Of a stretch of DNA of 64,000 nucleotides, positions 1 to 64,000 are shown in pieces. Each line of letters begins with the position of its first letter. Positions within the stretch are counted from its first letter, which is position 1. This DNA is from Candidatus Izemoplasmatales bacterium. GTDB lineage: Bacteria; Bacillota_I; Bacilli_A; Izemoplasmatales; Hujiaoplasmataceae. The notes under the pieces are model-generated. The model was not told where the DNA came from and searched no databases. It worked only from the letters and a program-made list of their open reading frames with translations. A program made the translations under genes and the position numbers. The stretch covers positions 1-64,000 of the forward strand of contig JBMNEZ010000001.1 in assembly GCA_050949045.1 (NCBI GenBank), in the 5' to 3' direction.

Positions 1-1036
1 AATGTATTTTCCACAATTGATTGCTGGACCGATCGAGAGACCGCAAGATTTATTGCCGCAACTGAAAGAAAAACATCAGATTAACCGGTCCGATTTCTCA
101 ACAGGATTGAAATGGCTTTTGTCGGGCTTTTTCCGAAAATGCGTGATAGCTGATTTTTGCGGGATTTTTGTTAATAAAGTATATGCCGATTTAAACAGCG
201 CGAACGCATTGGCGGTTTTTGTTGCATCAGCGCTTTTTCTGGTACAGATCTATAACGATTTTGCGGGTTATTCGGAAATAGCAATGGGTTCTGCGCGTCT
301 TATGGGCATAAAACTATCCCGAAATTTCGATAAGCCTTTTACTTCTACAAGTTTTACAGAATTTTTCCGTCGCTGGCACATTACGCTTAATCGATGGTTC
401 ACTTTGTATGTATATATCCCTTTGGGAGGCAATCGGAAAGGAACAAAAAGGAAAATTATAAACACTTTGATTGTGTTTTCTCTATGCGGTTTATGGCATG
501 GCGCAAATTGGACGTTCGTATTATGGGGCTTAGTTTTAGGCGTTATAATAAGTATCGAATCGCTTTTGCATAAGCCTGCAATAAGACTATGTGAATTAGC
601 AAAAATCGATATTGAAAAACCATTTTTCAGACTGTTTCGCCAGCTTGTTTGCCTGCTGTTATTTTCAATCGTTATCGTTCTTTTCCGAGCTCAAAGTTTA
701 ACTGATATCGGTATAGGATATAGGCAAATGTTTATTGCATGGGGATTTGGCAAAGAGTATTTTGCTTCCGCAATGTCCGCCTTGGGTGTAAACACAATGC
801 AATTATTACAGATTATAGTTATTTTCGTCGCAGGCATTTTTATCTATCAATTAGCCGGAAGAGAATATAGTGGCGAACAGGCTTGTGAGGCTTGTGACTT
901 GCCAGCTGCCCTCATCAAAAAAAGGCAAATGACAACAGTTGCCATATACATATTTGGAATATTGGCAATTGCATCATTTTGGTTTGCGCTGATTTCTACG
1001 GGTGATACAAGTGCATTTCAATATTTTCAATTCTAG
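1..1036 (+). CDS. MBOAT family O-acyltransferase (AlgI/DltB-like), 5' part outside window
   Basis: FPQLIAGPI, DFAGYS, FFRRWHITL, GLWHGANW motifs; multiple TM segments. Confidence 0.9.
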   Translation, partial: MYFPQLIAGPIERPQDLLPQLKEKHQINRSDFSTGLKWLLSGFFRKCVIADFCGIFVNKVYADLNSANALAVFVASALFLVQIYNDFAGYSEIAMGSARLMGIKLSRNFDKPFTSTSFTEFFRRWHITLNRWFTLYVYIPLGGNRKGTKRKIINTLIVFSLCGLWHGANWTFVLWGLVLGVIISIESLLHKPAIRLCELAKIDIEKPFFRLFRQLVCLLLFSIVIVLFRAQSLTDIGIGYRQMFIAWGFGKEYFASAMSALGVNTMQLLQIIVIFVAGIFIYQLAGREYSGEQACEACDLPAALIKKRQMTTVAIYIFGILAIASFWFALISTGDTSAFQYFQF

Positions 1037-1045
1037 AGGGAGATT

Positions 1046-2455
1046 ATGAAACTGAACAACAAAAGTCTTTACATCTTTTTTAAAGAGTATTCTTCTTGCC
1101 ACGGAGACGATGTTTTTATTCTTGACGAAAATGTTCGTTATACTGTTAGACAAGCATTTGAAATTGTGTGCGGACTCGCGGAACAACTGCGGAAAAGCGG
1201 AATAAAATGCGGTGATTACATTGACATAAAGGCGGACAGAAAACCCGAGATGGTTTTGCTTTTTTATGCGATCCAGTTTATAGATGCAATCGCTGTTATG
1301 CACGATCCGCATGAAGATATAGCAGGTAAGATCAGAGTTGTCGACAGAACATTGCATATCGAAGACCAAACGATTTCCTTATGTTTTGACGGCTGTAGCA
1401 ATATAAAAGATTTTAACCATACGACAGATAGTAAAGCAACAAGTGTTATCATCTTTACCTCGGGATCCACGGGAGATAAAAAAGCCGTCTGTCTTAGCCA
1501 GTATAGTTTTATCAATGTCTCATTGGAAATAGAACCAAACTGCGGTTTTTTTGAAGATGACATGGTTATCCTGCTCGTACCCATTCACTATGTTTTTGGT
1601 TTGTATACCATTTTTTCGGCGGTTGTAACAAAACAGAGCATGTTTATTCCACAATCTTTGGATATTGATCATATCGTCGATTGTATGATTAAATATCCTA
1701 TCACGCGTATCAACGCAGTGCCGTCCCTATTTCTTGCTTTGGCGAACAATGTTCGCGCGAAAGAAATTAAAAATCTTCGCTACGGGTTCATTGGCGGAGC
1801 GCCTCATACAATAGAACAGTTTACACAAATAGAGCATAACTTAGGGATTACTCTCATTCCCGCATATGGCATGAGTGAATGTATCGGAATAGCCATCGGG
1901 AATTACCGCGATTCATTACAAAACCGAAGCAGCAACGTCGGGAAGGTATATTCTATTCATCAAAAGAAATTTCTAAGTGACGGAGAGCTATGCATTAAAA
2001 GTCCGGTTTTGGCGTTAGAATATTTGAACATAGGGCCAGTAACGGATGCCGATGGTTGGTTGCATACAGGCGATTTGGGGAGAATTGACGAACAAGGGTA
2101 TCTTCATATCGAAGGGAGAAAAAAAGATATCATTATTCGTAACGGAAATAATATTTCCACAATAAAAATCGAGGCGGCTCTATTGACTTTGCGATATATA
2201 GAAAGCGTAGCGGTAGTGGGAGTATTCGATGACCGTCAAGGAGAAGTGCCTTGTGCATTGGCGGTGCTTAAAAATGGCGAGGAAAAATCAGAAAAAGAAA
2301 TCCTAGACGATTTAATGATGGTTTTGAAGAAAATAGAAATCCCCTCTAGAATAATAATAGTAGAAAAAATTCCAATGACCTCAACGGGAAAAGCTGATAA
2401 GGTATTAATAAAGCAAATTTATGCCGAACATGTAAAAAGAGCAAATTCCGAATAA
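1046..2455 (+). CDS. AMP-binding acyl-CoA synthetase/ligase
   Basis: FTSGSTG P-loop, YGMSE, TGDLG, GRKKD motifs. Confidence 0.9.
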   Translation: MKLNNKSLYIFFKEYSSCHGDDVFILDENVRYTVRQAFEIVCGLAEQLRKSGIKCGDYIDIKADRKPEMVLLFYAIQFIDAIAVMHDPHEDIAGKIRVVDRTLHIEDQTISLCFDGCSNIKDFNHTTDSKATSVIIFTSGSTGDKKAVCLSQYSFINVSLEIEPNCGFFEDDMVILLVPIHYVFGLYTIFSAVVTKQSMFIPQSLDIDHIVDCMIKYPITRINAVPSLFLALANNVRAKEIKNLRYGFIGGAPHTIEQFTQIEHNLGITLIPAYGMSECIGIAIGNYRDSLQNRSSNVGKVYSIHQKKFLSDGELCIKSPVLALEYLNIGPVTDADGWLHTGDLGRIDEQGYLHIEGRKKDIIIRNGNNISTIKIEAALLTLRYIESVAVVGVFDDRQGEVPCALAVLKNGEEKSEKEILDDLMMVLKKIEIPSRIIIVEKIPMTSTGKADKVLIKQIYAEHVKRANSE

Positions 2456-2879
2456 GCAAAGAGCAATGATTTCTAAAATAGATTATATGATAAAAACGAA
2501 AATTGCGACAAAGGCCATTTTAATGGCCGATTCGAGCATCGCTACTACGACATGTAATCATGTGATTAAAAGCATTCTCGATACTGTAAAGGCGTTTTTG
2601 TTAATGGCAAAACGATAAGGACCGGTGGAAAAATTTCTTGTTATCTTCCCAACATTACCGGTTGTTTTAATTTGTGGACAAATATTGGCAAAGCCAAAAC
2701 CGATTTTAGAATCGGTTTTGGTTTTATAATGGACCAGATGGGTCGATATTGAATCGGATATATTCAATAATACATTGACACATTGATTTGACACATGCCA
2801 TAATAGATGCATTATCCGGTTCTGTTTGGCAGTTTTTACACTTTTTATATATCATGTTTCATGAAGGGGAGTTTCATAA

Positions 2880-4289
2880 TTGACAACCGACTTTGAAAAG
2901 AAGACAAAACGAATCCTTTATGAAAATCCGATTTGGAAGGGTTTGATCACCCTTAGCGTCCCGGTGTTTTTTGTCAATATTCTTAAGACATTGCATGACG
3001 TTGTCGACGGCATTTTCTTGGGAAGGGTTCCTGACGTCGACGGTTTTTCCGTCTCGACTTCTATGCAGAGTGCGATTGCGCTGACTTGGTCGGTCTACTT
3101 CATCTTTCTTTCTTTGGGAATGGGGCTGGCGGTCGCCGGCAGCGCTCTGATTGGACAATATGTCGGCCGGAACGATCTGGACAATGCCAGAAAATATGCC
3201 TTCAATACCGTTGTTCTCTCTTTGGTTTTAGGAGCGTTTTTCAATCTAATCGTTTTTTTGGGATCGCCATTGATCTTAAAATGGATGGGCGCCATTGATC
3301 CCGATTACTCTTATGCGGTAACTTATCTTCAAATCAGAAGTTTTGAGCTTCCGGTTTTGTTTCTTTCGTTTGCTTTCCAGGCGGTCAGGCAGGCGACCGG
3401 CGACACGGTTACTCCGGTAATAGTCAATGCCTGCAGTTTAGTTCTCAATATTATTTTGACACCGATTCTGATTCTTGGTTATAACCTTGGCATCGTCGGC
3501 GCCGGCGTTTCGACACTTGTCGCCCATTGGCTGATGCTGCCACTGATCATGTACTGGCTCATCAAGGCAAAGACTGGAGTCAGATTAAATTTCAGAATCA
3601 AAGATATTCAATTCGCAGTGATCAGAGATATTTTCCGGATTGCTCTTCCGGCTTCTGCCGGACAGGCGCTCCAGTCGCTTGGATTCGTGATCCTCAATGC
3701 TTTGATTTACTCATTCGGAAGCGCGACTTCCGCCGCCTTCTACATCGGAAACCGCATCAATTCCCTGATTATGTTCCCGGTGCTGTCTATCAGCGCAATC
3801 GTGTCGATCTACATTGCCCAAAATGTCGGTGCCGGAAACATTCCCCGGGCGAAAAAATCATTTCGAACCGGCATGTTCCTTAGCGTGGTCTTTATGACGG
3901 CCGGCGCCCTCTTCATCATTCCGTTTCGCTTTTTCTTGGTCGGCTTGTTCAACAGCGATCCGACGACGGTTGCTCTCGCAAGCGAATACACCCTTTATCT
4001 CCATCTCGGCCTGCCTTTGATGGCGGTATTTCAGACTTTTTTATCAACTTTCCAAGGCAGTGGGGAAACCAGGTTTGCCTTTGCCATGGCCGTTATCCGC
4101 TTGTGGGTTATCCGCGTTCCCTTGGTTCTTTTGTCGATGAATTTCACGGATTTGGGGCCAGCCGGGATCTGGTATTCTATTCTGATAAGCAATGTTTTGA
4201 TGATCTTTGTTGGCATGTATTTTTATTCAAAAGTCAAGTTTCTACCTAAGATCAGAACAACCGTCGAGGAAGAAGAAGCCTTGATGTAG
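2880..4289 (+). CDS. MATE family efflux transporter
   Basis: ~12 TM helices, two MATE repeats (QYVG/QNVGAG, GDTVTP/GETRF); RBS gaaggggag before TTG. Confidence 0.88.
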   Translation: MTTDFEKKTKRILYENPIWKGLITLSVPVFFVNILKTLHDVVDGIFLGRVPDVDGFSVSTSMQSAIALTWSVYFIFLSLGMGLAVAGSALIGQYVGRNDLDNARKYAFNTVVLSLVLGAFFNLIVFLGSPLILKWMGAIDPDYSYAVTYLQIRSFELPVLFLSFAFQAVRQATGDTVTPVIVNACSLVLNIILTPILILGYNLGIVGAGVSTLVAHWLMLPLIMYWLIKAKTGVRLNFRIKDIQFAVIRDIFRIALPASAGQALQSLGFVILNALIYSFGSATSAAFYIGNRINSLIMFPVLSISAIVSIYIAQNVGAGNIPRAKKSFRTGMFLSVVFMTAGALFIIPFRFFLVGLFNSDPTTVALASEYTLYLHLGLPLMAVFQTFLSTFQGSGETRFAFAMAVIRLWVIRVPLVLLSMNFTDLGPAGIWYSILISNVLMIFVGMYFYSKVKFLPKIRTTVEEEEALM

Positions 4290-4301
4290 ATAGGAGGATT
4301 A

Positions 4302-5420
4302 ATGAAACCAATCTTTATCCCTGATTACAAGAACACGGTCATGAATGTGAGTTGTTCAATCCTGAAGCATTACGGGTATCCAACCAAATATGACACTATT
4401 TTGTTATGCGATCGGTTATTGGCTAAGAACTATCGCAACATCGTTTTGATTCTGATTGACGGGCTTGGGGAAAGCATCATCGAACGTTATCATGATGTCA
4501 CAGCCAATTTGCGGCGCGACCATGTTGATACGATATCATCGGTATTTCCGCCGACGACCGCGGCGGCGACGACCGCGGTTTTGACCGGTGAACCGCCGAT
4601 GGTTACTGGCTGGCTGGGTTGGTCGCAATATCTCAAGGAAGAAGACAGGTCGGTTATCTTGTTCACCAACAAAGATTATTACGATGATTCAATCAGTTTT
4701 TCCGAGCATCTAGCAGACAAATATGTTCCCGTTGAACAAATCTACTCAAAAATCAAAAAAGTCGCTCCTGACGTCAAAACAAAGGAAATATTTCCTGCTT
4801 TCAAAGAACCTCTTCATGATAGTTTTATGAAACAATGCCAGACGATTATCAAAACGATTGATGAACCCGGCCGTCATTTTGTCTACGTTTATTGGGATAA
4901 ACTCGATTACAACATGCACGCCGAAGGTCCGGCTTCCGATTTGGTCAAAACGACACTCGCTGAAATTGACAGCTCGTATGGATACTTGACCGGTAACCTG
5001 CCAGACGATACGATCATTATTCTAATTGCGGATCACAGCCAGGTCGGTGTGCTGCCCATCAACCTCTCTGAATACCCGGATTTCACCAGCACCTTTCTTC
5101 ACTGGCCATCAATTGAAAGCAGGGCGACTGCCTTTTTCATCAAAGGCGATCAGAAGCCGATCTTTGAATCGCTTTTCGTTAAGTATTTTGGAAAGCACTT
5201 TATCCTCTATCGCACAGAGGAAGTGTTGGGCATGCATCTGTTTGGCTATGGTGCCGAACATCCCCGTTTGCGGGAATTTCTCGGAGATTATCTAGCGGTA
5301 GCCATTGATGAATACCACTTCCGCTTTCGAAGCGACACCTTTGTCATGAAAGGGCAACACGCCGGGCTACTTGCGGAAGAATCATTGGTTCCTCTGATTA
5401 TCTATGAAAAAAAGCGCTGA
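4302..5420 (+). CDS. Alkaline phosphatase superfamily nucleotide pyrophosphatase/phosphodiesterase
   Basis: LILIDGLG, SVFPPTT, ADH and C-terminal QHAGL..VPL motifs. Confidence 0.85.
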   Translation: MKPIFIPDYKNTVMNVSCSILKHYGYPTKYDTILLCDRLLAKNYRNIVLILIDGLGESIIERYHDVTANLRRDHVDTISSVFPPTTAAATTAVLTGEPPMVTGWLGWSQYLKEEDRSVILFTNKDYYDDSISFSEHLADKYVPVEQIYSKIKKVAPDVKTKEIFPAFKEPLHDSFMKQCQTIIKTIDEPGRHFVYVYWDKLDYNMHAEGPASDLVKTTLAEIDSSYGYLTGNLPDDTIIILIADHSQVGVLPINLSEYPDFTSTFLHWPSIESRATAFFIKGDQKPIFESLFVKYFGKHFILYRTEEVLGMHLFGYGAEHPRLREFLGDYLAVAIDEYHFRFRSDTFVMKGQHAGLLAEESLVPLIIYEKKR

Positions 5421-5443
5421 CCGGTTTGCCGGTCGGCGCTTTT
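5412..5443. terminator. Bidirectional intrinsic terminator between convergent genes
   Basis: aagcgctgaccgg-tttg-ccggtcggcgcttt hairpin flanked by A and T runs. Confidence 0.7.
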
Positions 5444-5805
5444 CATTTTAAGGCTGAGATTATGTATTCGCCGGTGGAAATGTTTGTCGCCAAAGGGATC
5501 TTATAAACATCGGACAGCCTTAGAAGAGCGTTAACATCAGGCTCATGTGGCTGGGCGGTCAAGGGATCACGAAAGAAAAAAATCATGTCGATTTTTCCAT
5601 TGGCAACATTGGCGCCGATCTCTTGGTCGCCGCCAAGCGGACCCGAACGATAACATGTCACATCCAGACCGGTGTGCTCGATAATCATCTTGCCGGTCGT
5701 TCCGGTAGCTACAAGCTGATGTTTTTTGAGTTTGCTTTTATGCTTTTGTACAAATTCAATCATTTCAGGTTTCATTTTGTCGTGAGCGATCAAGGCAATT
5801 CTCAT
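5443..5805 (-). CDS. mgsA: Methylglyoxal synthase
   Basis: [27 protein letters not shown] motifs; ATG at 5805 after RBS gaggtg. Confidence 0.95.
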
Positions 5806-5952
5806 TTTTACACCTCGTTTCTGGGTTCTGTACAAATTATACCACATACTCATCGGTCATTAGTAGACAGAGCCGGTTTTTACGGAAGTTTCTTATTGCA
5901 ATTGAAAAATGGTTTTGATATAATGAAATAGCCGATTAAAAGGCAAACATTC

Positions 5953-6037
5953 GGAGGGGTAGCGAAGTGGCTAAACGCGGCAGACTGTAAATCTGTTCCC
6001 ACCGGGTTCGGCAGTTCGAATCTGTCCCCCTCCACCA
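5953..6037 (+). tRNA. tRNA-Tyr (GTA)
   Basis: Cloverleaf with gcaga-ctGTAaa-tctgt anticodon arm, long variable arm, GTTCGAATC, encoded CCA. Confidence 0.96.
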
Positions 6038-6153
6038 TTTTTAGGGTATAAGGCGATCGTAGATGATCGCCTTTATTCATTAAATGGTTGGTATGACATC
6101 GAGTCTGCGATATAATATGAAGTAAGAACAAGAATAGGAAATGAGGGATCGGG

Positions 6154-7314
6154 ATGCGCCTTCTGATCAAAAATGCCAAAGTGGTCATGCTTGACAAAAT
6201 TAGAATTATCAGAAACGTCATTTTGGAAAACGGAAAGATTACCAATCTCACGGATTCAAATCAAAATCTCGGTGCCTTTGATACGGTCATAGAAACAAAT
6301 GAACAGTATTTAATGCCCGGCTTTATCGATATTCATATGCATGGGAATTCAGGCGTCGATATCATGGAAAGCGATCGAAATAGTTTGACAAGGATCGCCA
6401 AGTATCAGTTGAGTCGGGGGGTCACGGCATTTTTAGGAGCGACAATATCAGCTGATAAAACCAAGTTATTCAAAGTAACCGAAAAAATAACCGATTATGT
6501 TAAATCGCAAGAAACAGATGTTTCCGAGTTGCTCGGCTTGTATCTTGAAGGTCCGTTTTTTAATCCCGAGAGAAAAGGAGCGCATTCTGAAAATTATCTG
6601 CGTCAGCCGGATCTAGAAGAAATGAAATCATTGCTTGATAAAGTTGGCGGATTGATCAAGGTCGTCTCGCTCGCGCCAGAACTCGAAGGCGCTGACGAAT
6701 TGATCAGTTATCTCGCAAGAAGGAATGTCAAGATCGCGCTCGGACATACTGAGGCGACATATGAAACGGCCATGAAGGCGATCCGCATGGGAGCGTCAAT
6801 TGCGACACATCTCTTCAATGCGATGTCGCCTTTGAAGCATCGTGAGCCCGGGGTTGTCGGGGCTTGTCTTGATTCCCCTAGGGTATTTGCCGAGTTGATC
6901 GCGGACGGGGTTCATCTTCATGATGCTGTTATCCGTCTTACCTGCAAGTGCAAAGGCGCTGAAAGAGTCGTTTTAATTTCTGACCAGATTAGAGCTGCTG
7001 GTTTGCCTGATGGCGACTATACTCTTGCCGGAGAGAAAATACGCGTGATAGAGGGTGTTGCTCGCACCCTTGAGGGTAATCTTGCCGGATCGACCGGAGA
7101 CTTATTTCAAGGGTTCAGGCGTTTGGTGGATAAAATCGGCATCAAACTTGAAGATGCTGTCAGAATGGTTACGTTCAATCCCGCCAAGGCTATTGGAATT
7201 CACAAAATTATGGGAAACATTGATATCGGAATGCAAGCGGATTTGTTACTTCTGAACAAAGACCTTGGATTAGAAATGGTGATCAAAAAAGGCAAGGTCG
7301 TTTATACAAACTAA
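6154..7314 (+). CDS. nagA: N-acetylglucosamine-6-phosphate deacetylase
   Basis: PGFIDIHMHG, LEGPF, THLFNAM, DGVH, LAGS motifs. Confidence 0.93.
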   Translation: MRLLIKNAKVVMLDKIRIIRNVILENGKITNLTDSNQNLGAFDTVIETNEQYLMPGFIDIHMHGNSGVDIMESDRNSLTRIAKYQLSRGVTAFLGATISADKTKLFKVTEKITDYVKSQETDVSELLGLYLEGPFFNPERKGAHSENYLRQPDLEEMKSLLDKVGGLIKVVSLAPELEGADELISYLARRNVKIALGHTEATYETAMKAIRMGASIATHLFNAMSPLKHREPGVVGACLDSPRVFAELIADGVHLHDAVIRLTCKCKGAERVVLISDQIRAAGLPDGDYTLAGEKIRVIEGVARTLEGNLAGSTGDLFQGFRRLVDKIGIKLEDAVRMVTFNPAKAIGIHKIMGNIDIGMQADLLLLNKDLGLEMVIKKGKVVYTN

Positions 7315-7338
7315 AAGTCCCGGGTTTCCGGGACTTTT

Positions 7339-8031
7339 TTAGAACATTAGAACCACATTGGGCTGATATAGTTTGATAGTTTCAGCGAACTCGGCGATCT
7401 GCTTTTCCGAATAGGGGGGAGTCTCAATCAAAGCGAGGTCCTCAATCCGATAATCAAGTGGCTTCTTGTAGACATTCAGGACATAGCGAGGAAGTTTGGG
7501 AAGCTCTTCTGCCATCAAGATCAGATCATCTAGCGATAACTGAGGGATTACTGTGGTCCTTGCCTCAAAATCGCAACCGTTATCCAATAACAGACAAATT
7601 GAGGAAAGCACGGTATCGGCATCAGCTTCGCCTCTGGCTATTTCCGGATAGCGATTTTTTGGGGCTTTGTAATCGATAGAATAATAGTCGACAGCCGCAG
7701 CTTTAATACAAGATCTGATGACTTCCGGATTGGAACCGTTGGTGTCGAGTTTAGTCTTGTATCCGAGGCTTTTGAGTTTTAGAAGATACGGTATCAGATC
7801 GTCCTGCAGTGTTGGTTCGCCACCGGTGATGACCACTCCGTCGATTAAACCTACCCGTTTTGCGAGGAATGATTCAATCTCATTGTTGGGAATCAGCGAC
7901 TCGATATTTTCGATCAAACTACGATTATGACAGAAGAAACAGTTGTAGTTGCACCCGGGAGTGAAAAGGACGGTAGCGACATTGCCAGGATAATCAACAA
8001 GTGAAGTTCTGACAATCCCGGCAAAAATCAT
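7339..8031 (-). CDS. nrdG: Anaerobic ribonucleotide reductase activating radical SAM enzyme
   Basis: CNYNCFFCHN motif, GGEPT; overlaps nrdD stop. Confidence 0.88.
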   Translation of the reverse strand: MIFAGIVRTSLVDYPGNVATVLFTPGCNYNCFFCHNRSLIENIESLIPNNEIESFLAKRVGLIDGVVITGGEPTLQDDLIPYLLKLKSLGYKTKLDTNGSNPEVIRSCIKAAAVDYYSIDYKAPKNRYPEIARGEADADTVLSSICLLLDNGCDFEARTTVIPQLSLDDLILMAEELPKLPRYVLNVYKKPLDYRIEDLALIETPPYSEKQIAEFAETIKLYQPNVVLMF

Positions 8032-10151
8032 GCATTATCTCCTTCGGCATCAAGAGGAAGCGACTGTTCTTTGATCACATACTTGACTCTATCGCTGTAT
8101 TCAGCTTTTTTACCTTTGTTGAAGTTTTGAACCGGCCGTAGATAACCGACAACCCGGGTGTAGACTTCCGAGGGCATATTGCAAGTGGGACAATGGAAGT
8201 GCTCCCCAGAAATATAACCATGATCATTACAAACCGAGAATGTCGGTGTCAAGGATATATAAGGCAATTTATAATTCTCAAAGATTTTTTTGATCAGGTT
8301 TTTCGTTGTTTTGACATCTTTGATCCGTTCTCCGAGATAAAGATGCAAAACGGTGCCGCCGGTATAAAGCGATTGCAGTTCATCCTGAAGGTCTAAAGTC
8401 TCGAAAATGTCATCTGTGAAACCGACTGGAAGTTGCGAAGAGTTGGTATAATACGGAGTGTCCTTACCTGCGGTGATGATATCGGAATATTTCGCCTTGT
8501 CATTCTTGGCCAAGCGATAACTCGTTCCCTCCGCCGGCGTTGCTTCAAGATTATAGTAATGTCCGGTTTCTTCTTGGATATCCTTGATGACGTCTCGCAT
8601 ATAGTTTAAAGTCTTGACGGCGAAACTCTGTCCTTTGCTTGTCGTCAGATCAACTTCACGTCCGAACAAATTCTGAGCTGCTTCGTTCATGCCGATAAGG
8701 CCAATTGTGTTAAAATGATTGAACCAATAGGATCCTGTCTTTAGTTTGACCTCTTTCAAATAACTGGCGCTATAAGGATAAAGACCGTTTTCGGTTTGTT
8801 CCTCGATGATTTTGCGCTTGATTTCAAGGCTTTTCTTGGCTATATTGATCGTTTCCCAAAGACGAGTGAAAAATTCGGATTCTGTTTTGGAAAGATAGGC
8901 AAGCCGAGGAAGATTGATAGTGACAACGCCGATCGATCCTGTCAGGGGATTTGATCCAAACAGACCGCCTCCGCGCTTACGGAGCTCGGAAGTGTTGAGA
9001 CGCAAACGGCAACACATTGAAAGCGCGTCTTCAGGGGAAAGGTCAGAATTGATATAGTTAGAGAAATATGGGATTCCGTATTTTGCGGTGATTTCCATGT
9101 ATTTCTGAACGACTTCGCTGTCCCAAGCAAAGTCTTTGGTAACGTTAATTGTCGGGATTGGGAAAGTAAAGACTCTACCTTTCGCGTCACCCTCCATCAT
9201 CACATCGCAGAAAGCAAGATTGATCATGTCCATCTCTTTTTGGAAGTCGCCGTATTTTTCCGGCATCAGCTTTCCTGCGAAAACGACATTCTGATCTTTT
9301 AGAGAGTTCGGACAGACGATATCGAAAGTCAAATTAGAAAAAGGGCATTGAAAGCCGACTCTAGTCGGAACATTGAGGTTAAAAACAAATTCTTGGATTG
9401 CTTGTCTAACTTGTTTGTAATCAAGATTATCATATCTTACAAAAGGGGCAAGATAAGTGTCAAAAGACGACCAAGCTTGGGCGCCGGCGGTTTCACCTTG
9501 GGTTGTGAAGGTTGAATTGATTATTTGGCCTAATAATGACCGCAAATGTTTCGGGGGGCTTGATTCAACCTTGCTAGAAACTCCTCCAAAACCATTGTTA
9601 ATGATTTGACGGATATCCCAACCAGCACAATAGGGGCCGAAAAAGCCTAAATCATGGATGTGAATATCACCTTGAAGATGGGCATCTCTGATTGATGCCG
9701 GATAAACTTCATGAAGCCAATAATTCTTTGTGAATTCCTCACGAACGTAGTTGTTGAGACCATTAATGGATTTTTGGGTGTTTGCATTCTCATTGATTTG
9801 CCAGTCGCGGTCGTTCAAATATTCGGTGAACATGTCGATGGTAGCACCAATCAGGGCATTAGCCTCCCGTGAAGCTCTTCTTTTCTCCCGATACAAAATA
9901 TAGGCCTTCGCCGTCTTGGCGTGACCATTTTCAATGAGTACTTTCTCGACGATATCCTGGATACCCTCGACATCGCAGATTCCGTTTGGATATTTTTCCT
10001 CGGCCAGTCTAACGACTTCATCTGCAAGTTGTTCTGATTTGGCAAAGTCGGATCCGCCAACGGAGCTGGCGGCTTTGAAAATAGCCAAAACGATTTTCTC
10101 GCGTCTGAATGGAACAACTGTCTGGTCTCTCTTGATAATTTGTCTTAACAT
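8028..10151 (-). CDS. nrdD: Class III anaerobic ribonucleoside-triphosphate reductase with N-terminal ATP-cone
   Basis: IIKRD ATP-cone, MCCRL, EATPAEG, YTNSS, CxxH..CxxC, RVVGYL glycyl-radical motif; ATG 10151 after ggggtg (the ORF track extends too far upstream). Confidence 0.95.
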   Translation of the reverse strand: MLRQIIKRDQTVVPFRREKIVLAIFKAASSVGGSDFAKSEQLADEVVRLAEEKYPNGICDVEGIQDIVEKVLIENGHAKTAKAYILYREKRRASREANALIGATIDMFTEYLNDRDWQINENANTQKSINGLNNYVREEFTKNYWLHEVYPASIRDAHLQGDIHIHDLGFFGPYCAGWDIRQIINNGFGGVSSKVESSPPKHLRSLLGQIINSTFTTQGETAGAQAWSSFDTYLAPFVRYDNLDYKQVRQAIQEFVFNLNVPTRVGFQCPFSNLTFDIVCPNSLKDQNVVFAGKLMPEKYGDFQKEMDMINLAFCDVMMEGDAKGRVFTFPIPTINVTKDFAWDSEVVQKYMEITAKYGIPYFSNYINSDLSPEDALSMCCRLRLNTSELRKRGGGLFGSNPLTGSIGVVTINLPRLAYLSKTESEFFTRLWETINIAKKSLEIKRKIIEEQTENGLYPYSASYLKEVKLKTGSYWFNHFNTIGLIGMNEAAQNLFGREVDLTTSKGQSFAVKTLNYMRDVIKDIQEETGHYYNLEATPAEGTSYRLAKNDKAKYSDIITAGKDTPYYTNSSQLPVGFTDDIFETLDLQDELQSLYTGGTVLHLYLGERIKDVKTTKNLIKKIFENYKLPYISLTPTFSVCNDHGYISGEHFHCPTCNMPSEVYTRVVGYLRPVQNFNKGKKAEYSDRVKYVIKEQSLPLDAEGDNA

Positions 10152-10558
10152 ACAAAACACCCCTATTTTTGTTTTCGCCTTGTCGGTGGCACTTAAAATA
10201 ATAAAGAGAGACTTTGAAGTTGTCAAGAGAGTTTTTGAAATAAAAATTGATGATTTTTTCCGGAAAATAAAGGTAATTGCGATACTAAGCGACTTCACTC
10301 GTTTAAAAATTTTTTCGTTTAAAATTACATTTTTGAAGGTTTTGCTCTTCGTTTCCGACCTTTCAGTAAAAAGTAATTAATTAAAACCATTTATATATTA
10401 TTTTCTTTGGTTTTCAGAGACAAGATTTGACATTTATATAGAGATTCAGAGATCAATAACTTGAGATTTGTTTGACAAAGAGGGGTCAAGACAGTTGCAT
10501 TTATATCGTTATAAATGTATAATTATTTAGAAATTGATTAACAAGCGGGTAATCATCA

Positions 10559-11731
10559 GTGATCCAAGAAACCTTTAAATTCAAACTTTTTTATTTTGTC
10601 CGCTATTTTGGCGATGCGTTTTTTTATCCTTTCATGTCCCTGTATTTCATTTCCAAGGGAGTTACCGAGGCTCAGCTTGGGCTGATTCTGGCAATCACAC
10701 CTATTGTGACGATCCTAGTCAACCCTTTATGGACCTTTCTTGCGAAGGATATGCGTGCGATCAGGTTTATCTTAAAAACCATGACTCTGATTGAAGGCAT
10801 ATTGATCATAACTTTGACTCAAGTGTCCGGATTTGAATTCTATGCTCTGATTATCGGTTTGATTGCGCTTCTTTGTTCGCCATTTATTTCAATCCAAGAC
10901 GGGTTCACTGCCACCTTTGCCAACCAGAATAACATCGAGTATACATCGATTAGAATCCAAGCTTCGATTTCTTATGTCATCGCTTTGGTGCTTGCGGGAA
11001 TTGTTGTTGTTTATTTAGGATATGCAATATTGTTTTCAATCGCCGGCGGGATGTTTATTCTGACCATGTTGATAGCTATGTGGATCAAACCTTTCAAAGA
11101 AGAGTCTCAAAGGCAAAGCGCGCCAAAGAGGGATATCAAGGCGCTTCTGAGAAACAAAGAATTCTACAAGTATCTAGTTTTCTATACTTTGATGATCGGG
11201 GCCGTCAGAGTTGGTGATTCTTTCTTTGGAGTCTATATGACAAGTGTTAAAGGCCTTGACACAATTCAATATGGTTTGCTTTATGCCGCTTTTGTCCTTG
11301 TTGAAGTGATCTTTATCAGGATTCTCATTAACAAAGGCCAATTGATTTCTGAAAAGAAGTTGATGATCGTTTCCGCAGCTCTGTTTCTCTTCCGGTTCGT
11401 TGCTTATTCGTTGATTGACGATCTTGTTGCCTTGGCGATCATCACAATGCTAAGAGGCGTTGCGTGGGGAATATTCTTGTTTGCGAATGTCCGCTACGTG
11501 GTAAAAATTGTCAAAGTGGAAAACGTGACTTCTGCCATCATGATCCTCACACTTACGTTTTCGGTGTTTACCGCCATCGGCAACTTCTTGTTTGGCAAAC
11601 TTTTGAAAACACTCGATTACTCCTGGCTATACCTTATTCTTGCTGGCATCATCGGTTTGGGATTTGCCGTTATACTGATGTTTTCCCCGAAAACCAACAA
11701 AATTCAAGAACAAACCATAGCTACTCAATAA
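10559..11731 (+). CDS. MFS transporter (MFS_1-like)
   Basis: 390 aa, ~12 TM helices, PFMSLY..G..GL N-terminus. Confidence 0.8.
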   Translation: MIQETFKFKLFYFVRYFGDAFFYPFMSLYFISKGVTEAQLGLILAITPIVTILVNPLWTFLAKDMRAIRFILKTMTLIEGILIITLTQVSGFEFYALIIGLIALLCSPFISIQDGFTATFANQNNIEYTSIRIQASISYVIALVLAGIVVVYLGYAILFSIAGGMFILTMLIAMWIKPFKEESQRQSAPKRDIKALLRNKEFYKYLVFYTLMIGAVRVGDSFFGVYMTSVKGLDTIQYGLLYAAFVLVEVIFIRILINKGQLISEKKLMIVSAALFLFRFVAYSLIDDLVALAIITMLRGVAWGIFLFANVRYVVKIVKVENVTSAIMILTLTFSVFTAIGNFLFGKLLKTLDYSWLYLILAGIIGLGFAVILMFSPKTNKIQEQTIATQ

Positions 11732-11770
11732 CGCCAATAGATATTGCAAGTTTAAATATGAGGTGAAGAA

Positions 11771-13318
11771 ATGCGGCTAGAAATGTTATTGACAGGCATC
11801 ACGTTTGCCATGGCAACAATCACATTTACGATCAGCGCCTTAATGGCGGTTTCGCTAACCAGAATTAGATATAAATGGGAACTTCCAACCCTATATTTTT
11901 TGTTGTCTGTCTACATTTTCGGATATGGAATGGAGCTTGTCAGTGAAACAATTGAATTTAAAATGGCTTTCAATCATTTTCAATATTTCGGTATACCCTT
12001 TATTTCTTCCGGATGGGCGTTTCTTGCCCATCGCTACCGCAATCCCGATTTAAAACTCAAAAAAGGAATTGTATTTTTGTTGTTGCTTATTCCTTTAACT
12101 GTTTTTGTCTCTGTCCAATTGTTTTATTATACTGATTGCACTTTGTATTATACCGAAGCTTTTATTGATGGTTCATACCGTCTTTTCGGAAATGAGTTTC
12201 CGGTGTTGATATTGGGCAAAGGACCGCTTTACTATTTAGGGACCTCATACAATATGGTGATGATCTTGTATGCAACTTATGTCTATTACAAAACATTCAC
12301 CAAAACAACAGGGGCCCAAAAACATCAAACGTTCTTATTAACAATTTGCAGTCTATTGTCGATGATTATTCCTATGCTATCATTTATCTCCAACCAAACT
12401 ATGGGCATCGATCTAGCGGTCTATATTATCACCATCCTCGGGTATGTTATCCTTTATTCCCTTCTCAAATACGAATTTCTTTATTTGACTCCATCTGCAC
12501 ACCAACAGGCGTTTGAAACAGCATCTGAGAAAATGTATCTTTTTGATGACAAACTTGAGCTTATTTCCTGGAACAAAGCTGTCAAGGAAGACAATATTTA
12601 CAAAGAGATTGTACAGTATCGCATGAAGGGTGAAGATTTTTTCCAAAACGAAGAGATTATTGATTCCATCAAGGAAGGAGTCCCTTACAGCCTCAACGTT
12701 AACGACAAACACTATGTTATCGAAACAATACCTGTCGTATCCAAAAAAGGCAAAAAGGATGGTTATATTGTTAAATTCAACGATATGACCAGCTATATTG
12801 AAAGAATCGAGAAACTCGACTATCAGGCATCACATGACGAGTTGACTGATATTTATAACCGCAGAGCTTTTCTTGAAATCGGCGCCGAATTCATCAATAA
12901 AGCGGGAGCTGAGCGAATCGACTTTTCAGTGATGATGATTGACCTTGACGATTTCAAAAACATTAATGATACCTATGGGCATCCTTTTGGAGACGAAGTT
13001 CTAAAAGGTGTGGTAAAGGCAATCCGCGAGTCTTTGGAGCCAAATGACATCCTCTGCCGTTATGGAGGAGAGGAATTTATCGCCATTGCCAAGAACATCA
13101 GCCATGAGCAGGCGGCAGTCGTAGCAGAAAAAATTAGAAGCAGGATCGAAAAAAAGGTATTCAAAATCAATGATGAGGTTGTGAGTACCAAAGTCAGCAT
13201 CGGTGCCTGCCTCAGTTATCACGACAATCCTTTGACGATTGAAGAGTATATCAAAAATGCCGATGATGCCCTGTATGTTTCGAAAAGAAAAGGAAAGAAC
13301 AAAGTAACGATCGTATAA
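11771..13318 (+). CDS. Membrane diguanylate cyclase (7TM sensor + GGDEF)
   Basis: N-terminal TM helices; DELTDIYNRR, DLDDFKNINDTYGH, RYGGEEF. Confidence 0.92.
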   Translation: MRLEMLLTGITFAMATITFTISALMAVSLTRIRYKWELPTLYFLLSVYIFGYGMELVSETIEFKMAFNHFQYFGIPFISSGWAFLAHRYRNPDLKLKKGIVFLLLLIPLTVFVSVQLFYYTDCTLYYTEAFIDGSYRLFGNEFPVLILGKGPLYYLGTSYNMVMILYATYVYYKTFTKTTGAQKHQTFLLTICSLLSMIIPMLSFISNQTMGIDLAVYIITILGYVILYSLLKYEFLYLTPSAHQQAFETASEKMYLFDDKLELISWNKAVKEDNIYKEIVQYRMKGEDFFQNEEIIDSIKEGVPYSLNVNDKHYVIETIPVVSKKGKKDGYIVKFNDMTSYIERIEKLDYQASHDELTDIYNRRAFLEIGAEFINKAGAERIDFSVMMIDLDDFKNINDTYGHPFGDEVLKGVVKAIRESLEPNDILCRYGGEEFIAIAKNISHEQAAVVAEKIRSRIEKKVFKINDEVVSTKVSIGACLSYHDNPLTIEEYIKNADDALYVSKRKGKNKVTIV

Positions 13319-13357
13319 AGTAATGACCTAAAAAACGTTCTTAGGGAGGATAAGACC

Positions 13358-14617
13358 ATTAAAGACACCAACCTACCGCGCTTTGACAGGGTCAAAAAGC
13401 CGATCAACCAAAAATGGTATTTGGTACCGCTTGCCTGGTTGCTTTCCGTCGGGGTTTTGTTCAAGTACAGACTAAAGGTCTACAAATATAACATGAAAGG
13501 GCTGAAACCTCCCTATATATTGCTATGCACCCATCACGCCTTTGTCGATTTCAAGGTTACGACAATGGCGATCTTTCCAAGGAGGGCAAATTACATTGTC
13601 GCTATCGATGGTTTCATCAAACGCGAAAAACTATTGCGAAACGTCGGTTGCATCTGCAAGCGTAAATTCACAAACGACATCGTCCTGATCCGCCAGATTG
13701 AACATTCGCTCAAAGTAAACAAGACGATTTGCGCAATCTATCCCGAAGCAAGATATTCTTTGATCGGCACAACGGCAATTCTGCCGGAATCGCTTGCAAA
13801 GATGTGTAAAATGATGAAAGTTCCGATTGTCGTGTTGAATATGCACGGCAACTATCTGAGCCAACCGGTCTGGAACCTTGCCAAACGCAAAGTCAGACTT
13901 CGGGCGGACATGACCCAGATAATTGATTCTGAAGAAATCAACACTCTTGATATCACGGAAATCAATCGTCGTATCCACAAGGCCTTCGAGTACGATGAAT
14001 ACCGTTATCAATGGGAGACAAAACAGAGAATAACCTACAAGCACCGAGCGAAGAATTTGCACAAGGTTCTATATCTGTGTCCAAACTGTCTGACGGAACA
14101 CGAAATGGATTCCGATCTGAACAAACTTTGGTGCAACCATTGCCATAAAATGTGGGAAATGGACGAATACGGCCGTTTGAAGGCGACTGAAGGAAAGACC
14201 GAATTCTCTCACGTCCCGGATTGGTATGAGTTCGAACGAGGTCATGTCCGCAAACAAATATTGGACGGCACCTATCATTTTGAAGATGACGTAATTGTCG
14301 ATTCCTTACCCAACGCCGATGGTTATGTCAGATTGGGCGAAGCCAAACTGACACATGACAAGGAAGGGTTTCGCCTTGAGGGGGAATTTGATGGAGAAAA
14401 ATTTCTGTTGGTCAAAGATGTGAAATCGATGTACAGTCTCCATATCGAGTACGATTACTTTGGTCAAGGTGATTGCCTTGATCTTTCAACCTTGAACGAC
14501 ACCTATTATCTCTTTCCGAAAAACAAGAAGAACGTCGTAACCAAACTACATTTTGCTGTCGAGGAGCTGTTCAAGATAGCGAAAGAAAAAAAGACAAATC
14601 AAATGGATAATCAGTAA
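13358..14617 (+). CDS. Lysophospholipid (PlsC-like) acyltransferase; start may be ATT 13358 rather than TTG 13421
   Basis: THHAFVD (HxxxxD) and IYPEA motifs; strong RBS agggagga 7 nt before an in-frame ATT. Confidence 0.8.
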   Translation: MKDTNLPRFDRVKKPINQKWYLVPLAWLLSVGVLFKYRLKVYKYNMKGLKPPYILLCTHHAFVDFKVTTMAIFPRRANYIVAIDGFIKREKLLRNVGCICKRKFTNDIVLIRQIEHSLKVNKTICAIYPEARYSLIGTTAILPESLAKMCKMMKVPIVVLNMHGNYLSQPVWNLAKRKVRLRADMTQIIDSEEINTLDITEINRRIHKAFEYDEYRYQWETKQRITYKHRAKNLHKVLYLCPNCLTEHEMDSDLNKLWCNHCHKMWEMDEYGRLKATEGKTEFSHVPDWYEFERGHVRKQILDGTYHFEDDVIVDSLPNADGYVRLGEAKLTHDKEGFRLEGEFDGEKFLLVKDVKSMYSLHIEYDYFGQGDCLDLSTLNDTYYLFPKNKKNVVTKLHFAVEELFKIAKEKKTNQMDNQ

Positions 14618-14700
14618 ATAAGAAACAGTGCATTTATTTGATAGATAACGCCAATAAACACGATGGTATTGATGTTAAAATTAATGAAGGTGAAGACGAA

Positions 14701-14916
14701 ATGAAAAAGGCCATAATTGAAAATATCTGTTGCGAAGGCTGCGCCAAAGATGTGAAGCATGTGCTTGAAAATATTTACGGTGTGTCTAGCGTGTCTGTCT
14801 CCTGCGAAGGCGGATATGCCCTTTTCGATGGGTTTGTTTCAACCGAAGTCATCAAGACCGCTCTCGCCGATGAGGGATATCACTTGGTGGATATCGTTAA
14901 ACACCGAGAATCTTAA
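14701..14916 (+). CDS. Heavy-metal-associated (HMA/CopZ-like) protein
   Basis: ICCEGCA metal-binding motif, 71 aa; ATG after gaaggtg. Confidence 0.8.
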   Translation: MKKAIIENICCEGCAKDVKHVLENIYGVSSVSVSCEGGYALFDGFVSTEVIKTALADEGYHLVDIVKHRES

Positions 14917-15100
14917 GAACTTTTTGTCAACAGAGCAAAGAAGACGTCTTTTATGTATCGGAACCGGATATTTCTGAGGAGACATCTGCTAATTCAAATA
15001 TCACAGTAAACAAAAAGCAAACTCAAGAAACATCATTGATGGCCAAAGAAAAATTACTTGACTATTATCTGTCGATGAAAGATAATATAAGATGATTCCT

Positions 15101-15175
15101 AGGGGTGTGGTGTCAACGGTAGCACGACAGTCTCCAAAACTGTTTGAACGGGTTCAAATCCTGTCACCCCTGCCA
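15101..15175 (+). tRNA. tRNA-Trp (CCA)
   Basis: agggg acceptor stem, acagt-ctCCAaa-actgt anticodon arm, GGTTCAAATC, ends cccctgCCA. Confidence 0.96.
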
Positions 15176-15345
15176 TAAAAATGTTTAATTAGTAAACTAA
15201 ATATTTGAATGAATCGCCTAACAAGGCGATTTTTTCATAAATGGAAAGTCCATCTAGGTTATAGAAATGTTTCCTGGACGGACTTTTTAATACGGGCGGT
15301 GTTTTTTAATTTTTCACCCCAAAGGTTAGAAAATTTAATTTAAAA
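15171..15345 (+). repeat. Module B copy 1 (begins with tRNA 3' end TGCCA)
   Basis: tgccataaaaatgtttaattagtaaa...aatcgcctaacaaggcgattttttcataaa...aagtccatctaggttata..tgtttcctggacggacttt. Confidence 0.9.
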
Positions 15346-15407
15346 TATATATATTGAGTTGTCCAAAAATTGTGGACAACTGGATATAAATATGATATAA
15401 TCATTAT

Positions 15408-16262
15408 ATGAAAAAACATTCAATTAGATATTTTAATAATAAAGAAGTAAGAGCGATTTGGGATAATGAGAAATCGATGTGGTGGTATTCAGCAATTGAT
15501 TTAATTGATATTTTAGTTGAACCAAAATCTCCAAGGAGATATTGGAATAATACTAAAGTTAGAAATCCTGAGTTGTCTCCTTTTTGTGGACAACAGAAAT
15601 TATATGCTGAAGATGGGAAAAAATATAATTCTGAAGTTATTAACGAAGAGGGAATAAAACTTCTAATAACAATAATCCCCTCTAAATATCGAAAAGAAAT
15701 TCAAAATTGGCTTAAAGGTTTACTAGACCCTATTGATGAACAAAGCAAAAAGAAAGCTTATGATTTATTTAAAACTAATCTAATAAAAAAAGATGAAATC
15801 GGAAAGACAATATCTTTACAAAAAATTCACGCTTATTTATTTGAAGGTTTATATTCTTTTGCTGGAAAAATAAGATCCAAAACGATTTCAAAGGGTGGAT
15901 TTATGTTTGCTAATGGTGATTTTTTACCCGAAATTTTAAAAGGTATTGATAAGATGCCTGATAAAACATTTAAAGAAATTGTTGATAAATACATTGAAAT
16001 GAATATTGCTCATCCATTCATGGAAGGGAATGGTAGAGCAACACGAATTTGGTTAGATTTTCTTCTTAAAGATAGAATTAGTAAATGCGTCGATTGGTCG
16101 AAAATTGAAAAGGAAGCATATTTATCAGCAATGAAACAGAGCCCGTATAATTCAAAACCTATTTTTGAGTTATTGCAAAATGCTCTAACTGAAGATATCG
16201 ATAACCGCGAAGTTTTCCTTAAAGGTATTGATTACTCATATTATTATGAGGAAGAGGAGTAA
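15408..16262 (+). CDS. Fic family protein adenylyltransferase with N-terminal Bro-N-like domain
   Basis: Canonical HPFMEGNGRATR Fic motif; N-terminal FNNKEVRAIWD..WWYSAIDLI..PRRYW. Confidence 0.9.
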   Translation: MKKHSIRYFNNKEVRAIWDNEKSMWWYSAIDLIDILVEPKSPRRYWNNTKVRNPELSPFCGQQKLYAEDGKKYNSEVINEEGIKLLITIIPSKYRKEIQNWLKGLLDPIDEQSKKKAYDLFKTNLIKKDEIGKTISLQKIHAYLFEGLYSFAGKIRSKTISKGGFMFANGDFLPEILKGIDKMPDKTFKEIVDKYIEMNIAHPFMEGNGRATRIWLDFLLKDRISKCVDWSKIEKEAYLSAMKQSPYNSKPIFELLQNALTEDIDNREVFLKGIDYSYYYEEEE

Positions 16263-16303
16263 TTATAATATCAATATGATTCTATGAAAAGCAATACATA
16301 TTT

Positions 16304-16381
16304 TAATATGGGAAAGGTAAAATGAGACCAAAGGAATATTTAGAAAATACAACGGGTGACTCTGCGTTATCATTTTGCTAA
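16304..16381 (+). pseudogene. 5' remnant (19 codons) of the GNAT gene found intact at 21694
   Basis: MRPKEYLENTTGDSALSFC* vs MRAKEYLKNPTGASALSFW; RBS also conserved. Confidence 0.85.
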
Positions 16382-16410
16382 TGTATAATTAATTATAAGA
16401 AGGTGATAAC

Positions 16411-17016
16411 ATGGAAAAATTTCATTTTGAAATACCATCATTAGGAAGAAAAAATGAAATCATTGAATATCTAGATGAATTTGTAAAGTATGGTTCTGAT
16501 ATTAATGGCAGTGGTGGTTTAGATAAAATTTATGAGGGCTATACTTTTGAAGAAGCTTTAGATAGATGTTTAAAAATGGAAGATGAAGAATATGCAAAAA
16601 GAGTTGGAAGAAGCCAAGCAAAGGCATTTTTATTAATTAGGGAAAGTGATGATAAAATAGTTGGAACTATAAATGTTAGATGGAATTTAAATGAAGCAAT
16701 GTTACAATTCGGGGGACATATTGGTTTTGCTGTTAGGCCATCTGAAAGAAAAAAAGGGATTAATAAAGCTAATTTATATCTGGGAATGATTGAAGCTAAA
16801 AAAGTTGGATTAGATAGAGCGAGGATAGATTGTGATGTTAAAAATCTTGGGTCTGATAAAACACTAAAGGCTCTTGGTGGTACACTTGAAAGAACAGAGG
16901 TAGATCCTTCAGATGGAACTTTAACAAATGTGTATTGGTTTAATGTTGATGAAACAATAAATAATTATAAAAATATTTATGGACAATTTATTTCAATTTC
17001 TAGTGGGATAAATTGA
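16411..17016 (+). CDS. GNAT family N-acetyltransferase
   Basis: GTINVR..GGHIGFAVRPSERKKG..CDVKNLGS..LGG pattern. Confidence 0.85.
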   Translation: MEKFHFEIPSLGRKNEIIEYLDEFVKYGSDINGSGGLDKIYEGYTFEEALDRCLKMEDEEYAKRVGRSQAKAFLLIRESDDKIVGTINVRWNLNEAMLQFGGHIGFAVRPSERKKGINKANLYLGMIEAKKVGLDRARIDCDVKNLGSDKTLKALGGTLERTEVDPSDGTLTNVYWFNVDETINNYKNIYGQFISISSGIN

Positions 17017-17034
17017 AATAACATAAGTGTTCAA

Positions 17035-17385
17035 TTTTCCCTCAAAATGTATGATAAAAGACTTTTTAACCAGTTTTAGACAAATACCAAAATAGTAGCA
17101 ACTTTCCCCTAAAATACCCCAAAAATACCTCAAAAGGTATTCTAGCGGTTTTTTAGTAGTTTTATGTAAATGTATGCTTTTTTGCTAAACTTTTTGTATT
17201 AAAGGTGGTGCCATAAAAATGTTTAATTAGTAAACTGAATATTTGATCAAATCACCTAAAAAGGCGATTTTTTCATAAACGGAAAGTCCAACTGGGTTAT
17301 AAAATGTTTCCTGGTTGGATTTATTTAAATACTAATATTGGTTTTTAAAATCTCGCACCAAGGGTTCGAACTCTTCAATTTAAAA
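17035..17385 (+). repeat. Module A + TGCCA (17209) + module B junction, attP-like
   Basis: gactttttaacc..caacttt..ctaaaat..caaaaggtat..ttttttagtagttttatgtaaatgtatgc..ggtgcca followed by module B. Confidence 0.9.
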
Positions 17386-17522
17386 ACACGAATACGAATT
17401 TTAATTTACTACACCAGTTTTAATTTATAAAAAATAATCGTTTATCAAGACGTATGATAAAATAAAGATAGCATGAAATAATAGAGTATTACTTATAGTT
17501 GTTAAAGGCTGGTGTAAATAAA

Positions 17523-18299
17523 ATGAATATAGATGTTTCAATAATAAATGATTATTTGAATGATGAAGTTTCGTATGAAAAACATTGGATTTTTAATAGT
17601 ATATTAGGAAATAATCAATACCTTTTTGATAAGCCTTCACATAATCTTAAAGAAAGTATATCTAGTACAATGAAAAAAGTTATTGATATTCTTAAGTCTT
17701 TTATTCCGTATAATGTTGTTTTATTTTCTAAACTGTTTCTTAACTGGAAAGAATTAAGTAAAAATGTCAATGTGATTTTAGCTGTTGGATGTCCAAAACC
17801 ATATGATGCCATGATTAGAGAACATAATGAGAAAGACTATATAATTTTAGATTTAGTTCGTCTTTTGGATTATCATGAGGATATTTCTGAGGTTATTAAA
17901 AAGTTTTTTACACACGAATTAATACACGTTTGTATTAAGGTTGATTATCCATTTAATATAAAAAACGAATCAAGTTATAAAAAGATATTAGAATATTTAG
18001 TGTTTGATGAAGGTTTTGCACATTTACTTTCATTTAAAGAAAATGTTTGTGAATTTGATTTTAGCGAGTTAATAAAAACTCATTACAATAAATCAATTAA
18101 ACAACTAAAAATAGCATTGACTGAAGAAGAATTATCAAAGCAAATTGATCATTTGAATCAGGCAAATAGTGGAATTTATTGGAATAAGTTTGCAGCTATT
18201 ACTGGGAAGTTATATTTAGCTAATAATTTAAATGATTTATTTTCAATTTATAAAGCGGGACCGAAAACAATGCTAGAAAATATTATTTTTGAAGAATAA
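17523..18299 (+). CDS. Putative Zn-dependent protease (HExxH; DUF5700-like)
   Basis: THELIH and DEGFAH motifs; ATG 17523 after ggtg. Confidence 0.6.
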   Translation: MNIDVSIINDYLNDEVSYEKHWIFNSILGNNQYLFDKPSHNLKESISSTMKKVIDILKSFIPYNVVLFSKLFLNWKELSKNVNVILAVGCPKPYDAMIREHNEKDYIILDLVRLLDYHEDISEVIKKFFTHELIHVCIKVDYPFNIKNESSYKKILEYLVFDEGFAHLLSFKENVCEFDFSELIKTHYNKSIKQLKIALTEEELSKQIDHLNQANSGIYWNKFAAITGKLYLANNLNDLFSIYKAGPKTMLENIIFEE

Positions 18300-18321
18300 T
18301 TTAATATAACAAAATATAATC

Positions 18322-18348
18322 TAACCCCGTCGATTTCGATGGGGTTTT
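18322..18348 (+). terminator. Intrinsic terminator
   Basis: aaccccgtcga-tt-tcgatggggtt followed by T run. Confidence 0.7.
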
Positions 18349-18358
18349 ATGTCATAAG

Positions 18359-18447
18359 ACGTGAAAAACACTAAACATGTTGACTATTTTTCACGTTAAT
18401 GTTAAAATATACGCGAAAAACAGTCAACAATACGACTAAATTTCGGG
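18359..18447 (+). promoter_or_regulatory. Two operator-like inverted repeats flanking a -10-like TAAAAT
   Basis: CGTGAAAAA-N18-TTTTTCACG (18360-18395) and degenerate CGCGAAAAA-N18-AATTTCGGG (18412-18447). Confidence 0.65.
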
Positions 18448-18457
18448 AGTTGGTATA

Positions 18458-19762
18458 ATGATAAAAAGAGATTTCTATTTAAATAAGCTAGTAAATAGTA
18501 AAGATAACGGAAAAGTTAAAGTGATAACTGGTTTACGAAGATGTGGTAAATCTTATCTTTTGTTTAAACTATATAAAGAATATTTGTTAAGTGAAGGTAT
18601 AAGTGAAGAACAAATTATTGCATACAGTTTAGAGGGGTATGAAAACATACACCTAAGAAATATAACTGTTTTATATGCAAGCATTAAATCAAGAATTAAA
18701 GATGATAATAAAAAATATTATCTTTTTATTGATGAAATTCAAAATGTTCATTCAATCCAAAACCCATACGTAGAATCTAAAGATATAATAACATTTGTTG
18801 ATGTTATGTTAGAATTAGTAAAATTAGATAATTTGGACATATATATTACTGGCTCAAACTCTAAAATGTTATCTAAAGATATACTTACTCAATTTAGGGG
18901 AAGAACCCATCAAATAAGATTACTACCATTATCTTTTAATGAATTATATAAACATTTTGGGGATACTCCAGAATTATTAGATAATTATATTATGTATGGT
19001 GGTATGCCGGAAGTATATACTAAATTTAATAATGCAGAATCTAAAAGGGAATATCTTAAAGATCTTTTTGAAGAAACATATATAAAAGATGTTTTAGAAA
19101 AAAATAATATCCAAAATGATAAATACGTATTAGGAATACTTCTTGATTTCATATCATCTAGTGTTGGTTCTTTAATAAGTCCTTCAAAAATTTCTAATAG
19201 ATTTTTATTTGAACAAAATATAAAAATATCTAGTGAAACAGTTAATAGATATTTAAAATTTTTTGATGACGCATTTGTATTATCAAAAGCTAATAGATAC
19301 GATATAAGTGGAGCAAGATATTATCAAACTAATAATAAGTACTATTACACCGATGTAGGGCTAAGAAATGCACGACTTAATTTTCCACAAAAAGATCAAG
19401 GTCATATCATGGAAAATATAATATATATAGATTTAATAAAAAGAGGCTATAAAGTAGATGTTGGAATAGTACGTGATAATTACAGGGTTGACGGAAAACT
19501 TACACAAAAACAACTTGAAGTTGATTTTATGGCAACGGGAGCAAATGAGCGTTACTATATACAATCCGCCCTGACTTTAGACGATTTAAAAACAATAGAA
19601 AGAGAAACAAGACCATTAAATAAAATAAAAGACAACTTTATTAAAATAGTAGTTATCAAAAATTATACTGGTTCATTTTATGATAAGGATGGAATCTTTT
19701 ATATTAATTTAAAAGATTTTCTATTAAATGAAAACTTAGCTGAAATAACTAAAAGATGGTAA
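18458..19762 (+). CDS. AAA+ superfamily ATPase (AAA_14 + DUF4143-type)
   Basis: GLRRCGKS Walker A, FIDEIQ Walker B, TGSNS, GGMP, KYYYTDVGL, EVDF..YIQ. Confidence 0.9.
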   Translation: MIKRDFYLNKLVNSKDNGKVKVITGLRRCGKSYLLFKLYKEYLLSEGISEEQIIAYSLEGYENIHLRNITVLYASIKSRIKDDNKKYYLFIDEIQNVHSIQNPYVESKDIITFVDVMLELVKLDNLDIYITGSNSKMLSKDILTQFRGRTHQIRLLPLSFNELYKHFGDTPELLDNYIMYGGMPEVYTKFNNAESKREYLKDLFEETYIKDVLEKNNIQNDKYVLGILLDFISSSVGSLISPSKISNRFLFEQNIKISSETVNRYLKFFDDAFVLSKANRYDISGARYYQTNNKYYYTDVGLRNARLNFPQKDQGHIMENIIYIDLIKRGYKVDVGIVRDNYRVDGKLTQKQLEVDFMATGANERYYIQSALTLDDLKTIERETRPLNKIKDNFIKIVVIKNYTGSFYDKDGIFYINLKDFLLNENLAEITKRW

Positions 19763-19875
19763 ACAGCATAGGTTTTAATATTTATTTGGCTTTCAAGGTT
19801 TTAAAAAAATTGTAGAAGTATGCCATATTTTTATTTGGATAATTTAATAATCTGCAAAACACGGAATAAAACTCT

Positions 19876-20067
19876 TACAAATGTTAGGAAATGATGAAAT
19901 GATAACTAAAGCTATATTAGATAGGCTACTACATTATTCATATTTATTTAATATAATTGGCCCATTATATAGGATTAAAGATAAAGTAAAACTTAATAAA
20001 TCATAATTGAATAAAAGTGGGGATTCTTATCTGCACAAAAATGGGGACATTTAACTTGACATTTATA
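19876..20067 (+). mobile_element. Internally deleted IS21-family remnant
   Basis: IstB C-terminus MITKAILDRLLHYSYLFNIIGPLYRIKDK (19899-20006); ends TACAAATGTTAGG / revcomp TATAAATGTCAAG; ACTCT duplicated at 19871-19875 and 20068-20072. Confidence 0.8.
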
Positions 20068-20144
20068 ACTCTTGAAAAATCCGGAATAAAACCTCTGAAA
20101 AACCCGGAATTGTAATTTAATTTATAAGTAATATCTATTTCAGT

Positions 20145-20228
20145 TGCCATAAAAATGTGGACGACCGAATTCATGATTCAATTAGATACTTTAATGATAA
20201 GGAAGTAAAAGAGGAGAATAAATATTAA
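20145..20228 (+). pseudogene. Collapsed remnant of a module B + fic cassette
   Basis: tgccataaaaatg, then tgtggacgac (half of the fic operator), then 33 nt matching the fic 5' end at 30/33 positions. Confidence 0.75.
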
Positions 20229-20249
20229 TCATACAAAATTGAAATAGCA

Positions 20250-20338
20250 TAGACTTTCAAGATTTCAAAAACTTGCAAAAGTTGAAAGTCTAGGGTATAA
20301 TACTTTCAAGATAACAAAATTTTTGTTTTTTTGAAAGT
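20250..20338 (+). promoter_or_regulatory. Two operator-like inverted repeats flanking TATAAT
   Basis: TAGACTTTCAA-N21-TTGAAAGTCTA, TATAAT at 20296, ACTTTCAA-N21-TTGAAAGT. Confidence 0.75.
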
Positions 20339-20349
20339 GAGGCGTAGTT

Positions 20350-21552
20350 ATGAAACTTATCGAAAGAACTTTATATTTAGATAGACTTAAAAGAGTTAGA
20401 AATACTCCTGATATTAAAATTATCACTGGTATTAGAAGATCAGGCAAGTCTGAACTTATGAGATCTTATTTAAAATACATTAAAGAAACTGAACCAGAAA
20501 CAAATATAATAGAAATTGACTATGGTAATTTAAAATATGATGATATAAAAGATTACAAAAGTCTATATTCATATGTCGAAAGCAATTATAAACCTAATAC
20601 CAAAAATGTCTTAATGATTGATGAAGTTCAACTTTGTCGTGAGTTTGAGATTGCGGTTAACAGTCTTCATAACAACAAAAAATATGATATTTATTTGACT
20701 GGATCTAATGCTTTTTTATTAAGCTCAGATTTATCTACATTATTTACTGGAAGATTTATAGAAATTCCAGTTTTTCCATTTTCATTTAAAGAATATTTAG
20801 AATATTTTGAGATAGAGGATAATTTTTCTAATCATTTAGAAAATTACTTAAAAGTGGGAGGATTTGCGGGCTCATATTTATATGAAAACAAGGAAGATTC
20901 TAATGCATATATAAAAAACGTGTATACATCTTTAATTAAAAGAGATTTAGTCGATAGATATAATATTGAAGATATTTCGTTATTAGATACGCTAACAGAA
21001 TTTTTAATGGATAACATATCCAGCCTTACAACCGCTAATAATATATCTAACATATTAAATAACAAAAAGATTAAAACAAATCATGTAACTATCGGAAATT
21101 ACATTAAATATTTATGTAATGCTTTTATGTTTTATAAAGTAAAAAGATACGATATTAAAGGGAAAAAGTATTTAGAAATAAACGACAAGTATTATTTATC
21201 CGATTTATCTTTCCGTTATTCTATATTAGGAGTTAGAAACATAGATTATGGAAGAGTTTATGAAAATGTAGTAGCAATCGAATTATTAAGGCGGGGATAC
21301 GATATATATGTAGGTAAACTTTATGAAAAAGAAATAGATTTTATGGCAATTAAAGGTAGTGAAAAAATTTATATTCAAGTATCAGACAATATAAGCAGAG
21401 AAGAAACATTAAAAAGAGAAATTGCCCCTTTAATTGCTATAAAAGATGCTTATCCTAAAATTATCTTAGCAAATACGACACACCCAATGACAATAAAAGA
21501 CGGTGTAAAAATATTTGATTTAGCTAGATGGTTAATAGATGATAAGAATTAA
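20350..21552 (+). CDS. AAA+ superfamily ATPase (AAA_14 + DUF4143-type)
   Basis: GIRRSGKS, MIDEVQ, TGSNA, KYYLSD, EIDF..YIQV. Confidence 0.9.
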   Translation: MKLIERTLYLDRLKRVRNTPDIKIITGIRRSGKSELMRSYLKYIKETEPETNIIEIDYGNLKYDDIKDYKSLYSYVESNYKPNTKNVLMIDEVQLCREFEIAVNSLHNNKKYDIYLTGSNAFLLSSDLSTLFTGRFIEIPVFPFSFKEYLEYFEIEDNFSNHLENYLKVGGFAGSYLYENKEDSNAYIKNVYTSLIKRDLVDRYNIEDISLLDTLTEFLMDNISSLTTANNISNILNNKKIKTNHVTIGNYIKYLCNAFMFYKVKRYDIKGKKYLEINDKYYLSDLSFRYSILGVRNIDYGRVYENVVAIELLRRGYDIYVGKLYEKEIDFMAIKGSEKIYIQVSDNISREETLKREIAPLIAIKDAYPKIILANTTHPMTIKDGVKIFDLARWLIDDKN

Positions 21553-21693
21553 ATAATTATGTCATAAAAAAGATGAATTAGAATTTGTGGTAGGTTAAAA
21601 TGAATAAAACAGAAGACTTAAGACTTTATTGTTAATGTTAATATGAAACTGTGCCACTATTAAACAATATATTTTTAAGATGGGAAAGGTGAA

Positions 21694-22317
21694 ATGAGAG
21701 CAAAAGAATATTTAAAAAATCCAACGGGAGCCTCTGCGTTATCATTTTGGAAAACATGCCACTTTAATGCTCCTACTCATATTAAAGTTATTAATGAAAA
21801 TGAATTTAATCCAAATTTACTTGAAACACATACTGATGAAGTTTATTTTAAGTTGGTTCATTATCTCGAAAATATAGAAAAACAGTTTAAATCTGATAAA
21901 TTTATATTTGTTAAGGCTAGTACGGAAGAATTTGTTAATCATATAAATTCCTGCTATGAGAAAGAGAGATTAACAGCTGATGAACTAGAATCTTATAAAA
22001 ATAGACCGGTATACGATGAAGATCTATGGATTTGTTTATATGATAATGTAAATCATGTTATAGCTGCCACTGGTATAGCAGAGTTTGATAGAGAGATTAA
22101 AGAAGGCTACCTAGATTGGATTCAAGTTTCCAAGGAATATAGAGGACAAGGATTAGATAAGATTATTGTTTATGAACTGCTGAAAAGACTTAAAAGAAAG
22201 GCTAACTTTGTAACTGTTTCAGGAAGAGTAAATAATAAAACAAATCCAGAGAAATTATATGAAAGTTGTGGCTTCGAGAATAAAGTTTTGTGTCATATAC
22301 TTACGGAAAAAAAGTAA
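21694..22317 (+). CDS. GNAT family N-acetyltransferase
   Basis: LDWIQVSKEYRGQGL, LYESCGF. Confidence 0.85.
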   Translation: MRAKEYLKNPTGASALSFWKTCHFNAPTHIKVINENEFNPNLLETHTDEVYFKLVHYLENIEKQFKSDKFIFVKASTEEFVNHINSCYEKERLTADELESYKNRPVYDEDLWICLYDNVNHVIAATGIAEFDREIKEGYLDWIQVSKEYRGQGLDKIIVYELLKRLKRKANFVTVSGRVNNKTNPEKLYESCGFENKVLCHILTEKK

Positions 22318-22361
22318 TAGAAGATATGCTAGAAAGTAATGATGAATAATATTTAGGTTTA

Positions 22362-22712
22362 ATTTTCCTCTATTTTTTCTTAAAAGATATGCCGAAAGAC
22401 TTTTTAACCGGTTTATGAAAGCGTCTTTGTCGCCGACAACTTTCTTCTAAAATGCTCAAGAATAATCCAAAAGGTATGTTAATGGATTTTTTAGTAGTTT
22501 TATGTAAATGTATGCTTTTTCTCTAAATCTTTTGTGTTAAAAGAGGTGCCATAAAAATATTTAATTAGTAAAATCTAGTTGATTGATAAAATCGCCTAAC
22601 AAGGCGTTTTTTTCATAAAATGAAGTCCATCTAGGTTATAAAAATGTTTCTTAGATGGACTTTTTTAAAAATTGATATTGGTTTTTGATTTCCCATACCA
22701 AGGGTTCGAACC
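22362..22712 (+). repeat. Module A + TGCCA (22547) + module B junction, attP-like
   Basis: Collinear with 17035-17385. Confidence 0.9.
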
Positions 22713-23013
22713 GTTTATATAATCATAGCGATTCCAATGGTGCTGTTAAAGAAATGTTAGGGAGACATTTAGAAGGACATAGGGAGACGCGAAGAAAATT
22801 AGAGGAGATGTTTAAAAAGGCTGAAGACGACAAAATGTCATTTCTTGCGATAGAAATGTCGTTTAAAAAATAAAGTGGCCCTTTAATTTATAAGGAATTG
22901 TAATAATATTATTTTTTATTAAATAGATTTAGATACTAGAAATAGGGTGGACATTTTTGATTTAGAAAAAGCCGAGACAAGTAGAGACTTTATATATACA
23001 TAATTTAATAATC

Positions 23014-23100
23014 TGCAAAACACGGAATAAAACTCTTGAAAAATCCGGAATGAAATCTCTGAAAAATCCGGAATAAAACTCTTGAAAAATCTGGAATGAA
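23014..23100 (+). repeat. Four tandem 23-bp direct repeats in the promoter of the third AAA ATPase
   Basis: Consensus tgaaaaatccggaataaaactct, period 23; TATAAT just downstream. Confidence 0.9.
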
Positions 23101-23130
23101 TGTATATAATAAATGTGAGGAGGGAACAAT

Positions 23131-24390
23131 ATGATGATGCCTATAAATTATAAAAAAAGATTGATTGAAGAACAGATTAAAGAAAAGATGAAATATAGTG
23201 GTGGAGTACTTATTGAGGGAGCAAAATGGGTTGGCAAATCAACTACTGCCAGTATCTTTGCAAAAACAATAGTGAGCCTCCAACATCCTCGCATTAAGAA
23301 AGAATATCAAGCTTATGCTGCTGTTTTAGATGATAAAATTTTAGAGGGCGAAAAACCAATTCTATACGACGAATGGCAAGACATTCCTGAAATTTGGGAT
23401 TTTATTCGTATTGATGTTGATAAAAACAATTATAAAGGGGCATATTTGTTAACTGGTTCTACTAGGAAACAAAACATAGAAACATCTCATACAGGTACAG
23501 GAAGAATTAACTCCGTTTATATGAGACCAATGAGTTTATATGAAAGTGGTGAATCTAACGGACTTGTTTCTTTGAAAAAACTTTTTAAAAATTCAAAATC
23601 ATTTGTTGAAAAGTCTACAGTCACTATTGATGATATTGCCTATTTGATTTGTCGTGGCGGTTGGCCTGGAAGTTTGGACTTGGATAAAAAATCACAATTG
23701 CAAATCCCAAAAGATCTTTTAAATTCGATTATTACTAGAGATTCTAAGGAAATTGATGGAATATCGAAAGATATAAAAAAAATGCGTAAAATTGTTCAAA
23801 GTTATGCAAGAAATGTTTCAACATTAGCCTCAAACTCAACAATCTATAAAGATCAAAACTATAATGAAATAGTAACTGAGAAAACATTTAATTCGTATAT
23901 GAATTCATTAGAGAGATTATTTATTGTTGAGGATGTTGAGGCGTGGTCTCCTAGTGTTAGAAGTGCTAGCAGAATTAGAAAAGGAAATAAAAGACAATTC
24001 GTTGATCCAAGCATTGCTGTTGCTGCATTAAGTTTAACACCAGATAAACTTTTGAAAGATTTTGAAACCTTCGGATTTTTATTTGAATCAATTGTTACAA
24101 GAGACCTTAGGGTGTGTGTTGAAAATATTGGAGGCAATGTTTATTATTATAATGATTCATCAGGACTTGAAGTTGACTTGATCATTGAATTAGAAGATGG
24201 TTCTTGGGCTGGTGTTGAGGTAAAATTAGGTAGTAATGAATTAGATAAAGCTAGTGCTAATTTGTTAAAACTAGCTGATATATCCGAAGTCAAACCATCA
24301 TTTCTGATGGTATTAACTAATACTGAGATAGCATATCGAAGACCAGAAGATGGGATATATGTTGTACCTCTTGGTTGTTTAGGTCCTTAA
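23131..24390 (+). CDS. AAA+ superfamily ATPase (DUF4143-type)
   Basis: GAKWVGKST, YDEWQ, LTGS, GGWP, DPSIA, EVDL..VEVKLG. Confidence 0.9.
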   Translation: MMMPINYKKRLIEEQIKEKMKYSGGVLIEGAKWVGKSTTASIFAKTIVSLQHPRIKKEYQAYAAVLDDKILEGEKPILYDEWQDIPEIWDFIRIDVDKNNYKGAYLLTGSTRKQNIETSHTGTGRINSVYMRPMSLYESGESNGLVSLKKLFKNSKSFVEKSTVTIDDIAYLICRGGWPGSLDLDKKSQLQIPKDLLNSIITRDSKEIDGISKDIKKMRKIVQSYARNVSTLASNSTIYKDQNYNEIVTEKTFNSYMNSLERLFIVEDVEAWSPSVRSASRIRKGNKRQFVDPSIAVAALSLTPDKLLKDFETFGFLFESIVTRDLRVCVENIGGNVYYYNDSSGLEVDLIIELEDGSWAGVEVKLGSNELDKASANLLKLADISEVKPSFLMVLTNTEIAYRRPEDGIYVVPLGCLGP

Positions 24391-24659
24391 TTTTTATAAA
24401 AGAATTTGAAGATGTTTTTGTGCTAATAGCAGAAATTGAATATAAAGATTTACACAATGAAATAAGAAATCAAATGTCTGTACTTATACTATAGATTAGG
24501 ACTAAAACTTGGTACTATGAAAAAGGGAATTTTTCTTATGAAACACAGTGGAAAATTGAAATTTTAGATTGTCTAACTTCTATTGTCTGAACGATTATAA
24601 CCTAGGGGGTTGCACGATTGAACGATTACTTCCGAAATTGTATCAATTAGGACAGCGCT

Positions 24660-24830
24660 TGCCATAAAAATATTTAATTAGTAAAATCTAATTGATTGAT
24701 AAAATCGCAAGGCGATTTTTTCATAAAAAGAAGTCCACCTAGGTTACAAAAAAGTTTCCCGGATGGACTTTTTAATATTGATATTGGTTTTTAATTTCTC
24801 GCACCAAGGGTTTGAACTTCTCATTTTAAA
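24660..24830 (+). repeat. Module B copy 4 (not preceded by module A)
   Basis: tgccataaaaatatttaattagtaaaatcta..aatcgcaaggcgattttttcataaaa..aagtccacctagg..ggatggacttt..gcaccaagggtttgaac. Confidence 0.9.
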
Positions 24831-25013
24831 ATATGAATAATAATTTCAAAATAATATTTGTAGAATACTAACACTAACTATTTGATAAAAAAAAGGGGAA
24901 CTCTCGTTTTATTCCATAAAAACATAAATTTTTTATCAAATACATGATAAAATTATTTTAAAGATCAATCTAATTATTATCTAAGAGTTTATATTTAAGA
25001 TGGGAATGATAAA

Positions 25014-26972
25014 ATGAGAGCAAAAGAAAAAAACACAGATATTTGGGTGTATGAATTATTAAAAGAAGCAGGATTAAAATTAGATCCTCAAGGATCTACA
25101 ATAAAAGAAATAGATAGAGCACTTAAATCGGCTTCTAAGCATGGAACTGGAAAGCCTGGTTTTCCTGAATATACTGGGGTTGTAAAAGATTTTTTAATTG
25201 TCATTGAAAATAAAGCATCTGTTTCAAATCATGTTAAAAGAACGAGTGAAGATTTAATTTGTCAAGAAACTGATTCAATAGTTAATTATGCTGTAAATGG
25301 AGCTTTGTTTTATGGAAAACATTTAGCTAAAAATACATCGTATAAAAAAATAATTGCTATTGGTGTTTCAGGAAATGAAAAGAAGCACAGAATTAGCCCT
25401 GTTTTTGTTAATGAACGAGAAGATTATTATGAGTTACCGGAATTAGAAACATTTATATATTTCAATGAACAAAACATTGATGAGTATTATATCAAAGAAA
25501 TTTTAAAAGAAAACACAGATTTTGAAAAAGAGACTCAAGAAATATTAGCAGATGCTAAAGTGTTACACGAAGATTTAAGAAATTATGGTGCGATACAAGA
25601 CAAAGACAAGCCCCTAATAGTTTCAGGAATATTATTAGCATTAAGAGAGATTGAGCATGGCAATTTTAGTATTGAGTCATTGACTGGTGATACTAGAGTA
25701 ACTGATGGACAAAAAATTTATAATGCAATACAAGCCAATTTATCAAGAGCAAATGTTTCTCCAGAAGTTAAAAAAGATAAATTGTTAAATCAGTTTTCTG
25801 TTATAAAAGATACTACAAAAATTAATTTAATTGAACCAAATTTAGGTAAAACACCGAATAGACATTTTACAGAGTTTCTATATAATAGCATATATAAATC
25901 TATTAGATTTCATCAAAATGGAGAAGATTATTTAGGTAGATTTTATGGTGAATTTATGTCTTATTCAGGTGGAGATGGACAGGCTCTAGGGATTATACTA
26001 ACACCAAGACATATCACAGAATTATTCACGGAATTGTTAGATTTAAAACCTGAAGATAAAGTATTAGACCCTTGTTGTGGAACTGGTGGTTTTTTAATCG
26101 CTGCAATGCATAATATGATGCAAAAAACAGAAGATCATCTAAAAAAAGAAAGTATTAGAAAAAACCAATTATTTGGGCTTGAACTACAACCATATATGTT
26201 TACTATTGCAACCACTAATATGATTTTAAGAGGAGATGGCAAAAGCAATCTTGAACAAGATGATTTTTTAAAACAAAATCCTAAAAAGTTGCAATTAAAA
26301 GGTTGTACAGTAAGAATGATGAACCCACCATATTCACAAGGTTCTAAAACTAATCCTGATTTATACGAGATATCTTTTACTGAACATTTACTTGATTCTA
26401 TAGTTGAAGGAGGTAAAGTTGCAATTATAGTTCCTCAATCTACTATGACAGGTAAAACCAAATATGAGCAAAGCGTTAAAGCTAATATTCTAAAAAAACA
26501 TACTTTAGAAGGTGTTATTACTCTAAATAAAAATACATTCTACGGGGTTGGAGTTAATCCTTGTATCGCGGTTTTCACTATAGGTGTTCCTCACCATGAA
26601 GAAAAGACTTGTAAGTTTATTAATTTTGAAGATGATGGTTATGTTGTTCAAAAACATATTGGGTTAGTAGAAACTCCAAGTGCCAAGGATAAAAAACAAC
26701 ATTTACTGAATGTATGGTTTAATCGTGTTGAATCTGATACTAGTTTTTGTGTTGAAACAACCATAGAATATGATGATGAATGGTTGCACTCTTTTTATTA
26801 TTTCAATGATGAGATTCCATCTAATGAAGATTTTCAAAATACCATAGCAGATTATATTACCTTTGAGGTTAATATGATTACTCACGGTAGAGGTTATTTA
26901 TTTGGTATTGATAATGAGTTAGAACAAATAGAAAAACCATCAAAAGATGTAACGGGTGATTCAAATGATTGA
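25014..26972 (+). CDS. Fused restriction endonuclease/N6-adenine methyltransferase (BcgIA-like, Type IIB/IIG)
   Basis: N-terminal GFPE..VIENK nuclease-like motif; LTPRHI, DPCCGTGGF, NPPY. Confidence 0.88.
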   Translation: MRAKEKNTDIWVYELLKEAGLKLDPQGSTIKEIDRALKSASKHGTGKPGFPEYTGVVKDFLIVIENKASVSNHVKRTSEDLICQETDSIVNYAVNGALFYGKHLAKNTSYKKIIAIGVSGNEKKHRISPVFVNEREDYYELPELETFIYFNEQNIDEYYIKEILKENTDFEKETQEILADAKVLHEDLRNYGAIQDKDKPLIVSGILLALREIEHGNFSIESLTGDTRVTDGQKIYNAIQANLSRANVSPEVKKDKLLNQFSVIKDTTKINLIEPNLGKTPNRHFTEFLYNSIYKSIRFHQNGEDYLGRFYGEFMSYSGGDGQALGIILTPRHITELFTELLDLKPEDKVLDPCCGTGGFLIAAMHNMMQKTEDHLKKESIRKNQLFGLELQPYMFTIATTNMILRGDGKSNLEQDDFLKQNPKKLQLKGCTVRMMNPPYSQGSKTNPDLYEISFTEHLLDSIVEGGKVAIIVPQSTMTGKTKYEQSVKANILKKHTLEGVITLNKNTFYGVGVNPCIAVFTIGVPHHEEKTCKFINFEDDGYVVQKHIGLVETPSAKDKKQHLLNVWFNRVESDTSFCVETTIEYDDEWLHSFYYFNDEIPSNEDFQNTIADYITFEVNMITHGRGYLFGIDNELEQIEKPSKDVTGDSND

Positions 26973-28595
26973 GAAGTTGACATTGAATGATGTTAGTTGG
27001 AGTAAATTTAAAGTTAAGGATGTTTTTGAAGTAACTAACTCAAAGCCGTATCACAAGGAAATCTTAGAAGTTTCATTGCGTGGAATCCCCTATATCACTA
27101 GGACATCATTAAACAATGGATTAGATGAAATTGTTAATATGGAAGAGAACTTTGATATTAATAAAGGAAATGCTATTACTTTGGGTGCAGAAAACGCTGA
27201 CTTTTTTTATCAAGAAAAAGATTATATAACAGGAAATAAAATGTACAGAATTTCTAATAAATATATGAACAAACAAATTGGGTTGTTTTTAGTTCAAGTG
27301 TTTCGTGAAAGCATTAAAAACAGCGGTTTTGGATATGGTAAGGGTTTAACGGGGACTAGATTTAAAGAAAGAATAATTGTGTTACCTGTTGATGATAATG
27401 GTCGTCCAAATTGGGAATTTATGGAAAATTATATTAAACAAGAACAAAAAGAAATTGCCCAAAATGTAATTAATTATTACGAACAAAAAATGATTGAAAC
27501 TGGCTTTGATTTAATAGGTTTAGAAGATGTTGAATGGAAAGATTTTAAAATCAGTGATTTGTTTGAAACTTTTGAAGGATCGAATGGAGTTCAAACACCA
27601 ACTGGAAGTTACATACCTAAAGATGAATTAATTGACTCTAACATTCCAAGAATTACAGCAAAAGAAACAAACAATGGTATTGATGGATACTATTATTCTT
27701 CAAACAAAAATTTTAGAGTTTTTAAAAACTTTATTAGTGTTTCATTTATGGGGAGTGCTTTTTACCATTCTTATGAAGCATCTTTAGATATGAAGGTTCA
27801 TGCTCTTATTCCTAAAAACTTTGATTTAACAGAAAATATTGCATTATTTATTATTCAAACATTAAAAAATAATACAAAATTATTTTCTTATGGGAATCAG
27901 CTTTCAAGTACTGATTTACCACACCAGAAAATATTATTACCTATAGATTCTAACGGTAATCCACATTTAGAATATATAGATATATTCGTAAGAAAAATAA
28001 AATCAGAAAATATCGAAAAAGCACTACAATATATATATATATATATAAGCTAGCAATTAAAGCGGAACAACAATTGTCAAATTTAATGGATAAAGAGTGG
28101 AAAGAGTTTAAAATTAAAGAATTATTTGATGTTAGTGGAACGGTTACAACACATCCAACCGAACTAATATCAGATGGTAAAACGCCTCGAATTACTACAG
28201 CTGCTAGCAATAATGGTTTAGAATCTTTTTATAGAAATAAAGCAACTGAAAAAGGAGGAGTACTCACAGTTGATAGTGCAACAATTGGTTATGTAAGTTA
28301 TCAATATTCAGATTTTATAACAACAGATCATGTTGAAAAAATTAGTTTTAAAGGCGAAAGATTTATTCCAAAAACGATAGGTTTATTTCTTAAAACATGT
28401 ATTGACAAATCAAAGGGTGAAAAATTTGGTTATGGTTATAAATTTAGTCAATTTAGAATTAATAGACAAATCATAAGTTTACCTGTTGATAAAAATGGAG
28501 AACCAGACTATGCATATATGAATAAATATATCTTAATTCAACAAATAAAAGAACAATACAAAGTTATAAATTATTATTATTCTCTTATAGATTGA
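26956..28595 (+). CDS. RM specificity (S) subunit split by an (AT)9 frameshift: 2 TRDs in ORF 26956-28053, third TRD in 28074-28595
   Basis: Three repeats of W..F.i.dlF...P.IT....NNG...I.LP.D.NG.P; removing one AT unit fuses the ORFs. Confidence 0.85.
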
Positions 28596-28614
28596 CATAA
28601 ACAAAAGGGCTTGA

Positions 28615-28752
28615 TTTTCCACTATTTACCCTCAAAAGGCATCCTAAATGACTTTTTAACCAGTTTATGAAAGTGCCTTTGTTGCCGTCAACTTTCTTCT
28701 AAAATGCCCAAGAATAATCCAAAAGGTATGTTAATGGATTTTTTAGTAGTTT
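28615..28752 (+). repeat. Module A copy 3, truncated before the TGCCA core
   Basis: Near-identical to 22398-22500 up to ttttttagtagttt, then diverges. Confidence 0.88.
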
Positions 28753-29002
28753 AGCACGGTTGAGCGATTTTCTAGTATAAAATCACTTTTGAAGAGGATA
28801 TTTATACTTAATGAGTTTATTGATATCAATATCTTTCAGAATAAAATTGTCAATATTAAAGTTAAGCATATCCGCTAAAGTTGAAACGTTTAGAGTGGCA
28901 GTGCAAGTACTTTTACAAAAAAGTGTTGCTTTTACTATTTATAATTAGTAAACTGAAAATAGATATTCTGTGGAATATAAAAAATGCCTACAGGGGGAGA
29001 AT

Positions 29003-31963
29003 ATGAAAAAAAAGAAGATAATCCTTCTACTCGCGCTAGTATCGCTGCTTTTTGGTGCGTGTCAGAAGACGCCAACAAGCGATTCAAGCAAACGGTCTAC
29101 TACCAGTGAATTTACTAGTACATATTCAATTACCAGTACATATTCAAGTGAAAGACCTACGACCAGTGATCCGAGTAGCCACACAACAAGCAAAGATCCA
29201 GTAACTGGTTATAAAATTACTTGGCTTAACTGGAATGGCGCTCATTTAATGACGCATTATAATTATCCGGTCGGCGAAATGCCAGTATTCAATGATACAC
29301 CTGTTAGACCGGAAGATGATGACTATACATATGAGTTTGATGGATGGACACCTGATTTAGTACCGGTTGTTGCTGATGCAACTTATTATGCTAAGTATAT
29401 TCCACATCCTAAAACTGCATTTGTTGATCCTTATGACTTTGCTTGGGGTGAAAACGAAGAAGGTATAGTTTTAATTGGCTACTATGGGAATGCGCCTGTT
29501 ATTGAAATTCCGGCTTTAGTTGATGAAAAACCAGTTGTTGCGCTTCAAAAATGGGCATTTTTTGATAATGTGACATTAAGGGAAGTCACAATCCCTGATA
29601 GTGTTATCAATATTGGCGAAGATGCTTTCGCTTCTTGTATTAACCTACATACTGTTAATTTTGGCAATAACGTTGAATCAATTGGTTTTGATGCTTTTTC
29701 AAACTGTGTTAGCCTTGAATCGATAATATTGCCGGATAGTGTTAAAAAAATCGGTCCAGAAGCATTTTCTGAATGTCCAAACTTAGTAAATCTACATATT
29801 CCTAGTAAAGTAGAAAATGTTGATAGTTCCTTGGTGAAAAAATCATCAGTTGAAGCGGTCACGGTATATGAAAAAGGCATATATGTTGGAAACAGTGAAA
29901 ACCCGTATTTAGTCCTTATTGGTGTTGATGCATCTTTTTCTGCTGAACATCTTTCAGTCCACACTGATACAAAAATTATCGCCGACGATGCTTTTTTTGG
30001 GTCTAATCTTACTGGGGTTACCCTGGGCAAAAACGTTCATACAATTGGCGATAGTGCTTTTGCCAGATGTAGTGGTCTAACCGCGGTTGAACTGCCAAAT
30101 AGCTTGCGCCATCTTGGTATGGGAGCTTTTGAAAATTGTGACCAACTTGGAACTGTTAAATTTGGCAATCAACTTGAGACAATTGGTTCTCAAGCTTTCT
30201 ATAACTGTAAGTCTCTAACAAACATTGTTTTACCTGAAAGTCTAACTTCAATCGGCTCCTACGCCTTCTATTCTTGGCCAGACAATATTGTTTATACGGA
30301 ACACGATAATGGCCGTTATTTAGGTACGGCGACCAACAAACATTTTGCTCTAATTAAGACTAATTCAGAGTATATTACCTCAATAAGCATCCATGCTGAT
30401 ACACATATAGTCGCCGATGGAGCATTTTCAAGTTGTACAAAACTTACAGGTGTAACGATTCCTGCCGGCGTTGCGTATTTAGGAGACTCTCTCTTTTATA
30501 ATTGCTTTGCACTTACATCTCTTAGTGTAGAAAACGGCAACACCAAATACTCATCGCCAACTAATAATAAGGCAATCATGGAAACAGCGACTGATAAACT
30601 CTTATTTGGCCTAAAAGACGGCTATATCCCTGAAGGAACAAAAATCTTAGGCGATTCGTGTTTTGCCTACTTTAACCTAAAAGAAAGCGCTATTGCCATC
30701 CCAAACAGCGTTGTCGAACTAGAAGCGGGAGTTTTCTATAATTCATCGCTGCCTAGCACGTTTACAATTCCGAATAGCGTTACAAAAATTGGTAATGGAG
30801 CTTTCCAATACTGCTCAAATATGCAGTTGCTTACTCTTAGTAATCAAATTAAAATAATCAATCCTTGGACTTTCTCCGGTTGTGATGATCTAACTTCAGT
30901 TACAATTCCCGATTCAGTTACGATAATTGGCGAATATGCGTTCAACGGTTGTGATGGACTTGTTACTGTTAACTTTGGATCTAATGTTAGTCTTATTGCG
31001 GATGCCGCTTTTAGCGGTTGTGCTAAATTAGGTAATCCTCAATTAAATAATAATCTTCGTGTTATTCATGGTGGTGCTTTTAGTGGCTGTAGCTTAATTA
31101 CATCAATCGAATTTGGCGAATATTTAATTCATCTTTCTGGGTCTGCTTTTATAGAAGCACCTATAACTTCAATTTCAGTTCATGCCGATAATCAATATTT
31201 TGATTCGCGTACGGACTGTAACGCCGTTGTCAGTAAAAAGAGCAATATTCTTGTTATGGGCTGTGTAAATTCTACGATTGATCCAACTGTAGTTGGTATA
31301 GGTCCATATGCTTTCGCGAGTACGGCAATTACAAATATTACATTACCTGCAAATGTCGTCACTCTGGGAGCCGGCGCATTTAATGATTGTCGATTCTTAA
31401 CTTCAATCACAATACAAGGCGAAGTTACTGCTATCCCTGAAAATTGTTTCCTTTATTGTACTGAATTAAAAAACTTCGTGATTCCAAGTTCGGTTACCTC
31501 TTTAGGCAATAATGCCTTTGGGGATTGTCCGTTTACAACAATTGAAATACCAAGCACAGTCACCTCAATTGGCGCATATTGCTTTAGCTACTGTGAATCT
31601 CTTACAGAGATTGTAATTCCTAGTAGCGTTACCTCTCTATCCAATGGTGTTTTCTATGGCTGTAGCGCTCTAAGTAAGATTACACTGCCCGAGGAATTAA
31701 CTTCAATTGGAAATTATACTTTCTCAAACTGCTCTAATTTAAATAGTATTGTAATTCCTAGCACTGTTACTACAATTGGACAACGGGCCTTTAATTCTTG
31801 CGCAAACTTAAGTATCTTTGCGATGGCCAGCGAATTACCATCTGGCTGGGGCTCTACATGGAATCCTGCTAATTGTCCAGTTTACTGGTATAGCGAAACA
31901 CCAAACTATGATGGTAGCCATTGGCGATATGTTGAAGGTATACCAACCGTTTGGCATAATTAA
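29003..31963 (+). CDS. BspA-like leucine-rich repeat (LRR_5) surface lipoprotein
   Basis: MKKKK + hydrophobic stretch + LFGAC lipobox, Ser/Thr linker, many IPxSVTxIGxxAFxxCxxL repeats; RBS ggggag. Confidence 0.9.
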   Translation: MKKKKIILLLALVSLLFGACQKTPTSDSSKRSTTSEFTSTYSITSTYSSERPTTSDPSSHTTSKDPVTGYKITWLNWNGAHLMTHYNYPVGEMPVFNDTPVRPEDDDYTYEFDGWTPDLVPVVADATYYAKYIPHPKTAFVDPYDFAWGENEEGIVLIGYYGNAPVIEIPALVDEKPVVALQKWAFFDNVTLREVTIPDSVINIGEDAFASCINLHTVNFGNNVESIGFDAFSNCVSLESIILPDSVKKIGPEAFSECPNLVNLHIPSKVENVDSSLVKKSSVEAVTVYEKGIYVGNSENPYLVLIGVDASFSAEHLSVHTDTKIIADDAFFGSNLTGVTLGKNVHTIGDSAFARCSGLTAVELPNSLRHLGMGAFENCDQLGTVKFGNQLETIGSQAFYNCKSLTNIVLPESLTSIGSYAFYSWPDNIVYTEHDNGRYLGTATNKHFALIKTNSEYITSISIHADTHIVADGAFSSCTKLTGVTIPAGVAYLGDSLFYNCFALTSLSVENGNTKYSSPTNNKAIMETATDKLLFGLKDGYIPEGTKILGDSCFAYFNLKESAIAIPNSVVELEAGVFYNSSLPSTFTIPNSVTKIGNGAFQYCSNMQLLTLSNQIKIINPWTFSGCDDLTSVTIPDSVTIIGEYAFNGCDGLVTVNFGSNVSLIADAAFSGCAKLGNPQLNNNLRVIHGGAFSGCSLITSIEFGEYLIHLSGSAFIEAPITSISVHADNQYFDSRTDCNAVVSKKSNILVMGCVNSTIDPTVVGIGPYAFASTAITNITLPANVVTLGAGAFNDCRFLTSITIQGEVTAIPENCFLYCTELKNFVIPSSVTSLGNNAFGDCPFTTIEIPSTVTSIGAYCFSYCESLTEIVIPSSVTSLSNGVFYGCSALSKITLPEELTSIGNYTFSNCSNLNSIVIPSTVTTIGQRAFNSCANLSIFAMASELPSGWGSTWNPANCPVYWYSETPNYDGSHWRYVEGIPTVWHN

Positions 31964-32429
31964 GTATAATTGATTAAATTATGGCGATAATAGAATACGA
32001 TTATCGCCTTTTTTCTGCTAAATTGACAAATGATGCAAAGATAAGGAAAATGAAATCAGAGAAAAAAAATGACACTTAAAGAAAAGATAAAAATATTCTA
32101 AAAACACCTATAAAGGCTATACAAAATTAAAGAAAAGCAAACAAGCTGATTTCTGTAATGAGCATGCCACAGAAATTATTTTATTTGAGAATGCAAGAAA
32201 ACATGGAACTAGCACAGGTAAAAAAGAACGAGTCAGACCTATAAAATTTAGCTGGAATATCATATAGTAATAACAACATTTGCATAATAGAGGGCTGATT
32301 GATATAAAAAGACAGTAATAATTTATGAATCAATTCATCACAAAAATACAGAAAAAGTAATAAATTATCTTTCCGGACAACTATCAATTAAATTTTTAAA
32401 ATTACAGGATATAAAAACTTTAGAACCAA

Positions 32430-32680
32430 AAGAATTTGATTTGATTATTCTTGCATCGGGAACTTATAATAATGAACTTCATGCAGGGATACTTAAATGG
32501 TTAAAAAGTGCAGACATTAAGGATAAAGAAATAGGAATATTATATACCTGTGGTTTTAGGTATATGGATTATTCAAAAAAAATAAGAAAGTATATTATAG
32601 ATAATGGCGCAAATTATATTAGGAGTTGTTGATGTCGAGGATATGACACCTATGGTTTCTTCTCTAAGAAAGATAAAAAA
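32430..32680 (+). pseudogene. Flavodoxin-like pseudogene
   Basis: DLIILASGTY..YTCG..SC*CRGYDTYG with in-frame TGA at 32630; no intact 5' end. Confidence 0.55.
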
Positions 32681-32699
32681 ACAACTGTTTTCGGCGATA

Positions 32700-33027
32700 T
32701 CAATGAAACTCCTTTCGTAAGATAACTTTTATAATCGCTCAATCTCAACTTTCAGTTTCATATTTTCTTTTCAAACCATTCAATTGTAGTTTCAAGGTTT
32801 AATATGCCAACGGGCCTCCTTTTTCTTGTCTCATTTCTTCCCAATCTGACTTTTTAAATCGTCCTTGTCATTTTATCAATAAGCGCGCAGTCGCATAACT
32901 ATAAATGAGGATGCTACATTGTATTTTGTAGCACAAGCTCCAATTGAGATATACTTACTCCAATGACCTTCATGATTTTCAATTTTTCGGTATCGGTATA
33001 CAAAAGAAATGCTTTCTTATCTTCCAT
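32700..33027 (-). pseudogene. Decayed IS3/IS150-family transposase OrfA
   Basis: Across frameshifts/stops: YTDTEKLKIMK..ATKYNVASS..LRAY..LKSQIGKK..GRP..KLKVEIERL. Confidence 0.6.
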
Positions 33028-33242
33028 AGAATATATTCGTCTTTACTTAATAACTATAACAAACTTAATAACTATATCAAAAAAAGCAGACTGTGTTAAT
33101 CCATTTAACACGTCTGCTTTCGATCGCAAGATTTATCAGCACTCCTTTGGAAAACGATTTCAAAAAACTTTATTTTTATCGGGTTTATGATATAATATGA
33201 TAGTCTATATATTGAAGAGAAACGAGAGGAGTTTTTATCTAC

Positions 33243-35315
33243 ATGAAAGAGTACCTTGCGGAACAAATCAAGAACATCATTATTCTTGGCCATCTCGGCA
33301 GCGGAAAAACTTCATTGGCCGAAGCTTTGGCCTTCGTATCGGGTACGATCGAAAAGAAAGGCGAAGTCGAAAAGAAAAACACAATCTCCGACTTTACCGT
33401 TGAGGAACAGACCAGGCAAAACTCGCTTTCAACAAGCGTGATCCCGGTTCAGTTCAAGGATGCCAAATTCAACTTTCTCGACGCTCCCGGCGCTGATGAA
33501 ATGATTGGCGACGTTAGATACGCTTTTCAAGCCGCTTCCGGTGCGGTTTTGGTTCTCGATGCAACCAAAGGCATCGAAGTCGGCGCCGAGAAGATGTGGA
33601 AAGAAATCAAAAAACACAATCTTCCCGCGATCATTTATATCAATAAGATGGACAAGGAAAATGTTAAATTCGACGACATCCTTGATGCAATCAAAGATAG
33701 ATTCGGAAAAGAAGCTTTGCCTTTCTGCGTTCCCATCGGCAAAAGCGGGGAATTCGTCGGTTTTGCGAATGTCGTCGATTTGAAAGCCAGGCTCTACGAC
33801 GGCAATGCCTGCAAAGACGCTGAGATTTCCCCAGACATAATGGCGAAAGTCCAGGATGTCAGACAAGAACTTGTCGAAACCGTTGCCGGGGCTGATGAGG
33901 TGCTTCTCGAAAAATACTTTGGCGGCGAGGAACTGACGATTGATGAAATCAAACAAGGGTTGAAACAGGCTGTCATTTCTGGGGAAACTGTTCCGATCAT
34001 GGTTGGCTCTTCATTGAAAAACATCGGTCCGCTAATGTTGTTAGAAATGATCAACTTGTATTTTCCGTTCGTCAGTGAATTGGGGCCTAACAAAGGGCAT
34101 AAGCCGGGGACGGATGAGGAGGTATTGCGCAAAACAGCGGATTTCGAGCCTTTCTCTGCTTACGTTTTCAAAACGATCATTGATCCCTTTGTGGGAACGA
34201 TCAATTTATTAAATGTCCGTTCCGGCCAACTGAAAAAAGACCAGGAAGTCTATGTCTCCGCCAATGGGGATGTCGAAAAAGTCGGTCAAGTGTTCTTTTT
34301 GCTCGGGAAGACTCAAGTTTCATGTGACGTTGTTCATGCCGGTGATATCTGCGCCATCGCCAAAACCGATGGAGTAGTCACCGGTTCAACAATATCGGAC
34401 AAGAAGGCGCCGATCGTTTATCCTTTAACAGAAACGCCAAGCCCAACGATGTATATCGCAATCAAACCAAAAAACAAAGCCGATGAGGATAAACTTTCCA
34501 ACTCGCTTGCCAAACTCCGTCTCGAGGATCCCACTTTTGAGATCGTCCGCAACAAAGAAACCAGCCAGATGCTAATCGGCGGCCAAGGTATGATCCATCT
34601 TGGATACATCACCGACAAAATGAAAAACATGTTCAAAGTCGATGTCGAAACCGAGGACCAACAAGTTGTTTACCGCGAGACCATCAAGGCCACTGCGACG
34701 GCCGAAGGCAGATATGTCAAGCAGTCCGGCGGATCGGGATATTACGGTGTTGTCGTGATGCGCTTCGAACCCTTGCCCGACAAGGATTATGAATTCGCTG
34801 AAGAAGTTTTCGGCGGCGCCGTCCCCAAGAATTTCTTTCCCGCAGTTGACAAAGGATTACAGGAAACTTTGGAGCACGGCGTGCTCGCCGGGTTTCCGGT
34901 GATCGGTGTCAAAGGTGTTCTCTTCGATGGCAAATATCATCCTGTAGACTCCAACGAACTAGCTTTCAGAATGGCTGCGTCGATCGCTTTTAAAGAAGCA
35001 TGCAAAACGGCAAAGCCGACGATTCTTGAACCGATCCATAAAATCGTCGTCACAGTCAAAGACGAATACATGGGCGATGTTTTAGGCGATGTGAACAAAC
35101 GGCGTGGCCGCGTCCTCGGTATGGAACCAGCCGATAGCGGATACCAGAAAATCGTAGCGGAAGTTCCGGAAGCGGAAATAACCAAATACACGATTGATCT
35201 CAAGGCTATGACCCAGGGATCGGGAACGTTCACACGCGAATTTCTCCGTTACGAGGAAGTTCCCGGGAACCTGATTCCCAAGATTATCGAAGAGCACAAG
35301 AAAGCAAGCAACTAA
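33243..35315 (+). CDS. Elongation factor G-like protein (EF-G2-type paralog)
   Basis: GHLGSGKTS, DAPG, NKMD, KQSGG, HPVDS, ILEP, RRG; not in an rpsL-rpsG-tuf context. Confidence 0.9.
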   Translation: MKEYLAEQIKNIIILGHLGSGKTSLAEALAFVSGTIEKKGEVEKKNTISDFTVEEQTRQNSLSTSVIPVQFKDAKFNFLDAPGADEMIGDVRYAFQAASGAVLVLDATKGIEVGAEKMWKEIKKHNLPAIIYINKMDKENVKFDDILDAIKDRFGKEALPFCVPIGKSGEFVGFANVVDLKARLYDGNACKDAEISPDIMAKVQDVRQELVETVAGADEVLLEKYFGGEELTIDEIKQGLKQAVISGETVPIMVGSSLKNIGPLMLLEMINLYFPFVSELGPNKGHKPGTDEEVLRKTADFEPFSAYVFKTIIDPFVGTINLLNVRSGQLKKDQEVYVSANGDVEKVGQVFFLLGKTQVSCDVVHAGDICAIAKTDGVVTGSTISDKKAPIVYPLTETPSPTMYIAIKPKNKADEDKLSNSLAKLRLEDPTFEIVRNKETSQMLIGGQGMIHLGYITDKMKNMFKVDVETEDQQVVYRETIKATATAEGRYVKQSGGSGYYGVVVMRFEPLPDKDYEFAEEVFGGAVPKNFFPAVDKGLQETLEHGVLAGFPVIGVKGVLFDGKYHPVDSNELAFRMAASIAFKEACKTAKPTILEPIHKIVVTVKDEYMGDVLGDVNKRRGRVLGMEPADSGYQKIVAEVPEAEITKYTIDLKAMTQGSGTFTREFLRYEEVPGNLIPKIIEEHKKASN

Positions 35316-35484
35316 GAGAATTTACATTCTTGGCCGCGATTTGATCGTGGCCGTTTTTTTCTAATTCTGAGTTTTTCATGAAAATCAATCTTAGCTTGCT
35401 TGATATGCCAGTAGTCATTTGTTGGTCTGTTATGTATTACATAGTGATTGACAATACTTTGCTTAGTAATAAGGAGTATTTAAT

Positions 35485-36333
35485 ATGGAAAAAATCGGTC
35501 TTTTGATTGACAGCACGACCCTGACAAGACCCGAGTTGCTGGACTATGATTTCATCAAGGTCGCCCAACTCAAAGTGATGATCGATGACAAGCAATACAA
35601 GGAGAAAGACCTTCCCACCGACATTATGTATGAATATCTCCGTTCCGGAAAAAAGATGACAACCAGCCAACCCGCTCCCGGGGAAATACTTGAACTATAC
35701 AATGATTATTACAACAAAGGCTATACCAACGTTTTGGTTGTCACCCTTTCGGAAAAACTCAGCGGTACTTTTCAATCTGCCCTGATTGCCAAAACGATGT
35801 TTGACAAGCCGATGGAGTTAAGCATTCACGCACCAATGGTGGCATCATTTGGAGTGGCCAACGGTGTGAAAGTGATCGCCGAGGCAATCAAAGCGGGAAA
35901 GCCTTTCACTGAAATCGTGGATCTCTATCACCGTTTTTTTAAGAACGCAGAAGTAATGTTTACGCTTTCCAATCTTATGCATTTGTTTCGCGGCGGCAGA
36001 CTGAGCCGGATTCAGGCGTTGATCGGAACCGTTCTAAGGATCAAACCCATTATAAGAATGATCGATGGAAAACTCCATCTGGTAAAGAGAGAGCGTACCA
36101 ACAATGCTTGTTACGAATTTTTTATGGAAATCATAAAAGATTATTCCCAAAAGTTCGCAACCGTCTATCTTGACATCATTGATCTCAACCAGAACGAATG
36201 GTCACAAAAGATAAGGACAGAAGTTAAGGCAAAGTATCCTAACATCAAAATCCACATGACCGATTTTGTCAGTCCGGTTTTCCTTGTACATCTTGGCGAT
36301 CGGGGATTTGGAATCGCGATTGCAGGTATTTGA
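35485..36333 (+). CDS. DegV family fatty-acid binding protein
   Basis: IDST, TTSQP, SEKLSGT, RGGR, HLG motifs. Confidence 0.88.
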   Translation: MEKIGLLIDSTTLTRPELLDYDFIKVAQLKVMIDDKQYKEKDLPTDIMYEYLRSGKKMTTSQPAPGEILELYNDYYNKGYTNVLVVTLSEKLSGTFQSALIAKTMFDKPMELSIHAPMVASFGVANGVKVIAEAIKAGKPFTEIVDLYHRFFKNAEVMFTLSNLMHLFRGGRLSRIQALIGTVLRIKPIIRMIDGKLHLVKRERTNNACYEFFMEIIKDYSQKFATVYLDIIDLNQNEWSQKIRTEVKAKYPNIKIHMTDFVSPVFLVHLGDRGFGIAIAGI

Positions 36334-36455
36334 ATTCTTTAACGCCACCGGCGATAAAACGCCGGAGGCGTTATTTACCCTCTTCTTGATGAGCGAAATA
36401 GCGCTTGACTTTTAGGGGGGTATTTAGTAAACTTAATGTTGCGAAAAAGCTTGAT

Positions 36456-36532
36456 GGCGATTGTGGCGAAGTGGTTAACGCATCGGATTGTGGCTCCGAC
36501 ACTCGTGGGTTCGATTCCCATCAATCGCCCCA
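36456..36532 (+). tRNA. tRNA-His (GTG)
   Basis: Encoded G-1, tcgga-ttGTGgc-tccga, GTTCGATTC, CCA. Confidence 0.95.
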
Positions 36533-36540
36533 TCTTATAC

Positions 36541-36615
36541 TGGGCTATGGCCAAGAGGTTAAGGCATCGGACTTTGACTCCGAGATCGGTAGTTCAAATC
36601 TACCTAGCCCAGCCA
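36541..36615 (+). tRNA. tRNA-Gln (TTG)
   Basis: tgggcta acceptor stem, tcgga-ctTTGac-tccga, CCA. Confidence 0.95.
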
Positions 36616-36623
36616 TTTTTTTT

Positions 36624-36699
36624 GACCCGCTAGCTCAGCAGGAAGAGCATTTGACTTTTAATCAAAGGGTCGGGCGTTCGAATCGCCTGCGGGTCACCA
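36624..36699 (+). tRNA. tRNA-Lys (TTT)
   Basis: tttga-ctTTTaa-tcaaa, GTTCGAATC, CCA. Confidence 0.95.
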
Positions 36700-36712
36700 T
36701 TGCATTTTTTGT

Positions 36713-36796
36713 GCGGGTGTGGCGGAATTGGCAGACGCGCTAGACTTAGGATCTAGTTCTTAATGAGTGCAGGTTCAAGTCCTGTCACCCGCACCA
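36713..36796 (+). tRNA. tRNA-Leu (TAG)
   Basis: ctaga-ctTAGga-tctag, long variable arm, CCA. Confidence 0.95.
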
Positions 36797-37077
36797 AACA
36801 ACGATAATTTGAACTGCTCTCCCATTGAGAAGATTTAGTTCAAATTTTTTATTTCGGTTTCAAAAAAAAAGACACCCGTTTTTCGTCTGTTGTTTTGGTA
36901 ATAGTCAGTGTTTTTGTTGAGAGAAACTCAAGCATTTAGTAGTTATAAGATAAATTCAGGATTTTGGTTTTTATATATATATTTATAAAAAGCCGCCATG
37001 ACTCCTATTGAGTCAATATGGCGGCTCTTTATACGGTATAGTATTAAGGGGAGTAATACTTAAACTACTCCATTGAT

Positions 37078-38424
37078 TTACAAAATAGCAAGAAGCACAA
37101 AGTTAAGTATGAACATTAATGTGCACACCCAAAGGATTGGATGGATGTCTTTTATTTGGCGCTTGCAGATCTTTGTGATTACATAGAATATAAAGCCCGC
37201 CGCAATACCATAGGAGATACTATAGCACAGAGCCATAAATACGCCGGCAAAGAATGCGGGTATAGCTTCTGAAAGTTCAGACCAATCGATCTCTTTGAAG
37301 GAAGACAACATCATGATTCCGACAATGACCAATGCGGGAGCCGTAGCCGCAGCCGGAATCGCGCTGATAAATGTTGCAAAAAACGCACTTATTGCGAAGC
37401 ATATTGCAACAACAACACTGGTGAGACCGGTACGTCCGCCAACGGCAATGCCGGCGGCGCTCTCTACATAAGTGGTTGTGTTGGAGGTGCCGAAGATAGC
37501 GCCGATAGAGGTTGCCGTAGCGTCCGCAAATAGAGCTTTATCCATTTTTGATTTGAAGCCGGCGCTACTTATCATCGCCTTTTCGTCTTCATCGCTGAAG
37601 ATGCCTGTGCGACGGCCGGTTCCAATGAAGGTTCCAATTGTATCGAATGTGTCAGACATACTGAAGGCAAAAATCGTGATAAGGACAAGAGGGATCTTGC
37701 TGGCATCAAGGAACAAGGATCCGATGCCTTTCTTTGTGAATATAGCACCGAAAGTTGTAGGAAGAGCTGCACATGCGTCGGTAAAACTGATCGTGTCTGT
37801 TGTTGCGGTAAGCCCCATGGGAATGCCGATAAGCGCCGTAATGATTATGCTAATAAGTATCGCACCCTTGATTTTCAGAAGATTGAGCACAACTATCAAC
37901 ACCAAACCGATAAGAAATAACCACAAAACGGGAAGGTTAAGGGTTGCAAGCGCCGGCACTCCGGCATCAAAATTAATGATGCCGACATTGAGGAGCCCGA
38001 TATAGGCAATGAAGATGCCAATGCCTCCGCCGATGGCGTTCTGCAGGCTGCGCGGAATGGCTTGTATGATGTATTTGCGGAGCTTGGTAACGGTTATGAC
38101 AATATTTATTATGCCGCAGATAAACACCATTGACAAAGCCTGTTGCCATGTAAATTGCAGTGCAAAGCATACGGTATAGACGAAAAATGCGTTAAGCCCC
38201 ATTCCGGGAGCCTGAGCATAGGGTACATTTGCCACGAGCCCCATTACAAGAGTTCCGATGATTGAGGCAATTATCGTAGCAAGAAATACAGCACCCCATT
38301 CCATACCAGCTTGACTGAGAATAGACGGATTGACAACGATGATGTATGCCATAGCAAAGAATGTTGTCAAGCCGGCCATGATCTCAGTAGAAACTTTTGT
38401 GCCATTTTGTTTTAGATTGAACAT
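37078..38424 (-). CDS. NCS2 family purine permease (PbuG/AzgA-like)
   Basis: EIMAGLTTFFAMAYI..NP, APGMGLNAFF, YVESAAG..GGRTG; ATG 38424 after aaggag. Confidence 0.92.
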   Translation of the reverse strand: MFNLKQNGTKVSTEIMAGLTTFFAMAYIIVVNPSILSQAGMEWGAVFLATIIASIIGTLVMGLVANVPYAQAPGMGLNAFFVYTVCFALQFTWQQALSMVFICGIINIVITVTKLRKYIIQAIPRSLQNAIGGGIGIFIAYIGLLNVGIINFDAGVPALATLNLPVLWLFLIGLVLIVVLNLLKIKGAILISIIITALIGIPMGLTATTDTISFTDACAALPTTFGAIFTKKGIGSLFLDASKIPLVLITIFAFSMSDTFDTIGTFIGTGRRTGIFSDEDEKAMISSAGFKSKMDKALFADATATSIGAIFGTSNTTTYVESAAGIAVGGRTGLTSVVVAICFAISAFFATFISAIPAAATAPALVIVGIMMLSSFKEIDWSELSEAIPAFFAGVFMALCYSISYGIAAGFIFYVITKICKRQIKDIHPILWVCTLMFILNFVLLAIL

Positions 38425-39177
38425 TTTTCTTTCTCCTTTTTTATTATCCATATTGTCGATAGCAGTGTGATGAGAAGGACAAAACGCAAATAATACAATA
38501 AAATTGTGTAACATTACCTTTATTATATTTTGATATTTAGGCAAAACAACTATCCAGTAGTGCTCAGAACCACATTGAGCCCATAAGCAGACTGAAAATA
38601 CTATTTAATTATGACAGATTCTTAGTTTTTATTCAATATATTTTTTATGTTTTCAAAGAATAATATCTTAATTTCGAATTCCATTATGGTTACCAACTTC
38701 CATTTTTCGATTTTATATTTTTTTACTACTGGCTATATAGAAAATGTAAATAGATTTTCTGAGTGTTTTTGTTACATCAATACAATCCGAATCAAACCTT
38801 ATTAATTGAAGATGAGCCTGATTATTTGTTTATTTCGAGGGGATTTGAGCATATCCATTTTCACAATGGCGTGATCAAGCATTATGAGTTTCTTAGGTGT
38901 TTCTATTCGCATCACTTTTCGCGTCAAATGAAAATGCAGACATCGAGCAAGCAAAGGCTTGTCGGTGTCTGCAGGATGTCTTATGTTTTATATTGTTGTG
39001 CTTATAGGACAATAAGAGGATAAGTGGTTATCAAATTTTATAGAATAAGGCGTTTGATACCTTTGTTATACAAACAATTTGTTTACACTATACTAAGGCA
39101 ATATGATCTTATTGTCAGCGGAGTAGGCAGAATATTTTCCCGGATCGTCAAATGCAACGCTTAAAAAGCAACCGGAG

Positions 39178-42100
39178 TCAAGATACCACGCCGTTCTTTT
39201 TAAGGAATTCTTCTAGTGCTTCTGGCGACAGAGGCCTCGAAAAATAAAACCCTTGTATTTCATGACAACCTATCTTTCTCATACAATCCAGTTGTTCCTT
39301 TGTTTCCACGCCTTCGGCTGTGATATCCGCCATGAGAGCTCTAGCCAATGAAACAATCGTTTTTGCTATAACTACTTTTTTTTTCTTTTAAAATGATATC
39401 GTCTATGATGCTTTTATCTATTTTTATTCTGTTAAAAGGTACCAACTCCAACCGATGCAATGATGAATACCCCTTGCCAAAATCATCTATGGCAATATTT
39501 ATCCCCGCTTCTTTCAACTTAGACAGTTTTTCAATTGTATCCGAAAAATTATTGGACAGCATACTTTCTGTAATTTCCAGCTCAATATATTTCGGATCTA
39601 CCTGGCTTTTCTTTATTAGTTGTAAAACTTTAGAAATAAAATCTTCACTTTGGAATTGTACAACCGATAGATTTACGGAAAAGCGAAGAGGAAAAAAGCC
39701 CTTTGAAACAAGCTTGTTATGCTCTTGGATTGCTTGTTCTAGTACCCAGAGCCCCACATCATGAATCAATCCCGTTTGCTCGAGTATGGGGATAAATATA
39801 TTCGGTGACACTTTTACGTTGTCGGCCGTTGTCCATCTAAGCAAAGCCTCAACTCCGACAACTTTTCCCGTGCTACAGCTGACTTGAGGTTGATATTCTA
39901 GAGAAAATTCTTCATTCTGCAATGAATGGAAAAGCTTATTTGTGAGTAAAGTATTTTCCGCAATCCGCTTTTTTAGTTGTTCTGAACAGAAAACGATCCT
40001 ATTTTCAGAGAGTTTCGCTTCATAACTTGCTAAATCGGCATTTTTCAAAAGAGTATCCACATCTTTTCCGTCATCCGGATAAATGGATATGCCTACATTA
40101 ACAGTAACAAATAATGATTCTATCCCTTCCTTGGGAAGTATGGGATTGGAAAAAGCATCAACGATTTTATTCGCACATTCCTCTATTTGCTCGGTAGTTT
40201 CCGCAAAAGGCATAACAACAATAAATTTTCCTTCACCGATCCTTGATAGATGGCACTCTTCTTTCATCAGGTTTTCAAGAATCGTTGCCGATTTTATTGC
40301 TATATGTTCTCCTATGCTATGACCGAAAGTATCATTAATCATTCTTAGGTTGTCCAGTTCAATATCAAAAACAACCAATTTATCTGATTCTTTTCGATTA
40401 TATATATTTTCCTCCAAGATTTTTTTGAGCATATTTCTGTTTGCCAATTTAGTAGATTCATCGAAATAAGCAAATTGATACAGCTTTTCTTCGTATAAAG
40501 ATTTTTTCTTTGTGTCTCCCAATATATTTGTAATAATTTTCAAAAAGTGTAATCGATTTTCTGTGAATTTTTTATCACTTCGGTCTAGGTATTCAATGAC
40601 AAAAAAACCATCTGTTCTTTCATCGACTATTATTGGCAGCGCAAAGAAAGAATTGATTCCTCTCGACAGGAAAAAGTTTCTTTGGTACCCAGCTTCATCA
40701 AGGGGAAGGCTTGTGACATCTTCACAGAGTATAGGTGAGTTTTGCGTTATCAGGGATTTAACTTCGGGAAAGTCAGCTGTCTTAAACGTCGTTTCTGGAT
40801 AAAAAGGAAATGATTGATTATCAAGATCTTTCACATATGTATTAAGAATAATTGCGTTTTCATAATCTGCGCTGAATTCAAATAAGTATGCGCTGTCAAA
40901 ATTAAGTATTTCGGCAGACATTTTAAACATTTCATCGATTTTTTCTTTAGTATTTTCACTGCTAACCGAAATAAAGTTGGTTGAAATCTTTTCAAGCGTT
41001 TGTTGTTCTTTTGAAAATCTTTGGTATCCTCGAAACTTTGAAGAATATTCATTTTTCAAATATATCACAGCGAAATAAGAAAGTACAATAATAAAAATCC
41101 TTTTTAAATACTGAGCGGCATTGATGGTGGCAGAAACTTCAGGATAAATAATTGAAAGAACAACTTGAGTTATTAGGGTAACGGCTAAAAATATTAAAGT
41201 ATGGTTTTTGTTATCCAAAACAATAGAATGCAGAAGAAATATTATATATACCGCCCAGACTGTTGTTGCTGCTGTATTAGCATCTTTAATTATGAAAAAA
41301 GTCATGCCAACTACGCTTGTTACAAGGAAGATGGCGTTCTGGATTGTATGATTTTTTGATATATGCGGTATGAATCTTAAAAATATACCACAAATCAAGA
41401 TAGCAAAGGCAAGTAAAAGTTCATATGCTAATTTTCCTCTTGCAAGGAAAAACCCTGAATAAAATGATCCTGCGGAACCGATTATAAATATCGCCGCTGC
41501 CGTTTCGAACAAACGCAATCGACTTTCTTCTGGTATAATGTCGGAATCAGGAGATAAGAATTCTATTTTTTCTCTTTCAATAAGAAAACCGAACTTTTTC
41601 AATATGATAAACAATAATACTGTAGGAAGGATCAAAAACAAAATTGCAAGTTGAGGGATCGGCGTTAATCCAAAAACACCGGGCAAAACACCGGGCAAAA
41701 TGTCCGTTATCGATCCCGCTATAAAAGGAAGTAACACAGATAATAAGAAATATGTTCCTAATAGTTTTAAAGGAGTATGAGGTTCAATTTTTTTCCACCA
41801 GCGAAAAAGTAATATAATAGTAATCACTGAATATATAATATCGTAAATGTTAAGCCAAATTTGACCAATATTTATAGGAAGCACATTTATCCAGCCGAAT
41901 TCGCTTTGCACCATTTCATATTGTTTTTCTGCAAGAATTCCTAAAGGCGCAAACAGAATCACATTTATAAAAACAGGTAAATAAAGTATTATGAGTTTTA
42001 TTCGCTTATTTAAACGTTTTTCAGTATTTGTTAGAATCAGTACAAAGTGGAGTAAAAGGCTGTGAAAAAAGCCCCAGCCGAAAACAGACATGCATCTCCA

Positions 42101-42298
42101 AAAAGCACTCGATTCCGCCGTTGGTGCGGAGTTTGAAATAGCATATGAAAATGACCAAATTGCCATTGAACTCGTTACTAATAAAAACAGCCTATTGATC
42201 CTGCTTTTTTTGTTAGAAGTTATCATATATGCGCCAAAAATCATGTAAAAACAACCGCAAAGATAATATAAAGTTGATAAGAGTAAACTATATCTCAT
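39178..42298 (-). pseudogene. Membrane sensor-GAF-degenerate GGDEF-EAL protein, frameshifted at an A9 tract near the 3' end
   Basis: EAL, DDFG and KID present; AEGVET and IQGFYFSRP continue in another frame to TGA at 39178. Confidence 0.82.
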
Positions 42299-42692
42299 AA
42301 TTTTCCCCCTAAAAACAAGAGTGCAAATCTCTGTTTATTATAGCAACTTTCTGATTTTTCAAATATGGATTATAATATTATTGTATTTTGTATTTTATTA
42401 GATTTTGGAGTTTCACATATATTCTAACACTTAACATCACTATTTATTTGATGTCAATGGGTTTTTAATTTGCATCATTGGAGGATATAGTATAAGTGCA
42501 CTGAAATTTGAATAAGTTTATTTGCTCGCGTCTAAAAAACGTATCGCTATTTTTACCTCGGTCTTTGAGTTCAGACATTCTGTCAACGTCACTTTTATAG
42601 AGCTATTTTAATATCATCACTTTTTGCTTTGGGAACATGGTGATACTTATGATATGGTTGATGACAACATAATTACTAGGTAAAAAAAACAA

Positions 42693-42977
42693 TCATTCTG
42701 GAGAGAATATCCTGTTCTTTTTTTCCTCTTCAAGTTGGAGTTTCAGTTCTTTTTTATATTTTGGAATTGGATCATACCCGCCTTTTGAAAAGGGGTTGCA
42801 CCTGAGCAAACGCCAAATCGTGAGTAATGAAGCATAAAAAAAATTATAGTTTTCATATGCATCCAAAGCATAATTCGAGCAAGTGGGCTTATATTTGCAT
42901 GAGGGCGCTCTGAAGGCATGCTGCTTTTGATATGATTTGATTAGTTTGATCATCAGTTTTTTCATCAAATTCACCAT
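42693..42977 (-). CDS. yidD: Membrane protein insertion efficiency factor (start uncertain)
   Basis: CKYKPTCSNY..RLLRCNPFSKGGYDP. Confidence 0.9.
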   Translation of the reverse strand: MVNLMKKLMIKLIKSYQKQHAFRAPSCKYKPTCSNYALDAYENYNFFYASLLTIWRLLRCNPFSKGGYDPIPKYKKELKLQLEEEKKNRIFSPE

Positions 42978-43227
42978 CTTTATTTTATCAGTTTCGACCA
43001 ATTATTACAAGCAGGCAAACAGATGGGGATGGTTTTGTTATAATTACAATAGATTACTGTTTGTGTATTAACGGAATGTATGGTAAAATGATAAACCGGT
43101 GATAGAATAAGGAATAACAATGGCTCCTAATGGCACTTTCATCATTAACAGAGAAAAGAATCATTTCAATATACATCGATCGCATAAACAACAAATTTGA
43201 TTAAAGGATAAGGAAGGATAACTGACA

Positions 43228-44418
43228 ATGTCAAAAATCATGGCGATCAACGCCGGCAGTTCTTCACTAAAATTCCAATTGCTCGAGATGCCGGAGGAAA
43301 AAGTAATCACCAGTGGGCTAGTGGAACGGATCGGACTTAAGAATTCCGTCTTTATGATCAAGGTCAATGGCGAGAAAATTGAAGAAATCGTCGCCATCCA
43401 AAACCACAATGTCGCTGTCAAGATGTTGCTTGATAAACTGATCTCCCTTGGAATTCTCCGATCATTCGCTGAAATCGAAGGTGTCGGTCACCGTATTCTC
43501 CACGGTGCCAGTATGCTCACCGATTCCTGCATCATCACGGAGAAGGAAATAGCCATTATTGAAAGTATTGTCGATCTCGGCCCTTTGCATCTCATACCGA
43601 ACCTGACCGGAATCAAAGCGTTCAAGGAAATATTGCCTGATGTTAAACAGGTTGGCGTATTCGATACGGCCTTTCATCAGACCATGCCGGAAGAAGCTTT
43701 TCTTTATGCGACTCCCTTTGATTGGTATGAGCGGTTTCAGGTTCGCAAGTACGGATTTCATGGAACCTCGCATAAGTATGTTTCGGAAATGACCGCAAAA
43801 CTGATGGGCAAAAAGCCGGAAGATATCAACGTCATCGTTTGTCATCTCGGCAACGGTTCTTCGATCTGTGCTGTGAAGCAGGGCAAATCGGTAGATACGT
43901 CGATGGGGTTTACCCCGCTTGAGGGGATTCCGATGGGAACCAGGTCGGGAAACATCGACCCTGCGGTCATCGAATATATGATGGAAAAGAAGCAGAAATC
44001 TGCTAAAGAAATCATCAATATTCTCAACAAGCAGTCCGGTTATCTTGGTGTTTCCGGAATCTCTTTCGATTCCAGAGATCTTGTGCGTGAAGCCGCGAAT
44101 GGCAATCATCGGGCAGAACTTGCGATCCAGATCCAGGCCAAACGAATCGCCGACTATATCGCCAGCTATTATGTTTATATGGGCGGAGCCGACGCCATCA
44201 CTTTCACTGCCGGCATCGGCGAAAACGCGCCGTCGACCAGGGCAAATGTCATCGACCGCATCAGTGTTCTCGGAGTGAAACTCGATCCGGAAAAAAACGA
44301 ATGCCGAGGCACAACTGCCGAAATTTCAACTCCGGATTCCAAAATCAAGGTTTATGTCATTCCGACCAACGAAGAAGTCATGATTGCTCGCGATACGATG
44401 AGGCTCTGTCATCAATAA
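43228..44418 (+). CDS. ackA: Acetate kinase
   Basis: INAGSSSLK, GHR, FDTAFH, YGFHGTSH, HLGNG, IPTNEE. Confidence 0.96.
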   Translation: MSKIMAINAGSSSLKFQLLEMPEEKVITSGLVERIGLKNSVFMIKVNGEKIEEIVAIQNHNVAVKMLLDKLISLGILRSFAEIEGVGHRILHGASMLTDSCIITEKEIAIIESIVDLGPLHLIPNLTGIKAFKEILPDVKQVGVFDTAFHQTMPEEAFLYATPFDWYERFQVRKYGFHGTSHKYVSEMTAKLMGKKPEDINVIVCHLGNGSSICAVKQGKSVDTSMGFTPLEGIPMGTRSGNIDPAVIEYMMEKKQKSAKEIINILNKQSGYLGVSGISFDSRDLVREAANGNHRAELAIQIQAKRIADYIASYYVYMGGADAITFTAGIGENAPSTRANVIDRISVLGVKLDPEKNECRGTTAEISTPDSKIKVYVIPTNEEVMIARDTMRLCHQ

Positions 44419-44473
44419 ATTCAAGAACCAAGAGCCCCTCCAGCGTAGTATTTACGAAGGAGGGGCTTTTTTT

Positions 44474-45772
44474 ATGGAAAGACTGATGCTTTGTTTATTT
44501 GCTTTCTTTGCCGTTGCTCAATCTAAAGACGGATCAACCTTGATCCCCCGTGGCGTTCTCGAAATAGGAGATGTCAGGTACGAATACGGAATGGATACCG
44601 CCGATCCCAAAGGTGGAAATGGTTATTTGACGATCAGAGACGGAGACATTACGCGCTGGGTTGTCTTTGACGAAGGAGCGAAGGAAGAGGTCGTTTATGT
44701 AGCCGATCTTGGAATCAATAGGATCGGTGTAGTGATTGAATGCTATATTAAAGACAGTGATAGTAACGGTTTTAAACGAAAAAATTCGCTTATCAAATTG
44801 ATCGATAGATGGGGAAATCAACTCATCTCAACCAGCATGACGAAAGAAATTATCGGAATCGGGAATTATGATTATCTAATTGCCATTGAAACCAGCCAGA
44901 AAATTGAATACTATGATCATGAATTATGGAAACACGACTTTGTTTCTCCCGATGGGGAATACATAGACACCTTCTCATATCAACATCAGGGTGTAGCCTA
45001 TGTCAATGGCATCCAAGTAGAAAAGATCGACCTTGATTATCCCGGGTATTACGATATTAGGATCGAAGGGAAAAATCATCTGTTTCAATACGCCATCGTT
45101 TTGCATTCGGATCCGGAATCGCTCCCTTTGAGCGGATCATCAACGGAAAAAGTTATGATCAGTACCAAAGGCGACTTATTTTTAAACGGTGAGCCGATCA
45201 CATCGGGAACCTTGGTTTCCGAACCGGGAAATTATGATTTGGTCGTTGCCGGAGCGAACGGATATCGACTGAACAGGTTGTTTACGATTGATGCGGTCAT
45301 TGATAACGTTGACAACGGCCAGTCGTTAATGCCGCCGCTTAAAATCAAAGCGAGCGGTTCTGACCAGACGCTTAATGGCAAACCTTATCACGGCGAGGAT
45401 GTTTACGATGCGGGAACATATTTGTTCGCTGTCCACGGCCAGGGAGATTATCTCCTCGAGAGAAGTTTCACGATCCTGCCGGTTGTCGAAGGGGTTGCCA
45501 ATGATGAAACCTACCTTGAAAAGGTCAATATCAATCTCAATTGTTATGCATTGTTGAATGGCGAGGCGATTCCAAAGAACTATCTGATCGACAAACCGGG
45601 GTCATATGTGTTGGTTCTGTACTTAAATGATATGCCTTATGAAACCATCGCTTTTACCGTCACTGCACCCTCCGAAACAGAAGAAGCCAACTGGTTTCTG
45701 GATAATATCTGGCTGTTTGTGTTTGCGGCCATGGGCGCCCTCGGGTTGGCATTGATTTTCAAAAAGCGATAA
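44474..45772 (+). CDS. Hypothetical surface protein with beta-rich repeats and C-terminal TM anchor
   Basis: N-terminal hydrophobic signal, repeated LNG....PG.Y.L units, C-terminal TM + KKR. Confidence 0.65.
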   Translation: MERLMLCLFAFFAVAQSKDGSTLIPRGVLEIGDVRYEYGMDTADPKGGNGYLTIRDGDITRWVVFDEGAKEEVVYVADLGINRIGVVIECYIKDSDSNGFKRKNSLIKLIDRWGNQLISTSMTKEIIGIGNYDYLIAIETSQKIEYYDHELWKHDFVSPDGEYIDTFSYQHQGVAYVNGIQVEKIDLDYPGYYDIRIEGKNHLFQYAIVLHSDPESLPLSGSSTEKVMISTKGDLFLNGEPITSGTLVSEPGNYDLVVAGANGYRLNRLFTIDAVIDNVDNGQSLMPPLKIKASGSDQTLNGKPYHGEDVYDAGTYLFAVHGQGDYLLERSFTILPVVEGVANDETYLEKVNINLNCYALLNGEAIPKNYLIDKPGSYVLVLYLNDMPYETIAFTVTAPSETEEANWFLDNIWLFVFAAMGALGLALIFKKR

Positions 45773-45822
45773 TTACTTTTTATGTCCTTTGAATCGTGAT
45801 ATAATCAAATCGGTGATTTCAT

Positions 45823-48800
45823 TTGCTCGATTTCGATTTGTTTATCCAAACCGGATACTCGTTCAACGGCAGCATCATCGGCATCGACAAAATCGTTGAC
45901 TTAGCCCATGAACGCGGATTCAAAACCTTGGGGATTGCCGACAATAACCGGCTATATGGCGTCCTCAAGTTTTATAATGCCTGCAAGGCGAAAAACATCA
46001 ATCCGGTCATTGGCATGCACGTCGTAATCGATGTTTCCGAGACAAAGATCGCAGGGGTTCTTTTTGCGGCGACAAATGCCGGTTATCACAACTTGATCCA
46101 AATTAGTTCGCGTCTAGAAGATGCGGACTCCTTTCTAATGCTTGAAACGCTTAGAATGTATCGCAAAGGCTTGATTCTTATCATGAGGACCGATGCCTAT
46201 GATCTCCAAAAGCTAATCACAGCCAATGATTGGGAGAAGTTTAAGAAAACGCTAGCAGTTATCAAAGACAATGTCGACAAATCGTATCTTGGGATCGATC
46301 TCGCTGATTTTTCCACCGAAACGATTGCTGGTCCCGCTCTGCGGGATCGATCCGATCTTATCGCCATCAACCGGGTCCTTTATTATGACAAAAGCGACCA
46401 ACGCGCCTCGAAAGTGCTTCGGGAATTGCTTGTCGGAGAGTACGCCGGGGAAGCGGGCATCTTTGAAGGATCCGAAGCCATCAACGACTTCAAGACAACA
46501 AGCGAATTAGATAGGCTTTATGCCGATTATCCAAACATCGTCAAAACCACGAAAGACATGATTGCCGCTATTGATGTCAAATTAGAGTATAACGAACTGC
46601 TTTTGCCCAAATACCCGCTTGCGGGTGATTATTCGGCCAAGGAGTATCTGGGAGCTCTAGCTCGAAAAGGCCTTGAAAAGCGTTTGAAAGCGAACCCTTA
46701 TCGCTTGAAGCAGGAAGCAGAATACCAAAAAAGACTCCGCTTCGAACTTGACGTGATCTGTTCGATGGGTTATGAGGATTATTTCTTAATCGTCTGGGAT
46801 TTCGTTCTTTATGCCAAACAAAACGGCATTTTAGTTGGGCCCGGCCGAGGATCCGCCGCGGGCTCGCTCGTTTCCTATGTTCTTGGGATCGTCGATGTCG
46901 ATCCGTTGGAACATGATCTGTACTTTGAACGTTTTCTTAATCTGGAAAGAATCACAATGCCGGATATCGATATGGATTTTCCCGATGACAAGCGGGACCA
47001 AGTCATCGAGTATGTGGCAAACAAATATGGAAAAAACCATGTAGTGAATATCATCACCTTCGGTACCTATCAGGGTAAAAGCGCTCTTCGGGACGTTTCG
47101 CGGATTTTGGGAATAAAACCGATGATCGTCGATGAAGTGACTAAATATGTGGGGGAAACGCAAAACTCGATAGCCGAATTCATCAAGGAGTTTCCTATAA
47201 AGTACAACAACCTAATGGAAATACCCGAAGTGAAGGAACTTTTCGAAATCGCCATGAAGATCGTCGATCAACCTCGGCATATTTCTACCCACGCTGCGGG
47301 TATTATCATCTCCGACCGTGAGATAACCGATCTTGTCCCCGTTCAAAAAGGCCTTCTCAATCTGTATCAGACTCAGTTCGAAGCCTCAGACCTGGAAAAG
47401 ATCGGCTTATTGAAAATCGACTTTCTCGGGATCAGAAACCTGACCGTCATTGCCAAGGCCGTCGATTTGATCAGGGAAAAGAAAAACGAGAACATCGATA
47501 TCTACAAGATACCTTTCAATGATCAGCCGACTTTCAAACTGTTACAAGAGGCGAGGACTCTGGGAATCTTTCAACTTGAATCACAAGGAATGATCAATCT
47601 TGTCAAAAAAATGAAAATCGCGAGTTTCACTGATGTCGCGACCTGTATCGCTTTGTTCCGCCCTGGGCCAATGGAAAATATTCCTCAGTTTCTAAGAAGG
47701 CGGAACAAAGTCGAGAAAGTCACTTATCTCCACCCCGATCTGGAACCGATCCTCGATTATACCGAAGGCATCATTGTCTATCAGGAACAGATCATGCAGA
47801 TCGCGAATGTCTTCGCTGGTTATTCTCTTGGAGAGGCCGATGTTTTGAGACGGGCAGTCAGCAAGAAAAATGAGAAAATCCTCATTGAGGAGCGCGAACG
47901 TTTTGTTTCAAAATGTCTTGAAAGGAACCACTCCGCGGCCCTCAGCAACCAAATATATGATTATATAGTCAAATTCGCCAATTATGGCTTTAACAAGTCG
48001 CACGCGGTCGCCTATGCGGTTGTTGCCTATTGGATGGCTTATCTAAAAGCCAATTATCCCGGATACTTTATGACCGCCCTTATGGATTTTGCCCTTGGCA
48101 GCCAAAGTGCAACTCTCGACTACCTCAAGGAATGCCGGAAAATGGATATCAAGATTTTGCCGCCCCGGATCAACCGTTCCGGCAAATCCTACCGTGTCGA
48201 GAAAAACGCCCTGAGATATCCCTATCTGGGAATTAGAAACATCGGAAACGTGGTCGCAGAAAAGATCGAAGCGATTCAAAACGAAGGGGAAGTAACCGGA
48301 TTGGTCGATTTTCTTTCAAGGGGCAGGGATCTGAATGTCAAAGTCATCGAATCACTGATCATGGCCGGCGTTTTCGACGAATTCGGCGAGACGAAACAGA
48401 CATTGATCGAGAACTACAAGCAGATCATTCTCAGTCTTAATCTAGGGCAGAACTTGCATGATGTCGGTTTTGTGTTTCGTAAATATCCCGAATACGAAAA
48501 CAATTATCTGGCACAGAAAGAAAAGGAACTGCTCGGCTTCAATCTGAGTTATCATCCGCTTAACGACTATTTGCCGATCTTGGAGTCGAGGAAAATCAGA
48601 CGGCTGTCGGATGCTTATCTGGAAATCGGCAGGGAAACCGATTTTGGAGCGTTCTTGACGCGAGTAAAGACAATCAGGACCAAGGATCAGCAGGAAATGA
48701 GTTTTTTGGAGTTTCAGGATCAAAACCGGGAAATCGAAGCTGTCCTTTTCCCGCGCGTACACACCATATATAAAAATATCATTATCCAAAACACCGCTTG

Positions 48801-48885
48801 GATTGTTTCCGGAACCGTTGAAGAAAGAAACGGCAAGATCCAAGTTATCGTTATTAAACTCGAGAAAATCGGAGGCGAGAACTAA
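45823..48885 (+). CDS. dnaE: DNA polymerase III alpha subunit (DnaE)
   Basis: GPGRGSAAGS, MPDIDMDF, HAAG, KIDFLG, YGFNKSHA, C-terminal OB fold. Confidence 0.96.
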   Translation: MLDFDLFIQTGYSFNGSIIGIDKIVDLAHERGFKTLGIADNNRLYGVLKFYNACKAKNINPVIGMHVVIDVSETKIAGVLFAATNAGYHNLIQISSRLEDADSFLMLETLRMYRKGLILIMRTDAYDLQKLITANDWEKFKKTLAVIKDNVDKSYLGIDLADFSTETIAGPALRDRSDLIAINRVLYYDKSDQRASKVLRELLVGEYAGEAGIFEGSEAINDFKTTSELDRLYADYPNIVKTTKDMIAAIDVKLEYNELLLPKYPLAGDYSAKEYLGALARKGLEKRLKANPYRLKQEAEYQKRLRFELDVICSMGYEDYFLIVWDFVLYAKQNGILVGPGRGSAAGSLVSYVLGIVDVDPLEHDLYFERFLNLERITMPDIDMDFPDDKRDQVIEYVANKYGKNHVVNIITFGTYQGKSALRDVSRILGIKPMIVDEVTKYVGETQNSIAEFIKEFPIKYNNLMEIPEVKELFEIAMKIVDQPRHISTHAAGIIISDREITDLVPVQKGLLNLYQTQFEASDLEKIGLLKIDFLGIRNLTVIAKAVDLIREKKNENIDIYKIPFNDQPTFKLLQEARTLGIFQLESQGMINLVKKMKIASFTDVATCIALFRPGPMENIPQFLRRRNKVEKVTYLHPDLEPILDYTEGIIVYQEQIMQIANVFAGYSLGEADVLRRAVSKKNEKILIEERERFVSKCLERNHSAALSNQIYDYIVKFANYGFNKSHAVAYAVVAYWMAYLKANYPGYFMTALMDFALGSQSATLDYLKECRKMDIKILPPRINRSGKSYRVEKNALRYPYLGIRNIGNVVAEKIEAIQNEGEVTGLVDFLSRGRDLNVKVIESLIMAGVFDEFGETKQTLIENYKQIILSLNLGQNLHDVGFVFRKYPEYENNYLAQKEKELLGFNLSYHPLNDYLPILESRKIRRLSDAYLEIGRETDFGAFLTRVKTIRTKDQQEMSFLEFQDQNREIEAVLFPRVHTIYKNIIIQNTAWIVSGTVEERNGKIQVIVIKLEKIGGEN

Positions 48886-49838
48886 TGCAAAGAATCAGCG
48901 TTTTAACTTCAGGAGGGGACGCTCCCGGCATGAATGCCGTCATCAGGGCGGTCGTTAGGACGGGCATCCATTACGGAATGGAGGTTTATGCCGTCTATGA
49001 AGGTTTTAAAGGCCTTGTCGAGGGCAAGATCAAAAAAATGGAGCGTAGCGATGTCAGCCAGATCATCAATCGCGGCGGGACCATCATCGGCTCCTCGAGA
49101 CTCAGGGATTTTGTCAAACCTGAAGTCCAAGACATCGCCGTCAAAAACCTTCGGGACCTATCGATCGGAGGGCTTGTGACGATCGGAGGCGATGGAACTT
49201 ATCGCGGGGCGATGGATTTGACCAGCAAAGGTATCCCGTGCATCGCCATCCCGGGGACAATCGATAATGATGTCGCCTCGACCGAATATACGATCGGTTT
49301 CTTCACTGCCCTTGATACCGCCATTGACGCGATCGACAAACTCAGGGACACATCTTTTTCCCATCAGCGTTGTACCGTTGTCGAAGTAATGGGACGAAAT
49401 TGTGGCGATCTCGCCATTTTTGCGGGAATCGCCTGTGGCGCTGAAATCGTTATTACCAAGGATACGGGATTCGACCATGCCGCGGTTTTAAAGAAAGTCC
49501 GCAAGGCAAATTTGATGGGCAAGAGTCACTTGGTGATCGTTGTCGCCGAAAACATCACCGATGTCTTCAAACTGGCCAAGGATGTGGAGGACAACACGAC
49601 CTATGAAGCCAGAGCCAGCGTTCTTGGGTATATCCAAAGGGGCGGAACCCCTTCGGCATTCGACCGGATCCTCGCAAGTAAAATGGGGGCGTATGCCGTC
49701 GAATTGCTTCGGCAGGGCTTAGGCGGCAAGGCGCTTTTCGCCAATAGCCTTACGGTCGGTCATTGTGATATTTTTGATGCTTTGAAGCAAAAACTGAAAT
49801 CAAGCGATCTCTATGATTATCTGCCAAAACTAAATTGA
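48885..49838 (+). CDS. pfkA: ATP-dependent 6-phosphofructokinase
   Basis: TSGGDAPGMN, GGDG, PGTIDND, EVMGR, QRGG. Confidence 0.96.
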   Translation: MQRISVLTSGGDAPGMNAVIRAVVRTGIHYGMEVYAVYEGFKGLVEGKIKKMERSDVSQIINRGGTIIGSSRLRDFVKPEVQDIAVKNLRDLSIGGLVTIGGDGTYRGAMDLTSKGIPCIAIPGTIDNDVASTEYTIGFFTALDTAIDAIDKLRDTSFSHQRCTVVEVMGRNCGDLAIFAGIACGAEIVITKDTGFDHAAVLKKVRKANLMGKSHLVIVVAENITDVFKLAKDVEDNTTYEARASVLGYIQRGGTPSAFDRILASKMGAYAVELLRQGLGGKALFANSLTVGHCDIFDALKQKLKSSDLYDYLPKLN

Positions 49839-49866
49839 GAAAAAGCTCCGATTCCGGAGCTTTTTC
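49839..49866. terminator. Bidirectional intrinsic terminator
   Basis: aaaaagctccg-attc-cggagcttttt between convergent genes. Confidence 0.75.
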
Positions 49867-51496
49867 ATGAATGATGGAAAACAACGGGCAGAGATTCACC
49901 GTAGACGACGATCAGATAATGATCTCGATAGGTCGTGACGACGGCGCGTTTGTATAGTTCAACAAGCTGGTATTCCCGATTGGTTTCATAGAATTTGCGG
50001 AGGATCTCGTTTCTGTTGGGGAGCCGTCGCCACCATAGTTTGGGTTTTTGTTTATGATAGAGAAGATAATCGAGTTTAAGCAATGACAAGTTCTCGCCGG
50101 AGATTTCGGGATAAGCATGTTCAATGAACATATTGAAACGTTCGAACACATCCATCAATTGATAACCGCCGAAAGCATAACCGGATTCCTTCCAATAGTT
50201 GCCAAGCGCGAGGAATAAACTAAATGGGGAAGCGACATTGTCGATCACAAACCGGATTGCTCTATTCATGAAGCCTTTGTTATAATGAACATTCAACATT
50301 CTTTCAACCAAAACGATCTTTTGCATGTCGATCGCGGAAAGCCATTTGGATGAATAAATTTCATAGGGAGGGTCGGCGTTATAAACATAGCCGTGCCGTT
50401 TTGCCTCGTCCCTCAGCGAGGTGCCCCGCAATAATTTGAGGACACCGAGTTGGAGTTCTTTTGGAAACAGTCTGATGCTTTTGTTAAACGTGGTCTCGAA
50501 ACTGACAATGTCTTCTTGGGGCAAGCCGGCAATCAAATCGAGATGAAGGTCGATAACGTCTTTTTCCTGGATGTATTTGATCGTTTGAAACAAACGGGGG
50601 ATATCCTGATGCCGATTGACCAAGGCATTGGTTTCGGGGTTGGTCGATTGGATGCCGATTTCAAAACGGATCCGATTCCTGGGAGCACGGCTGTTGATTT
50701 TGTCGATGAAATCCTGTGAAAGGATATCGCCGGTAATCTCGAATTGGAAACTTACATCTTTAATATCAAGATCAATGATGTGATCGATAATCTTTTCGGC
50801 AAGGGTCTCTTTAACGTTGAAAGTGCGGTCAAGGAACTTGAAGGTTCTGGCTCCGACCGAGAGCAAATAATCGATTGAGTCGATGACCCGTGAAACAGGG
50901 AAGTAACGGATCTTGTTGTCAAGGGATGCTAGGCAATAGGAACAATGGAAGGGGCAACCACGTGAAAGTTCAAGATACTGGATTTTATGGGGGATGTCAT
51001 CTATGAACTCTTCGAGCCGGTAAGGGTCTTTAAGTGAAGACAGATCAGCGATCAGTTCTTTCTTGGTTGCGATGGTTTTTCCTTTTTCGCGGTAGATGAG
51101 ATTCGGAATCCGATTGATATCGCCGCCTTCTTTGAGAAAACGGAGCAGCTTATTGAAGGTGATTTCTCCTTCTCCAGAGATGATATAGTCGACCGGATTT
51201 TCCCTTATGTATTCCTCATAATCATAGCTGACCTCAGGACCGCCCCAGACGATGATGGTTTTCATTATGTCCTTGATGGCTTTGGTCAGTTTTTTGACGA
51301 TCATGACATTCCAGATATAGACGCTGAAACCGATGACCTCAGGCCGGAGCGAAACAATGGATTCCATAATCTGTTGTGTCCGGTCATTGATCGTGAATTC
51401 TTTTATGGTAACGGGAAAATCACAGTTTGCCTTAAGCAGACGAACCGCGAGATTAGTGTGGATGTACTTGGCATCAAGAGCAATAAGCAAGACCAC
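49865..51496 (-). CDS. B12-binding domain radical SAM protein (DUF4080-type)
   Basis: FSVYIWN, GGPEVS, GEGE, RGCPFHCSYC. Confidence 0.88.
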   Translation of the reverse strand: MVLLIALDAKYIHTNLAVRLLKANCDFPVTIKEFTINDRTQQIMESIVSLRPEVIGFSVYIWNVMIVKKLTKAIKDIMKTIIVWGGPEVSYDYEEYIRENPVDYIISGEGEITFNKLLRFLKEGGDINRIPNLIYREKGKTIATKKELIADLSSLKDPYRLEEFIDDIPHKIQYLELSRGCPFHCSYCLASLDNKIRYFPVSRVIDSIDYLLSVGARTFKFLDRTFNVKETLAEKIIDHIIDLDIKDVSFQFEITGDILSQDFIDKINSRAPRNRIRFEIGIQSTNPETNALVNRHQDIPRLFQTIKYIQEKDVIDLHLDLIAGLPQEDIVSFETTFNKSIRLFPKELQLGVLKLLRGTSLRDEAKRHGYVYNADPPYEIYSSKWLSAIDMQKIVLVERMLNVHYNKGFMNRAIRFVIDNVASPFSLFLALGNYWKESGYAFGGYQLMDVFERFNMFIEHAYPEISGENLSLLKLDYLLYHKQKPKLWWRRLPNRNEILRKFYETNREYQLVELYKRAVVTTYRDHYLIVVYGESLPVVFHHS

Positions 51497-51576
51497 TGAT
51501 TATCACCATCACTATTGTAACAGAAACCGATTTTCTAGCCAATGCCGGATAAGGAATATGATATACTATTTAACAG

Positions 51577-53547
51577 GTGATTAAAGTGCGGCGTTTTGAA
51601 GTCGTCTCTGATTATTTTCCGACCGGCGATCAACCGAAAGCGATCCAAAAACTCACGGAAAACCTGAACCGGGGCATGCGGGAGCAGGTGCTTTTGGGCG
51701 CGACGGGGACCGGCAAGACTTTCACCATCAGCAAGCTCATCGAAAACGTGCAAAGACCGGTTCTTGTGCTCGCCCACAACAAGACTCTCGCCGGTCAACT
51801 CTACAACGAGTTCAAGACGCTTTTTCCAAACAACCGCGTTGAGTATTTTATCTCCTATTACGACTATTACCAGCCTGAAGCCTATGTTCCCGGAGCCGAT
51901 TTATATATCGAGAAAGACGCCAGGATCAATGATGAGATCGATGAGATGCGCCATGCGGCGACATCTTCGTTGCTTGAAAGGCGGGACGTCATCGTCGTTG
52001 CGTCCGTATCATGCATTTACGGGATCGGCGATCCCGAGGAGTATCAAAAAGGAATGGTGACGCTCAGAGTCGGCGAAGACTCCGGAAGAGACAACCTGAT
52101 CAGGAAACTGGTGACGATCCTCTACGAGCGCAACGACATTGATTTCACCCGTGGCAGTTTCCGGGTCAAAGGCGACATCGTTGAGATTCTGCCTCCAAAT
52201 GAGAACAACATCGCTTTCCGGGTTGAATTTGAATTCGACACGATTCGTCGGATCCGCACTTTCAATATCGTCACCGGTGAAATTGTCCAGGAATTCCAAT
52301 TGGTTTCCTTGTTTCCGGCATCCCATTTTCTGACGGATCGCAATAAACTTGAAGAGGCACTTAAAAGGATCAAATCCGAACTTGAAGAAAGAATTGCCTA
52401 TTTCAAAGAAAAAGGCCAGTTGCTGGAAGCGGAGAGAATCGAACAACGCACGAACTATGATATCGAGATGTTACGGGAGATAGGTTTCTGTAACGGCATT
52501 GAGAACTACTCCAGGCATCTTTCCCTCCGCGGCCCGGGTGAGACTCCTTCGGTATTGATCGATTTCTTTCCTGATGATTTCCTGCTTGTAATCGACGAAT
52601 CTCATGTCACTATCCCCCAAGTCAGGGGCATGTATAACGGCGACCGCTCAAGAAAGCAGACGCTCGTCGACTATGGTTTTCGCCTGCCTTCGGCGCTTGA
52701 CAACCGCCCGCTTAATTTTTCCGAGTTTCAAAGAAAGATTAATCAGGTGGTCTATGTTTCGGCGATGCCGGGAGACTATGAGATGAAACGTGCCGATGAT
52801 ATTGTCGAACAGATCATCAGACCGACCGGCCTTTTGGACCCGGTCGTTGAAGTCAAGCCTTCAGAAGGGCAGATCGATGATCTGCTTGGCGAGATCGAAC
52901 AGACGCTTGCTAGGAAGGAAAGAGTTTTGATCACAACGCTCACGATCAAGATGAGCGAAGATTTGACCAAGTATCTCCAGAGCCTGGGATACAAGGTCGC
53001 ATATCTCCACTCTGAGATCAAGGCTCTGGAACGTTTGGAGATCATCCGCCGCCTGAGGCTGGGAGAATACGACATCCTCGTCGGCATCAATTTGCTTCGC
53101 GAGGGTCTTGACCTTCCCGAAGTTTCACTGATTGCGATTCTCGACGCTGACAAGGAAGGGTTCCTGAGAAGCGAAAGGTCTTTGATCCAGACGATTGGAA
53201 GGGCCGCACGGAATCAAAATGGCAAAGTTGTGATGTATGCGCAATCAATGACCGACTCCATGGAAAAAGCGATTCGAGAAACAAACCGCCGTCGTTCGAT
53301 CCAGGCTGCTTTCAACGAAGATAATAATATCATTCCGAAAACGATCTTGAAGCCGATCTACGATTCGATTTCGATCAAGGGCGAGGCTCAAGAAAAAGTC
53401 AACAGTTTCGAAGGCTTATCAAAAACTGAGATCAAGAACAATATCTCGATTCTGGAGAGCCAGATGTATTTGGCAGCGAAAAACCTTGATTTTGAAAGGG
53501 CAGCTGAACTCAGAGACATCATCTTCGAGATGAAGAGGCGCTTATGA
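51577..53547 (+). CDS. uvrB: Excinuclease ABC subunit B
   Basis: [45 protein letters not shown]. Confidence 0.97.
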
Positions 53548-53987
53548 AAAAAACCGTGTCATTATCTGTTTCTCTGATTCTTACAATCCTGGTTTTCTCA
53601 TTCTCCCTGGTTTCGGGAGAATCATCGGGAAACCAAAGCCTTGTCATTGCGGAGGCAATCAAGCGGTTCATTGACAGTTTGTTTCCGGATTGGGAACTGT
53701 CGTTATCGCTGATCCATCAGATTGTCCGCAAGGGCGCCCATGTGGCGGAATACACCTTATTGGGAATGAGTTGGCTGTTTACATTCAGCCTTTTTGGTTT
53801 AAAAAAAGCTTTCTTTCCTTTGCTTGGATTGTTGGTTGCCCTCGCTGACGAAGGTATCCAGTTTCTGGCTGATGAAAGAGGACCAAGCTTGTTTGACGCT
53901 TTGGTGTTCGATTTTCCCGGTTTCATGCTTGGGGGCATCATCGTTTTTCTCTTCATCAAGGCCAAAAAGAACAAAGTTGCCACGTAG
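53544..53987 (+). CDS. VanZ family membrane protein
   Basis: [16 protein letters not shown]. Confidence 0.85.
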
Positions 53988-54228
53988 TGGCGGTTTGCTT
54001 TGACAAGCTATATTGATCGTGACATACAATAGAATAGTTAATCGAAGCGGCGCCTACGCAAGGGTTAAAAAAATTAAATAAACGCTTCTGATCGGATAAT
54101 GACTAATTTAATGTTTTGGATTATGAACAAACACTATCCAATGATAATTCAACATCCCCAGCAAACAGTTTTTTTCCTTTAAACCTCTCGATTTCGCTTT
54201 TTTTGTGCTATAATATATTTAAAGATAA

Positions 54229-54310
54229 GCGACGAGAGGACTCATTAGTCCCAAGTGATTATCGAGTCCGACGTTGCCAGTTTAGGGACCGGGACCATCA
54301 GCTCGGCCCT
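54229..54310 (+). ncRNA. Candidate structured leader RNA upstream of rlmD
   Basis: Follows TGnTATAAT (54206-54214); GGACTC/GAGTCC stem, GTCCC/GGGAC alternative pairing; GC-rich within an AT-rich spacer. Confidence 0.55.
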
Positions 54311-54343
54311 TTGTTTTAAAATAGCAAGGGGAATTATCGGTAA

Positions 54344-55696
54344 ATGAATGAAAAAAATCACAAGTTCATCGCCGAAGCTGTTGATCTGACTCATGATGCC
54401 CTCGGAGTTGTTAAACTCGAGGATGGCTATACCGTATTCGTCAAAGATTTATTAAAAGGCGAAACGGCAGAAATCGAGATCACCGCGAGGAAGAAAAACT
54501 ATGGTTTTGGAAAAGTCATCCAAAAACTTACCAAAAGCCCTTTTCGCGTAATTCCAAAATGCAAGCATTTCTATGATTGCGGCGGATGCGGCCTGATGCA
54601 TATGGATTACGACTTGCAACTCAGTTTCAAAAAGTACAGGGTCGAAACAACTCTCAAAAGAAACGGCCTCATGGATGTTCAAGTCAACGACATGATTGGC
54701 ATGCCAAACCCCTACAACTACCGAAACAAAGTTGAAATCAAGTTCGTTCAAGGCGAGAAAGGACTTGAGGCAGGGTTCTTTCAAACCAAATCACACCGCC
54801 TGGTGAACCTTGAGGAATGCCATATCATCAGCAAAAAAACCTTCGATGTCATCACGCTTTTCAAAAACATTTGTAATGAGTTAGGGATCAAGGCTTTTAA
54901 TCCGGAGACAAAGAAAGGCTATTTAAAATCTGCCTTGATTCGCGAGTCGTTTTTAAACAAGGAAATCGTCATTCTTCTCAATGTTGCCAAAGAGCCGCTC
55001 CCCCAAGAAGAGCTCCTAATATCCAAACTGCAAAACCGGATACCGGAAATCGTGGGCATCGCCACATCGATCGCCACCGACGAGTCGTCAATGTCCAATG
55101 ATCCGATCAGAACCATTTATGGTAAACAATGGATTAGCGAAACATTAAATGGCGTTCATTATGAAATTGGACTTCGCTCGTTTTTTCAGACCAACACATT
55201 TCAAGCCGAGAAACTCATTAAAATCGCTTTAGATCTTGCGGACATCAACCGGAAGTCACGAGTTATCGACACTTATTGCGGCATCGGCGCTATCGCCTTG
55301 AACGCCGCTAAAAAAGCGAACAAGGTTTTCGGTATCGAAATTTTGAGAAGCGCTGTCCAAGACGCTAAAAGAAATGCCAGCTTAAACAACATCAATAATG
55401 CTTTCTTTGAGGTTGGCGATGTCGACAATGTTCTCTTGAAGTGGAAAAAATTTAATTTCGACATCATTTTCATTGATCCGCCCAGACGCGGCTGTTCAAA
55501 AGGCTTAATTAAGACTCTCCTTGAAATCAAAGCGCCAAAAATCGTTTACATTTCTTGTGATCAGGCTACTCTTTGCCGTGATTTGGTTCAGTTTGTCGAG
55601 AACGGTTATGAAATAAAAGAAATCACCCCAGTTGATATGTTTCCGCAGACTGTTCACATTGAAAGTGTCACATTGCTTTCTTTAAAAACGTCTTAA
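54344..55696 (+). CDS. rlmD: 23S rRNA (uracil-5)-methyltransferase
   Basis: TRAM domain, C..F..CGGC, SFFQTN, DPPR, YISC, DMFPQTVHIE. Confidence 0.93.
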   Translation: MNEKNHKFIAEAVDLTHDALGVVKLEDGYTVFVKDLLKGETAEIEITARKKNYGFGKVIQKLTKSPFRVIPKCKHFYDCGGCGLMHMDYDLQLSFKKYRVETTLKRNGLMDVQVNDMIGMPNPYNYRNKVEIKFVQGEKGLEAGFFQTKSHRLVNLEECHIISKKTFDVITLFKNICNELGIKAFNPETKKGYLKSALIRESFLNKEIVILLNVAKEPLPQEELLISKLQNRIPEIVGIATSIATDESSMSNDPIRTIYGKQWISETLNGVHYEIGLRSFFQTNTFQAEKLIKIALDLADINRKSRVIDTYCGIGAIALNAAKKANKVFGIEILRSAVQDAKRNASLNNINNAFFEVGDVDNVLLKWKKFNFDIIFIDPPRRGCSKGLIKTLLEIKAPKIVYISCDQATLCRDLVQFVENGYEIKEITPVDMFPQTVHIESVTLLSLKTS

Positions 55697-55892
55697 CAAA
55701 GTCATTCATACAATAGGACAAGAAGCATTTAACCCCTTAATATTCAAGGTTATATACTTCTTTTTTTGTTGTATAACTTTTTGTGATGGTTTTCTATAAT
55801 TTTAATAACATCTTTTTTAGTGTTTACCACATTTGTAATAAATCGATGTTGTTGATAAGACGCTGATTAAATCAGAGAAATCACATTCAAGA

Positions 55893-56354
55893 TCATGATT
55901 TATTTTTTCCTGAAAGAACCAGTTCCCCAACTGAGTATTCGACAACAAGCAGTTCATCCTCAATTAGCCCAAGAATGAACTGTGATTCTATTATTGTTGA
56001 TTGACTCGTTAGAACCCTGACATATTCGTCTTTTTTCTCAATCAAAGCCCATTCACTTGATTGAACAAAATATCCCAGCGCAATATCGTGTGTGTTGTCA
56101 ACTGATAGTGGTTGAGACGCTCGTACTTCAACAAAGAATTTTTCCTCAAGAGAGGTGATCACGCTACCTGGTGTGTCAGTGTTAACATACAGAGTACAAT
56201 GGTCTGAATCGGTCATATGGCCATTACAGTGCTCGCCATACTGTTCATATGCGTTATAAATATCAAAATATGAAAACGGGGCCGTTTCCTGCTTACATGA
56301 GATCAGCAAAAACGTCGAAACTATCAAAAGAGTAATTCCACAAAGTTTTCTCAT
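55893..56354 (-). CDS. Hypothetical lipoprotein
   Basis: MRK + hydrophobic stretch + LISC lipobox; RBS aaggag. Confidence 0.65.
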   Translation of the reverse strand: MRKLCGITLLIVSTFLLISCKQETAPFSYFDIYNAYEQYGEHCNGHMTDSDHCTLYVNTDTPGSVITSLEEKFFVEVRASQPLSVDNTHDIALGYFVQSSEWALIEKKDEYVRVLTSQSTIIESQFILGLIEDELLVVEYSVGELVLSGKNKS

Positions 56355-57037
56355 TCCTACGCTCCTTTATGTTATTAAAGAAGAATCGATTAAGACGAGT
56401 CATTGGTAGTTCTCATTTCATTGTCTATTATCATTGCGACCTAGCGCAGCAACAATACAAACTCATCGAAACTCATATATAACTCTGTGGACAATATATT
56501 TATTGGAATCTTTCCATTATCAAAGATCAGTTCGATAGTTAATTTAACAGAATTTTCCTCAACTTTCTTTAGATGAGATAAAAATCCAATCTGATGAAGT
56601 TATTATGGTCTGTGTCGAATGCGGAAACGATGAAGAAGTAAATTATATTCATTTCTGAGATATCTATGTTCAAACAAACCTTTTTCTATCACAGCACTAT
56701 GTGTGGGGATAAGCCCAAAATGTTGATTTCTGACTGGCAGAGAATGGCTTAGATATCATGCATGTTAAAAACAGCCTCATTGGTTTCACTTAATTGATAT
56801 GATAATTCCTTAAAATGCTTTCATACTCGGCGAATACTACTTTTTGACCGGCAAATTCCGATTTCATCGGTTTAAACGGGTTTTTGATTATCATGAACGA
56901 TTACCAAAACATTCATTTGCGTAAATTGTTTGTGAGGCGATGGTAAATTTGCGGTAAATTCGCAATTGTTAACTGAAACTATATGGACTGATTTCCCCAT
57001 TTTCATAGTAAAATAGTATTGAATGGGTGGTGATGAT

Positions 57038-57820
57038 GTGAATCCAATACTCCAAGTCAAAGAAATATCAAAAACATTTCGTCTGTCAAGGAAACAGCAA
57101 AAAATTGAAGGAACCAAAGAAAAAGTCAAAGTAGCCCTTAACAAACTTTCTTTCACAGCATACGAAGGGGAGATATACGGATTGTTGGGGCCGAACGGGG
57201 CGGGAAAGACAACCGCTTTGAGGTGCATATCGACATTGATCAAACCTGATTCGGGCGAGATCTACCTGAACGGCTACTCTGTGACCAGGGAAGAGGAACA
57301 AGTAAGAGGTCAAATCGGGTTCTTGACAAGCGATTTGAAACTCGAAGAGTTCTTCACTCCCAATTATTTATTCGATTATTTCGCCAAGTTACACGGTGTG
57401 GACTTGGAGACAACCCAAGCTAGGAAAGCCTTCTTATTTGAAAAGTTCGGGATCGATAAGTTCGCAGAAGTCAAAGTCGGTGAGCTATCGAATGGTATGC
57501 GGCAGAAGGTCCAAATCTCAGTGGCGCTGGTCCATGATCCCAAAATCATCATTTTTGATGAGCCGACAAACGGGCTTGACATCCTGACAGCCAAGATCGT
57601 GACCGACTATCTGAAAGAGCTGAGAAACAGTGGTAAGACGATTATTATTTCAACCCACATCTTCAGCCTTGCGGAAAGATTATGCGATCGGGTCGGCATC
57701 ATTATCGACGGAGAACTGAAATATGAATCCAAACTTAATGATTCGACTAGAAAAGAAGCCAACCTAGAGGCGTTGCTTTTCCAACTTGTCGAAGATAGTG
57801 AGGCGATAAAAAATGCGTAA
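57038..57820 (+). CDS. ABC transporter ATP-binding protein (NatA-like); start GTG 57038 or ATG 57023
   Basis: GPNGAGKTT, LSNGMRQK, FDEPT, STH. Confidence 0.9.
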   Translation: MNPILQVKEISKTFRLSRKQQKIEGTKEKVKVALNKLSFTAYEGEIYGLLGPNGAGKTTALRCISTLIKPDSGEIYLNGYSVTREEEQVRGQIGFLTSDLKLEEFFTPNYLFDYFAKLHGVDLETTQARKAFLFEKFGIDKFAEVKVGELSNGMRQKVQISVALVHDPKIIIFDEPTNGLDILTAKIVTDYLKELRNSGKTIIISTHIFSLAERLCDRVGIIIDGELKYESKLNDSTRKEANLEALLFQLVEDSEAIKNA

Positions 57821-58985
57821 CATCCTTACAATCTTCAAAAAAGAATGGGATCGGGTTATTAAAGACAAGCGATTAGTTTTTTCGGTGATATTGTTGCCGG
57901 GATTGATGATCTATATTCTCTATTTTTTTATCGGTTCCGGGTTGACCTCGTTATACAGCGAGTTGGATGAACGCATTGCGATGGTCAATGCACCCCAAGG
58001 GTTTGTGTCTTTTGTGGAGACAATTACCGAAACAGAAGCGTTGGAATATTCCGAGATTAATGAAACTGACATCGAGGCTTATAAAGAAAAAATAGACAAT
58101 GGCGATTGGGAGTTGGTGCTTGTTTTCCCCAGCGATTTTTCCGATCAGGTAGCCGCTAAGGAAAAGCCTACGGTGAATTTGTATTACAACATCAACGAGA
58201 TTGCCTCAAGTCAGATCTACGACTATTATTCGGGATATCTTGAATTTTACCAACAACAACTCGCCTACGAGATATATGGTGAAATCAAGGCTTTCGAACA
58301 GGCGGCCGATTCCCTTCCCGTAGATCAGGAACAGGCGACCGGAATGATGGTGTCGATGCTATTGCCAATGCTAGTATTGATGTTCCTGTTTAGTGGCGCG
58401 ATGTCGATTGGGCCGGAAGCGATTACCGGAGAGAAGGAAAGGGGAACAATCGCAACCTTGTTGGTCACACCGGTCAAGCGCAACCAGATCGCCTTGGGGA
58501 AGATTTTGGGGCTTGGGGTCTTGTCGCTCATCTCCGCTTGCTCATCCTTTATTGGCGTTTTGTTGTCCATGCCTAAACTGTTCGCGATTGAAGACATTGA
58601 CATATCTATATATTCAGTTACCGATTACTTACAAATTTTGTTGATTCTTTTCTCGACGGTGTTTGTCATTGTCGGCATTATTTCGGTCATCTCCGCCTTT
58701 GCGAAGAACATGAAAGAAGCGGGAACCTTGATTGTGCCTGTTTACTTGCTGACGATTATCATCGGGGTTACTTCGATGTTCAGGCAAGGAGCAGTATCCA
58801 ATCCCTTCTTATATCTCATCCCTCTTTATAACTCGAATCAAACCATGATCGCCATTTTCACTTTTGATCCGTTATCGTGGCTATACACGCTTATCAGTGT
58901 TATAGCAAACATCGTCTATCTCATATTGCTTGTGATTTTGCTCAACAAGATGTTCAACAGCGAAAAGATCATGTTCAGTAAATAG
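57813..58985 (+). CDS. ABC-2 type permease (NatB-like)
   Basis: IFKKEW, GEKERGT..LLVTP..GK, TM helices. Confidence 0.88.
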   Translation: MRNILTIFKKEWDRVIKDKRLVFSVILLPGLMIYILYFFIGSGLTSLYSELDERIAMVNAPQGFVSFVETITETEALEYSEINETDIEAYKEKIDNGDWELVLVFPSDFSDQVAAKEKPTVNLYYNINEIASSQIYDYYSGYLEFYQQQLAYEIYGEIKAFEQAADSLPVDQEQATGMMVSMLLPMLVLMFLFSGAMSIGPEAITGEKERGTIATLLVTPVKRNQIALGKILGLGVLSLISACSSFIGVLLSMPKLFAIEDIDISIYSVTDYLQILLILFSTVFVIVGIISVISAFAKNMKEAGTLIVPVYLLTIIIGVTSMFRQGAVSNPFLYLIPLYNSNQTMIAIFTFDPLSWLYTLISVIANIVYLILLVILLNKMFNSEKIMFSK

Positions 58986-59340
58986 TTTTTCATTGTAATA
59001 TATTCGAAATACTACAGGAGTTTCACGTGTTGCGATTGATTTTGTTTTTGCAAAATCAATATCCTTCATCGGCGAACTCCTGTTTTTTTTGGATTGAGGA
59101 TGGGAGGAGTATGTCATAATAATGCTAAAGGGGGAAAACGCAGTAACCAAAAGGGTTTCAGAGTTTCCACAAAGTTTGAAATTTTAAAAAATACTGCTCA
59201 ATCGTTATGTTTTGTAATCGGTGCCATAAAGTGATATTGATTATGGACTATTACAGATGGCATGCGATTGAATAATTTTAAGTGACATAAGTGTCACTTC
59301 GTGGTACAATAATGTCACTTTGGAAAGAGGTAATAAGACA

Positions 59341-60675
59341 ATGAATCTAGGAAAAGAAACTGAAACTCTTGAATTTAAAAAATCAACGAGTGAGATAAAA
59401 ACTGCTATGATTTCCATAGCGTCTATATTAAATAAGCACGGTATCGGTACATTGTATTTCGGGGTCAAGCCCAACGGTGATGTTGTTGGGCAAAATGTGT
59501 CGGAATCGTCTTTAAGAGATGTTTCTAGAGCGGTTTATGAAGACATCAAGCCGCAGATATACCCTGCCATTGAAGAAATTTTGATGGAGGGGAAGCAATT
59601 GATAAAGGTTGAATTCAGCGGTGATAGCAAACCATACTCCGCAGCGGGCAGATACTATTTGAGAACTGCAGATGAAGATAAAGAGGTGAGCCCCGAAGAA
59701 TTAAAAACTTTTTTTGAGGCAAACAAATACCGCACAAAATGGGAAAGTGGCAAATCCGACACTTTATCAAAACAAGTTGACAAGCTTGCAGTAAAGTCGT
59801 TTTGGCAAAAAGCGATAAACGCCGGAAGATTACCCGAAGGCAGGTATACCACGCAGATTATCTTAAAAAGATTCGGTCTTGTTAAAGATGAGCATTTGAC
59901 AAATGCCGGTGAAGTTCTCTTTGGCGATACAAGGTCCGTTTCTCTAAAAGTCGGTATATTTGCAACGGACGAAAAATTGACAATTCTTGATATGAAATTA
60001 TATGAGGACAATATTTATAATCTGTTGAAGACGGCTGAAGATTACATATTTAAGAATATACGATGGAAAGTTGAAATTATTGAATCGGAAAGAAGTGAGA
60101 TTCCTGAAATACCGACTGCAGTGATAAGAGAGGTTTTGGCAAACAGTTTTGCACACGCAATGTATGGAAGCAGGACAAGTCATGAGATATGTATTCATCC
60201 AAGTATGATAACTATATATAGTCCGGGAGATTATGCCAGTAGATACAAACCGGAAGAATATATTAAAGGCAATGTAGAGTCTGAGATAAGAAATGCGACA
60301 ATTTCAAAAATTCTGTACTTGAGCAAATACATAGAGCAGTTCGGCAGCGGTTTCAAGAGAATAGATAGCCTATGTAAAGATTCCGAAATCAAATATTCTT
60401 ACGAAAACAAAGATAATGGATTTAAATTTATAATATATCGACCACAGATTCAAAGTGACATTTTAGATGTCACTTTGGATGTCACTTTGAACGGAACAGA
60501 GAAAGCGGTTTATGCTATTTTAAAACAAAAATCGGATTCTTCAAGAGAAGAAATAGCTGATAAGATTTCTAAAACTGTAAGAACGGTTCAAAGAGCACTC
60601 AATTCTCTTGTAGAGAAGGGTTATATCAGACGAGTCGGCTCTAAACAGAATCCGGTATGGGAAGTGTTGAAATAG
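59341..60675 (+). CDS. AlbA_2/Schlafen-like DNA-binding + HATPase-like + winged-HTH protein
   Basis: ETETLEFKKS..N..G..YFGV..G; REVLANSFAH; RN..I..IEQFGSG; C-terminal SREEIA..RTVQR; ATG 59341 after gaggt. Confidence 0.85.
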   Translation: MNLGKETETLEFKKSTSEIKTAMISIASILNKHGIGTLYFGVKPNGDVVGQNVSESSLRDVSRAVYEDIKPQIYPAIEEILMEGKQLIKVEFSGDSKPYSAAGRYYLRTADEDKEVSPEELKTFFEANKYRTKWESGKSDTLSKQVDKLAVKSFWQKAINAGRLPEGRYTTQIILKRFGLVKDEHLTNAGEVLFGDTRSVSLKVGIFATDEKLTILDMKLYEDNIYNLLKTAEDYIFKNIRWKVEIIESERSEIPEIPTAVIREVLANSFAHAMYGSRTSHEICIHPSMITIYSPGDYASRYKPEEYIKGNVESEIRNATISKILYLSKYIEQFGSGFKRIDSLCKDSEIKYSYENKDNGFKFIIYRPQIQSDILDVTLDVTLNGTEKAVYAILKQKSDSSREEIADKISKTVRTVQRALNSLVEKGYIRRVGSKQNPVWEVLK

Positions 60676-60697
60676 AGATATCTGATTAAATTTCGAG

Positions 60698-61561
60698 TTG
60701 AAAAGGAGATATTATTTGACTTTAGAAAAAGTTATTTCAGAACTGAATTATGTAAAAGATGTGGAGCAAGCGGTTTTTCAAAAAATCAGCAGAAATAAAA
60801 AAGCAATTGAAGAAATTGCAAAAACCGCATATCAGGGAGATAATTTTGATTTTGCATTACTTAAGTGTATGCCCTTAACTCGTTTATCTGTTGTCACCTA
60901 CCTTTTGATTAGTAAATATGATGAATACAGTACAAAAGGAATTCCGGACAGGATTATTTTTGACACATTTGAAGATGTTTCTCTACGAGCTAATTTATAT
61001 TATAAAAAAACAGGCAAGGCGGGCATTTCAAAAGATGATGTTATTTGGTTCCGACACATTATGAATGTTTCGATATTCAAAATAGGTTCTCTGCAATTTC
61101 AGCCATTTGAGATGATATATTTGGATGAAGATACGATTGGTGAGTCTTATATGTCATTTACGAAAGAGCAGAAAGAGTCTTTGCCAAACGGTTCACCCGT
61201 TATTAACTGCCATATTCAACGAGGTGTAGATTTAAATCCGAAATCAATTGAATTATCTTTTCAAAAAGCAAAAGTTTTTTTCTCGGAAATTTATCCAAAA
61301 CAAGAGTATAAAGCTTTTCTGTGATATAGTTGGATGCTATATCCGCCCATGTTGGAAAAGCTATCCGAAAAATCAAATATTAAGCAGTTTGCTGATAAGT
61401 TCGCTATTATTGGAGATTGTCCTGATCCGGAGCAGGCAACAGAATTTATTTTGGGCTATAACAAGAGAAAAGTAATTCCTGAAAATACGAGTTCTCTTCA
61501 AAAAATGGCATTCGAACATCCGGAATGGCTGGGCTTTGCGTGTGGAATTATTTGGATATAG
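60698..61561 (+). pseudogene. Acyltransferase-like (DUF5596-type) gene with one in-frame TGA at 61322
   Basis: FKIGSLQFQ, HIQRG, then AFL*YSWMLYP continuing in frame to SNIKQF and SSLQK. Confidence 0.7.
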
Positions 61562-61865
61562 ATTTTAGTCTGTTGTACCTGAACTTAAGAGGACCCTTGA
61601 TGTCAGACAAACGCTATACTTGGGAAAGGTTGATTTTACCGGGTTTTATTAATATAAAAACAGCTAAAAACAGGGCTTTATTTTCGACTTCTTCGCAGGG
61701 ACAATAGTTTTTTTGTTATCAGTGTTTTTTAAGAAGGCAAAGGGCAAGATGTCTAAAGCGCTTTTGAGTACTTTAGTTTGTCAAAGCGGTGTGTTTTATT
61801 GTATGTCAATCCAAAAAATGGTATCATATTCATAAACAAAACAGTATCAGAAGCGAGATGGGACA

Positions 61866-62546
61866 ATGGTTTTGATCGAAGCAAAGAAAGTCGAAAAGGA
61901 ATACATTACCCAAGCTGGATCGATCCGGGTTTTAAAGAACATCAACCTATGTGTCAAAAACGGGGAGTTTGTCGGCATCGTCGGACCTTCCGGTTCGGGA
62001 AAGTCAACTCTATTATATGTGCTCAGTGGTCTGGAAAAGGCCACCTCCGGCGAAGTTATACTGTTTGGAAAATCAACCGCAGAGATGAATGATGCTGACA
62101 TGAACGCGATCCGCAAATCAAAGATCGGTTTTGTATTCCAGTTCTATAACCTCTTGCCCAACTTGACTGTTCTTGAGAATGTTGAGTTGCCACTGGTAAT
62201 TGCCAGGCAAACCGATTTGTCCAAAGCGATCGAAGCTTTGAAAATGGTCAATCTTGATAAGCATTTAACATTGTATCCCGCCCAACTCTCGGGAGGCATG
62301 CAACAAAGAGTGGCCATCGCCAGAGCGATGGTCACGAACCCCAAAATCCTATTCGCGGATGAACCGACTGGGAATCTTGATTACCAAAGCAGTATTGAAA
62401 TCATCGAGATTCTCAAGAACTTGAATCAGAAACAGCAGACGACGATTGTGCTGGTGACCCACAATCTCGAGCATATGGCTTACTGCTCACGAAAAATAGA
62501 AATCATTGATGGAAATATCGGCGAAGATGAAAGAACTAGGTTTTAA
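61866..62546 (+). CDS. ABC transporter ATP-binding protein (LolD/MacB-type)
   Basis: [38 protein letters not shown]. Confidence 0.93.
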
Positions 62547-64000
62547 AGTTAGGTTCGCCTGGAAAAATATAATAAGAAACCTAGGAAACTCACTTTCTGT
62601 TTTTTTATCATTGGTTTTAACGATGATGTTGTTGGTTATCATATTCAATATGAGACTTTGTTTTGAAAGAACATATTATTATCAAGATAAAGAGAAATAC
62701 GGCGAAATTGATATCGTCATTACTTATGACGAGAATGCGACGGCAAGACTAGTCAACAGGCGGAAACTAATCAACAACTACCTTGACGACATCAAATCAC
62801 CACTTGTCTTTTTCAACTTGTTTGTGCTTGCGGGAACCAATGAAGAGACTTTCTACGTCGAGTTGATGTCTGCTTCCAAGGTTGATATGGAATTATTGAT
62901 TGGTGAAGACTTTACCAGTCTGGGATCACAGGAAGTGATTATCACTGAATCACTTGCCAAACAGCAAAGCCTTGGAGAAAATGCGCAATTAACTATCATG
63001 ATGCTTGGAAAGGAGTATATTTACACAATTGTTCAAATTGTTCCCGACAAAGGATTATTTTCCGGCGACACTGTTTTTGTCGATAAAAATACACTGATCA
63101 GCGATTTCTATGGGTTGAGCGGTCTCAATAATCTCGGGAACACGATCTATGTAGATGTAATCAATGAAACTGAAATCGATGCGGTTTTTGAGCAAATCAA
63201 AATTGACGAAGAATATCAAGACTATTTGATAATGAAAACGGTCAATGAAGAAATCAATCGCAATAGAGCAACGTATAACAGCACAATCATGATTGGAATC
63301 ACCGCTTTGGTTTTGATTGCGCTTGCGATGGTGGTCCATTCGCTGTTTCCGCTGATGTCACGGAAAGTAAACAAACAGTATGCTTTGATTCGGATTTTCG
63401 GAGGAGAAGATCAATTTGTCTTTTCTGTATGGATTATTGAGATTTTGATTCTAGCCATCATTGCTGGAATCCTAGGGACTGGTTTCGCTTTTCTCGTCGC
63501 CAACTTCAGTTCCCGCAGTTATGGCGTGAAAACAATCATCCATCTTGGATGGTGGCAGACTCTAGTTGCCCTTCTTTTGGTAGTTTCGCTCTTGATTGTA
63601 GAAGCCTGGGCGCGGTTCTCTCATATCAAGAAACAAGGGGTCATCTCATTGTCGAGCGATATTAGATATCAGAGAGTAAAACCACGACTTTGGTTTTTCC
63701 TTGTCTTGGCTGCTTTTTGTGCGATAACGATGGTCGCGAAACCTTTCAGTTATCCTGTCAATGCTCTGATCATAATCATTTCATGCATTATCGCATCATT
63801 TCTCGGCATTACGATTTTACTCTATGAGACTCCGAGATTGTCCCCGAAAAGGAAGCCGTCTCTTTTTGCTCGCTTCAATCTCAAGTATTTACGCGATAAT
63901 CGCTATATCCATCATTCTCTTGAAATCCTCTATGCCTGTCTGTTGGTGATCGTAACCGCTCTTTCAATCAGATCCCACATCATCCAAGAAACTGCGACTT
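62527..64000 (+). CDS. FtsX-like ABC permease, runs off window end (absent from ORF track)
   Basis: ATG 62527 [18 protein letters not shown] + TM helix, extracellular loop, further TM helices; overlaps the ATPase stop. Confidence 0.8.
   Translation, partial: MKELGFKVRFAWKNIIRNLGNSLSVFLSLVLTMMLLVIIFNMRLCFERTYYYQDKEKYGEIDIVITYDENATARLVNRRKLINNYLDDIKSPLVFFNLFVLAGTNEETFYVELMSASKVDMELLIGEDFTSLGSQEVIITESLAKQQSLGENAQLTIMMLGKEYIYTIVQIVPDKGLFSGDTVFVDKNTLISDFYGLSGLNNLGNTIYVDVINETEIDAVFEQIKIDEEYQDYLIMKTVNEEINRNRATYNSTIMIGITALVLIALAMVVHSLFPLMSRKVNKQYALIRIFGGEDQFVFSVWIIEILILAIIAGILGTGFAFLVANFSSRSYGVKTIIHLGWWQTLVALLLVVSLLIVEAWARFSHIKKQGVISLSSDIRYQRVKPRLWFFLVLAAFCAITMVAKPFSYPVNALIIIISCIIASFLGITILLYETPRLSPKRKPSLFARFNLKYLRDNRYIHHSLEILYACLLVIVTALSIRSHIIQETAT

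Follow-up and report, generated by a model that had tools for sequence, protein, structure and literature searches.

What assembled the run of genes that lies directly behind the tRNA-Trp gene of a Candidatus Izemoplasmatales bacterium, and how does such an array come to stand there with no integrase of its own? The window analyzed is the 64,000-nucleotide stretch at positions 1 to 64,000 of contig JBMNEZ010000001.1. An earlier note had read this locus as a tandem cassette array anchored at the tRNA 3' end, an interpretation that is partly supported by the results reported here.

Anatomy of the island at tRNA-Trp

The A and B repeats of the window are genuine and not a product of chance. The copies of module B begin with TGCCA at 15171, 17209, 22547 and 24660 and are 77 to 87% identical across 160 to 175 nt. 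Those of module A, at 17031-17213 and 22362-22551 (both ending in GGTGCCA) and in truncated form at 28614-28752, are 75 to 88% identical, and for both modules alignment confirmed what had been noted previously. The sequence common to all junctions is 26 bp long (TGCCATAAAAATRTTTAATTAGTAAA); 18 distinct sites were listed, 13 of which deviate from it by one mismatch or none. The 5 nt that had been described as an unusually short shared core, TGCCA, are only the part of this core that is shared with the tRNA gene and, in relatives, with the empty tRNA-Trp site. The features of the island are as follows.

15101..15175, + strand: tRNA-Trp (cca); core and B1 both start with its final 5 nt, TGCCA
15171..15405, + strand: B1, with 26-bp core (15171-15196), terminator hairpin 1, hairpin 2, conserved box and inverted repeat
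15408-16262, + strand: unit 1 cargo, Bro-N plus Fic adenylyltransferase (PADLOC PDC-S04)
16411-17016, + strand: unit 1 cargo, GNAT
17031..17213, + strand: A1, terminating in AAAGGTGG followed by TGCCA
17209..17385, + strand: B2, core 17209-17234
17499..19762, + strand: unit 2 cargo; the first gene is a 266-aa ORF with a HELIH motif and no family match
18458-19762, + strand: unit 2 cargo, AAA_14/DUF4143 ATPase number 1 (PADLOC PDC-S01); no A follows
19828..20110, + strand: copies of a 23-nt repeat of the AAAACTCTTGAAAAATCCGGAAT type
20116..20215, + strand: b-prime region, made up of a B-region tail (inverted-repeat promoter region, mutated) and a truncated 5' end of Bro-N
20350-21552, + strand: unit 3 cargo, AAA_14/DUF4143 number 2
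21694-22317, + strand: unit 3 cargo, GNAT
22362..22551, + strand: A2, terminating in AAAAGAGG followed by TGCCA
22547..22880, + strand: B3, long form, core 22547-22572
23131..24390, + strand: unit 4 cargo, AAA_14/DUF4143 number 3; no A follows
24660..24830, + strand: B4, core 24660-24685, with non-A sequence just upstream
25014-26972, + strand: unit 5 cargo, type IIG restriction-methylase (N6 methylase; PADLOC type IIG RM)
26956-28053 and 28074-28595, + strand: unit 5 cargo, two specificity ORFs
28614..28752, + strand: A3, 3' end truncated
28919..28960, + strand: degenerate junction, 76% identical to A-end, core and B start
28970-31963, + strand: unit 6 cargo, BspA-type LRR surface protein
31964..33147, no strand: island tail, no ORF of at least 80 aa

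The island spans 15176-33147 (approximately 18 kb, AT-rich) and contains six units, all co-oriented on the + strand and separated by module A, the 26-bp core and module B. Gene content and orientation are those given in the earlier note, but 28752, where the array had been thought to end, is too early: the degenerate junction and the BspA-LRR gene follow, and it is not until ~33148 that the sequence is again homologous to the empty site in a genome of the same genus. An EF-G-like gene (33243-35315) that begins 95 nt past this point lies 0.25 to 2.7 kb after the tRNA in relatives versus 18 kb in the host. At the left end, native tRNA-Trp sequence, identical to that of same-genus genomes, extends as far as ...CACCCC, and B1 starts at TGCCA.

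The island is foreign to its host, because its GC content is 25 to 31% versus 44% for the genome and because the A/B junction is absent from 157 other genomes of the host's order (0 matches at E<=1e-8). Elsewhere in the 1.36-Mb genome, copies of A and B were found in only one further low-GC region, at 765-797 kb, which adjoins tRNA-Gly and tRNA-Ala. This confinement to two regions shows that A and B are not a MITE or other dispersed repeat, an outcome that would have counted against the interpretation in the earlier note.

Modules A (~190 nt) and B (~165 nt) are conserved around cargo that is nevertheless unrelated between units. In B1 the inverted repeat GTTGTCCA..TGGACAAC overlaps a promoter-like site, TGGACA-17-TATAAT, at 15373-15401. 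Folding of 9 A and 14 B copies with RNAalifold gave weak consensus structures (−11.6 and −6.5 kcal/mol), with a covariation term of ~0 and compensatory pairs in only 4/38 and 1/20 cases; the sole robust hairpin is the terminator in B. No motif common to A and B and resembling arm-type sites stood out, the only shared one being TTTATGAA, which is inverted and overlaps a T-run.

The sequence TTGCCATAAAAATG at ~20143 had been regarded as a vestige of B at 20145. Its alignment partner is not the core at the B start but the inverted-repeat promoter region that closes other B regions on their 3' side; the truncated Bro-N comes next, and the sequence is a promoter/operator look-alike. The 23-nt repeat of the AAAACTCTTGAAAAATCCGGAAT type also occurs in tandem at 22989-23120, upstream of the third AAA_14 gene.

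The cargo consists mostly of anti-phage/defence or stress genes, and the PADLOC calls in the array (PDC-S04, PDC-S01 and type IIG RM) bear out the previous proposal to this effect. AAA_14/DUF4143 genes are present in three of the six window units and in about half of all units, and they recur in eight other loci (L028, L030, L032, L033, L060, L061, L066 and L070).

Related arrays in other genomes

The A-core-B architecture, with 89 to 93% identical cargo, was found in Acholeplasmataceae MAGs and metagenome contigs; these carriers lack a cell wall, belong to an order other than the host's and come from biogas reactors and anaerobic digesters. An exact scan for the B start retrieved 9 loci in genome contigs and 11 in metagenome contigs, 8 and 8 of which are also homologous to B and/or A over longer stretches. 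For 13 of these 20 loci, the core includes the 5 terminal nucleotides of a tRNA gene, namely tRNA-Gln(ttg), tRNA-Gln(ctg) or tRNA-Trp, and in these other arrays too the junction lies exactly at the TGCCA-3' end of the tRNA. Neither the B start nor the A motif was found in IMG/VR, and the A/B junction had no match in phage and plasmid collections. We regard it as part of the best explanation that the cassette family lives in Acholeplasmataceae of anaerobic digesters, which do not belong to the order of the host; in the host itself the array looks imported across orders and partly decayed.

Comparison of cassette content and order, which the earlier note had suggested, showed that related arrays differ. 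The closest relatives of the window units sit in different genomes, at different tRNAs and in different array positions: 20064-21687 matches L030 (92%), 22547-24475 matches L033 (89%), 24657-27009 matches L031 (90%), and 18360-19812 matches L066 and L070 (88%). Unit 5 as a whole (25014..28595) is 90% identical to L031 save for a swapped stretch at 27009-27355, and the order RM cassette, then BspA gene, within an A/B frame is found in L031 as well. Moreover, a two-unit block, 20116-24475, which starts with the b-prime region, is colinear with the metagenome contig of L061 (92.9% across 4442 nt).

L061 and L069 have both flanks 98% identical, and L061 carries an extra 2.8-kb unit (AAA_14, GNAT and A), the counterpart of unit 3, exactly between tRNA-Gln(ctg) and a B. 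The B that follows this unit is identical to the tRNA-proximal B of L069, whereas the new tRNA-proximal B of L061 differs. These alignments show that cassettes are common to, and reshuffled between, genomes, with one clean gain or loss of a single cassette at the tRNA end.

The same polymorphism could alternatively be drawn as homologous exchange, with the tRNA on one side and B on the other as arms. Following the uptake of DNA, RecA-dependent exchange through A/B junctions and tRNA genes would then swap, add and remove cassettes, and only the founding event would be site specific. The homology on offer comprises the 26-bp core and arms of 165 to 190 nt at ~80 to 90% identity, and the block boundaries at 20116 and 24475 fall away from cores, at other repeats or in unique DNA. 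We nevertheless consider it improbable as a general account. In the host, all but the last 5 nt of tRNA-Trp are native and the nearest donor-type tRNA-Trp (L030) differs just upstream, and therefore the host junction cannot be a crossover inside the tRNA. In addition, identical cassette kinds occur at three tRNA species, and arms diverging by 13 to 25% are a poor substrate for homologous recombination. Illegitimate or homologous events have also shaped the array, since three of the six window units lack one arm (A in units 2 and 4, the B head in unit 3), the right end has no clean att, and the ends of the L061 block lie off the cores.

Recombinases and the movement of cassettes

No tyrosine or serine recombinase was found in the window, in agreement with the earlier note, and no PF00589 gene in any array examined. 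The only PF00589 matches of the host lie at 90 kb, at 711 kb and, as a fragment of 76-81 aa, at 1162.7 kb; besides the fragment they comprise XerD (339 bits) and a XerC-like protein (324 bits), and none is near the array. The host genome has no PF00239 (Resolvase) match and no Y1 transposase. A decayed integrase fragment with an HTH gene adjoins tRNA-Phe in the host.

Units of this kind might be remnants of autonomous tRNA-integrating elements (ICE, IME, prophage or satellite) whose integrase and transfer genes disappeared once tandem accretion had taken place. The CIME literature documents accretion followed by decay as the route to integrase-less units that keep their att sites (PMC5704250), and the tycheposon preprint describes newer elements pushing older ones inward and leaving degenerate remnants (bioRxiv 10.1101/2020.12.28.424599). 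The fragment beside tRNA-Phe is in line with such decay. We hold this origin to be unlikely: the units of the arrays examined contain no integrase, relaxase or replication-gene remnants, and full-length A and B kept around unrelated cargo of one to three genes in several genomes would not be expected from the parallel decay of many independent elements. The only classical element seen, a 13-kb one at tRNA-Gln of G159 with a 290-aa integrase, has 45-nt tRNA-half repeats and neither A nor B.

IMEX elements and the pdif modules of Acinetobacter are integrase-less, are bounded by short recombination sites and need host recombinases. A comparable role of XerC/XerD here, with the core as Xer site, would suit genomes G000, G162 and G206, where an Xer-like pair is all that was found, with no further tyrosine recombinase and no Resolvase. 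In G158 and G160, too, there are just two tyrosine recombinases, here accompanied by serine recombinases. A role of XerC/XerD is very unlikely given the sites themselves, since the dif-like sites of the host (634.7 kb) and of four MAGs (CCTATAATATATATTATGTAA type) are clearly unlike the core. Indeed, the best ungapped match of the 28-nt dif consensus to the A/B junction is 16/28, at about the 90th percentile of random island windows and off the core, and integration takes place at tRNA ends, not at dif.

Equally doubtful is a non-canonical enzyme encoded by the cassettes, either the AAA_14 ATPase-nuclease with its DUF4143 domain or a small serine recombinase. Serine recombinases need only a 2-bp crossover, which would suit the 5-nt overlap with naive sites. 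A 223-aa gene of resolvase type is part of the G158 array; it occurs in this one array only and is absent from the host. The recurrence of AAA_14/DUF4143 genes also speaks for an enzyme of this kind, and DUF4143 is classed in the PD-(D/E)XK superfamily (PMC3424549). Against it, these ATPases carry the PADLOC label PDC-S01, a defence candidate, and the literature found records no transposase or recombinase role for them.

We consider it reasonably probable that the island arose by tandem accretion of small non-autonomous integrative cassettes, moved by a putative recombinase acting in trans. A complete cassette runs from the 26-bp core through arm B, with its pair of terminator hairpins, conserved box and promoter-like site, and the cargo to arm A (~190 bp). 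We infer that single cassettes or runs of them are excised as circles, in which the A-core-B junction would act as an attP with long arms, and that a putative recombinase supplied in trans would join this attP to a tRNA gene ending in ...CCTGCCA-3' (tRNA-Trp or tRNA-Gln). After the first cassette, the tRNA end and the resident core would form a full 26-bp target, and newcomers would therefore enter beside the tRNA and push older cassettes outward. The host probably took up its array through site-specific integration at its own tRNA-Trp, in part at least as blocks of several cassettes; being now without a dedicated recombinase, it would therefore hold a largely frozen, partly decayed defence island. 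A counterpoint is that the empty site of the host shares TGCCA alone with the core, which is little for a tyrosine recombinase. Of the mobilization in trans that had been proposed previously, the integrase-less, arm-bracketed units are observed, and movement in trans is the part that we deduce, no circles, excision products or cognate recombinase having been found.

Comparison with known systems

The array resembles CIME accretion, tycheposon islands and integrons and has the defining features of none of them. It also differs from classical tRNA islands and prophages, having no integrase at its end and a tRNA repeat of 5 nt instead of tens of nucleotides of the tRNA 3' half. With IMEX elements and pdif modules it shares integrase-less modules between short recombination sites; unlike theirs, the boundaries are not dif-like 28-bp XerC/XerD sites, and the location is a tRNA end, not dif or a plasmid.

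Tycheposon islands of Prochlorococcus, which hold flexible genes, likewise expand next to tRNA genes as integration recurs at one and the same site, and they carry adaptive or defensive cargo, with degenerate units in the arrays (bioRxiv 10.1101/2020.12.28.424599). In contrast to the units found here, tycheposons are described there as having their own tyrosine (or other) recombinase, replication genes and partial-tRNA flanks. The present array has tRNA adjacency, with a tRNA-derived repeat of just TGCCA within a 26-bp non-tRNA core.

In CIME accretion of the ICESt1/ICESt3 type in Streptococcus, att-bounded units that lack integration and transfer genes are stacked in tandem at the target gene's 3' end and rely on the recombinase of another element (PMC5704250). 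The units described here are att-bounded and lack such genes as well. They differ in that no ICE or IME lies in or beside the arrays examined to mobilize them in cis with a cognate integrase, and no gene remnants point to an autonomous ancestry, although descent from decay is still conceivable. The arms, moreover, are 165 to 190 nt long and uniform around many unrelated cargos, and only 5 nt are shared with the target gene.

Integron cassettes are small and co-oriented, hold one to a few genes, have no recombinase of their own and are inserted at one proximal site. The term "integron-like" in the earlier note holds as an analogy only: there is no attI and no IntI-type tyrosine recombinase beside the array, RNAalifold found no attC-type hairpin at the cassette boundaries, the boundary is a 350-bp bipartite site of duplex type and not a folded attC, the cassettes bring their own terminators and promoter-like site in B, and the anchor is a tRNA end. 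What the two have in common is arrays of small, co-oriented, recombinase-less cassettes with shared boundaries and a single proximal entry site.

Organization and extent of the tRNA-Trp island

The modules were checked by repeat finding, alignment and whole-genome BLAST in the host genome, a single contig of 1,356,138 bp, and cargo families were assigned with Pfam, NCBIfam and PADLOC. The four copies of module B that start with TGCCA, recognized in the earlier note at 15171, 17209, 22547 and 24660, are 77 to 87% identical to each other over 160 to 175 nt. Module A was likewise found at 17031-17213 and 22362-22551, with GGTGCCA at the 3' side of both, and a third copy (28614-28752) is truncated at its 3' end. 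The co-orientation of the cargo was also borne out, with every inter-module ORF of at least 100 aa located on the + strand.

Features of the island
15101-15175: tRNA-Trp(cca), from ARAGORN
Unit 1 (+): Bro-N + Fic protein (PDC-S04), GNAT
Unit 2 (+): 266-aa HELIH protein without a family, AAA_14/DUF4143 (PDC-S01)
Unit 3 (+): AAA_14/DUF4143, GNAT
Unit 4 (+): AAA_14/DUF4143
Unit 5 (+): type IIG restriction-methylase with two specificity ORFs
28919-28960: degenerate junction, inside the island
After the degenerate junction, inside the island: BspA-LRR gene (unit 6)
About 1.2 kb: island tail without ORFs

A is absent from units 2 and 4, the head of B from unit 3, and an att site from the right end of the island. 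The supposed vestige of B at 20145 matches not the core but the inverted-repeat promoter region, followed by a truncated Bro-N start. Repeats of 23 nt (AAAACTCTTGAAAAATCCGGAAT type) were observed just upstream of AAA_14/DUF4143 genes (19828-19881, 20064-20110 and 22989-23120); the last set is in tandem, and its final repeat coincides in part with the -35 of a promoter-like site ahead of the AAA_14 gene of unit 4. Such repeats could serve as operators bound by the winged-helix portion of the AAA_14/DUF4143 proteins.

All junctions have in common a 26-bp core, TGCCATAAAAATRTTTAATTAGTAAA, with at most one mismatch in 13 of the 18 distinct sites listed. The core is thus not unusually short, as had been thought: the 5-nt TGCCA is only what it shares with the naive tRNA-Trp site of the host. 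After the core, B contains a spacer, a GC-rich terminator hairpin (CGCC..GGCG, with one compensatory variant TGCC..GGCA), a second hairpin with a T-run, and a conserved box, TCTCGTACCAAGGGTTCGAAC, which is doubled in some copies. In some units B also carries an inverted repeat, GTTGTCCA-N-TGGACAAC, overlapping TGGACA-17-TATAAT, and a short form of B consists of the core and one hairpin. Module A, of about 190 nt, is conserved in primary sequence and has two repeats containing AAAAGGTAT, between which its short form is deleted; a conserved fold in A is weakly supported. No ORF spans A|B, where no open frame exceeds 63 codons and copies differ by indels, and in Rfam the tRNA was the sole match above threshold. 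The promoter scan gave 113 sites, not above the 107.8 ± 10.5 of shuffled sequences, and the terminator scan 9 versus 6.0 ± 2.3; since these counts are near the shuffled ones, individual sites are only suggestive.

The GC content is 25 to 31% from 15.5 to 28.5 kb, versus 44.3% for the genome. In nine genomes of the same genus, tRNA-Trp is followed after 0.25 to 2.7 kb by an EF-G-like gene, which in the host (33243-35315) lies 18 kb away. Alignment to the closest relative with an empty site (G004) showed that the host tRNA is native through ...CACCCC, that the first B begins exactly at TGCCA, and that homology returns at about 33148, which delimits the island to 15176-33147. The 160-nt spacer that G004 has downstream of tRNA-Trp is missing in the host. 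A|B was absent from all 24 same-family genomes searched; across the order (158 genomes, E ≤ 1e-8), the host was the only one to have it. In another study, a strain of roughly 98% similarity has contigs that cover the right boundary and portions of units 1, 5 and 6.

Other sites in the host and related arrays in other genomes

A second low-GC region (21 to 33%) with A modules was observed outside the window, at positions 765000-797500 of the host contig. There, an island that follows tRNA-Gly(gcc) on its downstream side is closed by an A on the minus strand (765435-765605), whose end reads ...GACTCCA, versus GCTCCA at the tRNA end. A minus-strand core with a short B is located at 769451. An IS21 insertion (IstA/IstB) interrupts another A, which is followed by GGTGCCA with 61 nt of B at 784809, and a short A abuts, convergently, the 3' end of tRNA-Ala(cgc), with TGGTG in common. 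The cargo comprises AbiEi/AbiEii, SLFN/AlbA_2, BspA, an SLFN-g3 helicase with a MazG-like protein, an nSTAND/NB-ARC protein, and Dcm with MTaX1, HATPase_c_3, Z1 and DUF4420. No empty site for tRNA-Gly(gcc) was recovered from relatives, whose genomes are fragmented and lack synteny here. Three more segments are below 32% GC (281000-287000, 396000-408000 and 485000-493000), the last beginning directly after tRNA-Gly(ccc) (484943-485016). The unoccupied tRNA-Gln(ctg) at 757560-757634, which also ends in CCCTGCCA, followed by AAAAAAACAACC, is a potential free target.

Species-representative genomes, metagenome contigs and IMG/VR were scanned for exact matches to the beginning of B, which gave 9 loci in the first collection, 11 in metagenomes and none in IMG/VR, where a motif of A also gave no match. 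Eight of the 9 species-representative loci belong to Acholeplasmataceae, Acholeplasmatales or Bacilli MAGs of about 29% GC. Of the 20 loci, 13 have a core that overlaps the final 5 nt of a tRNA gene, either tRNA-Gln(ttg), tRNA-Gln(ctg) or tRNA-Trp; each of these tRNAs ends in CCTGCCA. Four loci (L029, L064, L065 and L067) match in the core only, without TGC or a tRNA; about 45 nt of B are common to L065 and L067, and the other two may be chance matches, given a 20-base AT-rich pattern and the size of the collections.

Complete B-cargo-A|B-cargo-A|B frames are present in L028 (with L108), L031, L033, L061 and L070, and carry SLFN/AlbA_2 with HATPase_c_4, an APH-family kinase, AAA_14/DUF4143, R.Pab1-type nucleases, the RM cassette of the window, BspA-LRR and an aldo-keto reductase. 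Compared with L031 (6138-6499), one specificity-gene stretch of the RM cassette (window 27009-27355) has no nucleotide match, the rest being about 90% identical; it looks like a swapped target-recognition domain. Metagenome contig L060 (7639-12150) has a cassette with a 419-aa AAA_14 protein and, behind it, a Tn916-type integrase (Integrase_DNA + Phage_integrase), genes for sigma-70 r4 and HTH proteins, and a ribosomal-protection-type EF-G IV/C fragment.

Proposed mobility of the units and candidate enzymes

The units of the window are 88 to 93% identical to units of different genomes, at other tRNAs and positions. Given that the window's own arms are only 75 to 88% alike, these units are not local duplicates. 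The content and order of the cassettes differ between arrays, in line with the mobile cassettes proposed in the earlier note. Two loci with 98% identical flanks, L061 and L069, differ by one 2.8-kb unit (AAA_14 of 400 aa, GNAT of 207 aa, and A), which in L061 lies exactly between tRNA-Gln(ctg) and a B identical to the tRNA-proximal B of L069. The new proximal B of L061 differs at many positions. The internal junction of L061 reads TGTCA, whereas the tRNA retains TGCCA; the exchange point therefore falls inside the 26-bp core, rightward of base three of the pentamer. This polymorphic unit corresponds to unit 3 of the window, where 20116-24475 is colinear with L061 (92.9% over 4442 nt), in a block that ends off the cores on both sides.

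Logan contigs break at the A/B repeats, the sides of the listed joints being short (20 to 42 nt, one of 91), and the placeable joints correspond to arrangements known from other organisms (L030, L032 and L061 types). For runs X1, X2 and X11, contigs with 7 to 26 differences were found over 20295-21440 and 23334-24595. Word depth at the AAA_14 gene of unit 3 was 27 to 268 for variant contigs versus 5 to 11 for host-identical ones; contig depth is not quantitative, but the much deeper variants point to near-identical cassettes in other genomes of the same digesters.

The simplest account of the array is site-specific integration of circles by a trans-acting enzyme. In keeping with it, the junction is precise at a native tRNA in a foreign host, three tRNA species are used, the arms are uniform and the polymorphism is clean. 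The A-core-B junction of a circle would act as a long-armed attP, circles would enter at tRNA ends, resident cores would become ever better targets for later cassettes, and the enzyme would be supplied in trans. On this reading, an "integrase-less" island can still have a precise, recent site-specific origin. Against a simple integration picture stand the missing arms and right att, the off-core block ends and a naive site that shares only TGCCA, and for these reasons the host array is most readily viewed as an import, brought in partly as blocks, that has since decayed. Homologous shuffling of cassettes may contribute to the rearrangements. As the main explanation it is improbable, however, because exchange of this kind could not yield the junction in the host, whose tRNA-Trp departs from the donor type immediately upstream of TGCCA.

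As the earlier note had stated, the window holds no recombinase, of either tyrosine or serine type. In the host genome we found only XerD, an XerC-like gene and, close to tRNA-Phe, an integrase fragment of 76-81 aa, with no Resolvase and no Y1 transposase. The fragment (76 aa, C-terminal) belongs to a tRNA-Phe-linked element remnant (1162700-1163284) with an 80-aa HTH ORF, both within 600 nt of the tRNA end. No tyrosine integrase occurs within any array examined; one array (G158) contains a 223-aa resolvase-type gene on the opposite strand. Array-bearing genomes have 2 to 4 PF00589 genes each, none adjoining an array, and the large serine recombinases of G158, G159 and G160 are unlinked to the arrays. 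A 290-aa integrase at tRNA-Gln in G159 was rejected as a helper, being part of a classical element with 45-nt tRNA repeats. This 13-kb element (L058, 1625-14725), at tRNA-Gln(ttg), is bounded by imperfect repeats (about 45 nt) of the tRNA 3' half, encodes a Cro/CI-type HTH protein, the tyrosine recombinase, a Rep_trans rolling-circle initiator and a trypsin-like protease, and adjoins AAA_21/RloB and two large serine recombinases. Phage and plasmid collections gave no match to the island or the A|B junction; in viral contigs, relatives of the unit 3 AAA_14 protein reach only 30 to 37% identity, and the Fic protein has no relative.

An Xer-like pair provides the sole recognizable site-specific recombinases of the host and of G162 and G206. 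Movement of the cassettes by the host Xer pair is nevertheless very unlikely, as the core is not dif-like (the best dif match, 16/28, is in the random range and off the core) and the hosts' dif-like sites are of another type. Four Acholeplasmataceae-type MAGs (G158:C10:314826, G159:C5:28022, G160:C80:23594 and G161:C1:167345) have a canonical dif-like site, CCTATAATATATATTATGTAA, only 1.5 to 4 kb from the genome's best-scoring Xer-like recombinase gene, an arrangement that we take to resemble single-recombinase XerS/XerH systems. The AAA_14-DUF4143 ATPase-nuclease, encoded by about half of the cassettes, is a possible, though very improbable, novel recombination enzyme; DUF4143 is grouped with the PD-(D/E)XK nuclease class (PMC3424549). 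In PADLOC, however, it is a defence candidate.

Relation to known systems

Our broadest proposal, which we hold doubtful, is that wall-less Bacilli of anaerobic digesters have a dedicated integron-like capture system of a new kind. Expression-ready defence cassettes, defined only by the 26-bp core and two arms of about 170 to 190 bp, would pass between orders and stack up at tRNA genes that end in CCTGCCA. Neither encoded in cis nor recognizable as an integrase, their recombinase could be Xer of the host, working on a site other than dif, or a novel enzyme, for example the AAA_14-DUF4143 protein. If the integration account holds, small-genome wall-less bacteria can build defence islands from minimal arms and cargo, and cassettes cross orders without their own recombinase; this would be a third way of doing so, besides integrons and the decay of ICEs or prophages. 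The arrays would also offer a defined 26-bp target with an attP of about 350 bp, possibly a site-specific insertion handle for organisms with few genetic tools, and a naturally assembled set of defence-gene candidates (PDC-S01, PDC-S04, type IIG RM, SLFN/AlbA_2, R.Pab1, AbiE and STAND).

Full-text searches on Acholeplasma tRNA islands, DUF4143 and non-autonomous integrative elements turned up no account of such arrays, and the available sections of a survey of Mollicutes ICEs (PMC12205969) do not mention them. The array works like CIME accretion (PMC5704250), but has no ICE parentage or remnants. That its units are themselves decayed autonomous elements is unlikely, since they hold no remnants of integrase, transfer or replication genes and their arms are uniform. 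It also works like tycheposon islands (bioRxiv 10.1101/2020.12.28.424599), but without an element-borne recombinase and with no more than TGCCA repeated from the tRNA. The integron-like platform of the earlier note stands as a likeness in outcome, whereas IntI and attC are both missing.

Follow-up and report, generated by a model that had tools for sequence, protein, structure and literature searches.

The locus and its protein

The window (the whole stretch of 64,000 nucleotides that was analysed) carries at 59341..60675, on the + strand, a gene for a 444-aa protein in which Pfam, the alignment and a structure model delineate a Schlafen domain (AlbA_2), a GHKL ATPase domain (HATPase_c_4), a linker and a winged helix. 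The Pfam matches bear out the domain call of the first-pass annotation, SLFN_AlbA_2, HATPase_c_4 and HTH. The N-terminal AlbA_2 domain matches PF04326 with an E value of 1.9e-18, and its Ex4ExK motif (E6, E11, K13) is invariant in alignment A2, as is the E264/N268 pair of the GHKL domain, found as PF13749. The C-terminal HTH, matched by PF13730 and PF13412, is also present in the structure model. It occupies 60490..60672 (+ strand), with KTVRTVQR as the recognition helix and GSKQ as the wing, and both appear to co-vary with the DNA motif described below. The model has a mean pLDDT of 73, falling below 50 at residues 371-381 in the linker; its fold matches DIP2311 (3LMM) and, weakly, the ATP-binding domains of kinases. 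A homodimer prediction scored 0.00, which yields no answer either way. PADLOC gave weak partial matches only, and no NCBIfam family scored above its cut-off for the protein.

The protein is a "Schlatpase" with an HTH (10.64898/2026.05.29.728809), the same class that was named HisKinase-HTH (PMC13056530). It shares with that class the AlbA_2 (PF04326), GHKL (PF13749) and C-terminal HTH domains, with the Ex4ExK motif and the GHKL E/N pair intact. Schlafen-ATPases are given as the largest class of bacterial Schlafen proteins, 58.6% of 103,533, in the accessible part of the former report (10.64898/2026.05.29.728809). The accessible text of both sources assigns no function or binding site to the HTH and makes no mention of promoter or linker repeats (PMC13056530; 10.64898/2026.05.29.728809). 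According to the part of the latter report that is open, seven genes including HisKinase fusions were tested and two defended, the HisKinase fusions not being among them (PMC13056530); toxicity and a role in defence are therefore assumptions here. Two long proteins of 2,918 aa (P0162) and 1,182 aa (P0226) contain 4 and 12 stretches, respectively, that match the family profile.

Boxes in the promoter and in the linker

Three GTCACT boxes lie over the promoter of this gene, and three more lie in the linker codons ahead of the winged helix. Promoter boxes 1 and 2 form a dyad, AAGTGACATAAGTGTCACTT, at 59280..59299 (no strand assigned), and box 3, ATGTCACTTTGG, is at 59312..59323 on the + strand. 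In the best promoter match at the locus box 1 overlaps the -35 hexamer GTGACA (59282-59287), box 2 lies in the spacer, and box 3 covers the predicted transcription start. The extended -10, TG-g-TACAAT (59302..59310, + strand), is 17 nt from the -35 and is assigned by consensus match only. GTGACA-17-TACAAT agrees with the consensus at 10/12 positions and has the extended TG in addition; the score is the joint best (15 sites in 58950-61900), and among the 10/12 sites of that region this is the only one with TG. The linker array at 60452..60490 (no strand assigned) has its inverted box at 60452-60461 and its two direct boxes at 60467-60478 and 60479-60490. It encodes SDILDVTLDVTL, residues 372-383 when numbered from the ATG at 59341. 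The boxes are 4 nt apart inside the promoter dyad and 7 nt apart in the linker, and 1,155 bp separate the two arrays. Every string quoted from the locus in the first-pass annotation, the TG-g-TACAAT -10 included, was found where it had been placed, and so was the exact 12-bp match between promoter and linker, which joins promoter box 3 to linker box 2. At least two promoter boxes are present in 45 of 47 close relatives.

The first-pass annotation had stated that a motif frequent throughout the genome would speak against its reading. The 8-mer TGTCACTT is indeed as frequent as expected, with 44 genome copies vs 37-45 from Markov models of orders 2-5, whereas the 12-mer and the clustered array are rare. 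The 12-mer has three genome copies, two of them at the locus, for 0.24 expected, and ATGTCACTTT has nine, four of them at the locus, for about 4 expected genome-wide. The 1.36 Mb contain two inverted box pairs within 20 nt and two direct ones within 30 nt, and all four lie at the locus. When the 930 ORFs of the genome were ranked by the 8-mers common to the upstream region and a 60-bp window of the ORF, this gene came first.

Correspondence across the family

The sample comprised 155 genes with a start, 100 bp of upstream DNA and an HTH; 79 of these shared 60% identity or more with the window protein and were reduced to 47 representatives below 95% identity. With clustering at 60%, promoter and linker of the same gene had at least 16 nt in common in 12/57 cases, vs 16/544 for other windows of the same gene and 95/3,150 for mismatched pairs; with clustering at 90% the corresponding counts were 47/110, 30/1,063 and 527/10,680. 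Several genes have motifs of their own that match within the gene, such as TGTCGTA (L058), TGTCCA (L065), TGATAC (L077), TGATAAG (L079) and TGTCACC (L108). Across relatives, changes of the motif are common to promoter and linker. The 3-nt flank agrees between the two in 44 of the 49 close-relative genes that could be scored (of 53), an agreement that a small number of clades accounts for (10 and 8 changes on the tree). The output of a simple 7-mer motif finder was discarded as too noisy.

By strict cut-offs, 71 diverse representatives divide into 13 with both arrays, 14 with a linker array only, 29 with a promoter array only and 15 with neither, although four of the linker-only cases show promoter copies by eye. 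The expectation that the linker unit of each homologue would repeat its own upstream motif thus holds for a subset of the family, 13/71 in the strict test, and is not universal. Both paralogues in this genome are of the linker-only kind, with no motif match upstream. These paralogues, L026 (G000:C1:485259-486677) and L027, each lie just 3' of a tRNA-like sequence, and their linkers read NVGQ x4 and NEGQ x4. In L143 (alignment columns 1200-1400) the DNA of linker and HTH is 90/77% like that of the window gene and the body 59-74%, a possible recombination near the linker. A description of promoter-linker repeats in the Schlafen-ATPase-HTH family was not found in the literature searched, a search that left most subscription papers outside.

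Constraint on the linker array

Is it the DNA or the peptide of the linker that is conserved? Among the 47 relatives, a single codon accounts for at least 95% of members in seven of the eight conserved linker columns, vs none of 296 columns elsewhere, and for this reason the constraint on the array is taken to act on the DNA rather than on the amino acids, a conclusion that we regard as supported. Asp373 is encoded by GAC in the inverted box and Asp380 by GAT in a direct box, each as its box demands. The orientation of the same motif also changes the peptide, SDI vs VTL, with RVT in L073 and L075. The first-pass annotation had taken the peptide repeat for the by-product of a DNA operator array. 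Codon fixation, orientation-dependent peptides and changes shared by promoter and linker all argue for the by-product; the term operator rests on the overlap with the promoter and on co-variation with the helix, and is used here in a putative sense.

Helix, wing and motif

The winged helix is the likely reader of the motif, as judged from comparison of sequences. The recognition helix could be placed in register in 39 genes, 34 of which have an array (classified by eye). Where Arg or Lys precedes the conserved Thr of the helix, the core is TG(T/G)C in 21/21 arrays (by eye; the orientation in L115 is ambiguous); the 13 genes with other residues at this position have TGA in 11 cases, TGTA in one and none in one (by eye). 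The cores of linker-only arrays still fit the type of their own helix. The flank in turn goes with the wing: TAT is found with GAKK, GAKR or GTKK (9/9), TCT with GAKQ (6/7), and GTA with GSDK (2/2). The window gene itself has the TTG flank, L162 belongs to the TAT type and L173 to the TCT type. L057 and L204 have promoter boxes that fit their own wing and no linker boxes; since relatives that lack the linker repeat keep matching promoter boxes, the winged helix is the likely reader and the peptide an unlikely one.

A further set comprised 150 cluster representatives; the helix was in register in 51 of them, and a period-4 repeat was present in 15. Linker repeats of Arg-type proteins contained (N/D)V or (N/D)G in 10/10 cases; the exceptions in this set were one Lys-type misfit and two non-Arg/Lys proteins with NG. 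An automated, tree-based test of the helix-motif association called 13 of 39 genes and yielded two independent pairs (sign test p = 1); AT-rich cores were dropped by this procedure and it is underpowered. The changes behind the helix-motif association that count as independent are few.

The cassette

Judged by comparison with other genomes, the Schlafen gene sits in a 2.6-kb cassette that is spreading horizontally. Its left end is a non-coding stretch at 59106..59190 (+ strand), found as the same end in unrelated genomes, and its right end, at 61569..61699 (+ strand), terminates in CAGG and recurs likewise in other genomes. Two other genomes contain units with the same ends that match the window from 59106 to 61700 at 91-92% identity over 2,597 bp, and the gene recurs with 89-96% protein identity in MAGs that have Christensenellales, Clostridiaceae and Anaerolineaceae as titles. 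A second cargo gene at 60698..61561 (+ strand) encodes an N-acyltransferase (NAT_N/GNAT_C), as assigned by domain calls and by comparison with L002 and L005; a stop splits the ORF here (208 + 75 aa), and L002 and L005 have a single ORF of 287 aa. Cassettes of this kind (window 59106-61700, G000:C1:258494-260916, G542) have two fixed non-coding ends, occur solo or in tandem, and were seen in 8 genomes of several lineages. In G542 (G542:C1:165246-183366) nine copies of the end sequence are spread over 18 kb, with small cargo genes in between. Cargo identified by eye includes acetyltransferases, NUDIX-like and nucleotidyltransferase-like proteins, AAA ATPases, and Schlafen genes.

The boundaries have GG at 15/18 starts and 11/13 ends, the left boundary in the window reading GA. 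As far as the accessible text on IS607-family ends and their serine-recombinase crossover dinucleotide goes (PMC6188088), the cassettes recall them in that most boundaries have GG and that no terminal inverted repeats were seen, and they differ in the GA at the left boundary in the window, in that no recombinase was seen on any unit, and in tandem arrays of cargo. No serine recombinase was found on the cassette units, and the genome itself has no PF00239 match. No autonomous element was found, none of 16 resolvase-family loci appearing in a scan for cassette ends, and inspection by eye of 40 kb surrounding the G542 array revealed no integrase-like ORF. Integron attC sites form a hairpin on the bottom strand; for the joined cassette ends the top strand was folded, and it was no more stable than shuffled sequences (z 0.41). 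The cassette ends were absent from the plasmids searched, from viral contigs (exact 20-mer) and from 157 other genomes of the order.

The fic gene

The first-pass annotation had held that a fic gene in the same window follows the same logic. This gene, at 15408-16262 (NCBIfam NF046029, PADLOC PDC-S04), has a palindrome, GAGTTGTC..GTGGACAAC, both upstream (15357-15381) and in frame within the coding sequence (15571-15597), so that the two copies are real. The logic resembles that of the Schlafen gene; the internal copy, however, lies not in a linker but in the N-terminal region matched by PADLOC PDC-S13, and it has drifted in some relatives. Six of 15 loci have both copies; in L260 and L261 the promoter copy is kept and the internal one has drifted, L267 and L268 have the internal palindrome only, and L263 looks like a fusion of promoter and internal copies. 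No relatives of the fic gene were found in viral contigs. The surrounding stretch, window 15100-28600, is of low GC, follows a tRNA-like sequence and includes, by eye, the Fic gene, acetyltransferase-like genes, three AAA-type ATPases and restriction-modification-like genes.

Discussion

What could a second array inside the gene contribute? We think it fairly probable that the GTCACT boxes are sites for the C-terminal winged helix of the protein itself, and that the linker copies form an auxiliary operator which tightens self-repression of a probably toxic Schlafen nuclease. Single boxes would each be bound by one winged helix, and the difference in spacing between the dyad and the linker boxes fits domains that are flexibly tethered. 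An ATP-driven tetramer is described, in the accessible text, for a Schlafen-GHKL protein (10.64898/2026.05.29.728809), and an oligomer analogous to this RzAgo Schlafen-GHKL tetramer could carry several helices and bridge both arrays. Looping of this kind would strengthen repression, or the bound array would act as a roadblock just before the helix codons, or both. A roadblock would be expected to give transcripts without a stop, as with LacI at O3, where, according to the accessible part of the report, transcription is blocked and products are tagged by SsrA (PMC3711431). The disordered linker tolerates arbitrary residues, and this would leave the array free to change with the helix. For a gene that a small cassette carries from one phylum to another, a self-contained brake would also be suitable. 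Against an auxiliary operator stands the large promoter-only group (29/71), which shows that many family members do without the linker copy; and the linker arrays of the two paralogues lack an upstream match, so that looping offers no explanation for them.

Intragenic binding sites of this general kind have precedents. The lac operator O2 lies inside lacZ, and the lambda O gene contains the iterons of the replication origin within its own coding sequence. Our locus resembles lambda O in having the protein's own (here predicted) binding repeats inside its gene, and differs in that those repeats make up a replication origin, of which there is no sign here. With lac O2 and O3, as far as the latter is described in the accessible text (PMC3711431), the likeness lies in a regulator site in transcribed DNA, in cooperation of an oligomer with the promoter operator, and in self-limited expression. 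Unlike the lac sites, the site here is a tandem array that appears to dictate the peptide of the linker; each gene has a version of its own, which changes along with the helix across a large family, and looping and roadblock are for this locus a proposal. The Fic toxin CccR likewise combines an enzyme with a C-terminal HTH that represses its own promoter through repeats near the -35 and -10 (PMC9755527), and self-repression is predicted in our case; CccR has another enzyme and another spacing, and no intragenic copy is described in the accessible text. Auxiliary intragenic operators are known, and the literature searched contained no description of an array that dictates the linker throughout a family and follows the helix in its changes. 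The present analysis adds the codon test, the association of the motif with helix and wing, the counts of linker-only and promoter-only genes, the deletion alleles, and the cassette.

Other explanations of the linker array were weighed against the auxiliary operator. That the array works independently of the promoter, alone blocking RNA polymerase before the helix codons or tethering the nuclease on DNA until phage-driven DNA breakdown, seems unlikely to us, even though linker-only arrays with cores fitting their helix type exist, the two paralogues in this genome among them, and a roadblock by LacI at O3 is on record in the accessible part of that report (PMC3711431). The joined cassette ends carry a -35/-10-like junction (reading by eye), which makes read-through into such an array plausible. 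On the other side, promoter-only genes outnumber linker-only ones (29/71 and 14/71), and three short boxes may be too weak against the polymerase, the block at lac O3 being faint without the tetramer in the text accessible (PMC3711431). Extended to the family, the idea becomes a doubtful one: many Schlafen-ATPase-HTH genes might carry, in their linker codons, an inseparable operator working under any promoter. Bound protein would end its own transcript ahead of the DNA-binding domain, or the nuclease would stay attached to the gene that encodes it until the DNA is destroyed, and each gene would then set a helix beside its cognate site as a natural recognition code (Arg/Lys to TG(T/G)C, others to TGA, wing to flank). 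We find it hardly credible that DNA is contacted by the tetrapeptide repeat, which would in this way read its own coding sequence. The repeat residue L, Y or S does match the flank TTG, TAT or TCT by construction; on the other side, synonymous sites are fixed in the linkers of the 47 relatives, inverted boxes give other peptides, and L057 and L204, which lack a linker repeat, keep promoter boxes of the type expected.

Codon fixation would also follow if the inverted and the first direct linker box formed an mRNA hairpin for pausing, processing or self-cleavage. The stem would have 15 bp (z -3.92, none of 200 shuffles being as stable), and the inverted/direct pair occurs at fixed spacing in 40/47 relatives, yet we consider such an RNA element highly improbable as the cause: the third box is as fixed as the other two and yet no part of the stem, no G-U pairs occur at the six core positions in 40 sequences, other linker arrays are mostly direct repeats only, and the promoter copies are largely untranscribed. 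A hairpin may contribute in the clade of the window gene and is not the general cause. Recombination, with the boxes as crossover points for excising or swapping the enzyme body, or as sequences merely homogenised by gene conversion, is in our estimate very unlikely. Exact box-to-box deletions with two junction types were found in four of 25 loci (L018, L019, L020 and L022), where a promoter box is joined to a linker box and the enzyme body is lost; a similar fusion exists in the fic relative L263, and flank changes are concerted over 5-6 copies. However, seven of the 11 loci with a visible break have other junctions, the remnants lack a ribosome-binding site and two have stops, and promoter boxes are more variable than linker boxes, unlike the outcome of simple copying. 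We infer that the box-to-box losses are deletions between direct repeats of the ordinary kind; they would be a price paid for the arrangement, which implies some benefit to balance it.

In contigs of seven sequencing runs, three showed a joint of 59234 to 60478 with unknown letters between, and because of these letters it is not countable as a box-to-box deletion. RNA runs contained less than 0.1 of the sequence words. A body swap in L168 was considered and rejected, as sliding DNA identity gives it no support. In L021 (3400-3500), 3' of another Schlafen-ATPase gene that has a 12-bp promoter repeat of its own, a transposase-like fragment is joined to an HTH remnant, and the junction falls at a short match to the last linker box.

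If the boxes are indeed read by the winged helix as sites of self-repression, the HTH of Schlafen-ATPase proteins would have a precise target, and the tetrapeptide repeats of their linkers would be explained as DNA sites rather than as protein features. The family would then supply matched helices and sites from which a recognition code might be derived, along with repressor-operator pairs that may be orthogonal. Recoding such "low-complexity linkers" in gene synthesis may delete a control element and alter toxicity in defence screens.
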